Source of the DNA: Candidatus Methylomirabilota bacterium
GTDB lineage: Bacteria > Methylomirabilota > Methylomirabilia > Methylomirabilales > 2-02-FULL-66-22
DNA: 64,000 nucleotides
NCBI GenBank assembly: GCA_016209735.1
Contig: JACQVN010000030.1
Span: forward strand, 3,265-67,264
Direction of reading: 5' to 3'
Shown here: one piece after another, positions 1-64,000 of the stretch
Layout of the letters: each line of letters opens with the position of its first letter
How positions within the stretch are numbered: the stretch's first letter is position 1
Made by a program: the position numbers and the translations under genes
The notes under the pieces: generated by a model
What the model saw: the letters and a program-made list of their open reading frames with translations, nothing else
The model's database searches: none
What the model was told of the DNA's origin: nothing

Positions 1-156
1 TTCATCGGGCACACGCTGGCCATCCACAACGGGAAGAAATTCATCCCCGTTTACATCACCGAGAACATGGTCGGCCACAAGCTGGGGGAATTCTCGCCGA
101 CCCGCACCTTTCGCGGGCACAGCGCCGCCACCACCAAGTCGACGGCGCTGAAATAG
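1..156 (+). CDS. rpsS: 30S ribosomal protein S19 (3' part, truncated by window edge)
   Basis: Frame 1 reads [30 protein letters not shown], stop TAG 154-156; precedes rplV. Confidence 0.97.
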
Positions 157-179
157 GGCCGGAGAGGTTGGGGACAACG

Positions 180-527
180 ATGGCAGAGGCCAAAGCGGTT
201 GCGCGTTTCGTCCGAGTACCCGCCCAGAAGGCGCGGCTGGTGGTGGATCTGATCCGGGGGCGGGACGTGAACAGCGCCCTGCTCCGGGTCCAGCTCAACA
301 AGCGGGCGGGCGCCCGGATCGTGGAGAAGATCCTGCGATCCGCCATGGCCAACGCCAGCCAGAACCACGGGGTGCGGGACGTGGACCGGCTGCTGGTGGC
401 CGAGGCCACGGTGGACGAGGGGCCCACCGTGAAGCGCATCCAGCCGCGGGCCATGGGCCGCGCCTACCGCGTCCGCAAGCGGTCCAGCCATATCACCATC
501 GTCCTCCGGGAACGCGAGGACGTCTGA
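180..527 (+). CDS. rplV: 50S ribosomal protein L22
   Basis: [11 protein letters not shown]...PRAMGRA...SHITIV; operon position. Confidence 0.97.
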
Positions 528-592
528 GTCGGCTGCCCGCCCGGTGGCGCGCCCGTGGCGCGGCCTGGGGTCCGGGCGCACGGGAGGTCGGT

Positions 593-1330
593 GTGGGACA
601 GAAGACGCACCCCCTGGGATTCCGCCTGGGAGTCATCAAGACCTGGCGCTCGCGCTGGTACGCGGGCCGCAACTTCGCCGAGGTGCTGCACGAGGATCTC
701 AAGCTGCGCCGGTACATCAAGGAGCGGCTGTACCACTCCGGTGTCTCGCGCATCGAGATGGAGCGCAAGGCGGACCAGGTGCGCATCATCATCCACGCCG
801 CCCGCCCGGGCATCATCATCGGCAAGAAGGGATCGGAGGTGGAGAAGCTGCGGGGGGAGCTGGGCCGCCTCACCAAGAAGGAGGTCCGGCTGGACATCGA
901 CGAGGTGCGCAAGGCCGAGACGGACGCCCAACTGGTGGCCGAGAACATCGCCCAGCAGTTGGAGCGGCGCGTGGCCTTCCGCCGGGCGATGAAGAAGGCG
1001 GTCCAGTCGGCGCTGCGACTGGGGGCCCAGGGGGTCAAGGTGGCCTGCGCCGGACGGCTGGCCGGGGCGGAGATCGCCCGCTCGGAATGGTACCGCGAGG
1101 GCCGGGTGCCCCTCCACACCCTGCGGGCGGACATCGACTTCGGGACCGCCACGGCCCGGACGACCTACGGGTGCATCGGCGTGAAGGCCTGGGTCTTCCA
1201 CGGCGAGGTGCTGCCGGAGACCCTGGGGGTGGAGACTAAGCCGCCGGAGCGGTTGCGGGATCTCCGCGTGCCCTCGGATCGGCCTCGCCGCCGCCGTGCC
1301 CCGGGGGCCCCGCCCGCGGCCCGGCCTTGA
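593..1330 (+). CDS. rpsC: 30S ribosomal protein S3
   Basis: [13 protein letters not shown]; [13 protein letters not shown]. Confidence 0.98.
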
Positions 1331-1353
1331 GCGTGGCGCCGGAGGAGTAACCC

Positions 1354-1776
1354 ATGCTGGTACCGAAGCGTGTGAAATTCCGCAAGCAGCAGCGGGGACG
1401 GCGATCCGGGATCGCCACGCGGGGCAGCGCGCTGGCCTTCGGCGAGTACGGCCTGAAATCGCTGGAGGCGGCCTGGATCACGAACCGGCAGATCGAGGCG
1501 GCCCGCCGGGCCATGACCCGCTACGTCAAGCGGGGCGGGAAGGTCTGGATCCGCATCTTCCCGGATAAGCCCATCACCGCCAAGCCGGCCGAGACCCGCA
1601 TGGGCAAGGGGAAGGGGGCTCCGGAGGGCTGGGTGGCGGTGGTCAAGCCGGGGCGAATCCTGTACGAGATGGAAGGGATACCCGAGGCCGAGGCCAAGGA
1701 GGCCATGCGCCTGGCCGCCATGAAGTTGCCCATCGCCACCCGCTTCGTGTCCCGGAAAGTTTTGGGGGGCGTGTGA
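1354..1776 (+). CDS. rplP: 50S ribosomal protein L16
   Basis: [16 protein letters not shown]; RMGKGKG. Confidence 0.98.
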
Positions 1777-1976
1777 TGAAATATGCCGAGCTCACGGACC
1801 AGAGCGGGGAGGAGCTCCGCCAGAAGGAGGCGGCGCTCCGGGACGAACTGTTCAAGCTGCGCCTGCGCCAGGCGAGCTCGCAGGTGGAGAACCCGATGCG
1901 CATCCGGGCGCTACGCCGGGATATCGCGCGCGTGCTGACGGCCCGGCGCGCCCTGGCGGCAAAGGGGGGAGGCTAA
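1776..1976 (+). CDS. rpmC: 50S ribosomal protein L29
   Basis: ELFKLR...[18 protein letters not shown]. Confidence 0.96.
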
Positions 1977-2237
1977 ATGGCGGAGGAGCGTGGTCGTCGG
2001 CAGGCGACGGTGGGGACCGTCGTCAGCGACAGGATGCAGAAGACGGTGGTGGTCGAGATCCTCCGTACCGAGCGCCACGCCACCTACGGCAAGATGGTCC
2101 GGCGAAAGACCCGGGTCAAGGCCCACGACGAGGGGGGCAGGTGCCACCTCGGTGACCGGGTGCGGCTGATGGAGACTCGGCCGCTGTCCAAGGAGAAGCG
2201 CTGGCGGGTCGTCGAGATCGTGGGGCGCGCGGTGTAG
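1977..2237 (+). CDS. rpsQ: 30S ribosomal protein S17
   Basis: [14 protein letters not shown]; [11 protein letters not shown]. Confidence 0.97.
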
Positions 2238-2238
2238 G

Positions 2239-2273
2239 CCGGATTCCTCACGAAGGAACCGTGAGGAATCCGG
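2239..2273. repeat. Intergenic hairpin between rpsQ and rplN
   Basis: ccggattcctcacg-N7-cgtgaggaatccgg, perfect 14-bp stem, no U-tract. Confidence 0.6.
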
Positions 2274-2292
2274 ACGCGGGGTGAGGGGCAGC

Positions 2293-2661
2293 ATGATCGG
2301 CTTGCGAACCATCCTGGATGTGGCGGACAACTCGGGGGCCAAGCGCATCTCGCTCATCAAGGTGCTGGGCGGCTCCGCGAAGCGGTACGCTCGCCTCGGC
2401 GACATCATCGTGGCCAACGTGAAGGAGGCGGTCCCCGAGGGCTCGGTGAAAAAGGGGAGCGTGGTGAAGGCGGTGGTGGTGCGGACCACCAAGGAGAAGC
2501 GGCGGCCGGACGGCACGTACATCAAGTTCGACCGCAACGCCGCCGTGCTCATCAACGACAACCATGACCCCGTCGGGACGCGGATCTTCGGCCCCGTGGC
2601 GCGCGAGCTGCGCGAGGCCCGGTTCATGAAGATCATCTCCCTGGCGCCGGAAGTGATTTGA
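2293..2661 (+). CDS. rplN: 50S ribosomal protein L14
   Basis: VADNSGAK; [13 protein letters not shown]; ISLAPEVI. Confidence 0.98.
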
Positions 2662-2698
2662 CCGTCCCGCGGACGTCGCGGGGGGTGCGAGGTTTCCC

Positions 2699-3028
2699 AT
2701 GGGCGTGGGACATCGGCTGGCGGTCCGCAAGAACGATCTGGTGGAAGTGATCGCCGGGAAGGACAAGGGGAAGCGCGGCAAGGTGCTCCGCGTGCTCCCC
2801 AAGCTGGACAAGGTCCTGGTGGAGAAGATCAACTTCGTGAAGCGCCATGCCAAGCCGGGCCGCTTCGGCCAGCGGGGAGGGATCCTGGAGCGGGAGAACC
2901 CGCTCCATGTGTCCAATCTCCAACTGGTGTGCGGCAAGTGCGATAAGCCGGTGCGGGTCGGTCGAACAGAGCTGGCGGACGGTCGGACGGTCCGCGTGTG
3001 CCGCGCCTGCGGCGAGACGATGGATTAG
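2699..3028 (+). CDS. rplX: 50S ribosomal protein L24
   Basis: [16 protein letters not shown] motif; LHVSNL. Confidence 0.97.
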
Positions 3029-3031
3029 GCC

Positions 3032-3685
3032 ATGGCAGACAAGGCAGAGCGCAAGGCCAAAGCAACGGCCAGGCCGGAGAAGGGGGAGAAGGGGGAGGCG
3101 AAGAAGGGCCCGGCCGCAGCGGCCGCTCCCGTCGCCCCCCGGGTCCCGGCCCGGCTGCGGGAGCGCTACCGGCGGGAAGTGATCCCGGCCCTGATCCGGC
3201 AGTTCAACTACCGGAACCCGATGCAGGTCCCCAAGGTGGTGAAGGTGGTCCTCAATATGGGGCTGGGGGAGGCGGTGGGAAACGCCAAGGTGGTCGAGAC
3301 CGCCGTGGCGGAGATGGCGTCCATCGCCGGCCAGAAGCCCGTAGTGACCCGCGCCAAGAAGTCCGAGGCGGGCTTCAAGCTACGCGCCGGGATGCCCATC
3401 GGGTGCAAGGTGACGCTGCGCGGCGAATCGATGTATGAGTTCCTGGACCGGCTCCTGTCGGTGGCCCTGCCCCGCATCCGGGACTTCCGCGGCGTCCCCA
3501 CCCGTTCCTTCGACGGGCGGGGAAACTACGCCCTGGGCATCCGGGAGCAGCTCATCTTCCCGGAGATCCGCTACGACAAGGTGGAGATGACGCGGGGGAT
3601 GGACATCTGCGTCGAGACTTCGGCCAATTCCGACGAGGAGGCCCTGGCGCTCCTGCAGCACCTCGGCTTTCCCTTCCGGAAGTAG
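3032..3685 (+). CDS. rplE: 50S ribosomal protein L5 with Lys/Ala-rich N-terminal extension
   Basis: LPRIRDFRG; FDGRGNY; EQLIFPEI. Confidence 0.98.
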
Positions 3686-3697
3686 GCAGGGGGGACC

Positions 3698-3883
3698 ATG
3701 GCCAAGACGTCGCTCATCCTGAAGCAGCAGCGGCCGCCGAAGTTCGGCGTCCGGCGCTACCACCGGTGCCGGATCTGCGGGCGGCCCCGGGGTTACCTGC
3801 GGAAGTTCCAGATGTGCCGGGTCTGTTTCCGGAACCTGGCCCTCCGGGGGGAGATCCCCGGGGTCCTCAAGGCCTCCTGGTAA
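3698..3883 (+). CDS. rpsN: 30S ribosomal protein S14 (short Zn-binding type Z)
   Basis: 61 aa, CRICGRPRG...CRVCFR. Confidence 0.97.
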
Positions 3884-3949
3884 GTCGCGGTCCGGCGTCC
3901 TCCCGAGGGCGCCCAGGCCGACCGCGGCGAGAGGGGAGTGGAGTCACGC

Positions 3950-4348
3950 ATGGCAATGACAGACCCGATCGCGGACATGCTCACCCGGATACGCAACGCC
4001 AACCAGGCGCTTCTGGAGCGGGTGGACATCCCGGCTTCGCGGCACAAGGTCGAAATCGCCAAGCTCCTCAAGGCCGAGGGGTTCATCCGCACCTTCAAGC
4101 AGATCGATGACCGCCGGCAGGGGATCCTGCGGGTCTACCTGAAATACGGGGCGGGGAATGAAAGGGTCCTGCAGGGGATCCGGCGGGTCAGCAAGCCGGG
4201 GTTACGGGTCTACCGGAAGGCCGCCCAGGTGCCGGCGGTGTACAGCGGGCTGGGGGTCTCCCTGGTCTCCACGTCGCACGGGGTCATGACCGGCAAGGAG
4301 GCGCGCGAAAGACGGCTCGGCGGCGAGGTCCTCTGCTACGTCTGGTGA
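3950..4348 (+). CDS. rpsH: 30S ribosomal protein S8
   Basis: [15 protein letters not shown]; SKPGLRVY; GGEVLCYVW. Confidence 0.98.
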
Positions 4349-4417
4349 GGCGGCCGGCAGTCCGGTGAGGGCACTCTGCCTCCCGGGGGCTGCCACCGCG
4401 GCGGGAGTGAAGCGAGC

Positions 4418-4957
4418 ATGTCACGGATCGGGAAGCTCCCCATCGCAATTCCCCGGGCCGTCACCGTCCGGGTGGACGGCCAGACTATCTCCGTGCAGGG
4501 CCCGAAAGGGAAACTCGACCTGACGGCGCACCCCGCGGTCAGCGTGGCGGTCCAGGAGCAGGAGGTGCGTTGCCAGCGGGCCAGCGATGAGCGCGCCCAC
4601 AAGGCGCTGCACGGGCTGACCCGCAGTCTGATCGCCAACATGGTGGAGGGGGTCACCCAGGGGTTCGAGCGGCGGCTCGAGCTGGTGGGGGTCGGGTACC
4701 GTGCCCAGATGCTGGGCCCGAGCCTGAGCCTGGCCCTGGGCTACTCCCACCCCATCGTCTTCCCGGTGCCGCCCGGGATCAAGATCGAGGTGAAGGACCA
4801 GACCCAGATCACCGTGAGCGGCATCGACAAGCAGTTGGTGGGTGCGGTGGCCGCCAAACTGCGCAGCTTCCGGCCTCCCGAGCCGTACAAGGGGAAAGGG
4901 GTCAAGTACGCCGAGGAGCGCATTCGCCGGAAGGCGGGCAAGACCGGCGCCAAGTGA
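4418..4957 (+). CDS. rplF: 50S ribosomal protein L6
   Basis: MSRIGKLPI; RPPEPYKGKG. Confidence 0.98.
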   Translation: MSRIGKLPIAIPRAVTVRVDGQTISVQGPKGKLDLTAHPAVSVAVQEQEVRCQRASDERAHKALHGLTRSLIANMVEGVTQGFERRLELVGVGYRAQMLGPSLSLALGYSHPIVFPVPPGIKIEVKDQTQITVSGIDKQLVGAVAAKLRSFRPPEPYKGKGVKYAEERIRRKAGKTGAK

Positions 4958-5097
4958 TTTTTGCGCTCGCGCACAAAAATAAATTTAGGGACCCAGGGAA
5001 GGCTTTTGTGATTTTTTGGGCGCGCAGCGCGGAAGAACCGAAAGGGAGGAGTATCAAGAACCCCTTTTAGTTTTTGCGCGCGCAGCGCGCAAAAACT
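4955..5097. repeat. Three degenerate copies of palindrome family TGGTTYTTGCG-Nn-CGCAARAACCA
   Basis: Copies at 4955-4980, 5009-5039, 5069-5097 in the rplF-rplR gap. Confidence 0.7.
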
Positions 5098-5107
5098 GAG
5101 GAGCGAC

Positions 5108-5476
5108 GTGGGACGGGAAGCGGAGAAACGGGCGGCGAGGATGCGACGGCACGAGCGCGTGCGGCGGACGATCCGCGGGACGGCGGAGCGGCCCCGCCTC
5201 TCGGTCTTCAAGAGCCTCAACCACATCTACGCCCAGCTCATCGACGACGAGGTGGGACGCACCCTGGTGGCGGCCTCGACGCTGTCCAAGGAGCTCAAGG
5301 CCTCCGAAGCTCGGGTGAAAAAGACCGAGGCGGCCAAGGCGGTCGGTGCGCTCATCGCCGAACGGGCAATGGCGGCGAACATCCAGGTGGTGGTCTTCGA
5401 CCGGGGGGGATATCCCTACCACGGCCGAATCAAGGCCCTGGCCGGCGCCGCCCGCGACAGGGGGTTGCGATTCTGA
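5108..5476 (+). CDS. rplR: 50S ribosomal protein L18
   Basis: [16 protein letters not shown]; [16 protein letters not shown]. Confidence 0.97.
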
Positions 5477-6021
5477 TGGGTACCGTGCAGACGGTCCAGC
5501 GTATCGATCCGGAGGGGCTCCATCTGGTGGAGCGGGTGGTCCACATCAACCGGGTGGCCAAGGTCGTGAAGGGCGGACGCCGCTTCAGTTTCAGCGCCCT
5601 GGTGGTGGTGGGCGACCAGGCGGGCCACGTGGGCGTGGGGCTGGGGAAGGCCAACGAGGTGCCCGAGGCCATCCGGAAGGGCATCGAGGAGGCCAAGAAG
5701 GGCCTGGTGCGCGTGGTCCTCAGGGACAGCACCATTCCTCACGAGATCCTGGGCTGCTACGGTGCCGGACAGGTGCTGTTGAAGCCCGCCTCCCCCGGGA
5801 CGGGGATCGTGGCCGGCGGCGCGGCCCGCGCCGTGCTGGAGGTCGCCGGGGTGCGAGACGTCCTGTCCAAGTCGCTCGGGTCGGACAACCCCCACAACGT
5901 GGTCAAGGCCACCCTCACCGGCTTGTCCCTCCTCCGGGACGTGGCCGAGACGGTGCGGCGAAGGCGGCGTGAGGCGACCCCGGCGGCGGCAGCCGCCCAG
6001 TCCGAGGGAGGCCAGGCATGA
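5476..6021 (+). CDS. rpsE: 30S ribosomal protein S5
   Basis: [24 protein letters not shown]; ATG overlaps the rplR stop. Confidence 0.98.
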
Positions 6022-6251
6022 GCGCTTGGCTCCGCATCACCCAGCGCCGGAGCCGGATCGGCTCGACGCCCGGACAGCGCAAGACCCTGGACGGGCTGGG
6101 GCTCCGGCGGATCGGTTCGAGCGTGGTGCGGCCGGATACCCCGGCCATCCGGGGGATGGTCTTCAAGGTGTGCCACCTGGTGAGCGTCGAGGCCGCCGCC
6201 CTTCCGGCGGGCCGCGGGGCGGCCGGGCCAGGCCAGGGTGCGGGAGCATGA
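6018..6251 (+). CDS. rpmD: 50S ribosomal protein L30
   Basis: RSRIG...[10 protein letters not shown]...[16 protein letters not shown]. Confidence 0.95.
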
Positions 6252-6694
6252 AGCTGCATGAGTTGAAGCCGGCGGCGGGGTCACGCCACCGCAAGAAGAT
6301 CGTCGGTCGCGGTCCCGGATCGGGGCACGGCCAGACGTCCGGGCGTGGGGAGAAGGGCCAGAAGTCCCGGTCGGGCGGCGGCAGCCATCCCTGGTTCGAG
6401 GGGGGCCAGCTCCCGCTGCATCGGCGGGTCCCCAAGCGGGGGTTCGTCAATATCTTCCGTCAGGTCGTCGCCATCCTGAACGTGGGAGATCTGGAGCGAT
6501 TCGCCCCGGGCACGGCCGTGAGCCCGACGAGCCTCCAGGAGGCAGGCCTGGTGCCCGCCTCGGCGACCGCGGTGAAGATCCTCGGCAACGGGACCTTGAG
6601 CAAGGCACTCACGGTGACGGCCCACCGGTTCTCCAAGGGCGCCGCAGCCAAGATCGAGGCCGCCGGCGGCCGTGCCGAGGTCATCGCCGCGTGA
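6248..6694 (+). CDS. rplO: 50S ribosomal protein L15
   Basis: [22 protein letters not shown]; [17 protein letters not shown]. Confidence 0.97.
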
Positions 6695-7998
6695 TCGAGC
6701 AGATCCAGAACATCTTCCGGGTCCCCGAACTGAAGCGCCGGGTGCTGTTCACCTGCGCCCTGCTCATCGTCTATCGGATCGGGGCGCACATCCCGACCCC
6801 CGGCATCGATGCGCATGCCTTGAAGCTGTTCTTCGATCAGCAGGCGGGAAACCTGCTGGGCTTCTTCGACCTGTTCTCGGGAGGGGCCCTGCGCCGGCTC
6901 TCGGTCTTCGCTCTGGGAATCATGCCCTACATCTCCGCCTCCATCATCCTGCAGCTCCTGGCGGTGGTCGTGCCGGCCCTGGAGAAGCTCCAGAAGGAGG
7001 GGGAGCAGGGTCGGAAGAAGATCACCCAGTACACCCGCTACGGGACGGTGTTCCTCTCGGCGGTGCAGGGGCTGGGGATCGCCGTGGGCCTGGAGGGGAT
7101 GCAGATCAAAGGGGCGGCGGTGGTGCCCCAGCCCGGCTGGGGCTTCCGGCTGCTCACCACCATCACCCTCACCGCCGGGACCATCTTTCTCATGTGGCTC
7201 GGAGAGCAGATCAGCGAGCGGGGCATCGGCAACGGCATCTCGCTCCTGATCTTCGCGGGCATCATCGTGCGCCTGCCCGAGGCCATCGTGGCCTCCTGGA
7301 CGCTGATCTCGCAGGGGGAGATGAACGTCCTGGTGTTCCTGCTGCTCCTGGTCATCATGGTGGCCGTGGTGGCGGGGGTCATCCTGATGACCCTGGGCCA
7401 GCGGCGCATCTCGGTGCAGTACGCCAAGCGGGTGGTCGGGCGGCGGGTCTACGGGGGACAGAGCACCCATATTCCCCTGCGGGTGAACACGGCCGGGGTC
7501 ATTCCCGTGATCTTCGCCAGCTCCATCATCGCCTTTCCGGCGACCATCGCCCAGTTCGTGCCACACCCCTGGGCGCAGGCGGTTTCCTCCTGGCTGCAGT
7601 TTGGCGGCGTGCCGTACACCCTCCTGTATGCCGGGGGGATCATCTTTTTCACCTACTTCTACACGGCCATCATCTTCAATCCGACCGACGTGGCCGACAA
7701 CATGAAGAAGTACGGCGGCTTCATCCCCGGCATCCGCCCGGGCAGCAAGACGGCCGAGTTCATCGAAAAGATCCTGGACCGGATCACCCTGGTGGGGGCC
7801 CTGTACCTGGCGGGGATTTCCATCCTGCCGGAGATCATGATCACGCAACTCAACGTGCCGTTCTACTTCGGTGGCACCTCCCTCTTGATCGTGGTCGGCG
7901 TGGCGCTGGACACGGTCCAGCAAGTCGAGTCTCACCTGCTCATGCGGCACTACGAGGGCTTCCTGAAGAAGGCGCGGGTGCGGGGGCGCATCTCCTAG
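6691..7998 (+). CDS. secY: Preprotein translocase subunit SecY
   Basis: [13 protein letters not shown]; GIGNGISL; [12 protein letters not shown]. Confidence 0.99.
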
Positions 7999-8025
7999 CC
8001 TCACGCCGGAAGCGGAGGAGGCGAC

Positions 8026-8670
8026 ATGCGGATCGTGCTGCTGGGCCCCCCGGGTTCGGGCAAAGGAACGCAGGCCAAAGTGCTCACGGAGCGGCTCAAG
8101 GTTCCCCAGATCTCGACCGGGGACATGCTGCGGGCTGCGGTGGCGGCCGGCACCTCCCTCGGACGCGAGGCCAAGGCCGTCATGGAGCGAGGCGCCTTGG
8201 TACCGGACGCGGTGATCGTCGGGCTGGTGCGGGAGCGGATCGCCCAGACGGACTGCCGGACGGGCTACATCCTGGACGGCTTTCCCCGCACAGCGGCCCA
8301 AGCCGAAGCCCTGGACACGATGCTGAGGGAGCTCCAGACGCCCCTGGATTCTGTGCTCAGCCTCACGGTTCCCGCCGAGGAGGTGGTGGAGCGGATCGCC
8401 GGACGCCGGACCTGCCGGGGTTGCGGGCGGATGTACCACATCCGCTACTCCCCAACGAAGGAGGCCGGTCGCTGCGACGCCTGCGGCGGCGAGACCTACC
8501 AGCGGGACGACGACGGGGAGGAGACCGTGCGCCGCCGGATGCAGGTCTACACCGAGCAGACAGCGCCCCTGGAGGCCCACTACGAGCGGCAGGGGCTCCT
8601 CAGGCGTGTTCCCGGCACCGGGCGGATCGGGGAGATCACCGAGCATCTGCTCCAGACTCTGGGCGTCTGA
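8026..8670 (+). CDS. adk: Adenylate kinase (Zn-LID type)
   Basis: GPPGSGKGTQ; ISTGDMLR; LDGFPRT; CxxC..CxxC. Confidence 0.98.
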   Translation: MRIVLLGPPGSGKGTQAKVLTERLKVPQISTGDMLRAAVAAGTSLGREAKAVMERGALVPDAVIVGLVRERIAQTDCRTGYILDGFPRTAAQAEALDTMLRELQTPLDSVLSLTVPAEEVVERIAGRRTCRGCGRMYHIRYSPTKEAGRCDACGGETYQRDDDGEETVRRRMQVYTEQTAPLEAHYERQGLLRRVPGTGRIGEITEHLLQTLGV

Positions 8671-8673
8671 ACG

Positions 8674-9450
8674 ATGCAGGAACGGATCATCCTGAAGGCT
8701 CCCTGGGAGCTGGAGATTCTGCGCCGCAGCAACCGGCTGGTGGCCGAGGCGCTCCAGGAGTTGATCGGGATGGTCCGGCCGGGCGTGACCACGCTGGAGC
8801 TGGATCGCTTTGCCGAGGCGTATCTTGTCCGGCGGGGCGCCCGACCGGCGTTCAAGGGGTACCGGGACTACCCGTTCACGCTGTGCACGTCGGTGAACGA
8901 GGTCGTGGTCCACGGCCTGCCGTCGGCCAAGCCCCTCCGGGCGGGCGATATCCTCAGTCTGGACATGGGGGCGGTGGTGGACGGCTACTACGGGGACGCG
9001 GCCGTGACCGTCCCGGTGGGGCCGATCTCCCCCGAGGCGGCCCGGCTCCTCCAGGTGGGACGGGAGTCCCTGGGGCGAGCCATCGCCGCGACCCAGCCGG
9101 GGGCCAGGTTGACGGATATCTCGCGGGCGATCCAGACCCACGTGGAGGCCCAGGGGTGCTCGGTGGTGCGGGTTTTCGTGGGGCACGGGATCGGCCGGGC
9201 CCTGCACGAGGCGCCGCAGATTCCTAACTTCGTGGAGCCGGGGCAGGGACGGGGGCCCGTGCTGAAGCCCGGGATGGTGCTGGCCATCGAGCCCATGATC
9301 ACTGCCGGCGGGCCGGAGGTGAAGGTGCTGGAGGACCGCTGGACGGCGGTGACGGTGGACGGCTCCCTGGCGGCTCATTTCGAGCATACCGTGGCGCTCA
9401 CGGAGCGCGGGACCGAGGTCCTGACGGCCGGGGATGGGCATTCGGGGTGA
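8674..9450 (+). CDS. map: Methionine aminopeptidase type I
   Basis: SVNEVVVHGLP; GHGIG..LHEAP; AHFEHT. Confidence 0.98.
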   Translation: MQERIILKAPWELEILRRSNRLVAEALQELIGMVRPGVTTLELDRFAEAYLVRRGARPAFKGYRDYPFTLCTSVNEVVVHGLPSAKPLRAGDILSLDMGAVVDGYYGDAAVTVPVGPISPEAARLLQVGRESLGRAIAATQPGARLTDISRAIQTHVEAQGCSVVRVFVGHGIGRALHEAPQIPNFVEPGQGRGPVLKPGMVLAIEPMITAGGPEVKVLEDRWTAVTVDGSLAAHFEHTVALTERGTEVLTAGDGHSG

Positions 9451-9486
9451 GGCGCGGGCGGGCGACCCGCGGGGGATGGCAGGCGA

Positions 9487-9705
9487 ATGGCCAAAGAAGA
9501 GGCGGTGGAGGTCGAAGGCACGGTGGTGGAGCCTCTCCCCAACGCCATGTTCCGTGTCGAGCTGGAGACCGGACACAAGGTTCTGGCCCACATCTCCGGC
9601 AAGATGCGGATGCACTTCATCCGGATCCTGCCCGGGGATCGAGTGATCGTCGAGCTGTCCCCCTACGATCTCACCCGGGGGCGAATCATCTACCGCTACA
9701 AGTAA
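9487..9705 (+). CDS. infA: Translation initiation factor IF-1
   Basis: [11 protein letters not shown]; AHISGKMR; [10 protein letters not shown]. Confidence 0.99.
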
Positions 9706-9772
9706 TCCCGGCGTGCCCTGCCGGGCCTGAGGGAAGCGGCGGGGCGGCGGGGACGGGAGGGCAGGTGCGCGG

Positions 9773-9886
9773 ATGAAGGTGCGGTCGTCGGTGAAACCGA
9801 TGTGTGAGAAGTGCAAGATCATCAGGCGCAAAGGGGTCATCCGGATCCTGTGCGAGAACCCCAAGCACAAGCAGCGGCAGGGGTGA
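9773..9886 (+). CDS. rpmJ: 50S ribosomal protein L36 (below ORF-track cutoff)
   Basis: [37 protein letters not shown]. Confidence 0.98.
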
Positions 9887-9890
9887 TCCC

Positions 9891-9985
9891 AATGCGGAAT
9901 GCGGAATGGCGAATGCGGAATGCGAGGCGGAGCGGTGCGGGGGCGGGTCCTCATTCCGCATTCCGAATTCCGCGTTCCGCATTCC
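9891..9985. repeat. Inverted heptamer tandem arrays (AATGCGG)x5 ... (CATTCCG)x5
   Basis: Read directly between rpmJ and rpsM. Confidence 0.85.
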
Positions 9986-10001
9986 AGGGTAGGAGGCGGA
10001 T

Positions 10002-10397
10002 GTGGCCAGAATAGCGGGGGTGGATCTGCCCCGGGAGAAGCGGCTGGAGGTGGCGCTGACCTACATATTCGGGGTCGGCCGCTCCCTGTCCAGGCGGATC
10101 CTGAGCGAGGCGGAGGTCAGCGAGGATGTCCGGGTGAAGGATCTGACGGAAGATCAGGTCAACAAGCTTCGCCGGGTGATCGAGGGCGGATACCGGGTCG
10201 AGGGGGATCTGAAGCGCCAGGTCTCCATGGACGTGAAGCGGCTGATGGACATCGGCTGCTACCGCGGCCTCCGCCACCGGCGGGGGCTCCCCGCCCGCGG
10301 GCAGCGCACGCGCACCAACGCCCGGACCCGCAAGGGCCCGCGGCGCGGCGTGGGCGTCAAGAAGTCCGGCAAGGCGACCCCGGCGGCGAAGTCGTAG
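10002..10397 (+). CDS. rpsM: 30S ribosomal protein S13
   Basis: [10 protein letters not shown]; [14 protein letters not shown]. Confidence 0.98.
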
Positions 10398-10528
10398 CCC
10401 GGATGCTTCGCCAAAAGACGGCGAAGAATCCGGGCTTAAGCGGCATCCGAATCCGTCCGGGGCCGGCGGCTCCGAGGGTTTCTGTTAAGCCCGCATGATC
10501 CCCGGCAGTTTGGTGAATCATGCGGGCT
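10394..10528. repeat. Pair of REP-like hairpins between rpsM and rpsK
   Basis: GTAGCCCGGAT..ATCCGGGC (10394-10435) and AGCCCGCATGAT..ATCATGCGGGCT (10488-10528). Confidence 0.6.
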
Positions 10529-10539
10529 GGAGGGAGGGA

Positions 10540-10944
10540 ATGGCGACACCGACGAAGCGACCGGCGCCCGTCCGGCCCGGCAAGAAGGAAGGCCGCGGAG
10601 TCACCCACGGCATCGCCTGCGTTCAGGCGACGTTCAACAATACCATCGTGACCATCACCGATGGGGCCGGCAACGTCGTCACCTGGGCCAGCGCGGGCAG
10701 CGTGGGGTTCAAGGGATCGCGCAAGAGCACCCCGTTCGCGGCCCAGATGGCGGCAGAGAGCGCCGCGCAGAAGGCCATCGGACAGGGCCTGAAGGAGGTG
10801 CGGGTTTTTGTGAAGGGGCCGGGGGCCGGTCGGGAAGCGGCAATCCGCTCCCTCCAGGCGGCCGGGTTGGAGATCACGGCCATCAAGGACGTCACCCCGA
10901 TTCCCCACAACGGCTGCCGCCCCCGGAAACGGCGGCGAGTCTAG
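10540..10944 (+). CDS. rpsK: 30S ribosomal protein S11
   Basis: [11 protein letters not shown]; [14 protein letters not shown]; [12 protein letters not shown]. Confidence 0.98.
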
Positions 10945-11020
10945 GAGAGCGTGCTGCCGTTGTGCCGGGGCCCCCGGGGGGCCCCGGCACCGCGGGAGCG
11001 CCGCCCAAGGAGTAGGGTCC

Positions 11021-11647
11021 GTGGCACGACACACCGATCCGGTCTGCAAGCTTTGCCGTCGCGAAGGGATGAAGCTGTTCCTGAAGGGGGACCGCTGCTA
11101 CTCGGTGAAGTGCGCCGTCGAGAAGCGCAATTACCCGCCGGGGGAGCACGGCCAGCGCCGTTCCAAGCCCACGGAATACGCCCAGCAGCTCCGCGAGAAG
11201 CAGAAGATGAAGCGGATCTATGGCGTGCAGGAGACCCAGTTCCGCACCTACTTCCAGAAGGCCGAGCACCAGAAGGGCGTCACCGGCGAGAACCTGGTCC
11301 GACTCCTGGAGCAGCGGTTGGACAACGTGGTCCACCGGCTGGGATTCGCCGCCTCCCGGGCCCAGGCTCGGGTCCTCATCGGCCAGGGGCATTTCCAGGT
11401 CAACGGCCGGCGCGCCACCGTCCCCTCCCTGCTGTTGAAGGCGGGGGACGCGGTGGAGGTCGCGCCGCGGAGCCGGGAACTCGTCGCCATCGCCGGGGCG
11501 CTGGAAGGGGCCAAGAAGCGGCGCGTGCCCTCCTGGCTGGAGATGGATGCGGCCAATCTCAAGGGGGTCTTGCGAACGCTGCCGAGCAAGGACGAGCTGG
11601 CGATTCCGGTGCAGGAGCAGTTGGTGGTCGCGCTGTATTCGAAGTGA
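11021..11647 (+). CDS. rpsD: 30S ribosomal protein S4
   Basis: [14 protein letters not shown]; [15 protein letters not shown]. Confidence 0.98.
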
Positions 11648-11669
11648 GACGGCGAGGGAGAGGCTGCGC

Positions 11670-12674
11670 ATGCAGAAGTTCAAGGGATTCCAGAAGCCCA
11701 AGCGGCTCGAGTGCGAGCTGGAAACGCTGACCAGCACGTACGGCAAGTTCGTGGCCGAGCCGTTGGAGCGCGGATTCGGACTGACTCTGGGGAACTCCCT
11801 GCGTCGGGTGCTGCTCTCCTCCATCGAGGGGGCGGCCATCACCACCGTGCGCGTCGCGGGGGTTCTCCACGAGTTCTCGACGGTCCCCGGCGTGAAGGAG
11901 GATGTTACCGACATCATCCTCAACCTGAAGCAGCTCCGGCTGAAGCTCAGCGGGGACGCCCCCCGTACCCTCAGCCTGCGGGCGGCGGGGGAAGGGGAGG
12001 TCCGCGCCTCCCAGATCACTGCGGACCCCACCGTGGAGATCCTGACTCCCGACCTCTACCTCTGTTCCCTGGACAAGGACGGTCGGCTGGACATGGAGCT
12101 GGAGGTGCGGCACGGCCGCGGCTACGTGCCGGCCGAGCGGAACAAGCGGGAGGGCATGCCGGTCGATGTCATGCCCATCGATGCCATCTTCTCGCCCATC
12201 CGAAAGGTGAACTTCCAGGTGGAGGATACCCGGGTCGGGCAGGCCACGGACTACAACAAGCTCATCCTGGAGGTGTGGACGGACGGCTCGGTGCTCCCGC
12301 AGGACGCCGTCGCCTACGCGGCCAAGATCCTCAAAGACCACCTCACCATCTTCATCAACTTCGAGGAAGAGGCGGAGACCGAGGAAGAGACCGTGGACGA
12401 GAGCCGGGACCGGATGCTGGATAACCTCAGTCGCCCCGTCGACGAGCTGGAACTCTCCGTGCGGTCCGCCAACTGCCTGAAGAATTCGAATATCCGGCAC
12501 ATCTACGAGTTGGTGGAGAAGACCGAAGCGGAGATGCTGAAGACCAAGAACTTCGGCCGCAAGTCCCTGAACGAAATCAAGGAGATTCTGGCGAACATGG
12601 GCCTGCACCTGGGCATGAAGCTGGACGGCCTGCCCGTGGGCGACGCCGCCAGGCGGAAAACGGCCAAGGGCTAG
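11670..12674 (+). CDS. rpoA: RNA polymerase alpha subunit
   Basis: [22 protein letters not shown]; [12 protein letters not shown]; [11 protein letters not shown]. Confidence 0.99.
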
Positions 12675-12708
12675 CGCGGACGGCGCAATTCGGGGGAGAC
12701 CAACGGCC

Positions 12709-13197
12709 ATGCGGCATCGCAGAGCGGGGCGGAAACTCGGTCGGACCACGGCCCACCGGGAGATGATGATGCGGAACCTGGTGACCTCCCTGGTCCTGTA
12801 CGAAAAGATCATCACCACGGCGGCCAAGGCCAAAGAGCTTCGTCGGGTGGCGGAGCGGCTGGTCACCTTGGCCAAGCGCGGTGACCTCCACGCCCGGCGG
12901 CAGGCAGCCGAGGTGCTGAACGACGAGAAGGCGGTCAAGAAGATATTCGAGAGTCTGGGAGGACGCTACCAGGAGCGCAATGGCGGGTACACCCGCATCA
13001 CCAAACTGGACTACCGGATGGGGGACGGGGCGCCCCTGGCCGCCATCGAGTTCGTCGGTGCGGAGGTTCCTGCCGAGGCCAAGAAACCCAAGGCGAAGGC
13101 CAAGGGTCCCGAGTCGGCCGAGGCGGGAACGGGACGGCGCAGAAGGCGCCGCCGGCGCAAGGCGGAGGCTCCGGCGGCGGCCGGCGCGGAAGGCTGA
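12709..13197 (+). CDS. rplQ: 50S ribosomal protein L17
   Basis: [12 protein letters not shown]; RNGGYTRI. Confidence 0.98.
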
Positions 13198-13294
13198 GCG
13201 TCCGGTGTCTCCGGCATGAGCGAATTACGCCCTTCCACAGCGGATTGCGGAAGGGCGTTTGCATTCCGGCGGCCGGGCGGCACGGGGAATCCCC

Positions 13295-14548
13295 ATGGAT
13301 GTGCTCCTGAAGTACGGACACCGGAATCAGGTCTGCCGATTCCCGGAGGCGGGGGTAAAGCTTTGCATCCTGCGGCCGGGCCGCCAGGCCGCGGTGGCCG
13401 ACGAGACGGCGGCCCTGCGCGCCGCGCTGGCCCAACCCGTGGGGAGTCCCCGGCTGTCGGCCCTGGTCTCTCCAGGTCAGACGGTGGCCGTGGTCACCTC
13501 GGACATCACCCGGCCGTGTCCATCGCACCGCCTCGTGCCGCCGGTCCTGGGCGAACTGAATGCGGCGGGGGTGACCGACGACGACGTCCTGGTGGTGCTG
13601 GGCCTCGGCGTCCACCGCCCGCACACGGCAAAGGAGCGGGAGCGGCTGGTCGGACCCGCCGTGGCAAAGCGGGTGCGCTGCATCGACTCTGACCCACAGG
13701 ACGTGGCGCGCGTCGGGGTCACGCGGCAGGGAACGCCCGTGGAGGTGTTCCGCCCGGTGCTCGCTGCGGATGTCCGGATCTGCCTGGGGGTGATCGAGTA
13801 CCATTACTTCGCCGGGTACAGCGGCGGCCTGAAAGCCCTGGTTCCCGGCGTCTCGAGCGCCGCCACGATCCAGGCCACGCACCGTCGCATGACGGAGCCC
13901 CACGCCGTCGCCGGCGTCCTGGAGGGCAACCCGGTGCGCGCGGATCTCGATGAAGCCGGCGAGCTGATCGGCGCCTCCTTCCTGCTGAACGTGGTGGTGG
14001 ACGAGGAGCACAGGATCGTCAAGGCCGTGGCCGGGCAGCCGCGCCTCGCCCATCAGGCGGGATGCCGGGCCCTGGATGCCTTCGGGCGGGCGCTCGTGGA
14101 TCGGCCTGCTGACTTGGTCGTGGTGGGTGCGGGGGGCGCCCCCAAGGACCTCAATCTGTATCAGGCGCAAAAGGCCCTGGACAACGCCCGGCACGTGGTC
14201 CGGCCCGGCGGTGTCATCCTCCTGGTGGCGGAGTGCCCGGAGGGGCTGGGGAGCGAGACCTTCGCCGCCTGGATGCGGGATCCGGGCGGCCCGAGCGCCA
14301 TCCTGGCGCGGATCCACCGGGAATTCGTGCTGGGGGGGCACAAGGCCGCGGCGGTGGCCCAGGCCATGACGCGGGCCGAGGTAGCCCTGGTCTCCGCCAT
14401 CCCACCCCAGGAGGCCCGGAGTTACGGCTTCCACCCCTACGACAGCGTGGAGGCGGCCCTGGCCGCGGCCCTGGCCAAGCTCCCTCCGGATCCGCTGGTC
14501 GTGGTGATGCCCGAGGGGGGCGCTCTCCTGCCGGCCGTGTCGAGTTGA
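13295..14548 (+). CDS. LarA-family (nickel-pincer) alpha-hydroxy acid racemase/epimerase
   Basis: SDITRP, LGVHR, HYFAGYSGGLK, GNPVRADL, PKDLNLYQAQK, ECPEGLG motifs. Confidence 0.85.
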   Translation: MDVLLKYGHRNQVCRFPEAGVKLCILRPGRQAAVADETAALRAALAQPVGSPRLSALVSPGQTVAVVTSDITRPCPSHRLVPPVLGELNAAGVTDDDVLVVLGLGVHRPHTAKERERLVGPAVAKRVRCIDSDPQDVARVGVTRQGTPVEVFRPVLAADVRICLGVIEYHYFAGYSGGLKALVPGVSSAATIQATHRRMTEPHAVAGVLEGNPVRADLDEAGELIGASFLLNVVVDEEHRIVKAVAGQPRLAHQAGCRALDAFGRALVDRPADLVVVGAGGAPKDLNLYQAQKALDNARHVVRPGGVILLVAECPEGLGSETFAAWMRDPGGPSAILARIHREFVLGGHKAAAVAQAMTRAEVALVSAIPPQEARSYGFHPYDSVEAALAAALAKLPPDPLVVVMPEGGALLPAVSS

Positions 14549-14603
14549 AGGACGGGGCGAGGAAGGTGCGACCGACCGGTCTGGCGCCCGCAGGAGTTTT
14601 CCC

Positions 14604-14660
14604 TTGCACGGCTCCCGGGGAGTGTGCTAGCTGGTTCTTGCGCTGATGGCGCAAGAACCA
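14604..14660 (+). promoter_or_regulatory. Putative sigma70 promoter followed immediately by a palindrome-family copy (14632-14660)
   Basis: TTGCAC then TG-N-TAGCT; then tggttcttgcgc-tgatg-gcgcaagaacca. Confidence 0.45.
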
Positions 14661-14781
14661 AACCAGTCCAAGAGTCAGGGGTGAGAAACTACGGGCGTAC
14701 GGGCATGACGGCGTGGACTCCGCGGGGCTTTCCCCGCGAGGGGCTCCGTCCTGTGGCATCCGCATATCCACGAGGGGAACA

Positions 14782-16878
14782 ATGAAACGATCCGAGACGG
14801 CAAAGATCCGCAACGTCGCTGTCGTCGCACACGGCAGCGCCGGAAAGACGACCCTCACCGAGGCCATGCTCTTCTCTGCCGGGGCCACCACCCGCCTGGG
14901 GCGCGTGGAGGACGGGACCACCATCACGGATTTCGACGACGACGAGATCCGGCGGAAGATCAGCATCAGCACGGCCTTGGCCTGGGCGGAGTGGAAGGGG
15001 CATAAGCTCAACCTGCTGGATACCCCCGGGTACGCGGCCTTCCTGGCTGATGCCAGGAACGCGCTGCGGGTGGCGGATGCGGCCATCGTGGTGGTGGGGG
15101 CGCCCGACGGGGTGAAGGTCTCGACCGAGAAGGTGTGGGGCTACGCCGCCGCCTTCGGGCTGCCGCGGGTCATCTACCTGTCCAAGATGGACCGGGAGCG
15201 GGCCGACTTCGGCCGGGCCCTGGAAGATGTCCGGAAGACACTGTCCGCCCAGGCCGTTCCGCTGCAGGTGGCCATCGGGGAGGAGGCGGGCTTCAGTGGG
15301 GTGGTGGATCTGGTGAAGATGCGCGCCCTCCGCTTCACGGCCGACGGACCGGGGAAGGCGACGGACGAGGAGGTGCCGGACGCGGTTCGGGCTGCCGCGG
15401 AGGCGCAGCGGGCCGTGCTGGTCGAGGCCGTGGCCGAGGCCGACGATCGCTTGCTGGAGAAGTACCTGGAGGCGGGCGAGCTGTCCGAGGCGGAGCTGCG
15501 CGAGGGTCTTGCCCGCAGCATCCGGGAGGAAAAGATCTTCCCGGTGCTGTGCGGGGCGCCGGCCCGTAATGTGGCGGTGACACCGCTCCTGGACTTCATC
15601 GTCGAATACCTCCCATCCCCCCTGGATCGGCCGGCGGTGACGGGGGCGACCGGGAAGGGGGAGGAGATCTCCAGCCGGGAGGCCAGGGACGAGGCGCCGC
15701 TGGCGGCCCTGGTCTTCAAGACCATTGCGGACCCGTACGCCGGCAAGGTCACCATGTTCCGCGTCTACGCGGGGACGCTCCACTCGGATTCGACGATCTT
15801 CAACGCCGGCAAGGACGTCAAGGAGCGGATCGGCCAGCTCCAGCTCATCCGCGGGAAGCAGCAGGCAGCAACGGAGGCCATCGGGGCGGGGGATCTCGGT
15901 GCCGTGGTGAAGCTGAAGGAGACGGGTACCGGCGATACCCTGTGCGACGAGAAGAATCCCATCCGGCTGCCCGGCATCAGCTTCCCGGCCCCGGTCATCT
16001 CCTTTGCCGTGGAGCCGAAAGCCAAGGGGGACGAGGACAAGATGAGCACGGCCTTCGCCCGGCTGCGGGAGGAGGATCCCACGATCCAGATCCGGTACGA
16101 CGCCCAGACCAAAGAGACGGTGGTCTCCGGCATGGGGCGGGCCCACGTGGAGATCGTGGCCGAGCGCCTCAAGCGGAAGTTCGGCGTGGAGGTTACCCTG
16201 AAGATGCCGCGCGTTCCCTACAAGGAGACCATCAAGGCCAAGGTCCGCGAGGTCCAGGGCCGCCACAAGAAGCAGACGGGCGGGCGCGGCCAGTTCGGGG
16301 ATTGCTGGATCCACATGGACCCGCTCCCCCGGGGAGCCGGCTTCGAGTTCGTCAATGCCATCGTGGGCGGCGTGATTCCGAGGAACTTCATCCCCGCCGT
16401 GGAGAAGGGGATCGTGGAGGCCATGGAGCGGGGGGCCGTGGCTGGCTACCAGACGGTGGATCTCCGCGTCACCCTCTACGACGGCTCCACGCATCCCGTG
16501 GACTCCTCGGAGCTGGCCTTCAAGCTGGCCGGCCGCCTGGCCTTCCGCAGAGCCATGACCCAGGCCAGGCCGGTTCTCCTGGAGCCGATCATGACCGTGG
16601 ACGTGGTGGCCCCCGGCGACTGCATGGGAGACATCGTGGGGGATCTCAACAGCAAGCGGGGGCGGGTGCTGGGCATCGAGGCCAAGGGCCGCAACCAGGT
16701 GGTCAAAGCCAGCGTGCCGCTGGCGGAGATGCTGGAGTACGACTCGCGCCTCAGGTCCATCACCGGGGATCGGGGGGACTACAGCATGGAGTTCTCTCAC
16801 TACGAGGAGGTCCCTGCCCACATCCAGGAGAAGATCGTCGCCGAATCGAAGCCCACTGCAGAGGAAGAGGAGGAGTAG
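14782..16878 (+). CDS. fusA: Elongation factor G paralogue (EF-G2 type)
   Basis: Full EF-G architecture (HKKQTGGRGQFG, VDSSELAF, LLEPIM) but G-motifs AHGSAGKTT/DTPGY/SKMD; outside the str operon. Confidence 0.9.
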   Translation: MKRSETAKIRNVAVVAHGSAGKTTLTEAMLFSAGATTRLGRVEDGTTITDFDDDEIRRKISISTALAWAEWKGHKLNLLDTPGYAAFLADARNALRVADAAIVVVGAPDGVKVSTEKVWGYAAAFGLPRVIYLSKMDRERADFGRALEDVRKTLSAQAVPLQVAIGEEAGFSGVVDLVKMRALRFTADGPGKATDEEVPDAVRAAAEAQRAVLVEAVAEADDRLLEKYLEAGELSEAELREGLARSIREEKIFPVLCGAPARNVAVTPLLDFIVEYLPSPLDRPAVTGATGKGEEISSREARDEAPLAALVFKTIADPYAGKVTMFRVYAGTLHSDSTIFNAGKDVKERIGQLQLIRGKQQAATEAIGAGDLGAVVKLKETGTGDTLCDEKNPIRLPGISFPAPVISFAVEPKAKGDEDKMSTAFARLREEDPTIQIRYDAQTKETVVSGMGRAHVEIVAERLKRKFGVEVTLKMPRVPYKETIKAKVREVQGRHKKQTGGRGQFGDCWIHMDPLPRGAGFEFVNAIVGGVIPRNFIPAVEKGIVEAMERGAVAGYQTVDLRVTLYDGSTHPVDSSELAFKLAGRLAFRRAMTQARPVLLEPIMTVDVVAPGDCMGDIVGDLNSKRGRVLGIEAKGRNQVVKASVPLAEMLEYDSRLRSITGDRGDYSMEFSHYEEVPAHIQEKIVAESKPTAEEEEE

Positions 16879-16898
16879 CGGCCCTCCCGCTTTTTCCC

Positions 16899-16964
16899 TT
16901 GCCCGGGCAGCCGGTACTGTGCTATAAGACACACAGAGTGGGCACACGCCCGCTCTTTGTGTTT
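16899..16964 (+). promoter_or_regulatory. rimP promoter and rimP-leader hairpin
   Basis: TTGCCC..TG-N-TATAAG (16923-28), then GAGTGGGC-acac-GCCCGCTC + T-rich tract, typical of the rimP leader. Confidence 0.7.
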
Positions 16965-16986
16965 CGTGCGGGGAGACGAGTCGAGC

Positions 16987-17475
16987 ATGGCACGTGCAAG
17001 GGGCGGCGCCTCGCCGGCCGCGGATATCCTCGGGCGGGTTCGGCCGCTGGCCGAGACGGTGGCGGCCGGACAGGGCCACGAGCTGGTGGGAGTGGAGTTC
17101 CGCCGAGAGGCCCACGGCTGGATCCTGCGCATCTTCATCGATCACCCGGGCGGGGTGACCCTCGACCACTGCCAGCGCATGAGTGAGGAGTTGGGGGATC
17201 ACCTGGATGTTGAGGACCTCATTGCCCATCCCTACCACTTGGAAGTTTCGTCTCCCGGGCTGGATCGCCCGCTGACACGCGAGGCGGACTTCGTGCGGTT
17301 TGCGGGCCGGGATGCCCGTATCATGACCCGGGAAGCCATGGCGGGGCAGCGAAACTTCCGCGGGCGCCTGGCGGGCCAGGACGGTCGGGCCATCATCCTG
17401 GAACGGTCGGACGGCCAACGGGTGGCCATTCCTTACGACCTCATCCTCAAAGCGCGACTCGAGCCGGAGCTCTAG
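16987..17475 (+). CDS. rimP: Ribosome maturation factor RimP
   Basis: LRIFIDHPGGVTLDHC; YHLEVSSPGLDRPL. Confidence 0.97.
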   Translation: MARARGGASPAADILGRVRPLAETVAAGQGHELVGVEFRREAHGWILRIFIDHPGGVTLDHCQRMSEELGDHLDVEDLIAHPYHLEVSSPGLDRPLTREADFVRFAGRDARIMTREAMAGQRNFRGRLAGQDGRAIILERSDGQRVAIPYDLILKARLEPEL

Positions 17476-17564
17476 CCGCCGCCGCGGCGGCAGCCGATCC
17501 TGGGGGGAGTGGGGAGCGGTCCGCCCTGCGGCAAGGGCCCCGGGTTACACAGGGGAGGCACGGC

Positions 17565-18947
17565 ATGGACCTGATGCAGGTCATCGATCAGATCGGACGG
17601 GAGAAGGGCATCGAGAAGGGAGTGCTCATCGATGCTGTGGGAGCGGCGATCCTCTCCGCCTCCAGGAAGAGCTTGCCCGCGGCACAGGCCGCCCTGGATC
17701 TCCGCGTGGATTTCGACGCCAAGACGTCCCAGTTCATGCTCTACGCCGTCAAGAAGGTGGTGGACACAGTTGCCAACTCCAAGGTGGAAGTCGGCCTGGA
17801 GGAGGCGCAGCAGATCAACTCCAGCGTGCAGATCGGCGACGAGGTGCGATCTCCCGTTCCCGTGCCGGCCCAGAGCTTCGGTCGTATTGCCGCGCAGACC
17901 GCCAAGCAGGTGATCATTCAGCGGGTGCGCGAGGCCGAGCGGGACTCGGTGTACCAGATCTTCAAGGAGAAGGAAGGGGAGTTGGTGCACGGCTTGGTCC
18001 AGCGGGTCATCAAGGGCAGCGTGATCCTGAACATCGGGAAGGCGGAGGCGATTCTTCCCCAGCGGGAGCAGTTGCCGCGGGAGGAGTTCCGGGTGGGGGA
18101 CCGCGTCCGGGCCTACATCCTGGACGTCAAGAAGACGACCAAGGGCTCCCAAATTGTGGTGTCGCGCACCCACCCCGGGTTCCTGAAGCGGCTCTTCGAG
18201 CTGGAGGTGCCCGAGATCTACGAGGGGATCGTGGAGGTCCGGGCCGCCGCGCGGGAGGCGGGGGAGCGGGCGAAGATCGCGGTGGTCTCCAAGGACAGCA
18301 ACGTGGACCCGGTGGGAGCGTGCGTGGGCTACCGGGGCGCGCGCGTGCAGTCTATCGTCCGGGAGCTGCAGGGGGAGAAGATCGACATCATCCCCTGGCG
18401 CGAGGAGCCGGCGTCCTTCGTCAAGGCGGCGCTGGCGCCGGCGGAGGTGCAGCGGGTCACGGCGGATTCGGAGACACGCACCCTGCGCGTGGTGGTGGCG
18501 GACGATCAGCTCTCCCTGGCCATCGGGAGGCGGGGACAGAACGCCCGCCTGGCCGCCAAGCTGGTTGGCTGGAAGGTGGATATCAAGAGTACGGCGGAGC
18601 TGCAGCGCGAAGCCCAGGCGGCGTTCTCCGGTCTGCTGGGAGCGCAGGGTCGGGGGGAGATGCCCGCCCCCGAGGACCCCGAGGCGGCCATCCGTCGGCT
18701 GGTGGCCCTGCCGGGCGTGGGAGAGCGGCTGGCCGCCCGCCTGGTGGCGGCCGGCTATACCAGTCTGCGCCGCTTGGCCGACGCCGGCCTGGAGGCGCTG
18801 CAGGAGATCGACGGCATCGGGTTGAAGAGCGCGGAGCGGATCCAGTTCGCCGCGCGCGAGGCGCTGGCCGAGCTGGAGGCGGCCGAGGCGCCGCCGGCGG
18901 CGGGGACCCCGGGAGGCGAGGCCGACAGCGAGGCAGTGGAGGGCTGA
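17565..18947 (+). CDS. nusA: Transcription factor NusA
   Basis: FGRIAAQTAKQVI; LFELEVPEI; SLAIGRRGQNARLA. Confidence 0.98.
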   Translation: MDLMQVIDQIGREKGIEKGVLIDAVGAAILSASRKSLPAAQAALDLRVDFDAKTSQFMLYAVKKVVDTVANSKVEVGLEEAQQINSSVQIGDEVRSPVPVPAQSFGRIAAQTAKQVIIQRVREAERDSVYQIFKEKEGELVHGLVQRVIKGSVILNIGKAEAILPQREQLPREEFRVGDRVRAYILDVKKTTKGSQIVVSRTHPGFLKRLFELEVPEIYEGIVEVRAAAREAGERAKIAVVSKDSNVDPVGACVGYRGARVQSIVRELQGEKIDIIPWREEPASFVKAALAPAEVQRVTADSETRTLRVVVADDQLSLAIGRRGQNARLAAKLVGWKVDIKSTAELQREAQAAFSGLLGAQGRGEMPAPEDPEAAIRRLVALPGVGERLAARLVAAGYTSLRRLADAGLEALQEIDGIGLKSAERIQFAAREALAELEAAEAPPAAGTPGGEADSEAVEG

Positions 18948-18953
18948 GTCCCC

Positions 18954-19268
18954 ATGGGGCGCCCGTCGCTTCGCACCTGTGTCGGCTGTCGGAGGCGCCG
19001 CGAGCGGCGGGAGCTGGTGCGACTTCATGCCGACGCTGACGGCCGGTTGACCATCAGCCGGCCGGGGGCGGCAGGACGGGGAGCGCACCTCTGCCCATGC
19101 CCCGACTGCCTCCAGAAGGCGCTGGCGGGAAAACGGTTCCCCCGCGCGCTGCGCCGGCCCGTGATCATCGCGGATCCCGCGGCGCTGGCGCCAGCGTTCT
19201 GCGGGGAGATTCAGCGACGCTTCCCGGCGAAGACGGGGCGCGAGGGTGACCAGGCGGCAGCCGGATAA
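18954..19268 (+). CDS. ylxR: YlxR/DUF448 (RnpM) family protein
   Basis: RTCVGCR...GRGAHLC...CLQKA; lies between nusA and infB. Confidence 0.9.
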
Positions 19269-19336
19269 AGGCGACGGACCGGAGCCCCGGTCCGAGGAGT
19301 CTCCGCTCGTGGAGCGGGGCAGTGGAGGATGGCAGC

Positions 19337-22036
19337 GTGGGTATGGTGCGGGTATATGACTTGGCAACCGCGTTCCGTCTGACGACCAAGGAAGTCTTGG
19401 AGCGACTGAGCGCCGGCGGGGTCGAGGCCACCACCTTCGGCAGTTCGGTGGACGAGGTCAGGGCCCGGGAGGTTCTCAGCCAGCCGGTGGCCCGCATCCC
19501 GGCCCGGACCATGCGGCCTGGATCGGGCACGACCCCGGCGAAGCCCGCCCCCAAGCGCGCCGCCCGCCCCAAGACCAAGGCCGCCGCCGGAGAATCGCCG
19601 GAGGCTGCCCAGCCCGCTCCCCGGCGCCGGACGGCCACCAAGGTCGGGGAAGAGGGCGAGGCAAAGCCCACCCCCAAGCCCCGGGCGCCGCGCAAGCGGG
19701 CCGCGGTCGTCGAGGCAAAGCCGCTCCTGGTCACCCTGGAGGCGCCGACGGTGGAGCCGGTCGCCGCGGCCCCGGTGCTGGAGCCGCCTCCTCTCCCCGC
19801 CGAGCCGCCGGCGACAGTTCCGGTTGTCCCCATCAAACCGGCCGCGCCGCCACCGCTTTCGGTCGTCGAGCCGGTGGCACCCGCCGCAGCCCGCGAACCG
19901 GTGGTGTGGGGGGAAACCCCGTCTCCCCTCCCGGCGGAGGCGCCGCTGGTGGAGAAGCCGAGGCCGGTCACCCCGCCGCTCGAAGCGGCACCTCCCCCGC
20001 CCCGCCCCGCCCCGCCCCGCCCGGGAGCGCCGCGCAAGCCGGCCCCGCCAGTGGCCGAGGGGTGGCGGGCGGATCAGGAGCTTCCGCGGCCGGCGGTGGA
20101 GCCGCCGCGGCCAGTGGTGGCCGAAGGGCAGGCGCCGGACCTGGGCGCCCTGGAATCCGCTGCGCCCAGCTTCCTGGCTCCCGAGCCCGAGGTGGCGGCC
20201 CCCAGCGAGGTGAAGGCGCCCGCCAGGGCCCCCGCTCCTCCGCCCCCCCCGAAGCCGGCGCCTCCGGCCCCCCCGGCCCCCAAGATTCTGAAGGTGGGCG
20301 AGGCCTTGACCCCGAAGGCGCTGGCGGAGCGCATGTCGGCGGCGACCAGCGACGTGATCAAGCGCTTGATCAAGCTGGGGGTGCTGGCCACCATCAACAC
20401 CCCCATCGATCTGGAGACCGTTGGAAAGGTGGCGCAGCAGTTCGGGTACAGCGTGGAACAGGCGTCGCCCGAGGAGATGGTGGCCGAGATCACAGAGGTC
20501 GAGGATCCCAGGCTGGTCCGGCCGCGGGCCCCGGTGGTGACGGTCATGGGGCACGTCGACCACGGCAAGACCTCGCTCCTGGATGCCATCCGGCACACCA
20601 ACGTGATCGCCACCGAGGCGGGGGGCATCACCCAACACATCGGTGCCTACGAGGTCGAGGTTCCGGGGCATGCCGTGGACCGGGTGGTGTTCCTGGATAC
20701 GCCGGGCCACGAGGCCTTCACGGCCATGCGGGCCCGTGGGGCACAGGCCACGGACATCGTGGTCCTGGTGGTGGCGGCGGACGACGGCGTGATGCCGCAG
20801 ACTATCGAGGCCATCAACCATGCCAAGGATGCCAAGGTGCCCATCCTGGTGGCCATCAACAAGATCGACAAGGCCGATGCCGACCCCAACCGGATCAAGC
20901 AGCAGCTCGCCGAGTACAACCTGGTGCCCGAGGAGTGGGGCGGCGAGACGATCTTCGTGGCGGTCTCGGCCAAGCGGCGGGAGGGGATCGAGAATCTCCT
21001 GGACAACCTGCTGGTCCTGGCCGAGGTGCAGGAGCTGAAGGCGAACCCGGACAAGCCGGCCCGCGGCCTGGTGGTGGAGGCCGAGCTGGACAAGGGGCGG
21101 GGGCCGGTGGCCACCGTGCTGGTGCAGGCCGGCAGCCTGCGGGTGGGGGACGTCATCGTGGCCGGATTCCATCACGGACGCGTGCGCGCCATGGTGAACG
21201 ACAAGGGTCGGAAGATCGGCCTTGCCGGGCCGGCCACTCCCGTGGAGATTCTCGGGCTCTCCGGGGTGCCGCTGGCCGGCGACACCTTCGCCGCCGTGGG
21301 CGACGAGCGGAAGGCGCGCCAGATCGCCCTGGCGCGCCAGGAAAAGCATCGCCAGGAGACCATGGTCAGCCAGCCCCGCACCACCCTGGATGCCTTGCAC
21401 CAGCAGATCCAGCAGGGGGAGGTGAAGGATCTCCGCATGATCCTCAAGGGAGATGTCCAGGGGTCGGTGGAGCCCCTGCGCGACTCCCTGGAGCGCCTGG
21501 GCACCGAGCAGGTCAAGGTCCGGGTGATCCACAGCTCGGTGGGGGCCATCACCGAGAGCGACATCATGCTGGCCTCCGCCTCCAATGCCATCATCGTGGG
21601 CTTCAACGTCCGCCCGGAGCCCAAGGCACAGCGACTGGCCGAACAGGAGCGGGTAGACGTGCGCCTCTACACGGTCATCTACGACGCCATCAAGGAGGTT
21701 CGCGCCGCCATGGAGGGGCTGTTGGAGCCCCAGTTGATCGAGCGCCCGCTGGGCCGCGTGGAGGTGCGCCAGGCCTTCAACATCTCGAAGGTCGGCACCA
21801 TCGCCGGCTCCTTTGTGGTGGACGGCAAGGTGACGCGGGACGCCTCGGTGCGCCTGGTGCGAGACGGGCGGGTCATCTTCACCGGCAAGATCGCCTCCCT
21901 GCGCCGCTTCAAGGACGACGTGCGCGAGGTGCAGAGCGGCCTGGAATGCGGCATCGGGCTCGTGAACTACAACGACATTCACCAGGGCGACATCCTGGAA
22001 GCCTACGAGGTCGAGGAGGTCGCCCCCAAGCTCTGA
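19337..22036 (+). CDS. infB: Translation initiation factor IF-2, long Pro/Ala-rich N-domain
   Basis: [13 protein letters not shown]; [10 protein letters not shown]; [16 protein letters not shown]; start chosen from SD spacing. Confidence 0.98.
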
Positions 22037-22072
22037 AGCAATGACCCATGAATCAAGGATCAATGACCAATG

Positions 22073-22316
22073 GGTTCTTGCGCTGGCGCACAGGAACCAT
22101 ACTTGAAACACAGCAGAGAACCTCTGGGGGATTGGCCGGAAGTGAACACGGACCACCCCAGGAGGAGGTCACCCCGAGGGTTACGCGTGATGGGACACGA
22201 CCCGAATCGCCGGGGGTCGCCTCCCAGTATACGTTCCCTTGATGAGACTGCCCGGAAGCCCCGCGCAAAAATTCTTTGCACTACCAGTTTGGTTTTTGCG
22301 TACAGCGCAAAAACCA
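22073..22316. other. Structured non-coding insert bracketed by two palindrome-family copies (possible non-autonomous element or ncRNA)
   Basis: Palindromes at 22073-22098 and 22290-22316; two internal stem-loops; no credible ORF. Confidence 0.45.
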
Positions 22317-22332
22317 GGGCGGAGCCAGCGGG

Positions 22333-22620
22333 ATGACGGTTGGGAGCGCCAAGATCGAGCTGCACATTCCCGCCAGCGGCTCGCTCAAGGACAAGCGGCG
22401 GGTGGTGAAGAGCCTGAAGGACCGGCTGCTGGCGCGCTTCGCCGTGGCCGTGGCCGAGGTGGACCACCTGGACGAGTGGCAGCGGGCCACCCTGGGGGTC
22501 GCCTGTGTGAGCAACGACGCCCGGCTGGTGGACGCCATCCTCTCCAAGATCGTGGCCTGGATCGAGGGGAGCGCGGACGTCTTGGTCATCGACGTGGACA
22601 TCGAGCTGGTGACGCACTGA
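22333..22620 (+). CDS. ylxP: DUF503 (YlxP) family protein
   Basis: SLKDKRRVVKSLKDRL..RF.VAVAEVDHLDEWQ; lies between infB and rbfA. Confidence 0.92.
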   Translation: MTVGSAKIELHIPASGSLKDKRRVVKSLKDRLLARFAVAVAEVDHLDEWQRATLGVACVSNDARLVDAILSKIVAWIEGSADVLVIDVDIELVTH

Positions 22621-22672
22621 GGCCGCCCTGCGTCCGCTTCCCCGCAGGGCCCCGCCGCGCGGACCATGTGCC

Positions 22673-23038
22673 ATGCCCCAACCCTTCAAGCGTGCCGACC
22701 GCGTCGGCGAGCAGATTCAGCGCGCCCTGAGCGAGCTTTTGCGGCGTGAGGTCAAGGATCCCCGCGTGGGCGGTGTGGTGGTCACCGTCGTCCGGGTGAG
22801 CGCCGACCTCCGTCACGCCCACGTGCGCTTCACCTGCGGGTCGGACCAGGCGCGCCAGGCGGAGGCGCTGGCAGGGCTTTTGTCTGCCGCCGGCTACCTG
22901 CGCGGGCGGTTGGGGCGCAGCCTCCACCTGCGCTACGCCCCGGACCTCAGCTTCGCGCTCGACGACTCGGTGGACTACAGCCTGCGTATCGCGGCCCTGC
23001 TGAAGCAGGTGGGCCAGCCGGAGGCCGAGGGTGACTGA
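22673..23038 (+). CDS. rbfA: Ribosome-binding factor A
   Basis: RADRVGEQI; VKDPRV; VSADL; LRYAPDLSF..DDS. Confidence 0.96.
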   Translation: MPQPFKRADRVGEQIQRALSELLRREVKDPRVGGVVVTVVRVSADLRHAHVRFTCGSDQARQAEALAGLLSAAGYLRGRLGRSLHLRYAPDLSFALDDSVDYSLRIAALLKQVGQPEAEGD

Positions 23039-24017
23039 TCTGGAGGGAGTGATCGCCGCCCTCCGGGCCGCACCCTCGGTCGCGGTCCTGGCCCACGTCA
23101 ATCCTGAAGGGGACGCCATCGGCTCGCTGCTGGGCGCTGTGCTGGCCTTGCGGGCGGCGGGCAAAGCCGCGCACGGCTACCTGGCGGATTCCTTGCCGCC
23201 GAATCTGCGGCAGTTGCCGGGCGCGGGGGAGCTCCGGCGCCAGGTGCCCATCGGTCCTCCGTATCCGTGCTATCTGGTCCTGGACACGGCCGACCTGGCC
23301 CGCACCGGGGGGCTCCTGCGCTCCCGTCCGGCCGCCTCGGTGGTGGTGAACGTGGACCACCACCCCGACAACAGCCGCTTCGGGGACGCGAACTGGGTGG
23401 AGCCGACGGCCTCTTCGGCAGGCGAGATGGTCCTCCGTCTGCTGGAGACAGCCGGCTTCCCGCTGCCGCCTCCTGCGGCGGCGAATCTGTATGCGGCCAT
23501 CTTGACCGACACCGGGTCGTTCCGCCACGGCAACACGTCCCCGGCTGCCCTGCGCGCCGCCGCCAGGCTGGTGGAGGCGGGGGCCGATCCTGCGGTCATG
23601 GCCGAGGGACTCTTCGGGCAGCGGCAACTTCGCGAGTGGCGGCTGCTGGCGGCGGCGCTGGCCACCCTGGAGGTGAGCGCGGATGGCCGAGCGGCCTGGA
23701 TCGAGGTGACGGCCGAGGCGCAGGAGCGCGCCGGGGCCGGGCTGGAGGACACCGAGGAGATTGTCGACTATCCCCGTACGCTGGCCGGCGTCTTGGTGGC
23801 CGTGGCCTTCAAGGAGGTCGGGCCTGGGGAGGTCAGGGTGAGCTTCCGCTCGCGCGGCACGCTGGACGTGCGAGCCGTGGCGACCTCCCTGGGGGGCGGG
23901 GGGCACCGAAACGCCGCCGCCTGTACCCTGTGGACGGACCTGGGGGCGGCAAAGGCGGCCGTCCTGCCTGCGGTAATGCGACTCCTGGCGACGAGCCTCG
24001 AGGGCAGGGAAGACTAG
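23031..24017 (+). CDS. nrnA: DHH/DHHA1 phosphoesterase (NrnA-like oligoribonuclease/pAp phosphatase)
   Basis: HVNPEGDAIGS; VDHH; TDTGSF; GGGH. Confidence 0.9.
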   Translation: MTDLEGVIAALRAAPSVAVLAHVNPEGDAIGSLLGAVLALRAAGKAAHGYLADSLPPNLRQLPGAGELRRQVPIGPPYPCYLVLDTADLARTGGLLRSRPAASVVVNVDHHPDNSRFGDANWVEPTASSAGEMVLRLLETAGFPLPPPAAANLYAAILTDTGSFRHGNTSPAALRAAARLVEAGADPAVMAEGLFGQRQLREWRLLAAALATLEVSADGRAAWIEVTAEAQERAGAGLEDTEEIVDYPRTLAGVLVAVAFKEVGPGEVRVSFRSRGTLDVRAVATSLGGGGHRNAAACTLWTDLGAAKAAVLPAVMRLLATSLEGRED

Positions 24018-24046
24018 CGTCCTGGGGGGCGGCGGCGACCGAGGCC

Positions 24047-25000
24047 ATGCGCATTCGACCGGAAGTGCACGGGGTCCTGAACATGAACAAGCCGGCGGGG
24101 ATGACCTCCCACGACGTGGTGGACGTCGTCCGCCGGATTCTGGGCCTGCAGCGCGTGGGGCACACCGGCACACTGGATCCCCAGGCGACGGGTGTGCTGC
24201 CTCTGTGCGTCGGGCGGGCCACCCGCATCGCGCAATTCCTGACCCAGGCCGACAAAGAGTACCAGATGACGCTCCGGCTGGGGATCACCACGGATACGCT
24301 GGACGCGGCGGGCCGGGAGACGGGCCGCCAGCCGGTGGAGGTGAGCCGGGAGGCCGTGGAGGCCCTCCTGCCCCGCTTCGTGGGGGAGATCCAGCAAGTG
24401 CCCCCCCTCTATTCGGCCAAGAAGGTCCGCGGCGAAAGGCTCTACCGGCTGGCCCGCCGGGGGGAGGACGTGCCCCGCGACCCGGTCAAGGTCCGGGTGC
24501 ACAGCCTGACCATGCTGGAGTTTCTCCCCCCCCTGGTGCGGCTGCAGGTGGCCTGTTCCAAGGGGACCTACGCGCGAACACTCTGCGACGACCTGGGACG
24601 GGCCCTCGGCTGCGGCGGCCACCTGCAGGATCTGGTGCGCATACGCTCCGGTCGCTTCACCCTGGAGTCTGCCGTCAGCCCGGAGGCGCTGGAGGCATGC
24701 GTCCGCGAGGGACGGCTTGGGGAGGCCCTCATCCCCATGGCGGAGGCCTTGGCCCACCTGCCGGCCGTGCGCCTGGCCCCGGAGGCGGCGGCGAGGCTGC
24801 TTCACGGCGGCGCCGTGGCGGTGGGAATGGTGGCGCAGTTTCCGGGGGACCTTCCGGTGGGAAGCCTGGTGCGGGTGCTGGGGTACCGGCGGCAGCTCCT
24901 CTCGGTCGCAGAAACCACCGTGGCGTCGGCGGACTTCGCCGCGTGCGAGGCCACGCGGGTGGTCCTGCGCCCGGTCCGCGTGTTCGCCGGGTCCGCCTGA
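24047..25000 (+). CDS. truB: tRNA pseudouridine(55) synthase
   Basis: KPAGMTSHDVV; GHTGTLDP; CSKGTY. Confidence 0.97.
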   Translation: MRIRPEVHGVLNMNKPAGMTSHDVVDVVRRILGLQRVGHTGTLDPQATGVLPLCVGRATRIAQFLTQADKEYQMTLRLGITTDTLDAAGRETGRQPVEVSREAVEALLPRFVGEIQQVPPLYSAKKVRGERLYRLARRGEDVPRDPVKVRVHSLTMLEFLPPLVRLQVACSKGTYARTLCDDLGRALGCGGHLQDLVRIRSGRFTLESAVSPEALEACVREGRLGEALIPMAEALAHLPAVRLAPEAAARLLHGGAVAVGMVAQFPGDLPVGSLVRVLGYRRQLLSVAETTVASADFAACEATRVVLRPVRVFAGSA

Positions 25001-25012
25001 GGTGTTGCGGCC

Positions 25013-25981
25013 ATGCAGGTGATCCGCGCCGCGCGTCCCGAGGAGTTCGCCTGGAGTCTTGTGCGCCCCGTGGTGGCCATCGGGACCATGGATGGGGTGC
25101 ACCTTGGACACCAGGCGGTCCTGGCGAGCGCCCGGGAGCTGGCGGCGGCGCTCCACGGAACGGCGGCCGTTCTCACTTTTGCCCAGCATCCGCTGGAGGT
25201 GGTCCGGCCGGCGGAGGCGCCGGCGGTCATCACGCCGCTTCCGTTGAAGCTCCTGCTCCTGGAAGGCTGCGGGATGGAGGCGGCGCTCGCCATCGAGTTC
25301 TCCGCGGCCATGGCGGCCGTGGAGGCGGAGGCGTTCGTCAGCGACATCTTGTTCAAACGCCTGGGGGTAGCCGGTCTCGCCGTGGGCCACGATTTCGGCT
25401 TTGGCCGCGGTCGCCGCGGGACGGTGACACTCTTGACCTCCATGGCGGCGAGCGCGGGGGTGAGCCTGGTCGTGGTGCCGCCCGTCCGGCTCGGCGAGCA
25501 GGTGGTATCCAGCCGCCATGTCCGGGGCCTCCTGGCGGCGGGACAGGTCGCCGAGGCCCGTCGCTTCTTGGGCCGGCCCTTCGCCGTGTTGGGCCAGGGG
25601 CAGCCCGGGGCGGGGCGGGGCCGGGGCCTGGGCTTTCCCACCGCCAACCTGGCGCTCCTGGGCCGACCGGTCCTCAAGGACGGGGTGTACGCGGGGCGGG
25701 TCCTGGTGCGTGGCGAGTATCGGGACGCCGTGATGAACCTGGGGGTGGCGCCCACCTTTGGGGCGGGGGCGCGCCGGCTGGAGATCCACATCGCCGGATG
25801 GGCGGCTCCCCTGTACGGAGAGCGGCTGGTCGTCTACATCCTGGAGCGGCTGCGGGACGAAGCGCGCTTCCCCGATGCTGCAGCCCTGAAAAGCCAACTG
25901 GAACGCGATCTGGCTGCGGCAGAGGCCGTCTGGGAGGCCGCGCGCGGGCTTCCCTGGCCAGAATGGACTTTACAGGCTTAG
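25013..25981 (+). CDS. ribF: Bifunctional riboflavin kinase/FAD synthetase
   Basis: DGVHLGH; VGHDFGFG; VSSR; GRGLGFPTAN. Confidence 0.96.
   Translation: MQVIRAARPEEFAWSLVRPVVAIGTMDGVHLGHQAVLASARELAAALHGTAAVLTFAQHPLEVVRPAEAPAVITPLPLKLLLLEGCGMEAALAIEFSAAMAAVEAEAFVSDILFKRLGVAGLAVGHDFGFGRGRRGTVTLLTSMAASAGVSLVVVPPVRLGEQVVSSRHVRGLLAAGQVAEARRFLGRPFAVLGQGQPGAGRGRGLGFPTANLALLGRPVLKDGVYAGRVLVRGEYRDAVMNLGVAPTFGAGARRLEIHIAGWAAPLYGERLVVYILERLRDEARFPDAAALKSQLERDLAAAEAVWEAARGLPWPEWTLQA
25959..25976 (+). repeat. attL core
   Basis: CAGAATGGACTTTACAGG. Confidence 0.92.
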
Positions 25982-27142
25982 CGGGAAATCACGGACTTCG
26001 CTGCGGCCACTTGCGCGGGAGTTGCGTCCACTTGCACCGGCCGGGCGAGGATTTCGCCAATCACGTCCGCCGCCGCCCGCCCGGTCCCCGGCACAGCATG
26101 GCAATACGTGTTGATCGTCGTCGAGATGTCCTTGTGCCCCAACTGCCGACTGACGGTCAGGATGTCTACGCCCGCCCGAATCGCCAAGGTCGCGTAGGTG
26201 TGGCGGAGAATGTGCGGGTGAATGCGCCGCACCCCCGCTGCCGCCAGCGCCCGCCAGAGGGCCTCCCGCACGGGTGATTCGGTAAGGGGTCTGCCGTTGA
26301 TGTCGCCGGGGAAGAGCCAGCGCGCCTCCGTCCCCCGCACGGCCGCCTCAGCTTGCACAATCTGCGCCTGCTTCACCAAGAGCGCCATCACCGCTTCCGG
26401 CACGGCCACGGCCCGCCCTTCCCCATTCTTCGGTGAGGAGATTTTCCCGCCGCGCCCCACCTCCCGGACCACAAGCACTTTCAAGCTCGTCTGATCGAGG
26501 TCGCCCGGTTGCAAAGCCAGGCCTTCGCCGATCCGCACCCCCGTCGCCGCCAGCGCAACGAATACCGGGAAGAACCGGGGGCACACCCGCTCGGCCGCCG
26601 AAAGCGTCCGGTTGAGTTCCTCGCCGCTGAGGAAATCCACCTTCCGAATCTCGCCGTCTCGCCGCCCAAGACGCCCCGCGATCCGAAGGGATGGGTCCTT
26701 TACCAGGTAGTCTTCCATCACCGGCCGTTGCGCGATGCTGCGCAGGACCCCGCGATAATTGGCGAGGGTCTTTCGATCAAGCCCGCTCTCGCGTTGCCGC
26801 ACCCACCAATCTTCGATTTGGCCCGCCGTCCGGGCCGTGATGTAGCTCCCCGAAGGCCGGGAGGATCTTGCTCCTGACGATGCCCTCATAGTTCCGCACG
26901 GTTCCGGCCTTCCAGGTTGGCGCGTTCGCCCTTAACCATTGCTCTGCCACAGCCTTGACGGTCGGCACGGGGGTCTCGGACTCGAAACACTTCAGGTCCC
27001 CCAGCGTCAGCTTGGCCTGAATCGTCTGCGCCACAGCGAGGGCCGCCTTCTTGTGGCCCACGCGCTTGGCCTTCCGCTTGCTTTGGTGATTGATGAACAC
27101 CCACCAGGCGCCGTCTTTCTCCCGAACCGTGACACCCGTCAC
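25978..27142 (-). pseudogene. Tyrosine integrase split by a frameshift near 26845
   Basis: N-part (GTG 27142, SD GGAGG; VREKDGAWWVF...ILPAFGE) and C-part (TGVRIGE, HILRHTYAT, QLGH, Y) are in different frames. Confidence 0.85.
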
Positions 27143-27345
27143 GCACCTCCTTTTCGGGGCCTTGCGCGGGCCGGCTTCGCCAGGTACTCCTCCAGCGCAT
27201 TCAGCATGACCGTGCGGAGGTCGCCTTCCTCGATTGCCCGCACCTTGGCCGCCTTCCACAATTCCTCCGGCATCAGGAGCGTCGTGCGAATCATGGTGGC
27301 GGATTCACCTCCCTTCGTCCCGACCATTCGGCGTCGCGGAGACAT
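27139..27345 (-). CDS. Ribbon-helix-helix (CopG/Arc-like) regulator
   Basis: IRTTLLMPEELWKAAKVRAIEE...ALEEYL; stop overlaps the integrase GTG. Confidence 0.75.
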   Translation of the reverse strand: MSPRRRMVGTKGGESATMIRTTLLMPEELWKAAKVRAIEEGDLRTVMLNALEEYLAKPARARPRKGGA

Positions 27346-27384
27346 CGCGTTCCTCCTTGTGGGGGAGTTGATGTGTTGCACCGA

Positions 27385-27414
27385 TACACTAAAACTCTGC
27401 TACACTAATGTCAA
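27385..27414 (-). promoter_or_regulatory. Promoter of RHH-int with TTAGTGTA direct-repeat operator
   Basis: Minus strand TTGACA-17-TAGTGT; tacactaa at 27385-92 and 27401-08. Confidence 0.6.
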
Positions 27415-27619
27415 GTGGGAATCGACGGACGAACACTGAAATCGTGTGAGTGTTTCCGTGGTACGGGCTCCCCACGCCCGCTTGCTCGCCATCCGCCCCT
27501 GGGCCTCACGGTACACCGCTCGCAGAGTTCTCTTGCGGGTGAGGCCGGTGGCTTGTAGGATAACACTTACCGAAAGGGCGGACCGGGAAGGTGCTATGGG
27601 TGCACAAACCGTGAGGGGC

Positions 27620-27844
27620 ATGCGGGTGAAATACGATGTCGGGAATGACGTACTGTACTGCTTCTTCGGGGAGCCCGAGGAAGCCGTGTCCTTCGAAGTG
27701 GCGGACGGCGTCCTGCTGCGCGTGGACCCGAACGACGAGACCCGCGTGGTGGGCTTCACCGTCCTGGACCTCCGGCGCCGTTCCCTGGAGCAGCAAGGCT
27801 TCGATATCCCCTTCGAGACGGAGAATCTGAAAAGCGTGGCCTGA
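27620..27844 (+). CDS. DUF2283 family protein (putative antitoxin)
   Basis: MRVKYD...DVLY..F...S.EVADGVLLRVDP....VVGFTVL. Confidence 0.8.
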   Translation: MRVKYDVGNDVLYCFFGEPEEAVSFEVADGVLLRVDPNDETRVVGFTVLDLRRRSLEQQGFDIPFETENLKSVA

Positions 27845-27877
27845 GGCCGTCCGTTGACGGGAGAGAGGGGACCGACG

Positions 27878-28153
27878 ATGTTGACGCAGGCCATCGCCCA
27901 GAAACTCGACATGCCGCCCGAAGCCTTGGAGAAGGCCTCCTTGCGGGCGTTCCTGGAGGCTCGCCGTCGCGAGACCGAGGCGCAGCTCTTCCTCCTGGCC
28001 AAGAAACACGGCGTCCAGACCGTCCAGGAGTTCGATGCCGCCGTCCAGGCGGGACGCATCCGCGAGGAAGATGGCTTCGAGGACTTCTTGGTTTTTGACC
28101 GGCTGGAAGCGGACCGGGAGAAGATTCTCGAAGCACTCCAGAGCCTCCCGTGA
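27878..28153 (+). CDS. Small acidic helical protein, putative TA antitoxin
   Basis: SLRAFLE...KKHGV.TV.EFDAAV..G.I.E..GFED...DRLE pattern; SD present. Confidence 0.6.
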   Translation: MLTQAIAQKLDMPPEALEKASLRAFLEARRRETEAQLFLLAKKHGVQTVQEFDAAVQAGRIREEDGFEDFLVFDRLEADREKILEALQSLP

Positions 28154-28160
28154 CGCGCCT

Positions 28161-28499
28161 TCATGGCGTTCGTTGCTTCCCGCCTGACGACGTGATCCGC
28201 ATGTCCGCCAGAACGTCATTGACGATCTTGTCCACGTCAGGGACATGGCGGAAGGCTGCCATCCACTTGTCAAAGTCGGAGCGGCGCACCAGGATCTTGC
28301 CCGAGACGGCCCGGCGCCTGCCGTCTTTGCCCTGAATGACGTGGGGCTCCTTCATGCGATAGCAGGGGAGCGGGTGCTCCGGGTCGGCCAGGTAGGCGCG
28401 GAGGGATCGCACGGACATGCCGGAGTAACCGCTCAGGGCCTCCAGGCCCATCCACGGGTCCAACTCCATGCCGATGCTCACGGCCTCAACGACCTTCAC
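28161..28499 (-). CDS. Excisionase-like HTH protein
   Basis: LEALSGYSGMSVRSLR...LPCYR...KILVRRSDFDKWM. Confidence 0.7.
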   Translation of the reverse strand: MKVVEAVSIGMELDPWMGLEALSGYSGMSVRSLRAYLADPEHPLPCYRMKEPHVIQGKDGRRRAVSGKILVRRSDFDKWMAAFRHVPDVDKIVNDVLADMRITSSGGKQRTP

Positions 28500-28528
28500 G
28501 CCGCGCTCCGCCTTCTAGCCACCCTGTC

Positions 28529-28987
28529 TCACCCGCTCGATCGCCGCATCACGCGCAGGATTCCGCCCCAGAACAGTTCCTCGGCCCGCCGGCGTCTCAG
28601 CCACCGCCGGACGCGGCGAACCTCGCACTTGGGGATGTACTCCCGGCGGAGGCGCCACTCGTCTAATTCCGGATCCCAGGCCTTATATCTGAGAAACGAG
28701 TAGGGCCCATGCTTCATGCCACGGCTACAGCAACACGCGGGCTTTCCGCAGTTGGTCCGCTCGGTCACGAGGTAGGGGTTTTCGATGTCCCCGCTGGGGA
28801 TGCTCAAGTATCGGAACCGCTTGAGCGGGCGCGGCGATTTCTGAGGGCAGACGGGGTCCTGCTTCTTCGGCCCCTCGCGCGCCGCTGAGTGACCGCCTGA
28901 TACGTCTCGTGGATCAACTTGTCTCAGTCTAATCGCCGCTCTCCTCGAAGCCGACCACGCCCGCTTCAAGCGCGTCCGTCGCCGCAC
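28529..28987 (-). CDS. DUF6788-like Cys/His protein (start uncertain)
   Basis: CGKPACCCSRGMKHGPY...YIPK motif. Confidence 0.6.
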   Translation of the reverse strand: MRRRTRLKRAWSASRRAAIRLRQVDPRDVSGGHSAAREGPKKQDPVCPQKSPRPLKRFRYLSIPSGDIENPYLVTERTNCGKPACCCSRGMKHGPYSFLRYKAWDPELDEWRLRREYIPKCEVRRVRRWLRRRRAEELFWGGILRVMRRSSG

Positions 28988-29123
28988 GGTAGGCCGTCGC
29001 GCGACTCACCTCCGCGTCATGCCGGATCGCCGCAACCAAGTCGGGAAGGGAGACACTCGCCTGGGTCTGGAAGAGCTTGTGCAGGATCGCTTGCACCTGC
29101 TCGGGAGAAGGCCGTCGTCTCAT
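28929..29123 (-). CDS. Small winged-HTH protein
   Basis: SD GAGGAG; LPDLVAAI...VSRATAYRA. Confidence 0.55.
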   Translation of the reverse strand: MRRRPSPEQVQAILHKLFQTQASVSLPDLVAAIRHDAEVSRATAYRAATDALEAGVVGFEESGD

Positions 29124-29290
29124 TGTCTCAACTCCTCACGTCTCACCGCGTTCGGTCTGCCTATCGGCGTCTAGGTTCGGGCAGCCTCTCCCCAAGCCCC
29201 AGCCGGGTCCTGCAGCTATGGCACAGGTCCAGGCCGCGAGTGATCAACGGGGGCGTGGCAGGTACTGAAAGACGTTCGGGCCTGCGTTTC

Positions 29291-29635
29291 TCACGGCCTC
29301 CCCTCCAGCGCCAGTTCTGCAGCCAAGGTGCACAGCTCGCAACGCAGCTCATCCTCACCTATCGGGGCACCGCACGAGGAGCAACCCTCCGCTGTCCACT
29401 TCGGGTCTCGCAGCCGGACGAATGGATCTGGGCCGGCCGTCGAAAGTTGCCGGGAGAAAACCGATACTCGGCGTAGGACCGCCTCGATTGTCCGCCGGTC
29501 CTGGCGGAGCGATTGAGCGAAGTCTGAGGGAACCAAGCGGGGGCTCAGGGCACCGTTCTCCCACGTGAGCAACCCGTGAGCTGCTAGGTGTTCAACGGTC
29601 GCTAGGCCACGGGCGCGCATGCTCGCTCCCTCCAC
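29291..29635 (-). CDS. Hypothetical protein with C-terminal CxxC-CxxC
   Basis: CSSCG...CELC; follows the replication gene. Confidence 0.55.
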   Translation of the reverse strand: MEGASMRARGLATVEHLAAHGLLTWENGALSPRLVPSDFAQSLRQDRRTIEAVLRRVSVFSRQLSTAGPDPFVRLRDPKWTAEGCSSCGAPIGEDELRCELCTLAAELALEGRP

Positions 29636-31305
29636 ATCTGGTGTCGCTTGCAGAACTGAGAGCCCACCAGCGGGCGTCCGACACAGACCAGGCCGGCCCG
29701 GGTCGTGGCCTCGCAGCGCCGGTTGGGATCGGTCTTGACCAAGGGGGCCGCATCTTGCACCACCGCTTCCCGCAATGAGTCCGGCGGAGTCCAGTTCAGC
29801 CAGTCCTGCACGCCACCTTCCCAGACCGGCTTTCGGCTTCCATCGGCTTGAACCTGATAGACCCTCTTCCGAACTTCCGAGCTCATCTCGGAGTCCAGCC
29901 GCATGCTGGCGCGCACCTTCCCCATCCCCGCCGCTTCAACGCCTTGCGACAGCAGGGAACGGCCCGGAGAGAGCCCCAGACCGGGATCCTCTCTCCATTC
30001 ATGATCAGAGAGCACATGTTCCGCACTTCCTGCGGAGTGGTTGCGGTTGACATGTTCCGCACTTCCTGCCGGTGGAGTCGCTTTGGCTCCGATAGTCATT
30101 GGGTATGCGCGGGGGACTCGAACGTAGGCCGATTGCGCTTCAGCGTCATTCAAGCTCGTTGCATCGGCCTCTCCTACGTCGACATCTTCCGCACTTCCTG
30201 CGGAGGTTGTCAGAGGCGGCGTCATCTGCAACCAGAGATTCCTCCGGCCACCTGGCGCCGGTCCTTTGCGGATAACGCCCGCCTCAGCCAGTTCGTCGGT
30301 CGCCTTCCCAATCCGGTCCTCGCTCACCCTGGCTTCAGCCGCCATACGGCGCATTGAAATACGCACAATGAACGATGGACGCTCCGCACGTACCACCAGG
30401 ACGGGTAGCACCGCCTTGGCCCGCTCCGAGAGTTGCGCCATCGCCCCGGAGGTCACCACCCACGCGGGAAACTGGCCGAAGCCCGTGTGGGGTCGCGGCC
30501 GTGTACCGCCGGAGGCAAAGGCCTTCTCAACGGTGCGGCGCAAGTAGTCCGTCGTCCGGCCGCCGGCCACCGGCCACGGGGCATGCAAGAGGATCGCCGT
30601 CACCTCCTCCGGCGCGAAGTGATACCGTCTGGCACAATGGGCCAGCGTCATATCCCTGCCGCTCCCGCTCCGGTCAGGGTGGTCCGCTATCTCGCCTTTC
30701 CATACCGCACGGACTGAGGGATATTGAGCCACCAACTGAAGCCACCGTTGCGGGGGTCCCTCGTTCGCCGGCATCGAATGTGCCGACGGCTTAGGGAACA
30801 GGTCCATTACTCGTTGGGGTAATTCCGCAAGCGGTGTGTCCGGATCTTCAAAACAATAGATCAGCCCGGAGGGATGCACGGCCGGCGGCGCTAGGACGGA
30901 CTCTCCGTCCGCCCGAAGCTCAATTGCATCACCACCGGGTAGACGCAGGGAGCGTGAAACAAGTGGCCCAGCATGGTGAAAATATCGATGGCGTCCTCGC
31001 ATCGTCCGTACGGTAAGGGTCGTCGGCAAGTTCAGACCTTCAACCAGCGCCTCGGTTTCTCGCCCGTCTGTGTCGAGAACCGCAAGGCCAGACACCTTTC
31101 CGCAACCGACGGCCACGTTCGGGTTTCCGCCCTCAGCCGCGAAGTCAGCTCGCAACTCGTTCGGCGTGGCCCGGCGGCGTTGCCACTTCTTCCAGGGTCG
31201 CACACGTGTCTTGCTCCCTTCAGGCACCGCCATGGCCGCCCAGCCGCGTGCCAGGTACTCAAGGCCCGCCCGCAACGTCGGGGCGTCGGTCGGTCTCATG
31301 CTCAT
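29602..31305 (-). CDS. Bifunctional primase-polymerase (Prim-Pol) fused to helical, wHTH and C-terminal Cys/His domains
   Basis: YLARGW, NVAVGCG..SGLAVLDTD, T.RGRHRYF, VLAPPAVHPSG..Y; C-terminal CEATTRAG..C...FCKRH. Confidence 0.82.
   Translation of the reverse strand: MSMRPTDAPTLRAGLEYLARGWAAMAVPEGSKTRVRPWKKWQRRRATPNELRADFAAEGGNPNVAVGCGKVSGLAVLDTDGRETEALVEGLNLPTTLTVRTMRGRHRYFHHAGPLVSRSLRLPGGDAIELRADGESVLAPPAVHPSGLIYCFEDPDTPLAELPQRVMDLFPKPSAHSMPANEGPPQRWLQLVAQYPSVRAVWKGEIADHPDRSGSGRDMTLAHCARRYHFAPEEVTAILLHAPWPVAGGRTTDYLRRTVEKAFASGGTRPRPHTGFGQFPAWVVTSGAMAQLSERAKAVLPVLVVRAERPSFIVRISMRRMAAEARVSEDRIGKATDELAEAGVIRKGPAPGGRRNLWLQMTPPLTTSAGSAEDVDVGEADATSLNDAEAQSAYVRVPRAYPMTIGAKATPPAGSAEHVNRNHSAGSAEHVLSDHEWREDPGLGLSPGRSLLSQGVEAAGMGKVRASMRLDSEMSSEVRKRVYQVQADGSRKPVWEGGVQDWLNWTPPDSLREAVVQDAAPLVKTDPNRRCEATTRAGLVCVGRPLVGSQFCKRHQMWRERACAPVA
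30014..30205. repeat. Three iteron-like 20-24-bp direct repeats inside the replication gene
   Basis: ACAT(G/C)TTCCGCACTTCCTGC at 30014, 30050, 30182. Confidence 0.8.
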
Positions 31306-31372
31306 TGCTCGGTCCCGCTGCCGGAACCCGCAGCCGTGCCGATGGGGTGCGCGGGCCGGGTCGCCGTCGCGG

Positions 31373-31573
31373 TCATCGCTGACCCAATCCCGCCGCGCGT
31401 TTGGGATCGAAGCCCACACGGGCCATGGCCTCCACGTCCGAATCGCGGAGGCGAACCGCTCGCCCAATGCGCACGCAGTTCAAGTGCCGGAGAGAAAGCC
31501 ACTTCCGCAACGTGGCAGGGGCAAGCGCAAGCCGATCTGCAGCTTCTGGGATCGTTAGGAGCCTTTCGGTCAC
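31373..31573 (-). CDS. Excisionase-family HTH protein
   Basis: LLTIPEAADRL.LAPATLRKW......VRIGRAVRL; SD AGGAGG. Confidence 0.85.
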   Translation of the reverse strand: MTERLLTIPEAADRLALAPATLRKWLSLRHLNCVRIGRAVRLRDSDVEAMARVGFDPKRAAGLGQR

Positions 31574-31670
31574 TTTCTGCCCTCCTCTGAAGTGCGCCGG
31601 TTGAGGGCAGACTACCACCCGGAGATTGCGGCTGTCATAGAGGGAATAAAACGTTACCGGCGAGGGGTAA

Positions 31671-32930
31671 CTACTTCAAAGATCGAGGATAGCGGGGGAA
31701 ATTCAGAATGCTGATCGTTCCAGCCTTCCGTTGGGCCGAGAACCACTCAGCCAGAGATTGGCCAGGCGCGACAAGCGAGGGCTCACGAATCTGAATCACC
31801 ACGGGCTTTCCTGTGGATTCCAGAGGGCGAAAGCCTGCCATCTCCTCCCATTGCTTTCGGAACCGTCGCCATGGGATACGTCGATCGGCAACTTCTGAGA
31901 CAAGGGAACCTCTCAAAGCATCCCCCACCACCCATCGGATTCTTCCCCTGACGCGCGGAAGCTCAGGTGAAAGGGTCGAGCGCACTCGACGCACTTCCCG
32001 ACGGAGGGCCTCTGCGTGACTGTCCTTCTCCCCATTCTCTCGCCTGCTTTCCTCCTCCTCGGCCACTGCTCCCCTTGCGACAAATTCGCGGGAGAGTTCC
32101 GCGATGAGCTTCCACATCCGAAAGCACCCATTCGTGACGCGGGTGCAATGATCTACCGCGATCACTTGGAAGACGCGCAGTGCCCAGAGGAAAGGATCTC
32201 TGGAGACGGGTCGGCGGCCTTGGCGCCGTCGGTCAGATGGCGGCGGCTTGAAAACGATGCACAGGCTTCCAGGTTCGCCGGGGATTTCTTTCGGCGACTT
32301 ACCTCGTCGCTCCCGGTAGCTGCGAACCCGTAGCTTGGTGGCTCGACGCAACTCCCCCCGCGCGGCCAGCAGCGCGTTGGGCGACGTGGTTTCCTTCAGG
32401 AGCCACCAGAGGGCTCCAATGACGAAGTGGGCGTTATGGCCCAAGCGCCGCACTAATTCCCGGACATGTCTCGACTCGCGAAGGCGGCGGTAGAACTCCG
32501 CCTCACGCACAGCGTGAAGGTAGGACAGGAAATAGAAGTACGAGTCCATGGGATCCCGCGGGGCTTGCATAGCCCGTGAGATGATCTCCCGGCTCCGCGC
32601 TGCCCACGGGGTGAGAATCTGTCCGAGACGTGCGGGGGAGGGCGGGAAGACCCACTCGTCTGGCATACCGGGGAGGATGAAATTCTGTGCCACCAGGACT
32701 TCTTCATACTCGCGCTGCCCCAGATGCTTTAGGAACTGCAGGTGGCAAGGTAACGCTCGCTTCTTGCGTCGGCGAAACAAGCGCGCGAGGGCGTCCCATC
32801 GAGCGCGTGTACTCCCCTCCGGGGAGTTTTGCTCTGCTACATCTGTGCGCCGAACCTTGGCTATTTTGCAGACCGGCGCATCGTTCGGCTGCTGGTCCTT
32901 CGGATGGGATCCAGGAGGTTTGCTTGGCAT
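31671..32930 (-). CDS. Hypothetical basic protein (419 aa)
   Basis: Long ORF with SD GGAGG; no motif recognised. Confidence 0.55.
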   Translation of the reverse strand: MPSKPPGSHPKDQQPNDAPVCKIAKVRRTDVAEQNSPEGSTRARWDALARLFRRRKKRALPCHLQFLKHLGQREYEEVLVAQNFILPGMPDEWVFPPSPARLGQILTPWAARSREIISRAMQAPRDPMDSYFYFLSYLHAVREAEFYRRLRESRHVRELVRRLGHNAHFVIGALWWLLKETTSPNALLAARGELRRATKLRVRSYRERRGKSPKEIPGEPGSLCIVFKPPPSDRRRQGRRPVSRDPFLWALRVFQVIAVDHCTRVTNGCFRMWKLIAELSREFVARGAVAEEEESRRENGEKDSHAEALRREVRRVRSTLSPELPRVRGRIRWVVGDALRGSLVSEVADRRIPWRRFRKQWEEMAGFRPLESTGKPVVIQIREPSLVAPGQSLAEWFSAQRKAGTISILNFPRYPRSLK

Positions 32931-34299
32931 CGCCCCTCCCGAAGGAGGCCCGAGTGGATCCCCGGCCAGGCCATTCGGGAGACCATTTCTCGGGAGCGCC
33001 GGGGGTGCAACAGCTATCGCACTTACCCCTCCGCGTGTCCGTCGTGCTATCTGCTATGAAGCCCCGGATAACCCAACGAATCGAAAAAAAGAGCACCCAC
33101 GGAATTGTTGCCGCGCCGACCGCTGCGCTTGCCCCCAGCAACCACTCCCAGGCAGAAAGCGGAGTGGATATTGGGTTGCCGATGAACTGCTTCTTGCGCA
33201 ATTCTGCCAGATCGGCTTTTTCCTCCGGCGTGAGTGTGCCTCTGGCTTCGGCTTGCAGAATCGCCTTCCTGCTGTACAAGATGGAGGGTCTGTTGGCAGA
33301 AGCGGGAGAATAATAATAATGGAGGAAGGCGGACCCCTCTTCGTACGGAGCAAGGCAGAAACCGAGGCGTGGTCCCGTTGTAGCATCATTATCAAGGGCC
33401 TCCTTAATCGCCGACTCCGTTGTTCCGTCATCAAAACAAACGGGTCTCCCACCACTTCTATTTGATGCTGCCGCGTATACAAAGGAGGTGCCACCTTGAT
33501 CCAGTATTTCGCCCGCGCGATGCCATTTCTCCCGGCGAGCCCCATCCATAAGGGCAACAAGAGAAAAGACTGCAAAGAACAGGAGCACAGAGAGCAGCCA
33601 GGTAATCCGCCGGAACCCCCGCTCGACGTTTATGGTCTTACCCGCGCCGGCGGAAACCGCGCAAGAGGCACGCCGGTGCCCTTCGCGTATCAGACGTGGC
33701 CATGACGGCTCCCAATATTGTGTGCGGCTAAGAGCGGTCAGCATCCAGCGCAGCAACCCGGTGAGCCCTGCAACGGTGCCACCCGCCACCACGATCAGCA
33801 ATGCCAAACGGCCCGTCTCGGAGAATCCCTCTGTCGCTTGTATCCACCATGGAGTAGTGTTCACCCAGCGCGCCGTCTGCCACACCGCGTACATCAGCGC
33901 GAGCGTCAGCGCAACGCCGGTCCACTCCGCCACAGCGTACTGACTCCGTTTCAGGTCAGGCCGCGTCGGCTCCGGCTGCCCGCCCTCTGGCTCCCATGCC
34001 TCCCAGGCGCGCCGGTATGCCCGTGATGCGCGCCACTCTAACACCTGGATTACGCACGATATGCTGACTCCACAGAAGATACTCCCCACCGCCCCAACTA
34101 CCGGCAGGAGTACGGCCAAGAGCGAGATGAAGGAGATCCACGCGACCACCCGCTCCCCGAGAGGTCGAGGCGGACTCGTCCCCGACCAAAAAACTATCAG
34201 AGCAAAGAGGATGAGCAATACGGTCCAAGGAACCCACCACAGGCCCCACAGCCTGAAAATCCAATTTCGCACCATCTGCAGGGAGCTGTGGATTTTCAC
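32704..34299 (-). CDS. Hypothetical multi-pass membrane protein (possibly two fused or decaying genes)
   Basis: 531-codon ORF with several hydrophobic segments; 3' end overlaps the next ORF by ~230 nt. Confidence 0.45.
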   Translation of the reverse strand: MKIHSSLQMVRNWIFRLWGLWWVPWTVLLILFALIVFWSGTSPPRPLGERVVAWISFISLLAVLLPVVGAVGSIFCGVSISCVIQVLEWRASRAYRRAWEAWEPEGGQPEPTRPDLKRSQYAVAEWTGVALTLALMYAVWQTARWVNTTPWWIQATEGFSETGRLALLIVVAGGTVAGLTGLLRWMLTALSRTQYWEPSWPRLIREGHRRASCAVSAGAGKTINVERGFRRITWLLSVLLFFAVFSLVALMDGARREKWHRAGEILDQGGTSFVYAAASNRSGGRPVCFDDGTTESAIKEALDNDATTGPRLGFCLAPYEEGSAFLHYYYSPASANRPSILYSRKAILQAEARGTLTPEEKADLAELRKKQFIGNPISTPLSAWEWLLGASAAVGAATIPWVLFFSIRWVIRGFIADSTTDTRRGKCDSCCTPGAPEKWSPEWPGRGSTRASFGRGDAKQTSWIPSEGPAAERCAGLQNSQGSAHRCSRAKLPGGEYTRSMGRPRALVSPTQEASVTLPPAVPKASGAARV

Positions 34300-34843
34300 C
34301 GTCTTCTCCGTTACCCCATCGTCTCCGCTTCCATCGGCGGTCCCGGGCAGCGCCGGGCCGAGGCAGGACGTGCCGCCGCGTAGGCAGACTTCCCGCGGGC
34401 GATGATGCTCAGCAGCCGTCGGTTAACCGAGCACCACATTGATTGGGACCTTATCCGGCCTCAAGCAATAAGGCCCTTGACCGTACTGGGCCAAGGGCCT
34501 ACGTTTCGAGTAGCCGCACCTGGCCGATCAGGTCGCGGTCAGTCGAAGGACCTCGCCGATGGCACCGCGGGGCCCGTCGCCTGCCATCTCACTTCGTCAT
34601 GGCTTCAACCTGCACGCCTCCCGAGTCTCCGCGTCAAGGGACGTCTTGATGACGGACGCCGAAAGCTTTTCTGCGGGGGTCCTCATTGCCTGGCGCAGTT
34701 CATGGCGCGTCGAGGTTCTTTCCAAAAATCTCGCGACGAAAATGCCATTCACAGAAACTCGTCTTGCGATTCCTCCATCCGGTTCCGGTCGCCGGCACCA
34801 TTCCTGCCTCCCCTCGCGATCGATAGCTCAGGGAGGGTGAGAC

Positions 34844-35086
34844 TCATTCGAACGACATCAGCCGTTCTCGCATCGCCCGTTCCACGTTCTGCGTGATTCG
34901 AAGCGGCCACTCCTTCAGCCGGTTGCGCATGGCCGCGGCCGACACCGCGTACAGGCGGGCCAACCGCTCGGCCAAGTGGGCTTCCACCGCCGCGGGGTCA
35001 CCAAACCCGACCGCCGTGACCAGTTAGGGGTACACGGCGCGCGCCTCCCGGGACATGGTGATGGTCGGCATCAGGAGGGCCGCCGC
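34844..35086 (-). pseudogene. ImmA/IrrE-like C-terminal fragment with internal TAA
   Basis: AALLMPT...YP*LV...MRNRLKEWP...; stop at 35024-26; homologous to the end of 38203-38850. Confidence 0.75.
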
Positions 35087-35183
35087 CCCCGAGGAGCGCC
35101 TCCACGAGCCAGGCGACCATGGTCGCGACGACAATCCAGAGCGAGGCATCCGATCCATAGGCGAGGCAGGGGCGTGGGGTCAT
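34998..35183 (-). CDS. Hydrophobic peptide B, copy 1
   Basis: ATGA overlap with the peptide A stop; SDASLWIVVATMVAWLVEALLG. Confidence 0.45.
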   Translation of the reverse strand: MTPRPCLAYGSDASLWIVVATMVAWLVEALLGGGGPPDADHHHVPGGARRVPLTGHGGRVW

Positions 35184-35287
35184 CGGACAGGACTCCCGTC
35201 CCCAAAGATGGCCATGAGGAGGTCGACGATGGCCTGCGCCACCATCGCCCAGAGCGAGAGATCCGAGATCAGGCTGAGGAGATGCAT
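35180..35287 (-). CDS. 35-aa hydrophobic peptide A, copy 1
   Basis: SD GGAGGAGG; MHLLSLISDLSLWAMVAQAIVDLLMAIFGDGSPVR; same length in copy 2. Confidence 0.6.
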   Translation of the reverse strand: MHLLSLISDLSLWAMVAQAIVDLLMAIFGDGSPVR

Positions 35288-35676
35288 TGGGGCCTCCTCC
35301 CCCGGACACTGACCGGGAAGTCGAGGACCTCGATGTGGGTGAAGCCGGCCGCGCGGTATGAGCGAAACGGGCCAACCGCCCGCAATATTCGGAAGGAGCG
35401 AGCGCCCTAAGGTGGCTTCGAGGGAACGCTCACCCCAAATCCTACGCCTAACCGCCGTGCGGAGCCAACCCGAAGCTCGGCCCGCCCTCAGCCCGCGCCG
35501 GAATGCGGCAAGGAGGGGAAGGGGAATCTTCAACGGTCGGGGGGGGGAGTGGCCCCGGGTTTTGGCCCAAAATTTCGCGGCGGAAATGCGATTCACGGAA
35601 ATCCGTCTGGCGGTTTCTCCGTCCGGTTGGCCTGCCAGGCCCATTTCCCGTCGGAGACGGCAGGCCGGGGAGACGA

Positions 35677-36180
35677 CTACCGGACGGCCAGAGCGGCCGG
35701 CGAGAGCACCAACTTTGCCGGACGGTGGCGCTTCCGCGCGATGGACCGCAGGGCATCCCGAATCCGCTGGAGGTGGGGCGGTAACGGCGCGGTCTCGTCA
35801 ATGCACCACACGCCGTAGACCAGCCGGATGAGCCGATCGCTCGGGGGGCCGATGGGTTCGGCGCCGGTCTCCCACCGCGTGACGCTTTCCCGTTGGACCC
35901 CGACAATCTCCGCCAGGTCTTGGGCGCGGAGGCCCATCTGCTTGCGGAGGAAGCGGAACTCGGGGCCGCTGAGGGGTCGCGGTTCCTGCGCGAGCCAATC
36001 CGCGATCCCCCGATGGAGCCGGCGGGAGTTCGGGATCTCGGGCAATTCGGCCGCGCAGCGCCGGCACCGGTAGACCGTGATCCCCTTCAGCCACAAGTTT
36101 GGAATCCCGCTCTCCGGGTACGGAATCGTCCGGTTCCGATGTGCCCGCATCCGCGTGCCGCAGTCCAAGCATCGCATCAT
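35677..36180 (-). CDS. MqsA-like antitoxin (YgiT-type Zn finger + XRE HTH)
   Basis: CLDCG...CRRC; EFRFLRKQMGL...LAEIVGV....VTRWETG. Confidence 0.88.
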   Translation of the reverse strand: MMRCLDCGTRMRAHRNRTIPYPESGIPNLWLKGITVYRCRRCAAELPEIPNSRRLHRGIADWLAQEPRPLSGPEFRFLRKQMGLRAQDLAEIVGVQRESVTRWETGAEPIGPPSDRLIRLVYGVWCIDETAPLPPHLQRIRDALRSIARKRHRPAKLVLSPAALAVR

Positions 36181-36202
36181 GGTGCCTCACCCCCCTCGCC
36201 GA

Positions 36203-36535
36203 TCAGTAGGCAGTGATCAGGATCAACCGGAAATTGGCTTCGTCGATGCACACAACCACGTGGAGTTCGTTCCCTCCCACATCGGTGCCGGCCATATCGT
36301 AATTGTGGGCCCGGTGCTCCGGCTTCCATTGCCCCGGCCGAAGAACGGCCCCGTGTTCGAGAACGTGGTTCACATCCCCCATGTCGGCGTTGGCCCGGGC
36401 CAATTCGCGCACGAAGTGCTCGGTGCGGCTGAAGGGTCCCCCCTCCAGGAAGACGCGCCGAATCGCGGTCGTCGCCTGGGCAGGGGTGAGAGACTGTGGT
36501 GGTCGGTCGTCCGGTGTTCTTCCTCGTGTGCCCAC
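36203..36535 (-). CDS. DUF4258-like (RelE/MqsR-fold) putative toxin
   Basis: TEHFVREL..AN....DV..VL..G...LHVVV....LILITAY; directly upstream of the MqsA-like gene. Confidence 0.75.
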   Translation of the reverse strand: MGTRGRTPDDRPPQSLTPAQATTAIRRVFLEGGPFSRTEHFVRELARANADMGDVNHVLEHGAVLRPGQWKPEHRAHNYDMAGTDVGGNELHVVVCIDEANFRLILITAY

Positions 36536-36885
36536 CGTAGTCTCCTGTGTAACATTTCCTCACATGATCCGTCAACGGAAAACTGCGGTCCACCCGGGCG
36601 GGGGCCGACTCTGCAGAAGAATCGCCGACAATTCTTCGGGCTACAGACCGTGGCCGCGGGCATCTCAACTGGTAGTGAGCACTGCGCTCAGGAAGTGATC
36701 ATCCTACTGCTTCGTTGGCCACCACCTGGCCGGCGCGCAATTGACGCCCTGACAATTGATGATTTCTCTCGTTCACGATGGCCCGGCGCCCGCAGGGTAA
36801 CGGGCTTTTGGTCGAAGGTTTTGGGCTCCCGGAGGATCTCACCGCAGGTCGTGGCCGACGTGGGCTGCATCAGCAAGAGCGAGGG

Positions 36886-37326
36886 TCAGAGTTTGGTGTG
36901 GGTAAGATCCACCCAGCCGCACGCGAAACAAAACGCTCGCCCCGGATTGAAGGTCGCAAGGTTCAGGAACACATCGTGGATCTGAACACGAGACGGGTCG
37001 CGCTCGTTATTGTGCTGCTCGCAAAGGCTCAAGAGCCACTCCCCTATTGATGGTGTCAACGCCGGGTTCCACTCACCCGTTTCACGGTCCACGGAGAAGA
37101 ACGGGTTTCCAAGACCGAGGACCCCGGCGGGATGGACACGCCCCCACCTTGTTCCGTCCGGCAGCGTGATCACCGCCCTCCCGTCCGCGATCTGCTCCCA
37201 GAGGCCCTCGGTATCATGTGGCTCCCTTATGTACTCACGGGCCTCCTCTAGACTGTGGAATCGGACCTCCCGCTCGATTGGAAGGGGTTTGATCACAAAA
37301 CCTTCAAGGTCCAGCGACCATTTCAT
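36886..37326 (-). CDS. Hypothetical protein (146 aa)
   Basis: SD GGAGG, ATG, globular-looking composition, C-terminal CxxC. Confidence 0.55.
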   Translation of the reverse strand: MKWSLDLEGFVIKPLPIEREVRFHSLEEAREYIREPHDTEGLWEQIADGRAVITLPDGTRWGRVHPAGVLGLGNPFFSVDRETGEWNPALTPSIGEWLLSLCEQHNNERDPSRVQIHDVFLNLATFNPGRAFCFACGWVDLTHTKL

Positions 37327-37966
37327 AGTGTCTGACCTCCGCGTTACAAGCGAACTTGGCAGAGAAGAGGCAGCCCTTCACGGCGACGCCCTCCGTGGTG
37401 GCACGAAGACTCCAACGAAAAAGAGAGGGAAAGATCATCAAGGGCCAGGCGGCCCTGGTCATCCGGGTGGTGGAGTGGGTGCCCCCGGGGTGTTAGTGGG
37501 GACGCCCACCTGAACGCTACCAGCACCACCTGCGCGAGTCAGTCGCTCTCCAGGCTGCGAGCCGGCCAACGGGTCGGGCTCGGCGTACCCTGCTGTCGGC
37601 TCCACCGCCCCGCGACGATCGCCCCTGCCTCCCGGCCCCCGGCTGTCCACCGGCCCCCTCGGCCCGCCGCCCGCTCCTCTGCGCCCGGCCTCTTCGGGGC
37701 CTCCGATGCCGCCTCACGCGGGCGCGGGAGCCATTCGGATCATCAGGGCTGGCGCGCCACGAAGGGCCGCGGCTATCGCGGCCCAAGAAGCCGACGATAG
37801 CAAGAAGCTTGCCGCCGGATTACGGTGGCGGATCTGCTCGCCCTCGCGAGCCTCCCCCTCGAAACCGACCCTCTCTTTGTCCCTGCCTGAGCCGACCGCC
37901 CGTCTCGCGGAAGCCCGCCGGCTGACGACCGCCTACCAGGCCGGGGGTCCCGATGCGGTTCAGGCC

Positions 37967-38149
37967 TTCCGTGACCTCGTCGATATGCCGGCGGATGTCA
38001 CCATCACCGCGCAGCAGGTGGAGGTGAGCTTCCACCGCCGATCTCACCTGCCCACCGTGTTAACCTCGGGGCTCCTGGACCAGCCCGTGCCCATCCCGTG
38101 GTGGAACGGCGTCCCCTTGCGCCTGACCACCTACCACGGACCTGCGTGA
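37967..38149 (+). pseudogene. Possible transposase C-terminal remnant
   Basis: FRDLVDMPADV.I....VEV.FHRRSHLP...IPWWNG..LRL resembles DDE transposase tails (recalled, not searched); no start. Confidence 0.35.
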
Positions 38150-38202
38150 TCACTCAATTCTTAGGAGCCGTTCTCGTCGATCTGTCGGCCTGGGTTGCCT
38201 CT

Positions 38203-38850
38203 TCAGTCGGCGAGGGAGAGCGCCTTAGCGTCGAGGGCCCGATCAACTTTCCGCAGGACCTCCACAGGCCAGCGCTCGAGGCGGTACTGCATGGGACCGA
38301 CGTTGACCACGTACCGCTGACTGAGACGGATTACCAGGGAGCGTCTGAATACCGCGAGCCGGTCAAAGCCGTACTGCTTGACCAATCCGGCATACACCTG
38401 GCGGGCATCCTGGAGCAGCGGGGTCGAAGGCATCAAGAGGGCCGAGGCAAACCACTTGGCATTCCGGTCCAGATACTCGTAGTCGGAAGACGCATGCAGC
38501 ATGGCCGCCTCTTCCACCGAGTGGACGTGGCGAAGGACCGGCCGGTGCAGGTGGAGATGTCCCAATTCCTCGCCAACCGTGAAGCGGTAGAAGCCGGGGT
38601 TCCCATCGGCGACCGCCTCGTCAATCAGGACGGTGAAACGATCCTCCTTGGGGTGGTAGACCGTCACCCCGGGGACGCCGAATTGTGCCTGCAAGCCCCG
38701 CTCGGTATCGAGGGTCACCCCAGGCTCCCGCTCCGTGAGCAGCTCGATATCCACGGGAATCGTGAGGCCTGGCCAGCGTTCGCGCAGGAGATCGCACGCG
38801 AGGGATTCCAGTTTGGTCAGCGCGTAACGCGGGATCGGCGGCGTGCTCAT
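38203..38850 (-). CDS. ImmA/IrrE-family metallopeptidase-like protein, atypical metal motif
   Basis: IPVDIE, RFTVGEELGH..LH, AKWFASALLMP; coupled to the XRE gene. Confidence 0.85.
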   Translation of the reverse strand: MSTPPIPRYALTKLESLACDLLRERWPGLTIPVDIELLTEREPGVTLDTERGLQAQFGVPGVTVYHPKEDRFTVLIDEAVADGNPGFYRFTVGEELGHLHLHRPVLRHVHSVEEAAMLHASSDYEYLDRNAKWFASALLMPSTPLLQDARQVYAGLVKQYGFDRLAVFRRSLVIRLSQRYVVNVGPMQYRLERWPVEVLRKVDRALDAKALSLAD

Positions 38851-39242
38851 CGCTTGCGGCGTTTCCGGTTGATGAACCGGGTGAGTTCCGCGATTTCCTC
38901 CTTCGTCAAGCGCCGGTTCTGGAGGGTGCGCAGCATCACGGGGATGCCCGGAGTCCTGGCGGCGAACGCCGCGACATCCGGCGGGAGCGTCTGTTTCTTG
39001 TGGGCGACGGCGAGGTCAAAAAGACGGTCCCGCTCTTTCGAACCCTCCGGGAAGCCAAGCGTCTCGGCGATCCGGCCCAGGATCCCGAGGTCTTGGGGGG
39101 GCGGAATCCGTCCATGCTCCACATTGCTGAGATTGGATGGTTGCATGTCGACGGCTTCGGCGAACACCCGTAGCCCAAAGCCGGCCTTCAACCGGCAGGC
39201 CCGCAGGTACTCACCGAAGGTTTCCCTCTTTGCCATGGCCAC
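38847..39242 (-). CDS. XRE-family repressor (ImmR-like)
   Basis: FGEYLR..R...GLRVFA......SNLSNVEHGR.PPP. Confidence 0.9.
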   Translation of the reverse strand: MAMAKRETFGEYLRACRLKAGFGLRVFAEAVDMQPSNLSNVEHGRIPPPQDLGILGRIAETLGFPEGSKERDRLFDLAVAHKKQTLPPDVAAFAARTPGIPVMLRTLQNRRLTKEEIAELTRFINRKRRKR

Positions 39243-39256
39243 CCCCTTCGCGGGAA

Positions 39257-39301
39257 GTTATATGTCTCATATAACATACGCTTCCCATCCGGTGGTGTCA
39301 A
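39257..39301 (-). promoter_or_regulatory. immR promoter with palindromic operator
   Basis: Minus strand TTGACA-17-TATGTT; GTTATATG-tct-CATATAAC (39257-39275) overlaps -10/+1. Confidence 0.75.
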
Positions 39302-39374
39302 CCGGTTCTTCCATTCGGCCAGGGCCTCGGGAGAGCCCGTTCCGTCGCGAGCGGCAGGCCGGGAAGCGTGCGAC

Positions 39375-39614
39375 TCATTCGAGCGACATCAGCCGCTCTC
39401 GCATCGCCCGTTCCACCTTCTGCGTGATCCGAAGCGGCCACTCCTTCAGCCGGTTGCGCATGGCCGCGGCAGATACCGCATGCTGGCGGGCCAACCGCTC
39501 GGCCAGGTGGGCTTCCACCGCCGCGGGGTCACCAAATCCGACCGCCTTGACCAGTTGGGGGTACGCGGCGCGCGCCTCCCGGGACACGCTGATGGTCGGC
39601 ATCAGGAGGGCCGC
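39375..39614 (-). pseudogene. ImmA/IrrE-like C-terminal fragment (frame open)
   Basis: AALLMPTISVSREARAAYPQLVKAVGF...RLKEWPLRI...LMSLE; N-terminal catalytic half absent. Confidence 0.7.
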
Positions 39615-39714
39615 TGGCCCCGAGGAGCGCCTCCACGAGCCAGGCGACCATGGTCGCGACGACAATCCAGAGCGAGGCATCCGATCCATAGGCGAGGCAG
39701 GGGCGTCGGGTCAT
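39529..39714 (-). CDS. Hydrophobic peptide B, copy 2
   Basis: ATGA coupling; same core and length as copy 1. Confidence 0.45.
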   Translation of the reverse strand: MTRRPCLAYGSDASLWIVVATMVAWLVEALLGASGPPDADHQRVPGGARRVPPTGQGGRIW

Positions 39715-39818
39715 CGGACAGGACTCCCGTCCCCAAAGATGGCCATGAGGAGGTCGACGATGGCCTGCGCCACCAAGGCCCAGAAGGAGAAATCCGAGAC
39801 GAGCGCGAGCGAATTCAT
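39711..39818 (-). CDS. 35-aa hydrophobic peptide A, copy 2
   Basis: SD AGGAG; MNSLALVSDFSFWALVAQAIVDLLMAIFGDGSPVR. Confidence 0.6.
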   Translation of the reverse strand: MNSLALVSDFSFWALVAQAIVDLLMAIFGDGSPVR

Positions 39819-40561
39819 TGCGGTCTCCTGCCCCGGACACTGACCGGGAAGTCGAGGACATCGATGTGGGTGAACCCAGCCGCGCGGTATGAGTGAAACG
39901 GGCCGGCTGCCCGCAGTATACGGAAGGAGCGAGCGCCCCGAGGTGGGTATGGGGAAGCGCTCTAGAAACAGCCTACGCCTAAGCGTCATTCCGAGTCAAT
40001 CCGAATCCCGGCCCGCCCTCAGCCCGCGCCGGAATACCAGCCAGGAAGGGATACGGCCGGTGAATCTTCAACGAATTTTGGCCCGAGATATTTTGGGGGA
40101 ATGCCGTTTCTGGGGCTCGGCCTGGGCGTTTCTCCGTCCGGTTCCTGTTCCCGGCGCCCTACCTGTCTCCCCTCTTCCCCCCTGCCCAACGCGCCCCTCC
40201 GGGACTTGCCCAGGTGCTCCCTGCTCACCCTTCCTGGATCCGGGCGTCTAAGGATTGGCCTTCGCTGACACTGGCCCGACCTTCCCCCTCGCCCGTGCCG
40301 TCCTGTGGGTCCGCTGGTCCCACTCCGCAATCAGCGCAGTCCAGCCGATCCTTTGGCCTCTGTTGCTGTTCCAGGCCGGCCAGGTTGGCCGATCTCGGAG
40401 TGGCGGCTACCTTGTGGGGGCGTTCAGCGGCTTGATGTCTCCCCCCCCCTCGTGGCGGGGACCGGGGTTGCCGGTTGCCCGATGTGCGTCGAGCGTAGTT
40501 GCGGAGCGCCCCTCACGTGGTCGCCGACGTACTACACTAGTACCCGGTCCGGCCCCCGCCT

Positions 40562-40596
40562 CCGGGGGAGGCCAGCCCGATCCTCCCCCGGATTTT
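40562..40596 (+). terminator. Putative intrinsic terminator near the right end of the element
   Basis: ccgggggagg..tcctcccccgg followed by atttt. Confidence 0.45.
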
Positions 40597-40688
40597 CCGC
40601 TTGCGCGGGGCTTGCATTTCCTGCCTCGAAATGGTAATTTTTGCCACCCTGTTTCCCTTAAGTTCCCGCCAGTTACGCCCCTTCAAGG

Positions 40689-40706
40689 CAGAATGGACTT
40701 TACAGG
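40689..40706 (+). repeat. attR core
   Basis: CAGAATGGACTTTACAGG. Confidence 0.92.
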
Positions 40707-40727
40707 GGTAGGCCCCTATGGTAATTT
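40699..40727 (+). promoter_or_regulatory. Putative rpsO promoter
   Basis: TTTACA-17-TAATTT with extended TG. Confidence 0.55.
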
Positions 40728-40775
40728 CGCCAATTGCCAAGAATTCACACTGGGCTCGAAAGGAGGGGAGCGATC

Positions 40776-41045
40776 ATGCCCAAGGAATGGTCGAACAAGG
40801 GAGAAGTCATCGGGCAATACCGCCGGCACGATACGGACACCGGTTCGCCCGAAGTGCAGATCGCCCTCCTCTCGGGGCGCATCGGGTACCTGACCGAGCA
40901 CCTGAGCGTTCATAAGAAGGACCACCACTCGCGGCGCGGCCTCCTCATGCTGGTCGGCCGGCGGCGGAAACTGCTGGACTACTTGAAGATCAAGGACATG
41001 GACGGCTACAAGCGAGTCATCGAAAGGCTAGGCATTCGCAAATGA
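40776..41045 (+). CDS. rpsO: 30S ribosomal protein S15
   Basis: [12 protein letters not shown]; [12 protein letters not shown]. Confidence 0.99.
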
Positions 41046-43207
41046 CGTTTCGCGCAGAACTCACGCTGGAGGGGCGCCCGCTCAGCATCGAGGTGGGACG
41101 GGTGGCCCGGCAGGCCGACGGCGCGGCATGGATCCGGTACGGGGACACCGTCGTCCTGGTGACGGCGGTGGCTTCCAAGGAGGCCCGGGAAGGGATTGAC
41201 TTCTTCCCGCTCACCGTGGATTACCAGGAAAGGGCCTACGCGGCCGGCAAGATCCCGGGCGGATTCTTCAAACGCGAGGGACGGCCGCACGAGAAGGAGA
41301 CCCTGACCTCGCGCCTCATCGACCGCCCTGTCCGCCCGTTGTTCCCCAAGGGCTACCACCAAGATGTCCAGATCATTGCCACGGTGCTGTCCGCGGACAT
41401 GGAGAACGATCCCGACGTCCTGGCGGTGCTGGGGGCCTCGGCGGCCCTGACCGTTTCCCCCATTCCCTTCCATGGGCCTCTGGGGTGCGTGCGGGTGGGC
41501 CGCCTCGACGGCCGCCTGGTGGTGAATCCCACCTATGCCCAGTTGGACCAGAGTGACCTGGAAGTGGTCCTGGCGGGCACGGAATCGGCCATCGTCATGG
41601 TGGAGGGCGGCGCCAAGGAGGTCTCGGAGGAGATCCTGCTGGAGGCGTTCCTGCACGCGCATCGCGCCATGCAGCCGATCATCAAGATGCAGCGAGAGTT
41701 GGCGGAGCAGCTCGGCATCGCCAAGGCCCCCTTCGACGCTCCGCCGGTGGAGCAGGCCCTGCAGGCCCGCCTGGAGGCGTTCTGCCATTCCCGCCTGCGG
41801 GAGCTGGTCCAGGAGCGGGAAAAGGAGGCCCAGCGGGCGCGCCGCAAGGCGCTCCTGGAGGAGGCCATGATCGCCCTGGCGGCCGAGTCGGACGCCGCCA
41901 AGCTGCAGCTCATGGACCTCTTCGAGGAGCTGGAGAAGCGCGAGATGCGCCGGCTCATTCTGGACGAGGGTCGACGAGCCGATGGGCGCGCCGTCACGGA
42001 CGTGCGGCCCATCAGTTGTGAGGTGGGGGTGCTCCCCCGCACGCATGGCTCGGCGCTCTTCACGCGCGGGCAGACCCAGGCGTTGGCCACCACGACCCTG
42101 GGGACCTCCGAGGACGAGCAGCGGCTGGACGAACTGGAGGGAGAGAGCTTCAAGCGGTTCATGCTGCACTACAATTTTCCTCCCTTCTCGGTGGGGGAGG
42201 TGAAGATGATGCGGGGGGCGTCTCGGCGGGACATCGGCCACGGAGCGTTGGCGGAGCGGGCCATCCTGCCGGTCTTGCCGGGCAAGGAGGAGTTCCCCTA
42301 CACGATCCGCATCGTCTCGGACATCCTGGAGTCGAACGGCTCTTCCTCCATGGCCACCGTCTGCGGGGCCAGCCTCTCGCTCATGGATGCGGGGGTGCCG
42401 ATCCGCGCCGCGGTGGCCGGCGTCGCCATGGGCCTGGTGAAGGAGGGGGACCGGACCGCGGTCCTCACCGACATCCAGGGCCTGGAAGACCACCTGGGGG
42501 ACATGGACTTCAAGGTGGCCGGCACCAGGAGCGGCGTGACCTCCATCCAGATGGACATCAAGATCCAGGGGATCACCGAGGCCGTCCTCCGCCAAGCGCT
42601 TCACCAGGCCCACCAGGCGCGCCAGCAGGTCCTGGGAAGCATGGGCTCGGCCCTGGGCGGGCCGCGGCCGGCCCTCAGCCCCTTCGCCCCCCGCATCATC
42701 TCCTTCAAGATCCCGGTGGACAAGATCCGCGAGGTCATCGGTCCCGGCGGGAAAGTCATCCGCGGGATCGTGGAGCAGACCGGGGCCAAGATCAATATCG
42801 AGGACGACGGGACCGTGGCCATCGCCTCCGTGGACGAGGCCGCCGCCCAGAAGGCCATGGACATCATCGGAAAGATCGTCGAGGTCCCCGAGGTGGGCAA
42901 GGTCTACTCGGGCAAGGTCGTGAAGATCATGGAGTTCGGAGCCTTCGTGGAGATCCTCCCCGGGACGGACGGCCTCCTGCACATCTCGCAGATCGCCCGC
43001 GAGCGGATCAAGCGGGTGGAGGATGTCCTCAAGGAAGGGGACGAGGTCATGGTCAAGGTGCTCGAGGTGGACAAGGCGGGGAAGATCCGGCTGAGCCGTC
43101 GCGAGCTGTTGCCGGATCCCGGCCCGCCGGCGAACGACGATCCCCCCGCTTCCCCGTCTGAGGGGTCCGGGCGCACCCGGGGAGGGAGAAAGCCATCCGG
43201 ACGCTAG
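41042..43207 (+). CDS. pnp: Polyribonucleotide nucleotidyltransferase
   Basis: [11 protein letters not shown]; ESNGSSSMA; [14 protein letters not shown]; KH and S1 domains. Confidence 0.99.
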
Positions 43208-43227
43208 GCGAGCCGTTCCACAAGGAG

Positions 43228-44436
43228 GTGCTGCCGAACGGCCTGATCGTCCTCACAGAGCGAATGCCCCAGGTCCGCTCGGTCTCCATCGGCCTGTGGG
43301 TTCGCGCCGGCTCCCGCTGGGAGCCGGGCTCGGCCGCGGGCATCTCCCACTTCATCGAGCACCTGCTCTTCAAGGGCACCACGTCCCGCAGCGCGGAGGA
43401 TATCGCCCGGGCCATCGACAGCGTTGGCGGGACGCTGGACGCCTTCACCTCCCGCGAGAATACCTGCTTCTTCGCCAAGGTCCTGGGGGAGCATCTCCCG
43501 CTGGCGGTGGACCTGTTGAGCGACCTCCTCCGGCATCCGCGCCTCGACCCGGACGACCTGGAGAAGGAGCGTCGGGTCGTCCTCGAAGAGATCAAGATGG
43601 TGGAGGACGACCCGGACGACCTGATCCACGATCTGTTCGCCGAGCGGTTCTGGGCGGGCCATCCCCTGGGCCGCTCGGTGCTGGGCTCCCGGGGGACCCT
43701 GGCGGCCATCACGCGGGAGGCGGTGCTCCAGCACCTTCATGACTACTACCAGCCCGACCGGGTGGTGGTGGCCGCCGCCGGCGACCTGGAGCACGGCCGG
43801 GTGGCGGACCTGGTGCAGGCCGCCCTGGGGGATTGGCGCGGGACCTCCGCTCTCGTCAACGGCTCGGCCCCTGTCTGCCAGCATACCGCGCACCACGAGG
43901 AGCGGGATTCCGCCCAACTTCACCTGGTGCTGGGGGTGGAGGGGTTGCCGTACGGGCACGCCGACCGGTGGGCCTTTTACCTGCAGAACGCCATCCTGGG
44001 AAGCTCCATGAGTTCTCGCCTCTTCCAGGAGATCCGCGAGAAGCGCGGCCTGGCCTACTCCATCTATTCCTATCAGGCCTCCTTCCAGGACTCGGGGCTC
44101 ATGGCGGTCTACGCCGGCACGAGCCCGGAGTCCTATCGGCAGGTCGTCTCCCTCATTCTGGAAGAGTGCCGCCGGCTCAGCCAGGAGCCGGTGGACCTGG
44201 AGGAATTCCGCCGGGCCAAGGCGCAGCTCAAGGGGAATCTCCTCCTGGGTTTGGAGAGTACCAGCAGCCGCATGACCCGGCTGGCCAAGGCGGAGATCTA
44301 TTTCCAGCGCGCCGTCGACCTGGATGAGATCATCCAGAGCATCGACGGCGTCACCCCTGAAGCCTTCGCCGCGCTGAATCGCTCCGTTTTTCGGCCCGAT
44401 CGGTACGGGCTGACCACCATCGGCCACCTGCCCTAG
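43228..44436 (+). CDS. M16 family zinc peptidase (start uncertain)
   Basis: HFIEHLLFKGT; MSSRLFQEIREKRGLAYS; follows pnp. Confidence 0.95.
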   Translation: MLPNGLIVLTERMPQVRSVSIGLWVRAGSRWEPGSAAGISHFIEHLLFKGTTSRSAEDIARAIDSVGGTLDAFTSRENTCFFAKVLGEHLPLAVDLLSDLLRHPRLDPDDLEKERRVVLEEIKMVEDDPDDLIHDLFAERFWAGHPLGRSVLGSRGTLAAITREAVLQHLHDYYQPDRVVVAAAGDLEHGRVADLVQAALGDWRGTSALVNGSAPVCQHTAHHEERDSAQLHLVLGVEGLPYGHADRWAFYLQNAILGSSMSSRLFQEIREKRGLAYSIYSYQASFQDSGLMAVYAGTSPESYRQVVSLILEECRRLSQEPVDLEEFRRAKAQLKGNLLLGLESTSSRMTRLAKAEIYFQRAVDLDEIIQSIDGVTPEAFAALNRSVFRPDRYGLTTIGHLP

Positions 44437-44444
44437 GAGACACC

Positions 44445-45359
44445 GTGGAGAGCGTCAAGCTGATCGCCAGCGGACTGCAGTTTCCGGAAGGTCCCGTGGC
44501 GATGCGCGACGGGTCGGTGATCTTCGCCGAGATCCGCAGCGGCGCGGTCAGGCGCGCGGCGCCCGACGGAACGCTTTCGCTCGTCGCGCACTGCGGGGGC
44601 GGTCCCAACGGGTTGGCCATCGGGCCCGATGGCGCCCTGCACGTCTGCAATAACGGCGGCAACACCTATCCCCCGGATCAATTTGTCGCCCTCGGGCCGG
44701 CCAAGGATTATGCGGGCGGTTGTATCCAGCGCGTCGATCTCGCCACCGGCGAGGTCCGCGTGCTGTACCGGGCCTGCGGCGGGAACCGCCTGTCCTCGCC
44801 GAACGACCTGGTCTTCGATGCGCATGGCGGCTTCTACTTCAGCGACATGGGGAAGAGGCGGGCCAGGGATCGCGATCACGGTGCGCTCTACTACGCGCTG
44901 CCGGACGGCTCGAGCATTGCGGAAGTTGCCTTCCCGATTCAAGCGGCCAACGGGGTCGGCCTGTCGCCGGATGGCCAGACCGTCTACGTTGCCGAGACGG
45001 AAACCTCGCGGCTTTGGGCTTTCGACATCATCGAGCCCGGCCGGGTCAAGAAGTATCCATTCCCGTCCCCGCACGGGGGCCGGCTGGTCTGCGGCCTGCC
45101 CGGCTTCCAGCGATTTGATAGCCTTGCCGTCGACCAGCAAGGCAACATTTGTGTGGCGACCTTGGTCACCGGCCATATCACGGTCATCGCTCCGAGCGGG
45201 GCAGTGGTGCGCCAGGTGAAGGTGCCGGATACCTATGTCACCAACATCTGCTTCGGCGGCGATGACTTGCGCACCGCATACATGACCCTCTCCGGCGTCG
45301 GGCAATTGGTTTCGCTGCCCTGGCCCGAGGCCGGACTGAAGCTCCACTTCAGCGCATAA
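44445..45359 (+). CDS. SMP-30/gluconolactonase family protein
   Basis: GLQFPEGP; GGPNG; PNDLVFD; NGVGLSPDG; TNICFGG. Confidence 0.92.
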   Translation: MESVKLIASGLQFPEGPVAMRDGSVIFAEIRSGAVRRAAPDGTLSLVAHCGGGPNGLAIGPDGALHVCNNGGNTYPPDQFVALGPAKDYAGGCIQRVDLATGEVRVLYRACGGNRLSSPNDLVFDAHGGFYFSDMGKRRARDRDHGALYYALPDGSSIAEVAFPIQAANGVGLSPDGQTVYVAETETSRLWAFDIIEPGRVKKYPFPSPHGGRLVCGLPGFQRFDSLAVDQQGNICVATLVTGHITVIAPSGAVVRQVKVPDTYVTNICFGGDDLRTAYMTLSGVGQLVSLPWPEAGLKLHFSA

Positions 45360-45590
45360 TCCCATGCCCCATGATCCTGGTCCCGCGACATGCCGGGGGG
45401 CTGCCGCCGCGGCCATCTTCGCCCCCCCTCGGGGGGCACCAGGCGGCGCACAAGGATGGCAGGAAGCCGTCGCCTGCGGCCTGTCCTCCGGAACATCCTG
45501 GAGATCGGGGGAGGCGGGAGAGCACACGGTGCCGCGCGGAGGAGGATGGCGCCGGCGTAGCGAAGTCCCTTGCGGAAGGAGGATCCCCGT

Positions 45591-45776
45591 ATGACCACGG
45601 AACCGAAGCATATCCCTGAGCAGTCGCGGAGCCTGGCCGGGCTCCAGGAGGCCGTCGTGGCCCGGGACGTGCCCGGGGGGGCCACCCGGATCGGGGCCGG
45701 CGGCTACGGCCGCGACGCCCTGGAGGGGGTGGCGCTGGCCCGGCAGCTCGTGGCCCCGGAGGCCCCCCATGCTTAG
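45591..45776 (+). pseudogene. Internally deleted methyltransferase cognate corrinoid protein
   Basis: N-end L..LQEAVV..D joined to C-end IGAGGYGRDALEGVALA; no DxHxxG; strong SD; overlaps the mtmB start. Confidence 0.7.
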
Positions 45777-47154
45777 CCTCCTGGAGATCGCCGAGCGGTC
45801 CCAGAAGGGGCCCAAGATGGACGAGCGGGCCTGGGACATGGCGCTCTTCCGGACGATGACCGCCCTCGCCAAAAAATACGACATCCAGTATCCCTCGGAG
45901 CGTCCCTTCGTCAACCTGGACGACTCGCTTCCCCCGCGGGCCTTCGAGGCCGCGGTGGAGTTCCTGGCCACCGCGGGTGTCTACTGCGTCTCCACCGGTC
46001 GCGTCATCCACTTCACCGAAGAGGAAGTCCGCCAGGCCGCCCGCGAGGCGCCCAGCCGGGTGATTGTGGGCGAAGGCCGCGACCAGCGGGTCATCACCCA
46101 GAAGAAAGTGGAGGGCACCGAGCCCCTCAACCACTGCGGCGCCCACCACGCCCCCTTCTCCGAAGAGCTCGCGCCCCTCGTGGTGAAGAACTTCGCCCAG
46201 ATCCCCCGCGCCGACTACCTGGAGGGGTTCAACTTCGCCGCCGTGGACGGCCGGGAGATCTTCGGGCCGCCGATGGAAGCCTACGCGGCGAAGCGCGAGC
46301 TTGCCTGGATGCGGGAGGGGGTCCGGAAGGCCGGCCGCCCCGGCATGGCCATCTGCTACTACCCCATCAACACGCGGGCTTCGACCATGCTCGCCCCGCT
46401 GGACCCCGTCGCCGGGTTGCGCCGGACCGACGGCGTGATACTGTCCCCGCTCCCGGATATCAAGGTGGAGACCGACCTGCTGACCGCGGCCATCGTGTAC
46501 GAGGACTACGGCTGCTTCCGGATCAACCATGGCGCCCTGGCGTTGGTCGGCGGCTTCTGCGGGGGAGCCGAAGGCGCGGTCATCGAATCCGTCGCCAGGA
46601 CGCTGACCGGCTGCCTTGTCTATCACGCCTCCTTCGCGTTCCCGGGCGTCCAGTCCAGCCGGAACACGACGGCCAAGACGATTGTCGCCCGGGACCCCAA
46701 CCTGCTCTGGGCAACCTCCGTCGCGCATCAGACCGTGAACCGCTGGAGCAACGTCATTTGTTTCTACCCGACCTCGGGAGCTTGCGGGCCCGGGACCCGC
46801 TCGGTCCTGGTGGAGCATGGCATGATTGCCATCCTCTGCGCGGTCAACGGGGCGAACGTCGGCCATGGGCGCCAGCACCGGGCCCGCATGAACGCCGCCC
46901 AGGATCCGCTGATGAAGGAGTGGGTGGTGGAGGTGTCCGACGCCGTCCTCCGTATGCGGCTGACCCGGGAGAAGGCCGACCGGATCCTGCGGAGCCTGTA
47001 CGCGCTGGTGGGGGGGAAGCCCGTGGAGCGGGGCGTGGAGGACATCCGGGAGTGTTACGACCTGGTGAACCACCGGCCCAGCCCGGAGTACCTGCGTCTC
47101 TACCTCCGGGTGAAGGAGGAGTTCGCCCGGCTCGGGTTGCCGCTGAACCCGTGA
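45769..47154 (+). CDS. mtmB: Monomethylamine:corrinoid methyltransferase (MtmB) family, no amber codon
   Basis: GPKM.E..WD, KKYDI, GVYC..T.RVI.FTEEE, AGRPGM, GGAEG, ECYD motifs; 461 aa. Confidence 0.85.
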   Translation: MLSLLEIAERSQKGPKMDERAWDMALFRTMTALAKKYDIQYPSERPFVNLDDSLPPRAFEAAVEFLATAGVYCVSTGRVIHFTEEEVRQAAREAPSRVIVGEGRDQRVITQKKVEGTEPLNHCGAHHAPFSEELAPLVVKNFAQIPRADYLEGFNFAAVDGREIFGPPMEAYAAKRELAWMREGVRKAGRPGMAICYYPINTRASTMLAPLDPVAGLRRTDGVILSPLPDIKVETDLLTAAIVYEDYGCFRINHGALALVGGFCGGAEGAVIESVARTLTGCLVYHASFAFPGVQSSRNTTAKTIVARDPNLLWATSVAHQTVNRWSNVICFYPTSGACGPGTRSVLVEHGMIAILCAVNGANVGHGRQHRARMNAAQDPLMKEWVVEVSDAVLRMRLTREKADRILRSLYALVGGKPVERGVEDIRECYDLVNHRPSPEYLRLYLRVKEEFARLGLPLNP

Positions 47155-47386
47155 CGGTGCGCTCCGGGGTGGGGTCATCGGGCGCCCGCAGGCGCGGGTG
47201 GCCGGTGGATCCGGCGCCCCCGCCGGGGGGGAGGCCTGACTCCCCTTGGACCGCGGCCCACCAGAGTCCATGGCCCACCCATCTCCCCGACACCTGATCT
47301 GGCCGCCGGTCCGCCGGACGGGGCGACGGGGGCCGTTGCGCCCGAAAAACAGATTCCTCTTACCGGATCGAAGCGGGGAGTGAAGC

Positions 47387-48649
47387 ATGCTCGAACGGAG
47401 ACAGGAGAACCCAGCAGGCGCTTCCAGCGAGCAGGCGAAGCCGGCGCACGCCCAGACGGCATTGGCTGGGGTCCGGGTGGTGGATCTCAGTCAGTTCGAG
47501 GCCGGGACCTCCTGCACCCAGATGCTGGCGTGGCTGGGTGCAGACGTGATCAAGGTCGAGCCGCCGACCACGGGCGAGCAGGGCCGGGGCGTGAATGCGA
47601 CCAGCGGCTATTATTTCATGGTGCTCAACGCCAACAAGCGCAGCGTCACGTGCAACCTGAAGAGCGAAAAGGGGCGCGAGCTGCTGTGCGGTCTCATCCA
47701 GCGGTCTGACGTCTTCATCGAGAACTTCGGCCCCGGCGTGATCGAGCGGCTGGGCTTCGGCTATGACGCGGTGCGCACGATCAATCCCCGCATGATCTAC
47801 GCGCAGATCAAGGGCTTCCCCCCGGATGGCCCCTACGCAAGCTATCTGGCGTTCGACATGGTCGCACAGGCCACCGGGGGCTCCATGTCGGTCACCGGGT
47901 TTCCGGGCAACCGCCCGGTCAAGCCCGGCGTCAATGTGGGGGACACCGGGGCAGGCCTGCACGCCGCGATCGGGATCCTGGCCGCGCTTCACCAGCGCCA
48001 GTCGACCGGGAAGGGTCAGCGCATCGAGATCGCCATGCAGGAGGCGGTCACCAACTTCGGGCGCATCGCCTTTGCGGCGCAGGCGCTCCTCGGCACGCCG
48101 GCGCCGCGCACGGGGAACCAGAGCATTCTCACCACCACCGCGCCGAGCGAGGCGTACCCCTGCAAGGGAGGCGGCCCCAACGATTACTGCTATATCTATA
48201 CCACGCGCGCCGGCAATCATCACTGGGACCGGCTGCGGAAGCTCATGGGGCGCGAGGACCTGGCGAAGGATGACCGCCTGGCCACCCCGGAAATGCGGGC
48301 CAAGAACGCGGAAGCCGTGGACGCCGTCGTGTCGGAGTGGACGCGACAGCACGACAAGCGGACGGTAATGAAGCTGGCCGCGGAAGCGGGCGTCCCCGCC
48401 GGCGCCGTGTTCGACACGATGGAGCTGACCCACGATCCTCACCTGCGACGGCGCAGGACCATGGTGACGATCCATCATCCTGAATACGGCGAATTCACCA
48501 TGCCCGGCAATCCGATCAAGATGTCGGGGTCGGAAGTCGAGGTGCAGCCTGCGCCGATGCTGGGCGTCGACAACCAGCGCATCTACGGCGAGATGCTTGG
48601 GCTCACGCCCGCCGATCTCGCTCGGCTCCGGCAAGAAGGGGTGATCTGA
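47387..48649 (+). CDS. Class III CoA-transferase (formyl-CoA transferase/CaiB-like)
   Basis: QFEAGTSCTQMLAWLGADVIKVE; YFMVLNANKRS; ENFGPG; GDTGAG. Confidence 0.93.
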   Translation: MLERRQENPAGASSEQAKPAHAQTALAGVRVVDLSQFEAGTSCTQMLAWLGADVIKVEPPTTGEQGRGVNATSGYYFMVLNANKRSVTCNLKSEKGRELLCGLIQRSDVFIENFGPGVIERLGFGYDAVRTINPRMIYAQIKGFPPDGPYASYLAFDMVAQATGGSMSVTGFPGNRPVKPGVNVGDTGAGLHAAIGILAALHQRQSTGKGQRIEIAMQEAVTNFGRIAFAAQALLGTPAPRTGNQSILTTTAPSEAYPCKGGGPNDYCYIYTTRAGNHHWDRLRKLMGREDLAKDDRLATPEMRAKNAEAVDAVVSEWTRQHDKRTVMKLAAEAGVPAGAVFDTMELTHDPHLRRRRTMVTIHHPEYGEFTMPGNPIKMSGSEVEVQPAPMLGVDNQRIYGEMLGLTPADLARLRQEGVI

Positions 48650-48651
48650 CC

Positions 48652-48680
48652 TGGTTCTTGCGCTGAGCGCGCAAAAACCA
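48652..48680. repeat. Palindrome-family copy
   Basis: tggttcttgcgc-tgagc-gcgcaaaaacca directly before the tctC SD. Confidence 0.8.
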
Positions 48681-48694
48681 AAGGAGGAATTCCC

Positions 48695-49645
48695 ATGTGG
48701 AGAAGAGTCATCCTGTCCCTCCTCGGGCTCTGCGTTCTGTGGGCGACCGGCGTCGCGGCGCAAGGGTATCCCACCAAGCCCATCCAGATGATCGTCGCCT
48801 TTCCTGCCGGGGGCAATACCGATCTCATGGCCCGGGCCCTTGCGCCGGGGCTGGGCAAGGAACTCGGGCAGCCAATCGTCATCGTCAACAAGGGGGGAGT
48901 GGGCGGCGTTGTCGGATCGACGGACCTCGCGCGGTCCCGGCCGGACGGATACACGATCATGCTGTCGCCCAACAGCCCGCTGACCATCCTGCCCCATCAG
49001 CAGAAGCTCACCTACACCCTGGACAGCTTCCGTTTCGTCTGTCTGACCTACGACAATCCCTTCGTCCTGGCGGCAGGACCCCAGGCGCCCTTCAAGACCT
49101 TCGCCGAGTTCGTGACCTTCGCGAAGGCAAAGCCCAACAACGTAGCCTATGCGTCGGGTGGCCCGGGATCCATGCCCCATCTGCTCTTCCTCGACATTTT
49201 CCGGCAGATCGGCGCCGAAGGGGTGCACATCCCCTTCACGGGCGCCGGCCCCCAGGTGCAGGCGATCCTGGGGGGCACCGTGCAGGTCATGATCGATTCC
49301 CCGGCCACCGTCTCCTCGAACAACCTTCCGCTGCTGGCGGTCTTTGCCGCCAAACGTCTTGCCAGCATGCCCAACGTTCCCACGATGCAGGAGCTGGGGC
49401 TCGATCTGAAAGCCTTCTCCGCCGGCGGGTTGATCGTGCCCGCGGGCACCCCCGACGCGGTGGTTGCCACGCTGGACCGAGCGTGTGTCAAGGCCACGGA
49501 GAGCGAGGGCTACCTGGGCACGCTGGCGAAGCTGAAGGCCGCCGCCAGGCACCTGCCGGCGGATCGCTTCCGCGAACTGTTCGTGGAGGACTCGGCGCGG
49601 AACTACGAGACGATCCGCAGAGCGGGGATGCTCCCCAAGCCATGA
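48695..49645 (+). CDS. tctC: Tripartite tricarboxylate transporter substrate-binding protein (TctC/Bug)
   Basis: Signal peptide; YPTKPI.MIVAFPAGG.TD..AR; PDGYT. Confidence 0.92.
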   Translation: MWRRVILSLLGLCVLWATGVAAQGYPTKPIQMIVAFPAGGNTDLMARALAPGLGKELGQPIVIVNKGGVGGVVGSTDLARSRPDGYTIMLSPNSPLTILPHQQKLTYTLDSFRFVCLTYDNPFVLAAGPQAPFKTFAEFVTFAKAKPNNVAYASGGPGSMPHLLFLDIFRQIGAEGVHIPFTGAGPQVQAILGGTVQVMIDSPATVSSNNLPLLAVFAAKRLASMPNVPTMQELGLDLKAFSAGGLIVPAGTPDAVVATLDRACVKATESEGYLGTLAKLKAAARHLPADRFRELFVEDSARNYETIRRAGMLPKP

Positions 49646-49703
49646 GCGCCGGATCCGTCGAGGAAGAGCGCTTCGACCCCACTCGGAGCCAGGGGGGGCT
49701 AGG

Positions 49704-50186
49704 GTGACCGTGCAGTCAACTCGCCTGGGCAGGCTGTGCAGTCTCGGGTTGCTCTGGGCCGTGGGGATCCTCGCCATCGCCATGGCGTTGCGGCTGGGAT
49801 TGTGGCGCAGCGGTTCGCCCGGCCCGGGGTTGTTTCCCTTCCTCGCGGCGCTGGCCATCGTCGTGCTGGCAACGATCGGGATGATGGCGGCCGCGCTGCG
49901 GAGGTGGCCCGCGGCCCCCGCGGAGACCATCCACGCGCGAGGCCGCTGGCGCATCGCCCTCTATGTGGTGGCGCTGATCGCCTACGCTCTGCTGCTCGAG
50001 CCGCTCGGCTTTCACGCCGCCACGACGCTCGCGCTGCTGGTCATCTCCAGGGCTGCCGAGCGCCTGCGATGGCGGACGGTCGTCCCGTTGATTGCCGGGA
50101 CGCTGTTTTTCACGCATCTGGTGTTTGCCCGCTGGCTCGGCGTGTACTTTCCCGCGGGCACGCTTTGGGGGGATCTCCTGGGGTGA
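49704..50186 (+). CDS. tctB: TctB small membrane subunit
   Basis: PGPGLFP; four hydrophobic segments; LGV.FPAG. Confidence 0.88.
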   Translation: MTVQSTRLGRLCSLGLLWAVGILAIAMALRLGLWRSGSPGPGLFPFLAALAIVVLATIGMMAAALRRWPAAPAETIHARGRWRIALYVVALIAYALLLEPLGFHAATTLALLVISRAAERLRWRTVVPLIAGTLFFTHLVFARWLGVYFPAGTLWGDLLG

Positions 50187-50217
50187 GGACGGCGCTCGAC
50201 GTGGCATAGGGAGGGCG

Positions 50218-51777
50218 ATGGATCTGCTCGGCTTTCTCTCCATCGGCTTTGCGACGGCGCTCAGTTGGAGCAATATTCTGGTCTGCTTCGCCGGCGTATT
50301 CCTCGGCACGGTGATCGGCGTCCTGCCGGGCCTCGGTCCGACCGCGACGGTATCACTCCTGCTTCCGCTCACGTTCACGATGAACCCGGCGTCGGCGGTC
50401 ATCTTGATGGCGGGAATCTACTACGGGTCGCAGTACGGCGGGTCGCTGACCTCCATCCTCGTTCGGATACCGGGGGAATCCGCCTCGGTCGTCACCTGCA
50501 TCGACGGCTACGAGATGGCGAAGCGTGGACGCGCCGGCGCCGCGCTCGGCATCGCCGCCTTCGGGTCGTTCATCGCGGGAATCGTCGTGACCATCGCCCT
50601 CTTCTTTGTCGGCCCCGTCCTGGCCCGCTTCGCGCTGCGTTTCGGACCGCCGGAGTATGCCGCCCTCGTGCTGCTTGGGCTGCTGCTTGTCACGCAGGTC
50701 TCCCAGACCTCGTGCCTGAATTCGCTGATCATGGCCTGCCTCGGCCTGCTCCTCAGCACGGTCGGCGTCGATAGAATCCACGGCGACCAGCGGTTCACCT
50801 TCGGTCTCATCGGCCTCTTCAATGGATTCAACGTCGCCGTTCTGTGCATGGGCCTGTTCGCGATCGCAGAGCTTCTGACGTCCGCGGAAGGCCGGGAAAA
50901 CACACCAAAGCCCGTCGCCCAGCCGCGCCGCCTTCGCGAAATGCTGCCGAATCGAGAGGAGTGGCGGCGGAGCACGCTGCCGATCACTCGCGGCACGGCG
51001 CTCGGCTTTCTGCTCGGGATTCTCCCCGGCGGCGGAGCGACGATCGCCTCCTTTGCGGCCTACGTGATGGAGCGGCGCATCTCCAAACACCCGGAGCGGT
51101 TCGGCCAGGGCGCCATCGAGGGGGTGGCGGGGCCTGAGTCGGCCAACAATGCGGCCGCGCAGGCCTCCTTCATCCCGCTCCTGAGCCTCGGCATTCCGGC
51201 GAATGCGGTGCTGGCAGTCGTCCTGGCCTCCCTCTTGGTTCAGGGCGTCCTGCCGGGACCGACCCTGATGACGAAGAGCCCCGACCTCTTCTTCGGGGTC
51301 ATCATCAGCATGCTGGTCGGGAATGTCATTCTCGTCGTCTTGAACGTGCCGCTCATCTCGGTTTTTGTGCTGCTGCTCCGCGTCCCCATTTCCATCCTGT
51401 CTCCGTTGATCATCGTGTTCTGCGTGATCGGTGCGTATAGCCTGGACAACAGCAGCGCAGACGTTCTGATGATGGTCGGGCTCGGCCTCGCGGGATACCT
51501 CATGCGGAAGGTCGACCTCGACCCCGCACCCCTGGTCCTGGCCTTTGTCCTCGGCCAGATTTTCGAGACGGCTCTGCAACAGAGCCTGCTGGTGGGACGA
51601 GGCTCCTTGGGGGTGTTCCTCGACCGCCCCATCGCGGCCTTCCTGATCGGATGCTCGGTTTGCCTCATTGTGTTTCAGGCGGGCGGAGCGATCCTTGCCC
51701 GCGCGCGTGCGGCGGCTGGTCGAGGTTCCCGGAACGAGAGTCAGCCGATGCGTCGGTTCAGTCGGCCGCCGCCATAA
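50218..51777 (+). CDS. tctA: TctA large permease
   Basis: GVLPGLG; YYGSQYGGS; EGVAGPESANNA. Confidence 0.95.
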   Translation: MDLLGFLSIGFATALSWSNILVCFAGVFLGTVIGVLPGLGPTATVSLLLPLTFTMNPASAVILMAGIYYGSQYGGSLTSILVRIPGESASVVTCIDGYEMAKRGRAGAALGIAAFGSFIAGIVVTIALFFVGPVLARFALRFGPPEYAALVLLGLLLVTQVSQTSCLNSLIMACLGLLLSTVGVDRIHGDQRFTFGLIGLFNGFNVAVLCMGLFAIAELLTSAEGRENTPKPVAQPRRLREMLPNREEWRRSTLPITRGTALGFLLGILPGGGATIASFAAYVMERRISKHPERFGQGAIEGVAGPESANNAAAQASFIPLLSLGIPANAVLAVVLASLLVQGVLPGPTLMTKSPDLFFGVIISMLVGNVILVVLNVPLISVFVLLLRVPISILSPLIIVFCVIGAYSLDNSSADVLMMVGLGLAGYLMRKVDLDPAPLVLAFVLGQIFETALQQSLLVGRGSLGVFLDRPIAAFLIGCSVCLIVFQAGGAILARARAAAGRGSRNESQPMRRFSRPPP

Positions 51778-52062
51778 TATTTCTCCGGTGGTTCGACCGG
51801 ACCCGTGACCTCCGGGTCCATCTCCCTGACGAGCCGCTGAGCACTCAGGATTTGATCGGGTCGCGCTCCGCCCCCGAGACCCTCAATGGGCGTCGGCTCG
51901 TGACGGGGGTCTCTGGCCAGGCGGCGGGTAGGCAGACTTCCCAGCCCTTGGGTGTGTCATGTCTTGAGATGGGCATGGGCGCTGGCACCCGAGAGGGGCA
52001 GCGGGTGCCCGCACCCGCCGTTGTGTCCGTCACCTCTCTGTGATAGCCTGGCCATGGTCTTA

Positions 52063-52413
52063 CGGTTCGCGGTTCATGGTTCGCGGTCGCAGTCCCGCCT
52101 CCGGCGGAACGGAGATCCCCCGCAGCGGGATTCGAGGTTGTCGGTTCAAGGTTCCCGGTTCGAGGTTTACGATGGAAGGTTCAAGGTTCGGGATTCCCGG
52201 TTCTCCCCGCCGCACCCTGAATCCGCCAGAGGCGGACACCTCGAACCGCGACGCCTCCAACCGCAGCACCGCCCCACCTCGAACCGCGGCGGCATCAACA
52301 GCAGAACCGCAGCTCTTTGAACCGGTGCGCCCGACCCTCGAACCGATAACCCTGAACCCTGAAACCCGAACCTCGAACCGTGAACCTCGAACCTTGAACC
52401 GAGAACTTCGAAC
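52063..52413. repeat. Inverted degenerate heptamer arrays (GGTTCGA)n ... (TCGAACC)n
   Basis: Left arm 52063-52203, right arm 52239-52413, ending at the purB SD. Confidence 0.85.
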
Positions 52414-52431
52414 ACCGCCGAAGGAGGGCCC

Positions 52432-53727
52432 ATGATCCCGCGGTATTCTCGGCACGAGATGGGCGCCATCTGGGAGCCGGCGAACCGCTTTGCCCTCTGG
52501 CTCAGGATCGAACTGATGGTCTGCGAGGCCTGGGCGGAGCAGGGCCAGATTCCGGCAGACGCCCTGGCACAGATCAAGGCCAAGGCGAGCTTCGATGTGG
52601 ACCGGATCGACGCCATCGAGCGGGAGGTCAAGCACGACGTCATCGCCTTCCTGACGGCCGTGGCCGAGCGGGTGGGCCCAGCCGCCCGGTACATGCACCT
52701 CGGCCTCACCTCCTCGGACATCCTGGATACCTGCCTGGCGCTGCAGCTCGTGCAGGCGGCCGACCTGCTGCTGGCCGACCTGGCGGCCGTGGAGGCGGTG
52801 CTGGCCGACCTGGCGCGGCGGCACAAAGACACGGTCATGATGGGCCGCACCCACGGCGTTCACGCCGAGCCGACGACCTTCGGTCTGAAGCTGGCCATGT
52901 GGCTGGAGGAGGTGCGGCGGGGCCGGGCGCGACTTCAGCGGGCGCGGGCGGTGGTGGGGTTCGGGAAGCTGTCGGGCGCCGTGGGGACCTTCGCCAACGT
53001 GCCCCCCGTCATCGAGGAGTTTGTCTGCGCGCGCCTGGGGCTTACCCCCGAGCCGGTCTCCACCCAGATCATCCAGCGGGACCGGCACGCCGAGTATCTG
53101 GCCGCGCTGGCCATCGTCGGCTCCTCCCTGGACAAGTTCGCCACGGAGATCCGTCACCTGCAGCGGACCGAGGTCCGCGAGGCCGAGGAGCCGTTCAGCC
53201 AGGGACAGAAGGGCTCCTCCGCCATGCCCCACAAGCGCAATCCCGTGGCCTGCGAGCAGATCTCGGGGCTGGCGCGGCTCCTCAGGGCCAACGTGCAGGC
53301 GGGGCTGGAGAATATTGCGCTCTGGCACGAGCGGGATATCAGCCATTCGTCGGCGGAGCGGGTGATCCTCCCGGATAGCACCATCCTCCTGGATTACCTC
53401 ATGGTCCGGTTCCGCGAGATCCTGGAGGGGATGCGGGTCTACCCGGACCGGATGCTGGCGAACCTCAAGGCCAGCCGCGGGGTCATTTTCTCGCAGCAGG
53501 TGTTGCTGGCGCTGGCCAAGGCCGGGGCCGCGCGGGAGGCGGCGTACCGGCTGGTGCAGCGGAACGCCATGCAGGCCTGGGAGACGGACGTGGAGTTCCA
53601 GGCGCTGCTCCTCTCCGACGCCGAGGTGCGGCACTACCTCGGCCCCGCGGAGATTGCAGCCTGTTTTGAACTGGGGTATCATCTCCGCCACGTCGACGCC
53701 ATCTTCCGGCGGGTGGGGCTGCTGTAG
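52432..53727 (+). CDS. purB: Adenylosuccinate lyase
   Basis: GRTHGVHAEP; GSSAMPHKRNP. Confidence 0.98.
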   Translation: MIPRYSRHEMGAIWEPANRFALWLRIELMVCEAWAEQGQIPADALAQIKAKASFDVDRIDAIEREVKHDVIAFLTAVAERVGPAARYMHLGLTSSDILDTCLALQLVQAADLLLADLAAVEAVLADLARRHKDTVMMGRTHGVHAEPTTFGLKLAMWLEEVRRGRARLQRARAVVGFGKLSGAVGTFANVPPVIEEFVCARLGLTPEPVSTQIIQRDRHAEYLAALAIVGSSLDKFATEIRHLQRTEVREAEEPFSQGQKGSSAMPHKRNPVACEQISGLARLLRANVQAGLENIALWHERDISHSSAERVILPDSTILLDYLMVRFREILEGMRVYPDRMLANLKASRGVIFSQQVLLALAKAGAAREAAYRLVQRNAMQAWETDVEFQALLLSDAEVRHYLGPAEIAACFELGYHLRHVDAIFRRVGLL

Positions 53728-53747
53728 TGTTTGATTGCCGCACTCCA

Positions 53748-53878
53748 TGCTTCGACTGGCTCATGCTTCGATCCCGCCGGGGCGGGACTCAGCATGAGCG
53801 GGAAGAACTCAAGGCCTTCGAGCCATTCTCCGCTTACCCTGAGCCCGTCGAAGGGTGAGCGGGTCGAGGGCGAACGGA
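53748..53878. repeat. Inverted pair of CTTCGA..CTCAG..GAGCGG REP-like repeats with nested palindrome
   Basis: cttcga[tcccgccggggcggga]ctcagcatgagcgg versus ccgcttaccctgagcccgtcgaaggg. Confidence 0.6.
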
Positions 53879-53919
53879 AGGTTTTCCAGTATCCTGCTAA
53901 TGCGGGAACGGGGTCACCG

Positions 53920-54633
53920 GTGACGCGGGCAGAGCGGGGCCGACAGCTCTACGAGGGGAAGTGGAAGGTCCTCTACGAGGCGGCGGAGCCGGACCACCTG
54001 ATCCTGCGCTTCAAGGATGTGCCCAGCTTCCGCCGCGCGGGACGGCCGACCCGGGTGCCGGGGCGAGGGTCGCTGAAGGCGCGCATCACTGCCCGGCTGT
54101 TTGCCGAGCTCATGGGCCAGGGGATCCCCACCCATTTCGTAAAGATGCTCGGCGAGCGGGAGCTCCTGGTCCGGCGGCTGGAGATGATCCGACTGGAGGT
54201 GGTGCTCCGCAACGTGGTGGCGGGGAGTCTGGCCGCCCGCCTCGGCATGGAGTCGGGCACCCCGCTGTCGGCGCCGGTCCTGGAGCTCTACTACAAGAGC
54301 GACGCCCTGGGCGATCCCCTGGTCAACGAGAGCCACGTCTTCGCCCTGGGGCTGGCCACCGGGGCGGAGCTGCGCACGATCCGCGAGACGGCGCTCAGGG
54401 CCAACCGGGCGCTCCTGCCGTTCTTCGCGGAGCGGGAGATCCTGCTGGCGGATTTCAAGCTGGAGTTCGGCCGGCACCGCGCCACGCTCATGGTGGGGGA
54501 CGAGCTCACCCCGGACGGCTGCCGTTTCTGGGATCGCGCCACCCAGGCGCGACTGGGAAAGGAACGGTCCCGGATGAGCCCGGCGCAGGAGGCGGCCCGG
54601 TACCACGAGATCTACGCGCGCATCTGCGCGTAG
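53920..54633 (+). CDS. purC: SAICAR synthetase (divergent)
   Basis: LYEGK; EVVLRN..AGS; DFKLEFG; DELTPDGCRFWD; pur operon position. Confidence 0.9.
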   Translation: MTRAERGRQLYEGKWKVLYEAAEPDHLILRFKDVPSFRRAGRPTRVPGRGSLKARITARLFAELMGQGIPTHFVKMLGERELLVRRLEMIRLEVVLRNVVAGSLAARLGMESGTPLSAPVLELYYKSDALGDPLVNESHVFALGLATGAELRTIRETALRANRALLPFFAEREILLADFKLEFGRHRATLMVGDELTPDGCRFWDRATQARLGKERSRMSPAQEAARYHEIYARICA

Positions 54634-54680
54634 TGCGGCGAGGCACGGAGAGCCGGTTCTGGCCCTCTCGACCGGGAAGC

Positions 54681-54787
54681 GGGCGGGCATGAAGCCCGCC
54701 CCTACGCAACCACAATTGACGCGAACACGGTCCTCCGTAGGGGAGGGGTTTATCCCCTCCCGGAGGTGGAGGGGTTTACCCCCTCCT
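54681..54787. repeat. GTAG-type REP doublet in inverted orientation
   Basis: gggcgggcatgaagcccgcccCTAC (54681-54706) and GTAGgggaggggtttatcccctccc (54736-54761). Confidence 0.75.
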
Positions 54788-54799
54788 CGAATGATCGAC

Positions 54800-54857
54800 C
54801 CTGAACCGCGAACCTCGAACCGATAACCTCGAACCGGGAACCCTGAACCTCGAACCG
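54800..54857 (+). repeat. (TCGAACC)-type heptamer array, ~8 units
   Basis: cctgaac cgcgaac ctcgaac cgataac ctcgaac cgggaac cctgaac ctcgaac before purS. Confidence 0.85.
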
Positions 54858-54865
54858 AGGGGCCC

Positions 54866-55120
54866 ATGCTCGAAGCCCAGATCTACGTGACGCTGAAGCG
54901 GAGCGTTCTGGACCCGCAGGGCGAGACGGTGAAGAGCGGCCTGGCCTCCCTGGGGTTCACGGGCGTCGAGGACTGCCGGGTGGGCAAATTCCTGGTGCTC
55001 ACGCTCGGCGAAACGGACCCGGAACGGGCCAGGGGGCAGGTGGAGGAGATGTGCCGGCGGCTCCTGGCCAACCCGGTCATTGAAGAGTACCGCTTCCAGC
55101 TCCGCGAGGTGGCCGGATGA
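54866..55120 (+). CDS. purS: FGAM synthase subunit PurS
   Basis: VLDPQG; LLANPVIE. Confidence 0.97.
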   Translation: MLEAQIYVTLKRSVLDPQGETVKSGLASLGFTGVEDCRVGKFLVLTLGETDPERARGQVEEMCRRLLANPVIEEYRFQLREVAG

Positions 55121-55806
55121 GGGTGGGCGTCCTGGTCTTCCCCGGAACCTGGAGCCATCAGGACTTCGCCCATGTGTTGGGAGACGTGGTGCGTTCGCCC
55201 TGGGGATTCGTGTGGCACAAGGAGCGCTCCGTGGCGGGCTACGACTGCCTCATCCTCCCCGGCGGTTTCGCGCACGGGGACTACCTCCGCTGCGGGGCCA
55301 TCGCGCGCTTCTCGCCGGTGATGGAGGCGGTGGTGCGCTTCGCCAAGGAGGGCGGGCCGGTGATCGGAAGCTGCAACGGCTTCCAGATCCTGTGCGAGGC
55401 GGGCCTCTTACCCGGGGCGCTCCTCCGGAACACCTGTCTCCAATACCGCTGCCAGTGGGTCCACATCCGGACGGAAAACCGAAACACGCCCTTCACCCGG
55501 AGGCTGGCGCCGGGGCAACTGCTTCGGATTCCCATCTCGCACGGCGAGGGGCGCTATTACGCGGCGCCGGAGACCCTGGCGGCCATGCGGGCGCGGGGGC
55601 AGATCGTCTTCCGTTACGCGACCGCGGACGGCCGGGTAACGGCGGAGGCGAACCCGAACGGCTCGCTGGAGAACATCGCCGGGGTCAGCAACGAGGCGGG
55701 CAATGTGGTCGGCCTGATGCCGCACCCCGAGCGTGCCGCCGAGGCCCTCCTGGGCTCCCAGGACGGCCTGCCGCTGTTTTTGGGCGCCATACAGACAGTG
55801 CGATAG
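55117..55806 (+). CDS. purQ: FGAM synthase glutaminase subunit PurQ
   Basis: GDYLR; GSCNGFQIL; NPNGS; MPHPER. Confidence 0.97.
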   Translation: MRVGVLVFPGTWSHQDFAHVLGDVVRSPWGFVWHKERSVAGYDCLILPGGFAHGDYLRCGAIARFSPVMEAVVRFAKEGGPVIGSCNGFQILCEAGLLPGALLRNTCLQYRCQWVHIRTENRNTPFTRRLAPGQLLRIPISHGEGRYYAAPETLAAMRARGQIVFRYATADGRVTAEANPNGSLENIAGVSNEAGNVVGLMPHPERAAEALLGSQDGLPLFLGAIQTVR

Positions 55807-55913
55807 TTCGGGAATTCGATAGATCGAGAGATCGAACGTTCACAGGATCGGAACGCCCCTGCTCCTCCGGAAGCCTTGAACGCTCGAACCTTCGACCCGT
55901 TGAACTGCCGAAC
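55801..55913. repeat. Degenerate inverted octamer arrays between purQ and purL
   Basis: cgatagtt cgggaatt cgatagat cgagagat cgaacgtt ... gaacgctc gaaccttc gacccgtt gaactgcc gaac. Confidence 0.6.
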
Positions 55914-55929
55914 AGAGTTAGGGACCCAC

Positions 55930-58152
55930 ATGCGGGAATCCAAGGCCATCACCCCCGATCTGATCGCCAGCCACGGCATCAGTTCCGAGGAGTACGCCCG
56001 CATCCAGGGCATCCTGGGACGGGATCCCAATTTCACCGAGCTGGGCATCTTCTCGGTGATGTGGTCGGAGCACTGCAGCTACAAGAGCTCCCGGGTTCAC
56101 CTGAAGGGCCTTCCCACGCAGGGGCCCTGCATCCTGCAGGGCCCCGGCGAGAACGCCGGCGTGGTGGACATCGGCGACGGCCTGGCCATTGTGTTCAAGA
56201 TGGAGAGCCACAACCATCCCTCCTTCATCGAGCCGTACCAGGGGGCGGCCACCGGCGTGGGGGGAATCATTCGGGACATCTTCACCATGGGGGCGCGGCC
56301 CATCGCCCTTTTGGATTCCCTGCGCTTCGGTCCGCTCGGCGACCCCAAGGGGCGATACGTCGCAGGCGGGGTGGTGGCAGGGATTGCGGGGTACGGCAAC
56401 GCCGTGGGCGTGCCCACGGTGGGGGGAGAGCTCTTTGTCTCCGAGCGCTACGCGGGCAACCCGCTGGTCAATGTCTTCTGCCTGGGGATCGCCCCCAAGG
56501 AGCGCATCTGGCTGGCTCGGGCTGGCGGCGCGGGAAACCCCGTCATCTACGTCGGCGCCAAGACGGGCCGGGATGGCATTCATGGGGCCACCATGGCCTC
56601 GGAAGCCTTCGCCGAGGGCTCGGAAGAGCGGAGGCCCACGGTCCAGGTGGGGGATCCCTTCCGGGAGAAGCTGCTCATCGAGGCCTGCCTGGAGCTCATG
56701 GCCCAGGACGTTCTCGTCGGCATCCAGGACATGGGGGCGGCGGGTCTCACCTGCTCGACCTGCGAGATGGCCAGCCGGGGCGGCGTGGGCATCGAGATCG
56801 ACCTGGCCAAGGTGCCGCGCCGCGAGACGGGGATGATTCCCTACGAGGTCATGCTCTCCGAGTCGCAGGAGCGGATGCTCCTGGTGGCGAAGCGCGGCCG
56901 CGAGGCCGAGGTGCTGCAAATCTTCCGCAAGTGGGACCTGGACGCCGTGATCATCGGCCGGGTCACCGAGGACGGAATGATGCGGGTAAAGGAAGGGGGG
57001 CAGGTGGTCGCGGAGATCCCGGCCCACCCCCTGGCGGAGGACGGTCCGGTCTACCGGCGGTGCATGGCGCGGCCCGACTACCTGCAGGAGACGGAGCGGG
57101 CGGACTTGTCCTGCCTGCCGGTTCCCCGGCGGCTGGGCGAGGTCCTGATTCAGCTCCTCGGCTCGCCCGGCATTGCCTCCAAGCTGCCCGTCTGGCGACA
57201 GTACGACCACATGCTCTTCTGCAACAGCGTGGTGGAGCCGGGATCGGATGCCGCCGTGCTGCGCATCCAGGGCACCCGCAAGGGGCTGGCCCTCTCCGCC
57301 GATGGGAACGGCCGCTACACCTACCTCGACCCCTACGAGGGGGGAAAGCTTGCCGTGGCCGAGGCCGCCCGCAACGTCGTCTGCGCCGGGGCGCGGCCGC
57401 TGGCCATCACCAACTGCCTGAACTTCGGCAGCCCGGAGCGCCCCGAGATCATGTGGCAGTTCGCCGAGGCGGTGCGGGGCATGGCGGATGCCTGCCGCGC
57501 CTTCGGGACGCCCGTGACCGGCGGAAACGTGAGCTTCTACAACGAGACGCTGGGGACGGCCATCTTCCCGACGCCCATCATCGGGATGGTGGGGCTCCTG
57601 GAGGACATTCGCCACGCCGCCACCCAATGGTTCAAGGCGGAGGGGGACGTCATCTACCTGTTCGGGGAGACCCGGGACGAACTGGGGGGCAGCGAGTATC
57701 TGAAGGTCATCCACGGCCTGGAGACCGGGCGACCGCCCCGCCTGGACCTGGACCGGGAGCGGGCCGTCCAGGCGGCCTGCCTGGCGGCCATCCAGGCGGG
57801 GATCGTGCGCTCCGCTCACGACGCTGCGGATGGCGGCCTGGCGGTGGCGCTGGCCGAGTGCTGCGTGAGCGGGCCTGAGGCGCGACTGGGTGCGATCGTG
57901 GAGCTACGGGGGGAGGTCCGACCGGATGCCCTCCTCTTCGGCGAGTCGGCCTCGCGCATCCTGGTGAGCGTCACGCCCGCCGATGCCGACCGGCTGGAGG
58001 CGGTGGCCGCGACCCACGGGGCCCCCTGCGTCCGCCTGGGAAAGGTCGGTGGCGAGGAGCTGATCCTCAAGGGGCGGGGGTTCGAATGCCGGCTTCCGCT
58101 GGCGCGGCTGCACGACGCCTGGGCCACTGGCCTCAGCCAGTTGCTCGAATAA
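55930..58152 (+). CDS. purL: FGAM synthase subunit PurL (small form)
   Basis: [11 protein letters not shown]; ESHNHPS; QDMGAAGL; GGNVSFYNE. Confidence 0.98.
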
Positions 58153-58396
58153 TTGCGAACGTGGCGATTGAACCGCCGGTACCAACGGCCATGCCGTTGG
58201 TGCGCAAAGGTCGCAAAGAAAGAGTATGAGATTTCCAGGAGGTTCCGGAATCGCCTGGCGTGAACTGACCGGACCGTGTCCAGGGCCGGTGTGGGACGAG
58301 ATCTGGAAGTCGTGCCTCTCTGTGTGGTCTTGGCGAGCTTGGCGGTGAGAGGTCCGGGGCAATTCGGGGAGGAACAGGGAAAGCGAGGCAAGTCGC

Positions 58397-59698
58397 ATGA
58401 AGATCATCAATGTCGGCATCCTGGGGTTAGGTACCATCGGGTCGGGGGTCGTGAAGGTCCTGCAGGGCCACCAGGCCCTCCTGGATCGACGCGTCGGGGC
58501 CAGGCTCCGCATTCGCCGCATTGCCGAGGTCGGCACGCCGCGGATCGAGGTGGACCCCAAGCTCCTCACGCGGGACGCCCGGGAGGTCATCGACGATCCG
58601 CAGATCGACATCGTCGTCGAGCTGATCGGCGGGACCACTGTGGCCAAGACCCTCTGCCTGGAGGCCGTGAACAAGGGCAAGCACCTGGTGACCGCCAACA
58701 AGGCCCTCCTGGCGGAGCAGGGCCTGGAGATCTACCAGGCGGCAGCCACCAAGCGGGTCGATCTGGGTTTCGAGGCTAGCGTCTGCGGCGCCATCCCCAT
58801 CATCCGCTCGGTGCGCGAGGGGCTGGTGGCGAACCAGGTCCGCTCCATCATGGGGATCGTGAACGGGACCACCAACTACATCCTGACCAAGATGACGGAG
58901 AGCGGCCAGGCCTTCGCCACGGTGCTGGCGGAGGCGCAGGCCAAGGGCTACGCCGAGGCCGACCCCACGCTGGACGTCGGGGGCTTCGACGCCGCCCACA
59001 AGCTCCAGATCCTGGGCTCCCTGGCCTACGGGAGTTACATCCGGTACTCCGACATCCACATCGAGGGCATCCAGAAGGTGGAGGCCGTGGACATCGAGTT
59101 CGCCCGCGAGCTGGGGTGCCGCATCAAGCTGCTGGCCATCGCCAAGGAAGAGCAAGGCGAGCTGGAGGTGCGCGTCCACCCCACCATGATTCCCGACTCC
59201 CACCTGCTGGCCTCGGTGGGCGGGGTGTACAACGCCGTGCACATCCGCGGCGACTCGGCCGGCTCCCTGATGTTCTCCGGCCGGGGGGCGGGACAGATGC
59301 CGACCGCCTCCTCGGTGGTGGCGGACATCGTGGAGATCGCCCACAACATCATCTTCCATCGGCCCTCGCGGGCCTCGCTTCTCCCCACCACCCTCATGGC
59401 GGACGAGGGGATCCGCATCCGGCCGATCGAGCGGATCCGCGGCCGGTACTACCTCCGCATCATGGCCGTGGACAAGCCCGGCGTGCTCTCGAAGGTGTCC
59501 GGGGTTCTGGGGGAGTATAACATCAGCATCGCCTCCATGATCCAGAAGGGGCGCGCCGAGCAGGCGGCAGTTCCCATCGTCATGCTGACCCACGAGGCCA
59601 ACGAGGGCGATGTCCAGAAGGCGCTCAAACGGATCAACCACCTGGAGGTGGTGGCCCAGGACGTTGTTCTCTTCCGCATGGAGGGGATCGAGGACTGA
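58397..59698 (+). CDS. hom: Homoserine dehydrogenase with ACT domain
   Basis: GLGTIG; VTANK; NGTTNYIL; GYAEADPT.DV. Confidence 0.97.
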   Translation: MKIINVGILGLGTIGSGVVKVLQGHQALLDRRVGARLRIRRIAEVGTPRIEVDPKLLTRDAREVIDDPQIDIVVELIGGTTVAKTLCLEAVNKGKHLVTANKALLAEQGLEIYQAAATKRVDLGFEASVCGAIPIIRSVREGLVANQVRSIMGIVNGTTNYILTKMTESGQAFATVLAEAQAKGYAEADPTLDVGGFDAAHKLQILGSLAYGSYIRYSDIHIEGIQKVEAVDIEFARELGCRIKLLAIAKEEQGELEVRVHPTMIPDSHLLASVGGVYNAVHIRGDSAGSLMFSGRGAGQMPTASSVVADIVEIAHNIIFHRPSRASLLPTTLMADEGIRIRPIERIRGRYYLRIMAVDKPGVLSKVSGVLGEYNISIASMIQKGRAEQAAVPIVMLTHEANEGDVQKALKRINHLEVVAQDVVLFRMEGIED

Positions 59699-59722
59699 AC
59701 CTCGAACCTCGAACCGGGAACC
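59694..59722 (+). repeat. (TCGAACC)-type heptamer array, 4 units
   Basis: actgaac ctcgaac ctcgaac cgggaac spanning the hom stop. Confidence 0.75.
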
Positions 59723-59729
59723 CGTACCC

Positions 59730-60785
59730 ATGCTCTGGCGCGGAGTGATACACCAGTACCGGGAGCACCTGCCGGTCACGGACCGGACGCCCGTGGTGAC
59801 GCTGAACGAGGGAAACACCCCCCTTATCCGGTCGGAGCGCCTGGCCCGCGAGCTGGGCATTCTTTGTCCGGTGTACTTGAAGTACGAGGGGCTGAACCCC
59901 ACCGGATCGTTCAAAGATCGCGGGATGACCTTGGCCATCAGCAAGGCCATGGAGCGGCAGGCCAAGGCGGTCATCTGCGCCTCCACCGGAAATACCTCCG
60001 CCTCCGCCGCAGCCTACGCAGCCCGGGCCGGTCTCGAGGCCTATGTGCTCATCCCCGAAGGGAAGATCGCCCTGGGCAAGCTGGCCCAGGCCATGATTCA
60101 CGGGGCGCAGGTGCTGCAGATTCGTGGGAACTTCGACGACGCGCTCAAGTTGGTGCGGCAGATCTCCGAGCGGCATCCGATCGTCTTGGTCAACTCCCTC
60201 AATCCCGACCGCATCGAGGGACAGAAGACGGGGGCGTTCGAAATCTGCGAGCAGCTCGGCGGCCCCCCCACGCACCACTTCATCCCCGTGGGGAATGCCG
60301 GGAACATCACCGCCTACTGGCGGGGGTACCGGGAATATCACCGATACGGAAAGATTCCTTGGCTGCCCAAGATGATCGGCTGGCAAGCGGAGGGGGCGGC
60401 ACCCATCGTGCGCGGCCATGTGGTCGAGCGGCCGGAGACTGTGGCCTCGGCCATCCGCATCGGGAACCCCGCGAGCTGGCAAGGGGCCGTGGAGGCAGTG
60501 CGGGACTCGCAGGGCGCCATCGACACCGTCTCGGACGAGGAGATCCTGGAGGCCTACGGGCTGCTCACCCGCCTGGAGGGCGTGTTCTGCGAACCCGCCT
60601 CGGCGGCCCCCGTGGCCGGGCTGGCCAAATGGGCCAAGACAGTCGGATTCTCCATGGACGACACGGTGGTCTGCATCCTCACCGGGCATGGTCTGAAGGA
60701 TCCCGACATGGCTGTGCGGCGATCCACTAGGCCCGTCAGCGTCGGGGCGACCATCGCCGAGGTCCTCGACGCCTTGCGGCTCTGA
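59730..60785 (+). CDS. thrC: Threonine synthase
   Basis: NPTGSFKDRG; CASTGNTSAS; PVGNAGNI; TGHGLKD. Confidence 0.98.
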   Translation: MLWRGVIHQYREHLPVTDRTPVVTLNEGNTPLIRSERLARELGILCPVYLKYEGLNPTGSFKDRGMTLAISKAMERQAKAVICASTGNTSASAAAYAARAGLEAYVLIPEGKIALGKLAQAMIHGAQVLQIRGNFDDALKLVRQISERHPIVLVNSLNPDRIEGQKTGAFEICEQLGGPPTHHFIPVGNAGNITAYWRGYREYHRYGKIPWLPKMIGWQAEGAAPIVRGHVVERPETVASAIRIGNPASWQGAVEAVRDSQGAIDTVSDEEILEAYGLLTRLEGVFCEPASAAPVAGLAKWAKTVGFSMDDTVVCILTGHGLKDPDMAVRRSTRPVSVGATIAEVLDALRL

Positions 60786-60975
60786 CCCGCGTTCGGCTCC
60801 TACCAGACAGGATCTCCAGGAGCGCATGGCGCTCCTGGATTCTCCTCCGACATCTTCGCGGCGCGCATGGCGGGACGTGCCTCCCCAATCCTGCCCACCT
60901 CGTCATCCGGACGGGGACGCGTCCGCTCCCCCGCAGCAATGGGAGATTCTTGGAAAGGTGCGGCAAAAAACGTCG

Positions 60976-61005
60976 TTGACAGTCTGCGACATCTCCTGCT
61001 ATCCT
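60976..61005 (+). promoter_or_regulatory. tRNA-Gly promoter
   Basis: TTGACA-18-TATCCT with extended TG. Confidence 0.7.
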
Positions 61006-61016
61006 CCCGATCTATT

Positions 61017-61092
61017 GCGGGAATAGCTCAGTTGGTAGAGCACAACCTTGCCAAGGTTGGGGTCGCGGGTTCGAATCCCGTTTCCCGCTCCA
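61017..61092 (+). tRNA. tRNA-Gly(GCC)
   Basis: GCGGGAA..TTCCCGC acceptor stem, anticodon GCC, TTCGAAT loop, CCA end. Confidence 0.98.
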
Positions 61093-61105
61093 GCGCAAAA
61101 AGGGG

Positions 61106-61144
61106 AAGGGGTTGCGAGGGGGTACCTTGCAACCCCTTGCTTTT
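61106..61144 (+). terminator. Intrinsic terminator after tRNA-Gly
   Basis: aaggggttgcgagg..ccttgcaacccctt + gctttt. Confidence 0.7.
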
Positions 61145-61147
61145 CCG

Positions 61148-61175
61148 TGGTTTTTGCGCTGGGGCGCAAAAACCA
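61148..61175. repeat. Palindrome-family copy
   Basis: tggtttttgcgc-tggg-gcgcaaaaacca. Confidence 0.8.
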
Positions 61176-61238
61176 ACTGGGTGAAACGGGCGTCGATGCA
61201 ATATTCAGGGCTTACCGCAAATGGCCCAATTCGAGTGG

Positions 61239-61267
61239 TTGACCGGTCGCCCCACTTGACCTATGAT
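61239..61267 (+). promoter_or_regulatory. tRNA-Cys promoter
   Basis: TTGACC-17-TATGAT. Confidence 0.75.
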
Positions 61268-61275
61268 CTGATTAC

Positions 61276-61351
61276 GGCGCGGTACCCAAGGGGCTAAGGG
61301 AGAGGTCTGCAAAACCTTTATTCGGCGGTTCGAGTCCGCCCCGCGCCTCCA
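61276..61351 (+). tRNA. tRNA-Cys(GCA)
   Basis: GGCGCGG..CCGCGCC acceptor stem, anticodon GCA, U73 discriminator, CCA end. Confidence 0.97.
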
Positions 61352-61450
61352 GAAAAAACAAGCGGTTAGGGAAGTCGTTCTGATCCCTAACCGCTTTCGT
61401 TTTCCAAAGTCCAAGTTAAATCCAAGTTGTAAGGGCGTTTTTGTGTCCGC

Positions 61451-62752
61451 TCAGGCTCCCCGGTCGGCTGTCGCGGGATCCGGCGTGGCGGGTGCGCTGG
61501 TCCGCTCTTCGAGCCGGGTGACGGCGGCCCGCCCCTTCCCGGGGATGAGGTGGCCGTATAGGTCCACCGTCAGCTTGATGGTGGAATGCCGAAGCTGCTG
61601 CTTGACGTACTGAATGGACTCGCCGGCCTGGAGCAGGGACGAGGCGTAGGTATGGCGCAGCCCGTGAATGCGAAGGTGCCGCAGTCCAGCCCGGGTCAAG
61701 AGCCGGGTCCAGGCGTTCTCAAGGGTGTGGATGTTCAGCGGCTTGGACGGATCCCCCAAGGCCGGGAAGACCCACGGGGACGGCTCCCGTCCGTTCACTG
61801 CCGCTTCAGCGGCCATCATGTCCTGCCGAGCCTGAAGGCGGCTGGCCAGACGAGGCGCCATGTCCACCCGGCCGGATTCTCCGCTTTTCGGCGCCCCGAT
61901 GTAGAGGAGGGGGGTCCGCTCCGGGCGCTTGATCTTCTTCCCGCGCTGCTTCGGGTCCGCGCGATAGATGACGTTGCGGCGCACTTCGAGGAATCCCCCA
62001 CGGAAGTCAAGGTCCCCCCACTGGAGCCCGCAGGCTTCCCCTTCCCGGACGCCCGTCCAAGCCAAGACGTGGCAGAAGTCGGCGTGCTGGGGATACTCCG
62101 TGTCGGCCGTCTTGAGCAGACCCGACAGCTCCTCATCCGTGAGGAAGTCCACCTTGCGCGCCTCGGCTTCTGTCGTGGCGCGGACGTGGCGCATGTGGCG
62201 GGTGGCGGAATTCGCGGCGACAATTCCATCATCCATCGCGGCGAAGAACAGCGCACGGAGGGGAACGATCACCCGGTTGTTGATCGTATTGAGCTTCAGC
62301 CCCTCGGCCCGCTTGGCGGTGAGGATGCCTCGCACCATTTCCCGGGTGACATCGGCCATGGCCACGTTCCCAAGCGTGGGGAGGACGTGCCGCTCAAGCC
62401 CGGCGGTGTACCCATCGGTAGTGTTCGGGCGCCAGTGTGGCCGGTTCGCGGCCAGCCACTTCTCGGCGTAGGCCCGCAGCGTCACCCGTTCCGCGGCCTG
62501 GCGCTGGGCGGCGGCCTGTGCTTCCTGGCGTTCGGCCCGCGGACACCATCCGGGATGCTGGCGCACCCGGAGGCGCCGGGCAGCGTGTTCGTTCTTCGCC
62601 TGCGTCTTGTCCCGCCCGATCTTCTCCTCGTGACGGTGGCCCTGTCCGCAGACAAAGCGGATCGCCCAGTCTCCAGACCTATGCCGAAAAAGCCCTCTTG
62701 GCGCCCCCTTGTCCTTCTTCTTGGTGGTCCGTCCCGTCTTGGCTGTTTCCAC
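61451..62752 (-). CDS. Tyrosine integrase (intact)
   Basis: TGVREGE; PKS; IHGLRHTYAS; QLRHS; VDLYGH; GTG start with SD. Confidence 0.93.
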   Translation of the reverse strand: METAKTGRTTKKKDKGAPRGLFRHRSGDWAIRFVCGQGHRHEEKIGRDKTQAKNEHAARRLRVRQHPGWCPRAERQEAQAAAQRQAAERVTLRAYAEKWLAANRPHWRPNTTDGYTAGLERHVLPTLGNVAMADVTREMVRGILTAKRAEGLKLNTINNRVIVPLRALFFAAMDDGIVAANSATRHMRHVRATTEAEARKVDFLTDEELSGLLKTADTEYPQHADFCHVLAWTGVREGEACGLQWGDLDFRGGFLEVRRNVIYRADPKQRGKKIKRPERTPLLYIGAPKSGESGRVDMAPRLASRLQARQDMMAAEAAVNGREPSPWVFPALGDPSKPLNIHTLENAWTRLLTRAGLRHLRIHGLRHTYASSLLQAGESIQYVKQQLRHSTIKLTVDLYGHLIPGKGRAAVTRLEERTSAPATPDPATADRGA

Positions 62753-62754
62753 GG

Positions 62755-63477
62755 CTACCCCTCCTTCTGCGTTTGCGCCTCGCGCCGGCGAAGCGTCGCG
62801 GGGGTCTCGGCACCTTCCCGGGCGGCCCGCGTGCTGGCCCGGCTCTGACAGGTCCCCGAGCAATACTCCTGCGTCGGCCGGTTCGCGACGAACCACACGC
62901 CGCACATTTCGCCCTCCTTCCCGCGCGAGGCAGGGGCGGGGCATTCCTTCAGCAAGTGACCTGACTCTACGATGAGGCGGACCAAGGCGAACGTTGCCCG
63001 CGTGGGCCACTCAGCCGTGGTGCAGTCCCAGGCCACGAAACGGCCGGCGCCCGAATCCCACACAGCGGCAAGGTCGCTGACCAGCTCTCCCGCCCGGACC
63101 CGCCGTCCCGTTGCCTCCGTGATGATTTCACCGGCGCTGATGCGTTCCCGGCGGACAGCGCGTTGAATTGCCTGGCCGAAAGCCCGTAGAGCCTCCTGTG
63201 CCTCCTCCTCGGTAGGGATGTAGGGTGTCCCCTGCGCGTGGGTCTCGAAGTGGTAAAACCCGGCCATCTCCACGCGCAAATTCTGCCGGTCCCCCGGGGT
63301 CATGTCCTTTGGCTGGCGCTGGACCGCGGCGACAACCCACGCCAGACGCTCGCGAGGCGTGGTCCCGACTCGACGATCCACAAGGTCAATGAACTCGAGC
63401 GCGTCCATCCACTGTTCCTGTGTGAGCGAAGCAAGGCCGGATCCCCGACCGCCTCTCGAGCCGCTCTTCCTGCGCAT
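62755..63477 (-). CDS. Putative regulator with C-terminal CGNR-like zinc finger
   Basis: LKECP...CGVWF......EYCSGTCQSRA; SD AAGGAGG. Confidence 0.7.
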   Translation of the reverse strand: MRRKSGSRGGRGSGLASLTQEQWMDALEFIDLVDRRVGTTPRERLAWVVAAVQRQPKDMTPGDRQNLRVEMAGFYHFETHAQGTPYIPTEEEAQEALRAFGQAIQRAVRRERISAGEIITEATGRRVRAGELVSDLAAVWDSGAGRFVAWDCTTAEWPTRATFALVRLIVESGHLLKECPAPASRGKEGEMCGVWFVANRPTQEYCSGTCQSRASTRAAREGAETPATLRRREAQTQKEG

Positions 63478-63494
63478 AAGGCCTCCTTTGTGCC

Positions 63495-63593
63495 TGTGAC
63501 TACGTGAATAATAGTGGCTAGAAGTCACTATGTCAAGAGAACACTCTATGTGACTGCAATATTTATTGACAGTCACACATGCTTTCGTCAAAA
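63495..63593. promoter_or_regulatory. Divergent promoters with GTGACT..AGTCAC operators
   Basis: Minus TTGACA-17-TATTAT (63536 to 63508); plus TTGACA at 63566; palindromes 63512-63530 and 63549-63577. Confidence 0.7.
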
Positions 63594-63653
63594 TCTGTGC
63601 ATATCAATGCACCCAACCCCACGGCCCGCTCCAGCGGGCAGGAAGGAGCACCC

Positions 63654-63848
63654 ATGGCAGCGATGTTGAACGTCAAGGAGTTGTCCGAAGCGACGGGGGG
63701 GCATGTGAGTCCCTACACATTTCGATCGTGGATTCGCCAGGGCCGGCTCCCCGTGATCCGCCTGGGCCGGCGGATCATGGTCAAAGCGGAGGACTTCGAG
63801 CGCTTCGTCAGCGAGAACCGCGTCCCCGCCCGCGAGCCGGGGCGATGA
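63654..63848 (+). CDS. Excisionase-family HTH protein
   Basis: LNVKEL...VSPYTFRSWIRQGRLPVIRLGRRIMV. Confidence 0.88.
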   Translation: MAAMLNVKELSEATGGHVSPYTFRSWIRQGRLPVIRLGRRIMVKAEDFERFVSENRVPAREPGR

Positions 63849-64000
63849 CCGCGACGGCGGCGACCCTCCCCGCCCTCCGGGTGGACCTGGCGGCCGTGCG
63901 CAATTTCTGGTGCGCGCTGGTACGCCCGGGCGACGTTCACGAAGTGCGGGCGCCGAAGTCCCGCGGGCGGTGGCGCGGTGTCGTGTCCGGGTACTTCGAC
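63845..64000 (+). CDS. 5' end of probable primase/replication protein (truncated by window edge)
   Basis: ATGA overlap with xis; PGDVHEVRA...VSGYFD. Confidence 0.5.
   Translation, partial: MTATAATLPALRVDLAAVRNFWCALVRPGDVHEVRAPKSRGRWRGVVSGYFD

Follow-up and report, generated by a model that had tools for sequence, protein, structure and literature searches.

Two copies of an ImmA gene fragment joined to hydrophobic mini-ORFs in an integrative element of a Candidatus Methylomirabilota bacterium

Gene content of the integrative element

The window, the whole stretch of 64,000 nucleotides that was analysed, contains a 14.7-kb integrative element between ribF and rpsO. The attL candidate (25959..25981) is a 23-nt direct repeat over the last ribF codons and the integrase stop, and the attR candidate (40689..40711) is a second copy (21/23) located 23 nt before rpsO. 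The element encodes a tyrosine integrase (25978..26889, minus strand; PF00589, E 1.7e-22) and a Prim-Pol protein (29602..31467, minus strand; PF09250, E 1.4e-23). In all 11 sister loci examined, drawn from 19 matching genomes out of 20 in the genus, the site is empty, with the ribF flank running directly into the rpsO flank and only one core present.

Two direct repeats are found at the attR end, and the genes between them are on the minus strand unless stated. An intact XRE-family ImmR-like repressor of 131 aa (38847..39242; HTH_31, E 6e-12; orthologue in genome G006) is followed by an intact ImmA-like Peptidase_M78 protein of 215 aa (38203..38850). Read from their sequences, the intact ImmA proteins have EE[FL][AG]HxxLH in place of the expected HEXXH. 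Upstream of immR is a promoter-like site (TTGACA-17-TATGTT) with a palindromic operator-like site, GTTATATGAGACATATAAC (39257..39301, minus strand). This palindrome occurs at immR's own promoter only and is absent from the leaders of the repeats. If the element has a working switch, this intact ImmR/ImmA pair would be it.

The remaining interval contains the 3' remnant of a DDE transposase gene (37877..38149, plus strand, start approximate; a gene call of 90 aa with 66 short homologues, one with PF01609), a 146-aa orphan ORF with no family match (36886..37326), a DUF4258 protein that is the presumed toxin (36203..36535; E 2.9e-6), and an MqsA-family antitoxin-like zinc-ribbon/HTH protein (35677..36180; TIGR03830, E 2.3e-18). 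In run X1, the main variant lacks the orphan ORF (joint 36490->37430). A terminator-like hairpin of 12 pairs, followed by a T-rich tail, is located at 34471..34500 on the minus strand.

Structure and divergence of the two repeats

Only two copies of the direct repeat are present in the genome assembly, and they are 88% identical over ~700 nt. Both are read on the minus strand. Copy 2 is composed of the intergenic repeat Xa (40061..40184), an untranslated leader without coding signal (39819..40060), the mini-ORF pepA2 (39711..39818), the second ORF pepB2 (39529..39714), and an ImmA fragment, ImmA'2 (39375..39611). Copy 1 has the same order, with Xb (35547..35663), leader 1 (35288..35546), pepA1 (35180..35287), pepB1 (34998..35183), and ImmA'1 (34844..35080), and another X, Xc, follows at 34708..34826. 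In both copies, pepA encodes a 35-aa hydrophobic peptide and has a GGAGG-type Shine-Dalgarno sequence (SD) 6-8 nt upstream of its start (GGAGGAGG in copy 1, AGGAG in copy 2), pepB starts within an ATGA overlap (35183 and 39714), and the ImmA piece is out of frame. The two ~0.7-kb direct repeats, pepA with its SD, the coupled second ORF, and the out-of-frame ImmA piece agree with an earlier sequence-only reading of the locus.

Strong homology between the copies runs from 35508 to 34844 and from 40040 to 39375. The strong part ends at the stop codon of the ImmA fragment, as had been proposed, but weaker homology continues for ~35 nt beyond it and also extends upstream through X (~120 nt). The identity is mosaic, with successive 50-column windows at 84, 68, 88, 94, 70, 96, 98, 100, 92, 92, 98, 90, 94, and 68%. 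All 14 differences between the pepA copies are within codons 2-15, and the following 162 nt hold 3 differences, in line with the near-identity noted earlier. The earlier description of the first 15 codons as changed largely synonymously or conservatively overstated the synonymous part: 3 codons changed synonymously and 7 residues were replaced (dN/dS 0.49 for these codons). The replacements appear conservative probably mainly because NTN first-position changes swap hydrophobic residues.

Support for the two copies came from Logan contigs of 4 runs of one study, which are probably the source samples and hence not independent. Contigs of several runs match each of the four distinct unique flanks without a single difference; therefore, two left and two right halves exist. 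The run contigs break inside the near-identical core, so the pairing of left with right halves rests on the MAG assembly. This leaves room for a duplication created by that assembly, but the 12% difference between the copies and the exact match of all four flanks make such an artefact extremely improbable. In principle, the repeats could plausibly recombine and so delete the intervening 3.7 kb; the corresponding joint was not among the listed Logan contigs, a data type that cannot resolve such joints.

Origin of the ImmA fragments

The ImmA fragments align to residues 136-213 of the neighbouring intact ImmA at 37% identity (E 4e-14 and 3e-13), and much more closely to residues 137/138-216 of an intact 216-aa ImmA in sister genome G001 (79.7% and 77.5% identity over 79-80 aa). 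The intact ImmA of the window is of a second type, 45.6% identical to the G001-type parent of the fragments. Intact pairs of immR and immA are found in sister genomes G001, G020, and G003, and the protein P0071 is 94% identical and extends upstream into canonical ImmA sequence. This ImmA type is present in 11 of 251 genomes of the phylum, the window's genome included. Only the two copies in the window's genome start at query residue 24; matches in the other 10 genomes span query residue 1-2 to 97-103 and are within open frames of 181-273 aa.

An intact module is also present in the metagenome locus L069, which is organised as X (1930-2039), immR (2112-2507), immA (2504-3154), and X (3169-3280), with a promoter between the first X and immR. 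Its immA 3' part is 93% identical in nucleotides to ImmA'2, and ImmA'1 together with Xc aligns to the locus over 375 nt at 84.5% identity. Xa belongs to the subtype found upstream of immR in L069 (E 2.4e-26), Xb is of the subtype that follows ImmA (E 1e-24), and Xc is in its native place right after the ImmA stop, as in L069 (E 3.7e-28). In the window, the leader, pepA, and pepB stand where the promoter, immR, and immA codons 1-136 were.

Homology to intact ImmA begins sharply at the AAALLMP codons, with a GC-rich Ala-Ala-Ala run at the junction. Pfam aligns residues 88-153 of the intact neighbour to profile positions 42-100 of 123, and residue 137 is therefore inside the Peptidase_M78 domain. 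The fragment is out of frame with pepB at the junction, no slippery sequence was seen there by eye, and ImmA'1 is also broken by a TAA codon. Differences between the ImmA' copies by codon position are 5/4/7. Their dN/dS is 0.39 copy versus copy and 0.28-0.34 versus L069, from 11-15 differences only, against 0.02-0.05 for intact comparison genes (the ten pairs yielding a value among intact L067, L069, L071, and L073 and the L070 remnant; the L071 N-terminus is unrelated).

The ImmA piece is very probably a scar, namely the 3' remnant (residues ~137-216) of an immA gene of the L069/G001 type. The sequence-only reading had treated it as a detached C-terminal domain built into the cassette. A cut inside M78, the wrong frame, the TAA codon, and relaxed constraint do not fit such a part, and the deletion scar of a longer known gene, named beforehand as telling against it, is what the piece resembles. 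The remnants probably do nothing and are decaying.

That reading had also suggested that the locus may be a peptide-linked switch. In such a switch, the peptides and the ImmA domain would jointly modulate ImmA/ImmR, perhaps acting as a decoy or a sensor. Nearness to the intact immR-immA pair and 75-aa gene calls elsewhere that start at the M of LLMP (P0072 and P0074 from ENA metagenomes, seen as protein calls) are all that favours it, and a free-standing 75-aa ImmA C-terminal product may exist in other lineages. The fragments, however, come from a different ImmA type than the intact neighbour and begin inside the catalytic domain. The switch is unsupported because the ImmA piece is a scar, no homologous locus with the peptides was found in the collections searched, and the palindrome is at the immR promoter and not in the leaders; we consider it highly unlikely.

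Mini-ORFs, repeat X, and the history of the locus

Several features favour pepA and pepB as real, or recently real, coding sequences. Codon-usage log-odds per codon are 0.44-0.46 for pepA and 0.32-0.36 for pepB, the best of six frames, with other frames at or below 0.10. Against 1028 non-coding small ORFs, pepA scores in the top 1.3-1.5% and pepB in the top 2.9-4.3%, but among 14 hydrophobic-like (low-GC2) null ORFs, 21% score as high as pepA. In the 61-codon pepB, the coding signal is confined to codons 1-32 and stops exactly at the ImmA junction; the tail is ImmA sequence in the wrong frame, and the native end of pepB was lost there. As had been noticed earlier, the core of the second ORF resembles the first: similarity at the protein level exceeds that of all 2000 residue shuffles, whereas at the DNA level it is weak. 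The two ORFs are tandem paralogues. Coding-like codon usage, the SD and ATGA coupling kept in both copies, and protein similarity beyond that of the DNA suggest past selection on the peptides, so that "pure wreckage" may be too harsh a term for this part.

Each peptide has a 19-residue hydrophobic stretch (Kyte-Doolittle mean ~2.0), and the products would be two single-pass membrane peptides with no demonstrated ImmA/ImmR link. One possibility is a type-I-toxin-like or other small membrane-peptide module serving the element in maintenance, exclusion, or lysis, with a long 5' leader and the ImmA remnant as 3' untranslated sequence. The hydrophobic stretches, coding signal, coupling, and paralogy fit this, as does the setting, an integrative element with a type II toxin-antitoxin (TA) pair alongside. 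In the consensus fold of the leaders, the SD is also paired with CCUCCU at the leader 5' end, and one change in this pairing is compensatory. Against this, the leaders are no more stable than shuffles (z -1.04 and +0.34), the cassettes have no Rfam match and no promoter-like site on either strand, and dN/dS between the pepA copies is 0.60, again from 11-15 differences only. No relative of either peptide was found in 250 genomes of the phylum, among 1.84 billion representative proteins, or in the JGI metagenome, species-representative genome (GTDB), and viral contig collections. No homologous peptide locus in which the frames and SDs might be compared was found in any collection searched. The toxin-like module is a doubtful candidate at present. 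That the peptides are currently functional genes has slightly less than an even chance; they are the only part of the cassette that may still function.

X raises another explanation, dedicated site-specific exchange of cassettes between X-bounded slots at X and the immA Ala-Ala-Ala-Leu-Leu-Met-Pro site. Different modules lie between copies of the repeat: immR-immA in L069, an HTH_37 gene in L067, and, in the window, both the MqsA/DUF4258 pair and the pep units. The MqsA stop codon is the exact point at which homology of the Xb flank begins, and the duplicated units follow X directly. In addition, the L070 locus has a different 206-aa ORF joined out of frame at the same immA breakpoint as the window, and at 77-78% nucleotide identity this suggests an independent event. 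The common breakpoint could be a specific recombination site rather than microhomology. However, no attC-like hairpin formed in 8 folds of X covering both strands (z -0.86 to +0.69). Apart from the window's own genome, X was detected with confidence in just 1 of 60 related genomes, and a search of viral contigs for a 25-nt core pattern of X gave none. The genome, which is 69% complete, yielded no resolvase-type (PF00239) recombinase; besides the integrase of the element, the contig encodes a single further recombinase, adjoining tRNA genes. Other loci also break immA at many different places: of 17 JGI loci with this gene, 8 hold other deletions or alterations, 6 have it intact, and a contig end truncates it in the remaining 3. 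Dedicated exchange is accordingly improbable.

We favour, as the somewhat likelier course, a chimeric relic that is present twice at the attR-proximal end of the element. A ~460-nt segment, comprising the leader and the coupled pepA/pepB, would have replaced the promoter, immR, and immA codons 1-136. One deletion may have joined an adjacent pep module, flanked by X, to the immR-immA module that came next, and the fused unit would then have reached a second place, either by copying or by recombination within X and the immA 3' part. The unfused pep module that this scenario postulates was found nowhere in the searches.

Comparison with known systems

According to Makarova et al. 2009 (PMC2701414), pairs of Xre and COG2856 (Peptidase_M78) genes are mobile modules that abound in phages and prophages, and ImmA is cited there as needed for the proteolytic inactivation of ImmR. 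The intact pair (38203-39242) and the parent of the fragments resemble ImmR/ImmA of ICEBs1 in having an XRE repressor followed by an overlapping M78 gene in an integrative element. The pieces in the repeats differ; they retain the last ~80 residues only, without the metal-binding motif, out of frame and decaying.

Type I TA families include hok/sok, tisB/istR, and fst. Like these and the C. difficile prophage modules, pepA and pepB are short hydrophobic peptides in tandem paralogues, with a long leader, in a mobile element. They differ in that no antisense RNA or promoter was found, and in showing neither homology to a family nor conservation beyond this genome. Prophage maintenance is reported to be aided by type I TA modules (PMC7699646).

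Integron attC arrays also carry same-strand small modules, including TA pairs, and X likewise is a ~120-nt repeat right after stop codons; the window differs in its few X copies and their lack of an attC-like hairpin. The element itself, with a direct repeat over the ribF stop, an integrase at one end, and an empty site in all 11 sister loci examined, matches other 3'-end-of-gene integrative elements. Its integration is nothing unusual and is context for the repeats, not the finding itself.

The acquisition and erosion of TA systems are the subject of a 2026 paper (PMC13617665). The window resembles eroded TA and regulator modules of islands in its 3' remnant, nonsense codon, relaxed constraint, and adjoining IS remnant, and deletion variants of this gene family are also found in 8 of the 17 metagenome loci. 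Unlike those modules, the remnant here is joined to an orphan segment with two ORFs, and the joined unit occurs twice. Since the ImmA piece is a decaying leftover and the mini-ORFs are orphans, the repeat locus is probably mostly genome wreckage, an already-known gene's scar plus orphan peptides rather than a new switch, with a type-I-toxin-like role possible for the peptides.

Anatomy of the duplicated cassette and its ImmA pieces

A direct-repeat search returned a 300-nt core at 34811-35110 and 39342-39641 with 91% identity, and full alignment of both regions extended the homology to ~700 nt. The genome of the window, a MAG that is 69% complete, contains exactly two copies of the cassette. 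On the minus strand, each copy is composed of a ~120-nt repeat termed X, a leader of ~260 nt without coding signal, the 35-codon pepA, pepB, and a 237-nt piece of immA. pepA is preceded by a GGAGG-type Shine-Dalgarno (SD) sequence, and the start of pepB lies within an ATGA overlap. The ImmA piece occupies a third frame and, in translation, is related to the last 78 residues of the ImmA-like protein next to it (E 4e-14 and 3e-13). The repeats, the SD-preceded 35-aa ORF, the ATGA-coupled ORF, and the out-of-frame ImmA piece had been described in the sequence-only reading, and all are present in both copies on alignment. Homology had been said to stop at the stop codon of the ImmA fragment; it runs ~35 nt further. 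Divergence along the repeat is a mosaic, with identity of 68% to 100% per 50-column window. The early differences in pepA had been read as largely synonymous or conservative; the 14 differences amount to 3 synonymous codon changes and 7 residue replacements, and dN/dS over codons 1-16 is 0.49.

The ImmA piece is a decaying 3' remnant. The parental immR (134 aa) and immA (216 aa) pair is intact in the sister genomes G001, G020, and G003. The fragments are homologous to the C-terminal part of full-length ImmA members: 37% identity to the neighbour, 78-80% to G001 ImmA (79.7% and 77.5% over residues 137/138-216), 94% to the database protein P0071, and 93% at the nucleotide level to the metagenome locus L069. 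The window's own intact ImmA (38203-38850) is 45.6% identical to G001 ImmA. The 104-aa ORF over copy 2 has 9 protein matches in a collection of 5.8 billion proteins. P0071, which gives the 94% match to this copy-2 ORF, extends upstream as a canonical ImmA; P0072 and P0074 are 75-aa gene calls with the M of LLMP as their first residue, and P0077 and P0078 are ImmA proteins with internal deletions. These proteins were aligned, and the alignment identified 17 loci when scanned against JGI metagenome contigs. immA is intact in six (L067, L069, L073, L075, L077, L080), cut by the contig end in three (L068, L074, L083), and altered at several different places in eight (L070; L071 and L072, which have the same sequence; L076; L078 and L079, also the same sequence; L081; L082). 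This ImmA type is found in 11/251 genomes of the phylum, with 5'-truncated copies only in the genome of the window.

At the DNA level, the cassettes begin to match the intact genes abruptly at the Ala-Ala-Ala-Leu-Leu-Met-Pro codons, and no residual ImmA homology was found in the cassettes upstream of this break. The break, at residue 137, falls within the catalytic domain rather than on its border, because the Pfam match of the intact neighbour (PF06114, E 2.8e-7) covers residues 88-153, which correspond to 42-100 of the 123 positions in the M78 profile. PF06114 searches of the fragment ORFs (104 aa, 39375-39689; 47 aa, 34844-34987) matched no family. The metal-binding HEXXH-type motif is absent from the fragments, which begin downstream of it at the equivalent of residue 137. 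At the usual position of this motif in M78, the intact ImmA-like proteins of the window (38203-38850) and of two other loci (L004, 70-720; L005, 1090-1740) carry EE[FL][AG]HxxLH. Of four features that define ImmA/IrrE Peptidase_M78 (COG2856) members, the fragments show C-terminal homology and lack the other three.

In copy 1, a TAA occurs 18 codons after the start of homology. Differences between the fragment copies fall 5/4/7 by codon position, and dN/dS, based on 11-15 differences, is 0.39 between copies and 0.28-0.34 for copy against L069. The intact genes of L067, L069, L071 (whose N-terminus is unrelated), and L073, together with the remnant in L070, give dN/dS of 0.02-0.05 in the ten pairs that yield a value. 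By eye, no SD is seen before possible internal starts of the fragments. The break within the M78 domain, the TAA in copy 1, and the raised dN/dS lead us to replace the earlier description of a detached ImmA C-terminal domain with that of a remnant, and the case cautions that a truncated gene piece can be misread as a detached domain.

Origin of the fusion and the X repeat

The intact state is seen in L069, a locus from a 52-kb metagenome contig, with X at 1930-2039, immR at 2112-2507, immA at 2504-3154, and a second X at 3169-3280. It is the 3' part of this immA that matches copy 2 at 93%. The L069 immA 3' part plus X aligns with the copy-1 fragment plus the adjoining X (34708-34826) at 84.5% over 375 nt. 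From this layout and alignment, X is a native flank on both sides of the immR-immA module. In the window, the interval from X to the AAALLMP codons holds leader, pepA, and pepB in place of the L069 promoter, immR, and immA codons 1-136. At exactly this junction, pepB stops looking like coding sequence: GC by codon position 1/2/3 is.66/.50/.81 through Gly32 and.86-.93/.62-.69/.52 thereafter, and the codon log-odds fall from +0.32/+0.36 to -0.75. The native end of pepB is missing, since alignment with pepA puts the junction one or two codons past a conserved Gly.

In the simplest history, a single deletion would have fused the peptide module to the next immR-immA module, and the fused peptide-ImmA unit would then have been copied. 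The copies differ in X subtype on the 5' side and in the native ImmA-downstream flank on the 3' side, which fits a spread of the fused unit by recombination in X and in the immA 3' part, though other routes are possible. In L070, a different 206-aa ORF of no Pfam family is fused out of frame at the same breakpoint as in the window. That break probably arose independently, because the L070 remnant is only 77-78% identical to the window at the nucleotide level. The GC-rich GCN-GCN-GCN run may have promoted breakage there through microhomology; a specific recombination site at the immA breakpoint is the alternative. The reading that we lean towards is that the locus is a recombination scar, present twice, at the accessory end of a small integrative element. 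As it stands, the locus matters little, and the case shows a regulator module of such an element eroded, fused, and duplicated.

X is an intergenic repeat of about 110-125 nt, sporadic in the genus, and brackets immR-immA, an HTH_37 gene, and the MqsA/DUF4258 pair. Its copies lie at 34708-34826, 35547-35663, and 40061-40184 in the window, at 3474-3598 in L053, at both L069 positions, and at 2820-2933 in L067. Confident matches were found in 1/60 related genomes (G006) and in L067, L068, and L069; the G006 copy adjoins an element that looks IS3-like, a type read by eye from its ORFs. A genome-wide repeat was rejected because the genome of the window has three local copies only. An attC site was also rejected, as eight DNA folds (four copies, both strands) gave z of -0.86 to +0.69, and no long-range consensus pairs were found in X. 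A sigma-54-like GG-N10-GC motif is visible by eye in the 34708-34826 copy, in the G006 copy, and in the second L069 copy. The G006 sequence downstream of X is no more similar to the leaders than shuffles are. As a by-product, this ~120-nt repeat bracketing small accessory modules of the lineage may be of use.

The cassette is present in four groundwater metagenome runs, all from one study and probably the source of the MAG. Contigs of these runs reproduce the unique flanks of both copies with 0 differences and break within the near-identical core. No joint across the two repeats occurs among the contigs listed for the four runs, and none of these runs is an RNA run. In run X1, one contig of depth 44 joins 36490 to 37430, skipping 939 nt that include a 146-aa ORF; the DUF4258 region of this contig has diverged and shows 37 differences. 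Two runs contain a junction from 36792 to 35316 with 27 extra letters, which may reflect a tandem arrangement, a circle, or a leader that precedes the toxin-antitoxin pair. A loose contig end at 35258, inside pepA of copy 1, diverges from the window at that point.

The small peptides and their leader

pepA is 35 aa, and pepB has 32 native residues followed by a foreign tail. Each contains a 19-residue stretch with a maximum Kyte-Doolittle mean of 1.98-2.04, in keeping with the predicted membrane helix of small (<60 aa) hydrophobic type I toxins. Real coding sequence is favoured by codon usage, in which pepA and pepB(1-32) rank first among six frames, at 0.44-0.46 and 0.32-0.36 log-odds per codon vs at most 0.10 elsewhere. 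They rank in the top 1.3-1.5% and 2.9-4.3% of 1028 null small ORFs, which were drawn from 533 long genes read in wrong frames; among true coding windows, they sit at the 12th-23rd percentile. Speaking against a present function, the pepA score is unremarkable against the 14 hydrophobic-like (low-GC2) null ORFs. Coding-like composition outlasts function here, because the ImmA remnant still scores 0.47. Also in favour of coding sequence, the two peptides are 38-41% identical, and 0/2000 residue shuffles reached their alignment score; in the DNA comparison, 26/1000 and 778/1000 codon shuffles reached the score, and nothing stands out except an 18-nt patch in copy 1. Between copies, dN/dS of pepA is 0.60, not below that of the adjoining dead ImmA piece, which again speaks against a present function.

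No relative came from a six-frame search with a pepA/pepB profile, which covered 250 further genomes in the phylum; the best E was 0.012, matches always covered a short part of the profile, and all but three fell within an open frame of >200 aa. A word search with pepB (61 aa) of the 5.8-billion collection, confined to lengths 33-107, gave 1 candidate and none at E<=0.01. Pattern scans with tblastn confirmation yielded 0/296 in JGI metagenome contigs, 0/236 in species-representative genomes, and 0/116 in viral contigs. Distant relatives may be missed by such searches, as short peptides are often uncalled and the patterns require near-identity in ten residues. Pfam found nothing in the ORFs containing pepA of copy 1 and pepB of copy 2, and the best ESM Atlas score for pepA of copy 2, 0.80, is at chance level. 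Among 1.84 billion representative proteins, the profile matched only three repeat proteins sharing a short motif. An RCC1-repeat origin was rejected, as these are long repeat proteins that hit profile positions 2-18 five to seven times. The SDGSLWAMG repeat in two of them is presumably RCC1-like, and the repeat of the third is unrelated; with no such match in the phylum, the likeness is treated as a motif coincidence. A weak DNA match of the pepB core in G018, a related genome, was discarded as antisense and inside an unrelated long gene.

At gathering thresholds, Rfam returned two tRNAs only from the whole window, and no match at E<=5 in 34300-40800. A structured leader RNA was rejected on fold stability against shuffles (z -1.04 and +0.34). 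In the consensus fold of the two leaders, 3/57 pairs show double changes. A CCUCCU-like stretch at the leader 5' end is predicted to pair with the pepA SD (35510-35515 with 35290-35297; 40040-40046 with 39821-39827); with one double change between copies, this pairing is a lead and not evidence. The only sigma-70-like site in 34200-40800 is before immR, at 39301-39273. A simple scan, which an antisense RNA promoter could escape, found no promoter-like site within the cassettes on either strand, and there is one good terminator-like hairpin, at 34500-34471. Nowhere else in the window is there a copy of the immR-promoter palindrome (39257-39275). The proposed peptide-linked switch lost ground here, as the ImmR operator-like site sought in the leaders is not there.

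A bolder reading, which we consider improbable, is that pepA and pepB are an undescribed, translationally coupled pair of single-pass membrane peptides that serve in maintenance or exclusion in the manner of a type I toxin. The pair would travel as an X-bounded module of an element that targets ribF in an NC10-type bacterium. The fused module would spread within and between elements via X and the immA 3' end, knocking out resident immR-immA switches. If the peptides were expressed and toxic, they would be a new small-toxin family from a phylum without genetic tools; the odds are modest.

The integrative element and known systems

A 23-nt direct repeat (21/23) occurs at 25959-25981 and 40689-40711. 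The first copy covers part of the 3' end of ribF (FAD_syn and Flavokinase), including its final codons, together with the stop codon of the tyrosine integrase found at the end of the element (ORF 25978-26889; PF00589 match 26095-26625), and the second lies 23 nt ahead of rpsO. In 11/11 sister loci examined, the end of ribF is continuous with the start of rpsO and there is one core only; these 11 were drawn from the 19/20 genus genomes that match the rpsO region. The repeats thus delimit an integrated element of 14.7 kb, with direct repeats at its ends, an internal integrase, and an empty site in relatives. As a by-product, this integrase/Prim-Pol element at ribF of an uncultured groundwater lineage may be of use.

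Outside the region of interest, the element also codes for Prim-Pol and for a DUF6788 protein. Three direct repeats of 24 nt (ACATGTTCCGCACTTCCTGCGGAG-like, with 88-100% identity) occur at 30014-30205, in the stretch that the Prim-Pol ORF occupies; they look iteron-like and could mark the replication origin of the element. The region of interest holds the MqsA-family/DUF4258 pair, the 146-aa orphan, and a 3' remnant of a DDE transposase (37877-38149, plus strand). This remnant has 66 short homologues, mostly on short contigs and one with PF01609, and their source names point to candidate division NC10. An overlapping 153-nt stretch, 37825-37977, is 82% identical to a G006 sequence lying ~220 nt away from X in that genome, which also has an orthologue of the intact immR-immA pair (73% nucleotide identity over 1036 nt). 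Elsewhere in the window, a second tyrosine recombinase (~61547-62146, minus strand) directly adjoins tRNA-Gly and tRNA-Cys (region 61017-62146) and may mark where a further integrated element ends. This protein and the integrase of the 14.7-kb element are the tyrosine recombinases that a general PF00589 search located on the contig.

Full-text literature searches gave no account of a peptide-ImmA arrangement or of NC10 mobile elements carrying one, which is weak evidence of absence from the literature. Passages of Makarova et al. 2009 (PMC2701414) describe Xre-COG2856 (ImmR/ImmA-type) modules of mobile elements. These modules and the type I toxins are the nearest known systems. By Pfam, the intact pair of the window (immR 38847-39242, immA 38203-38850, minus strand) is an ordinary member of this class, and the pieces in the repeats depart from it in three of four features. 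X differs from the sites of integron cassettes in that the attC hairpin is absent. The mini-ORFs are like type I toxins in size, hydrophobicity, tandem paralogy, and location.
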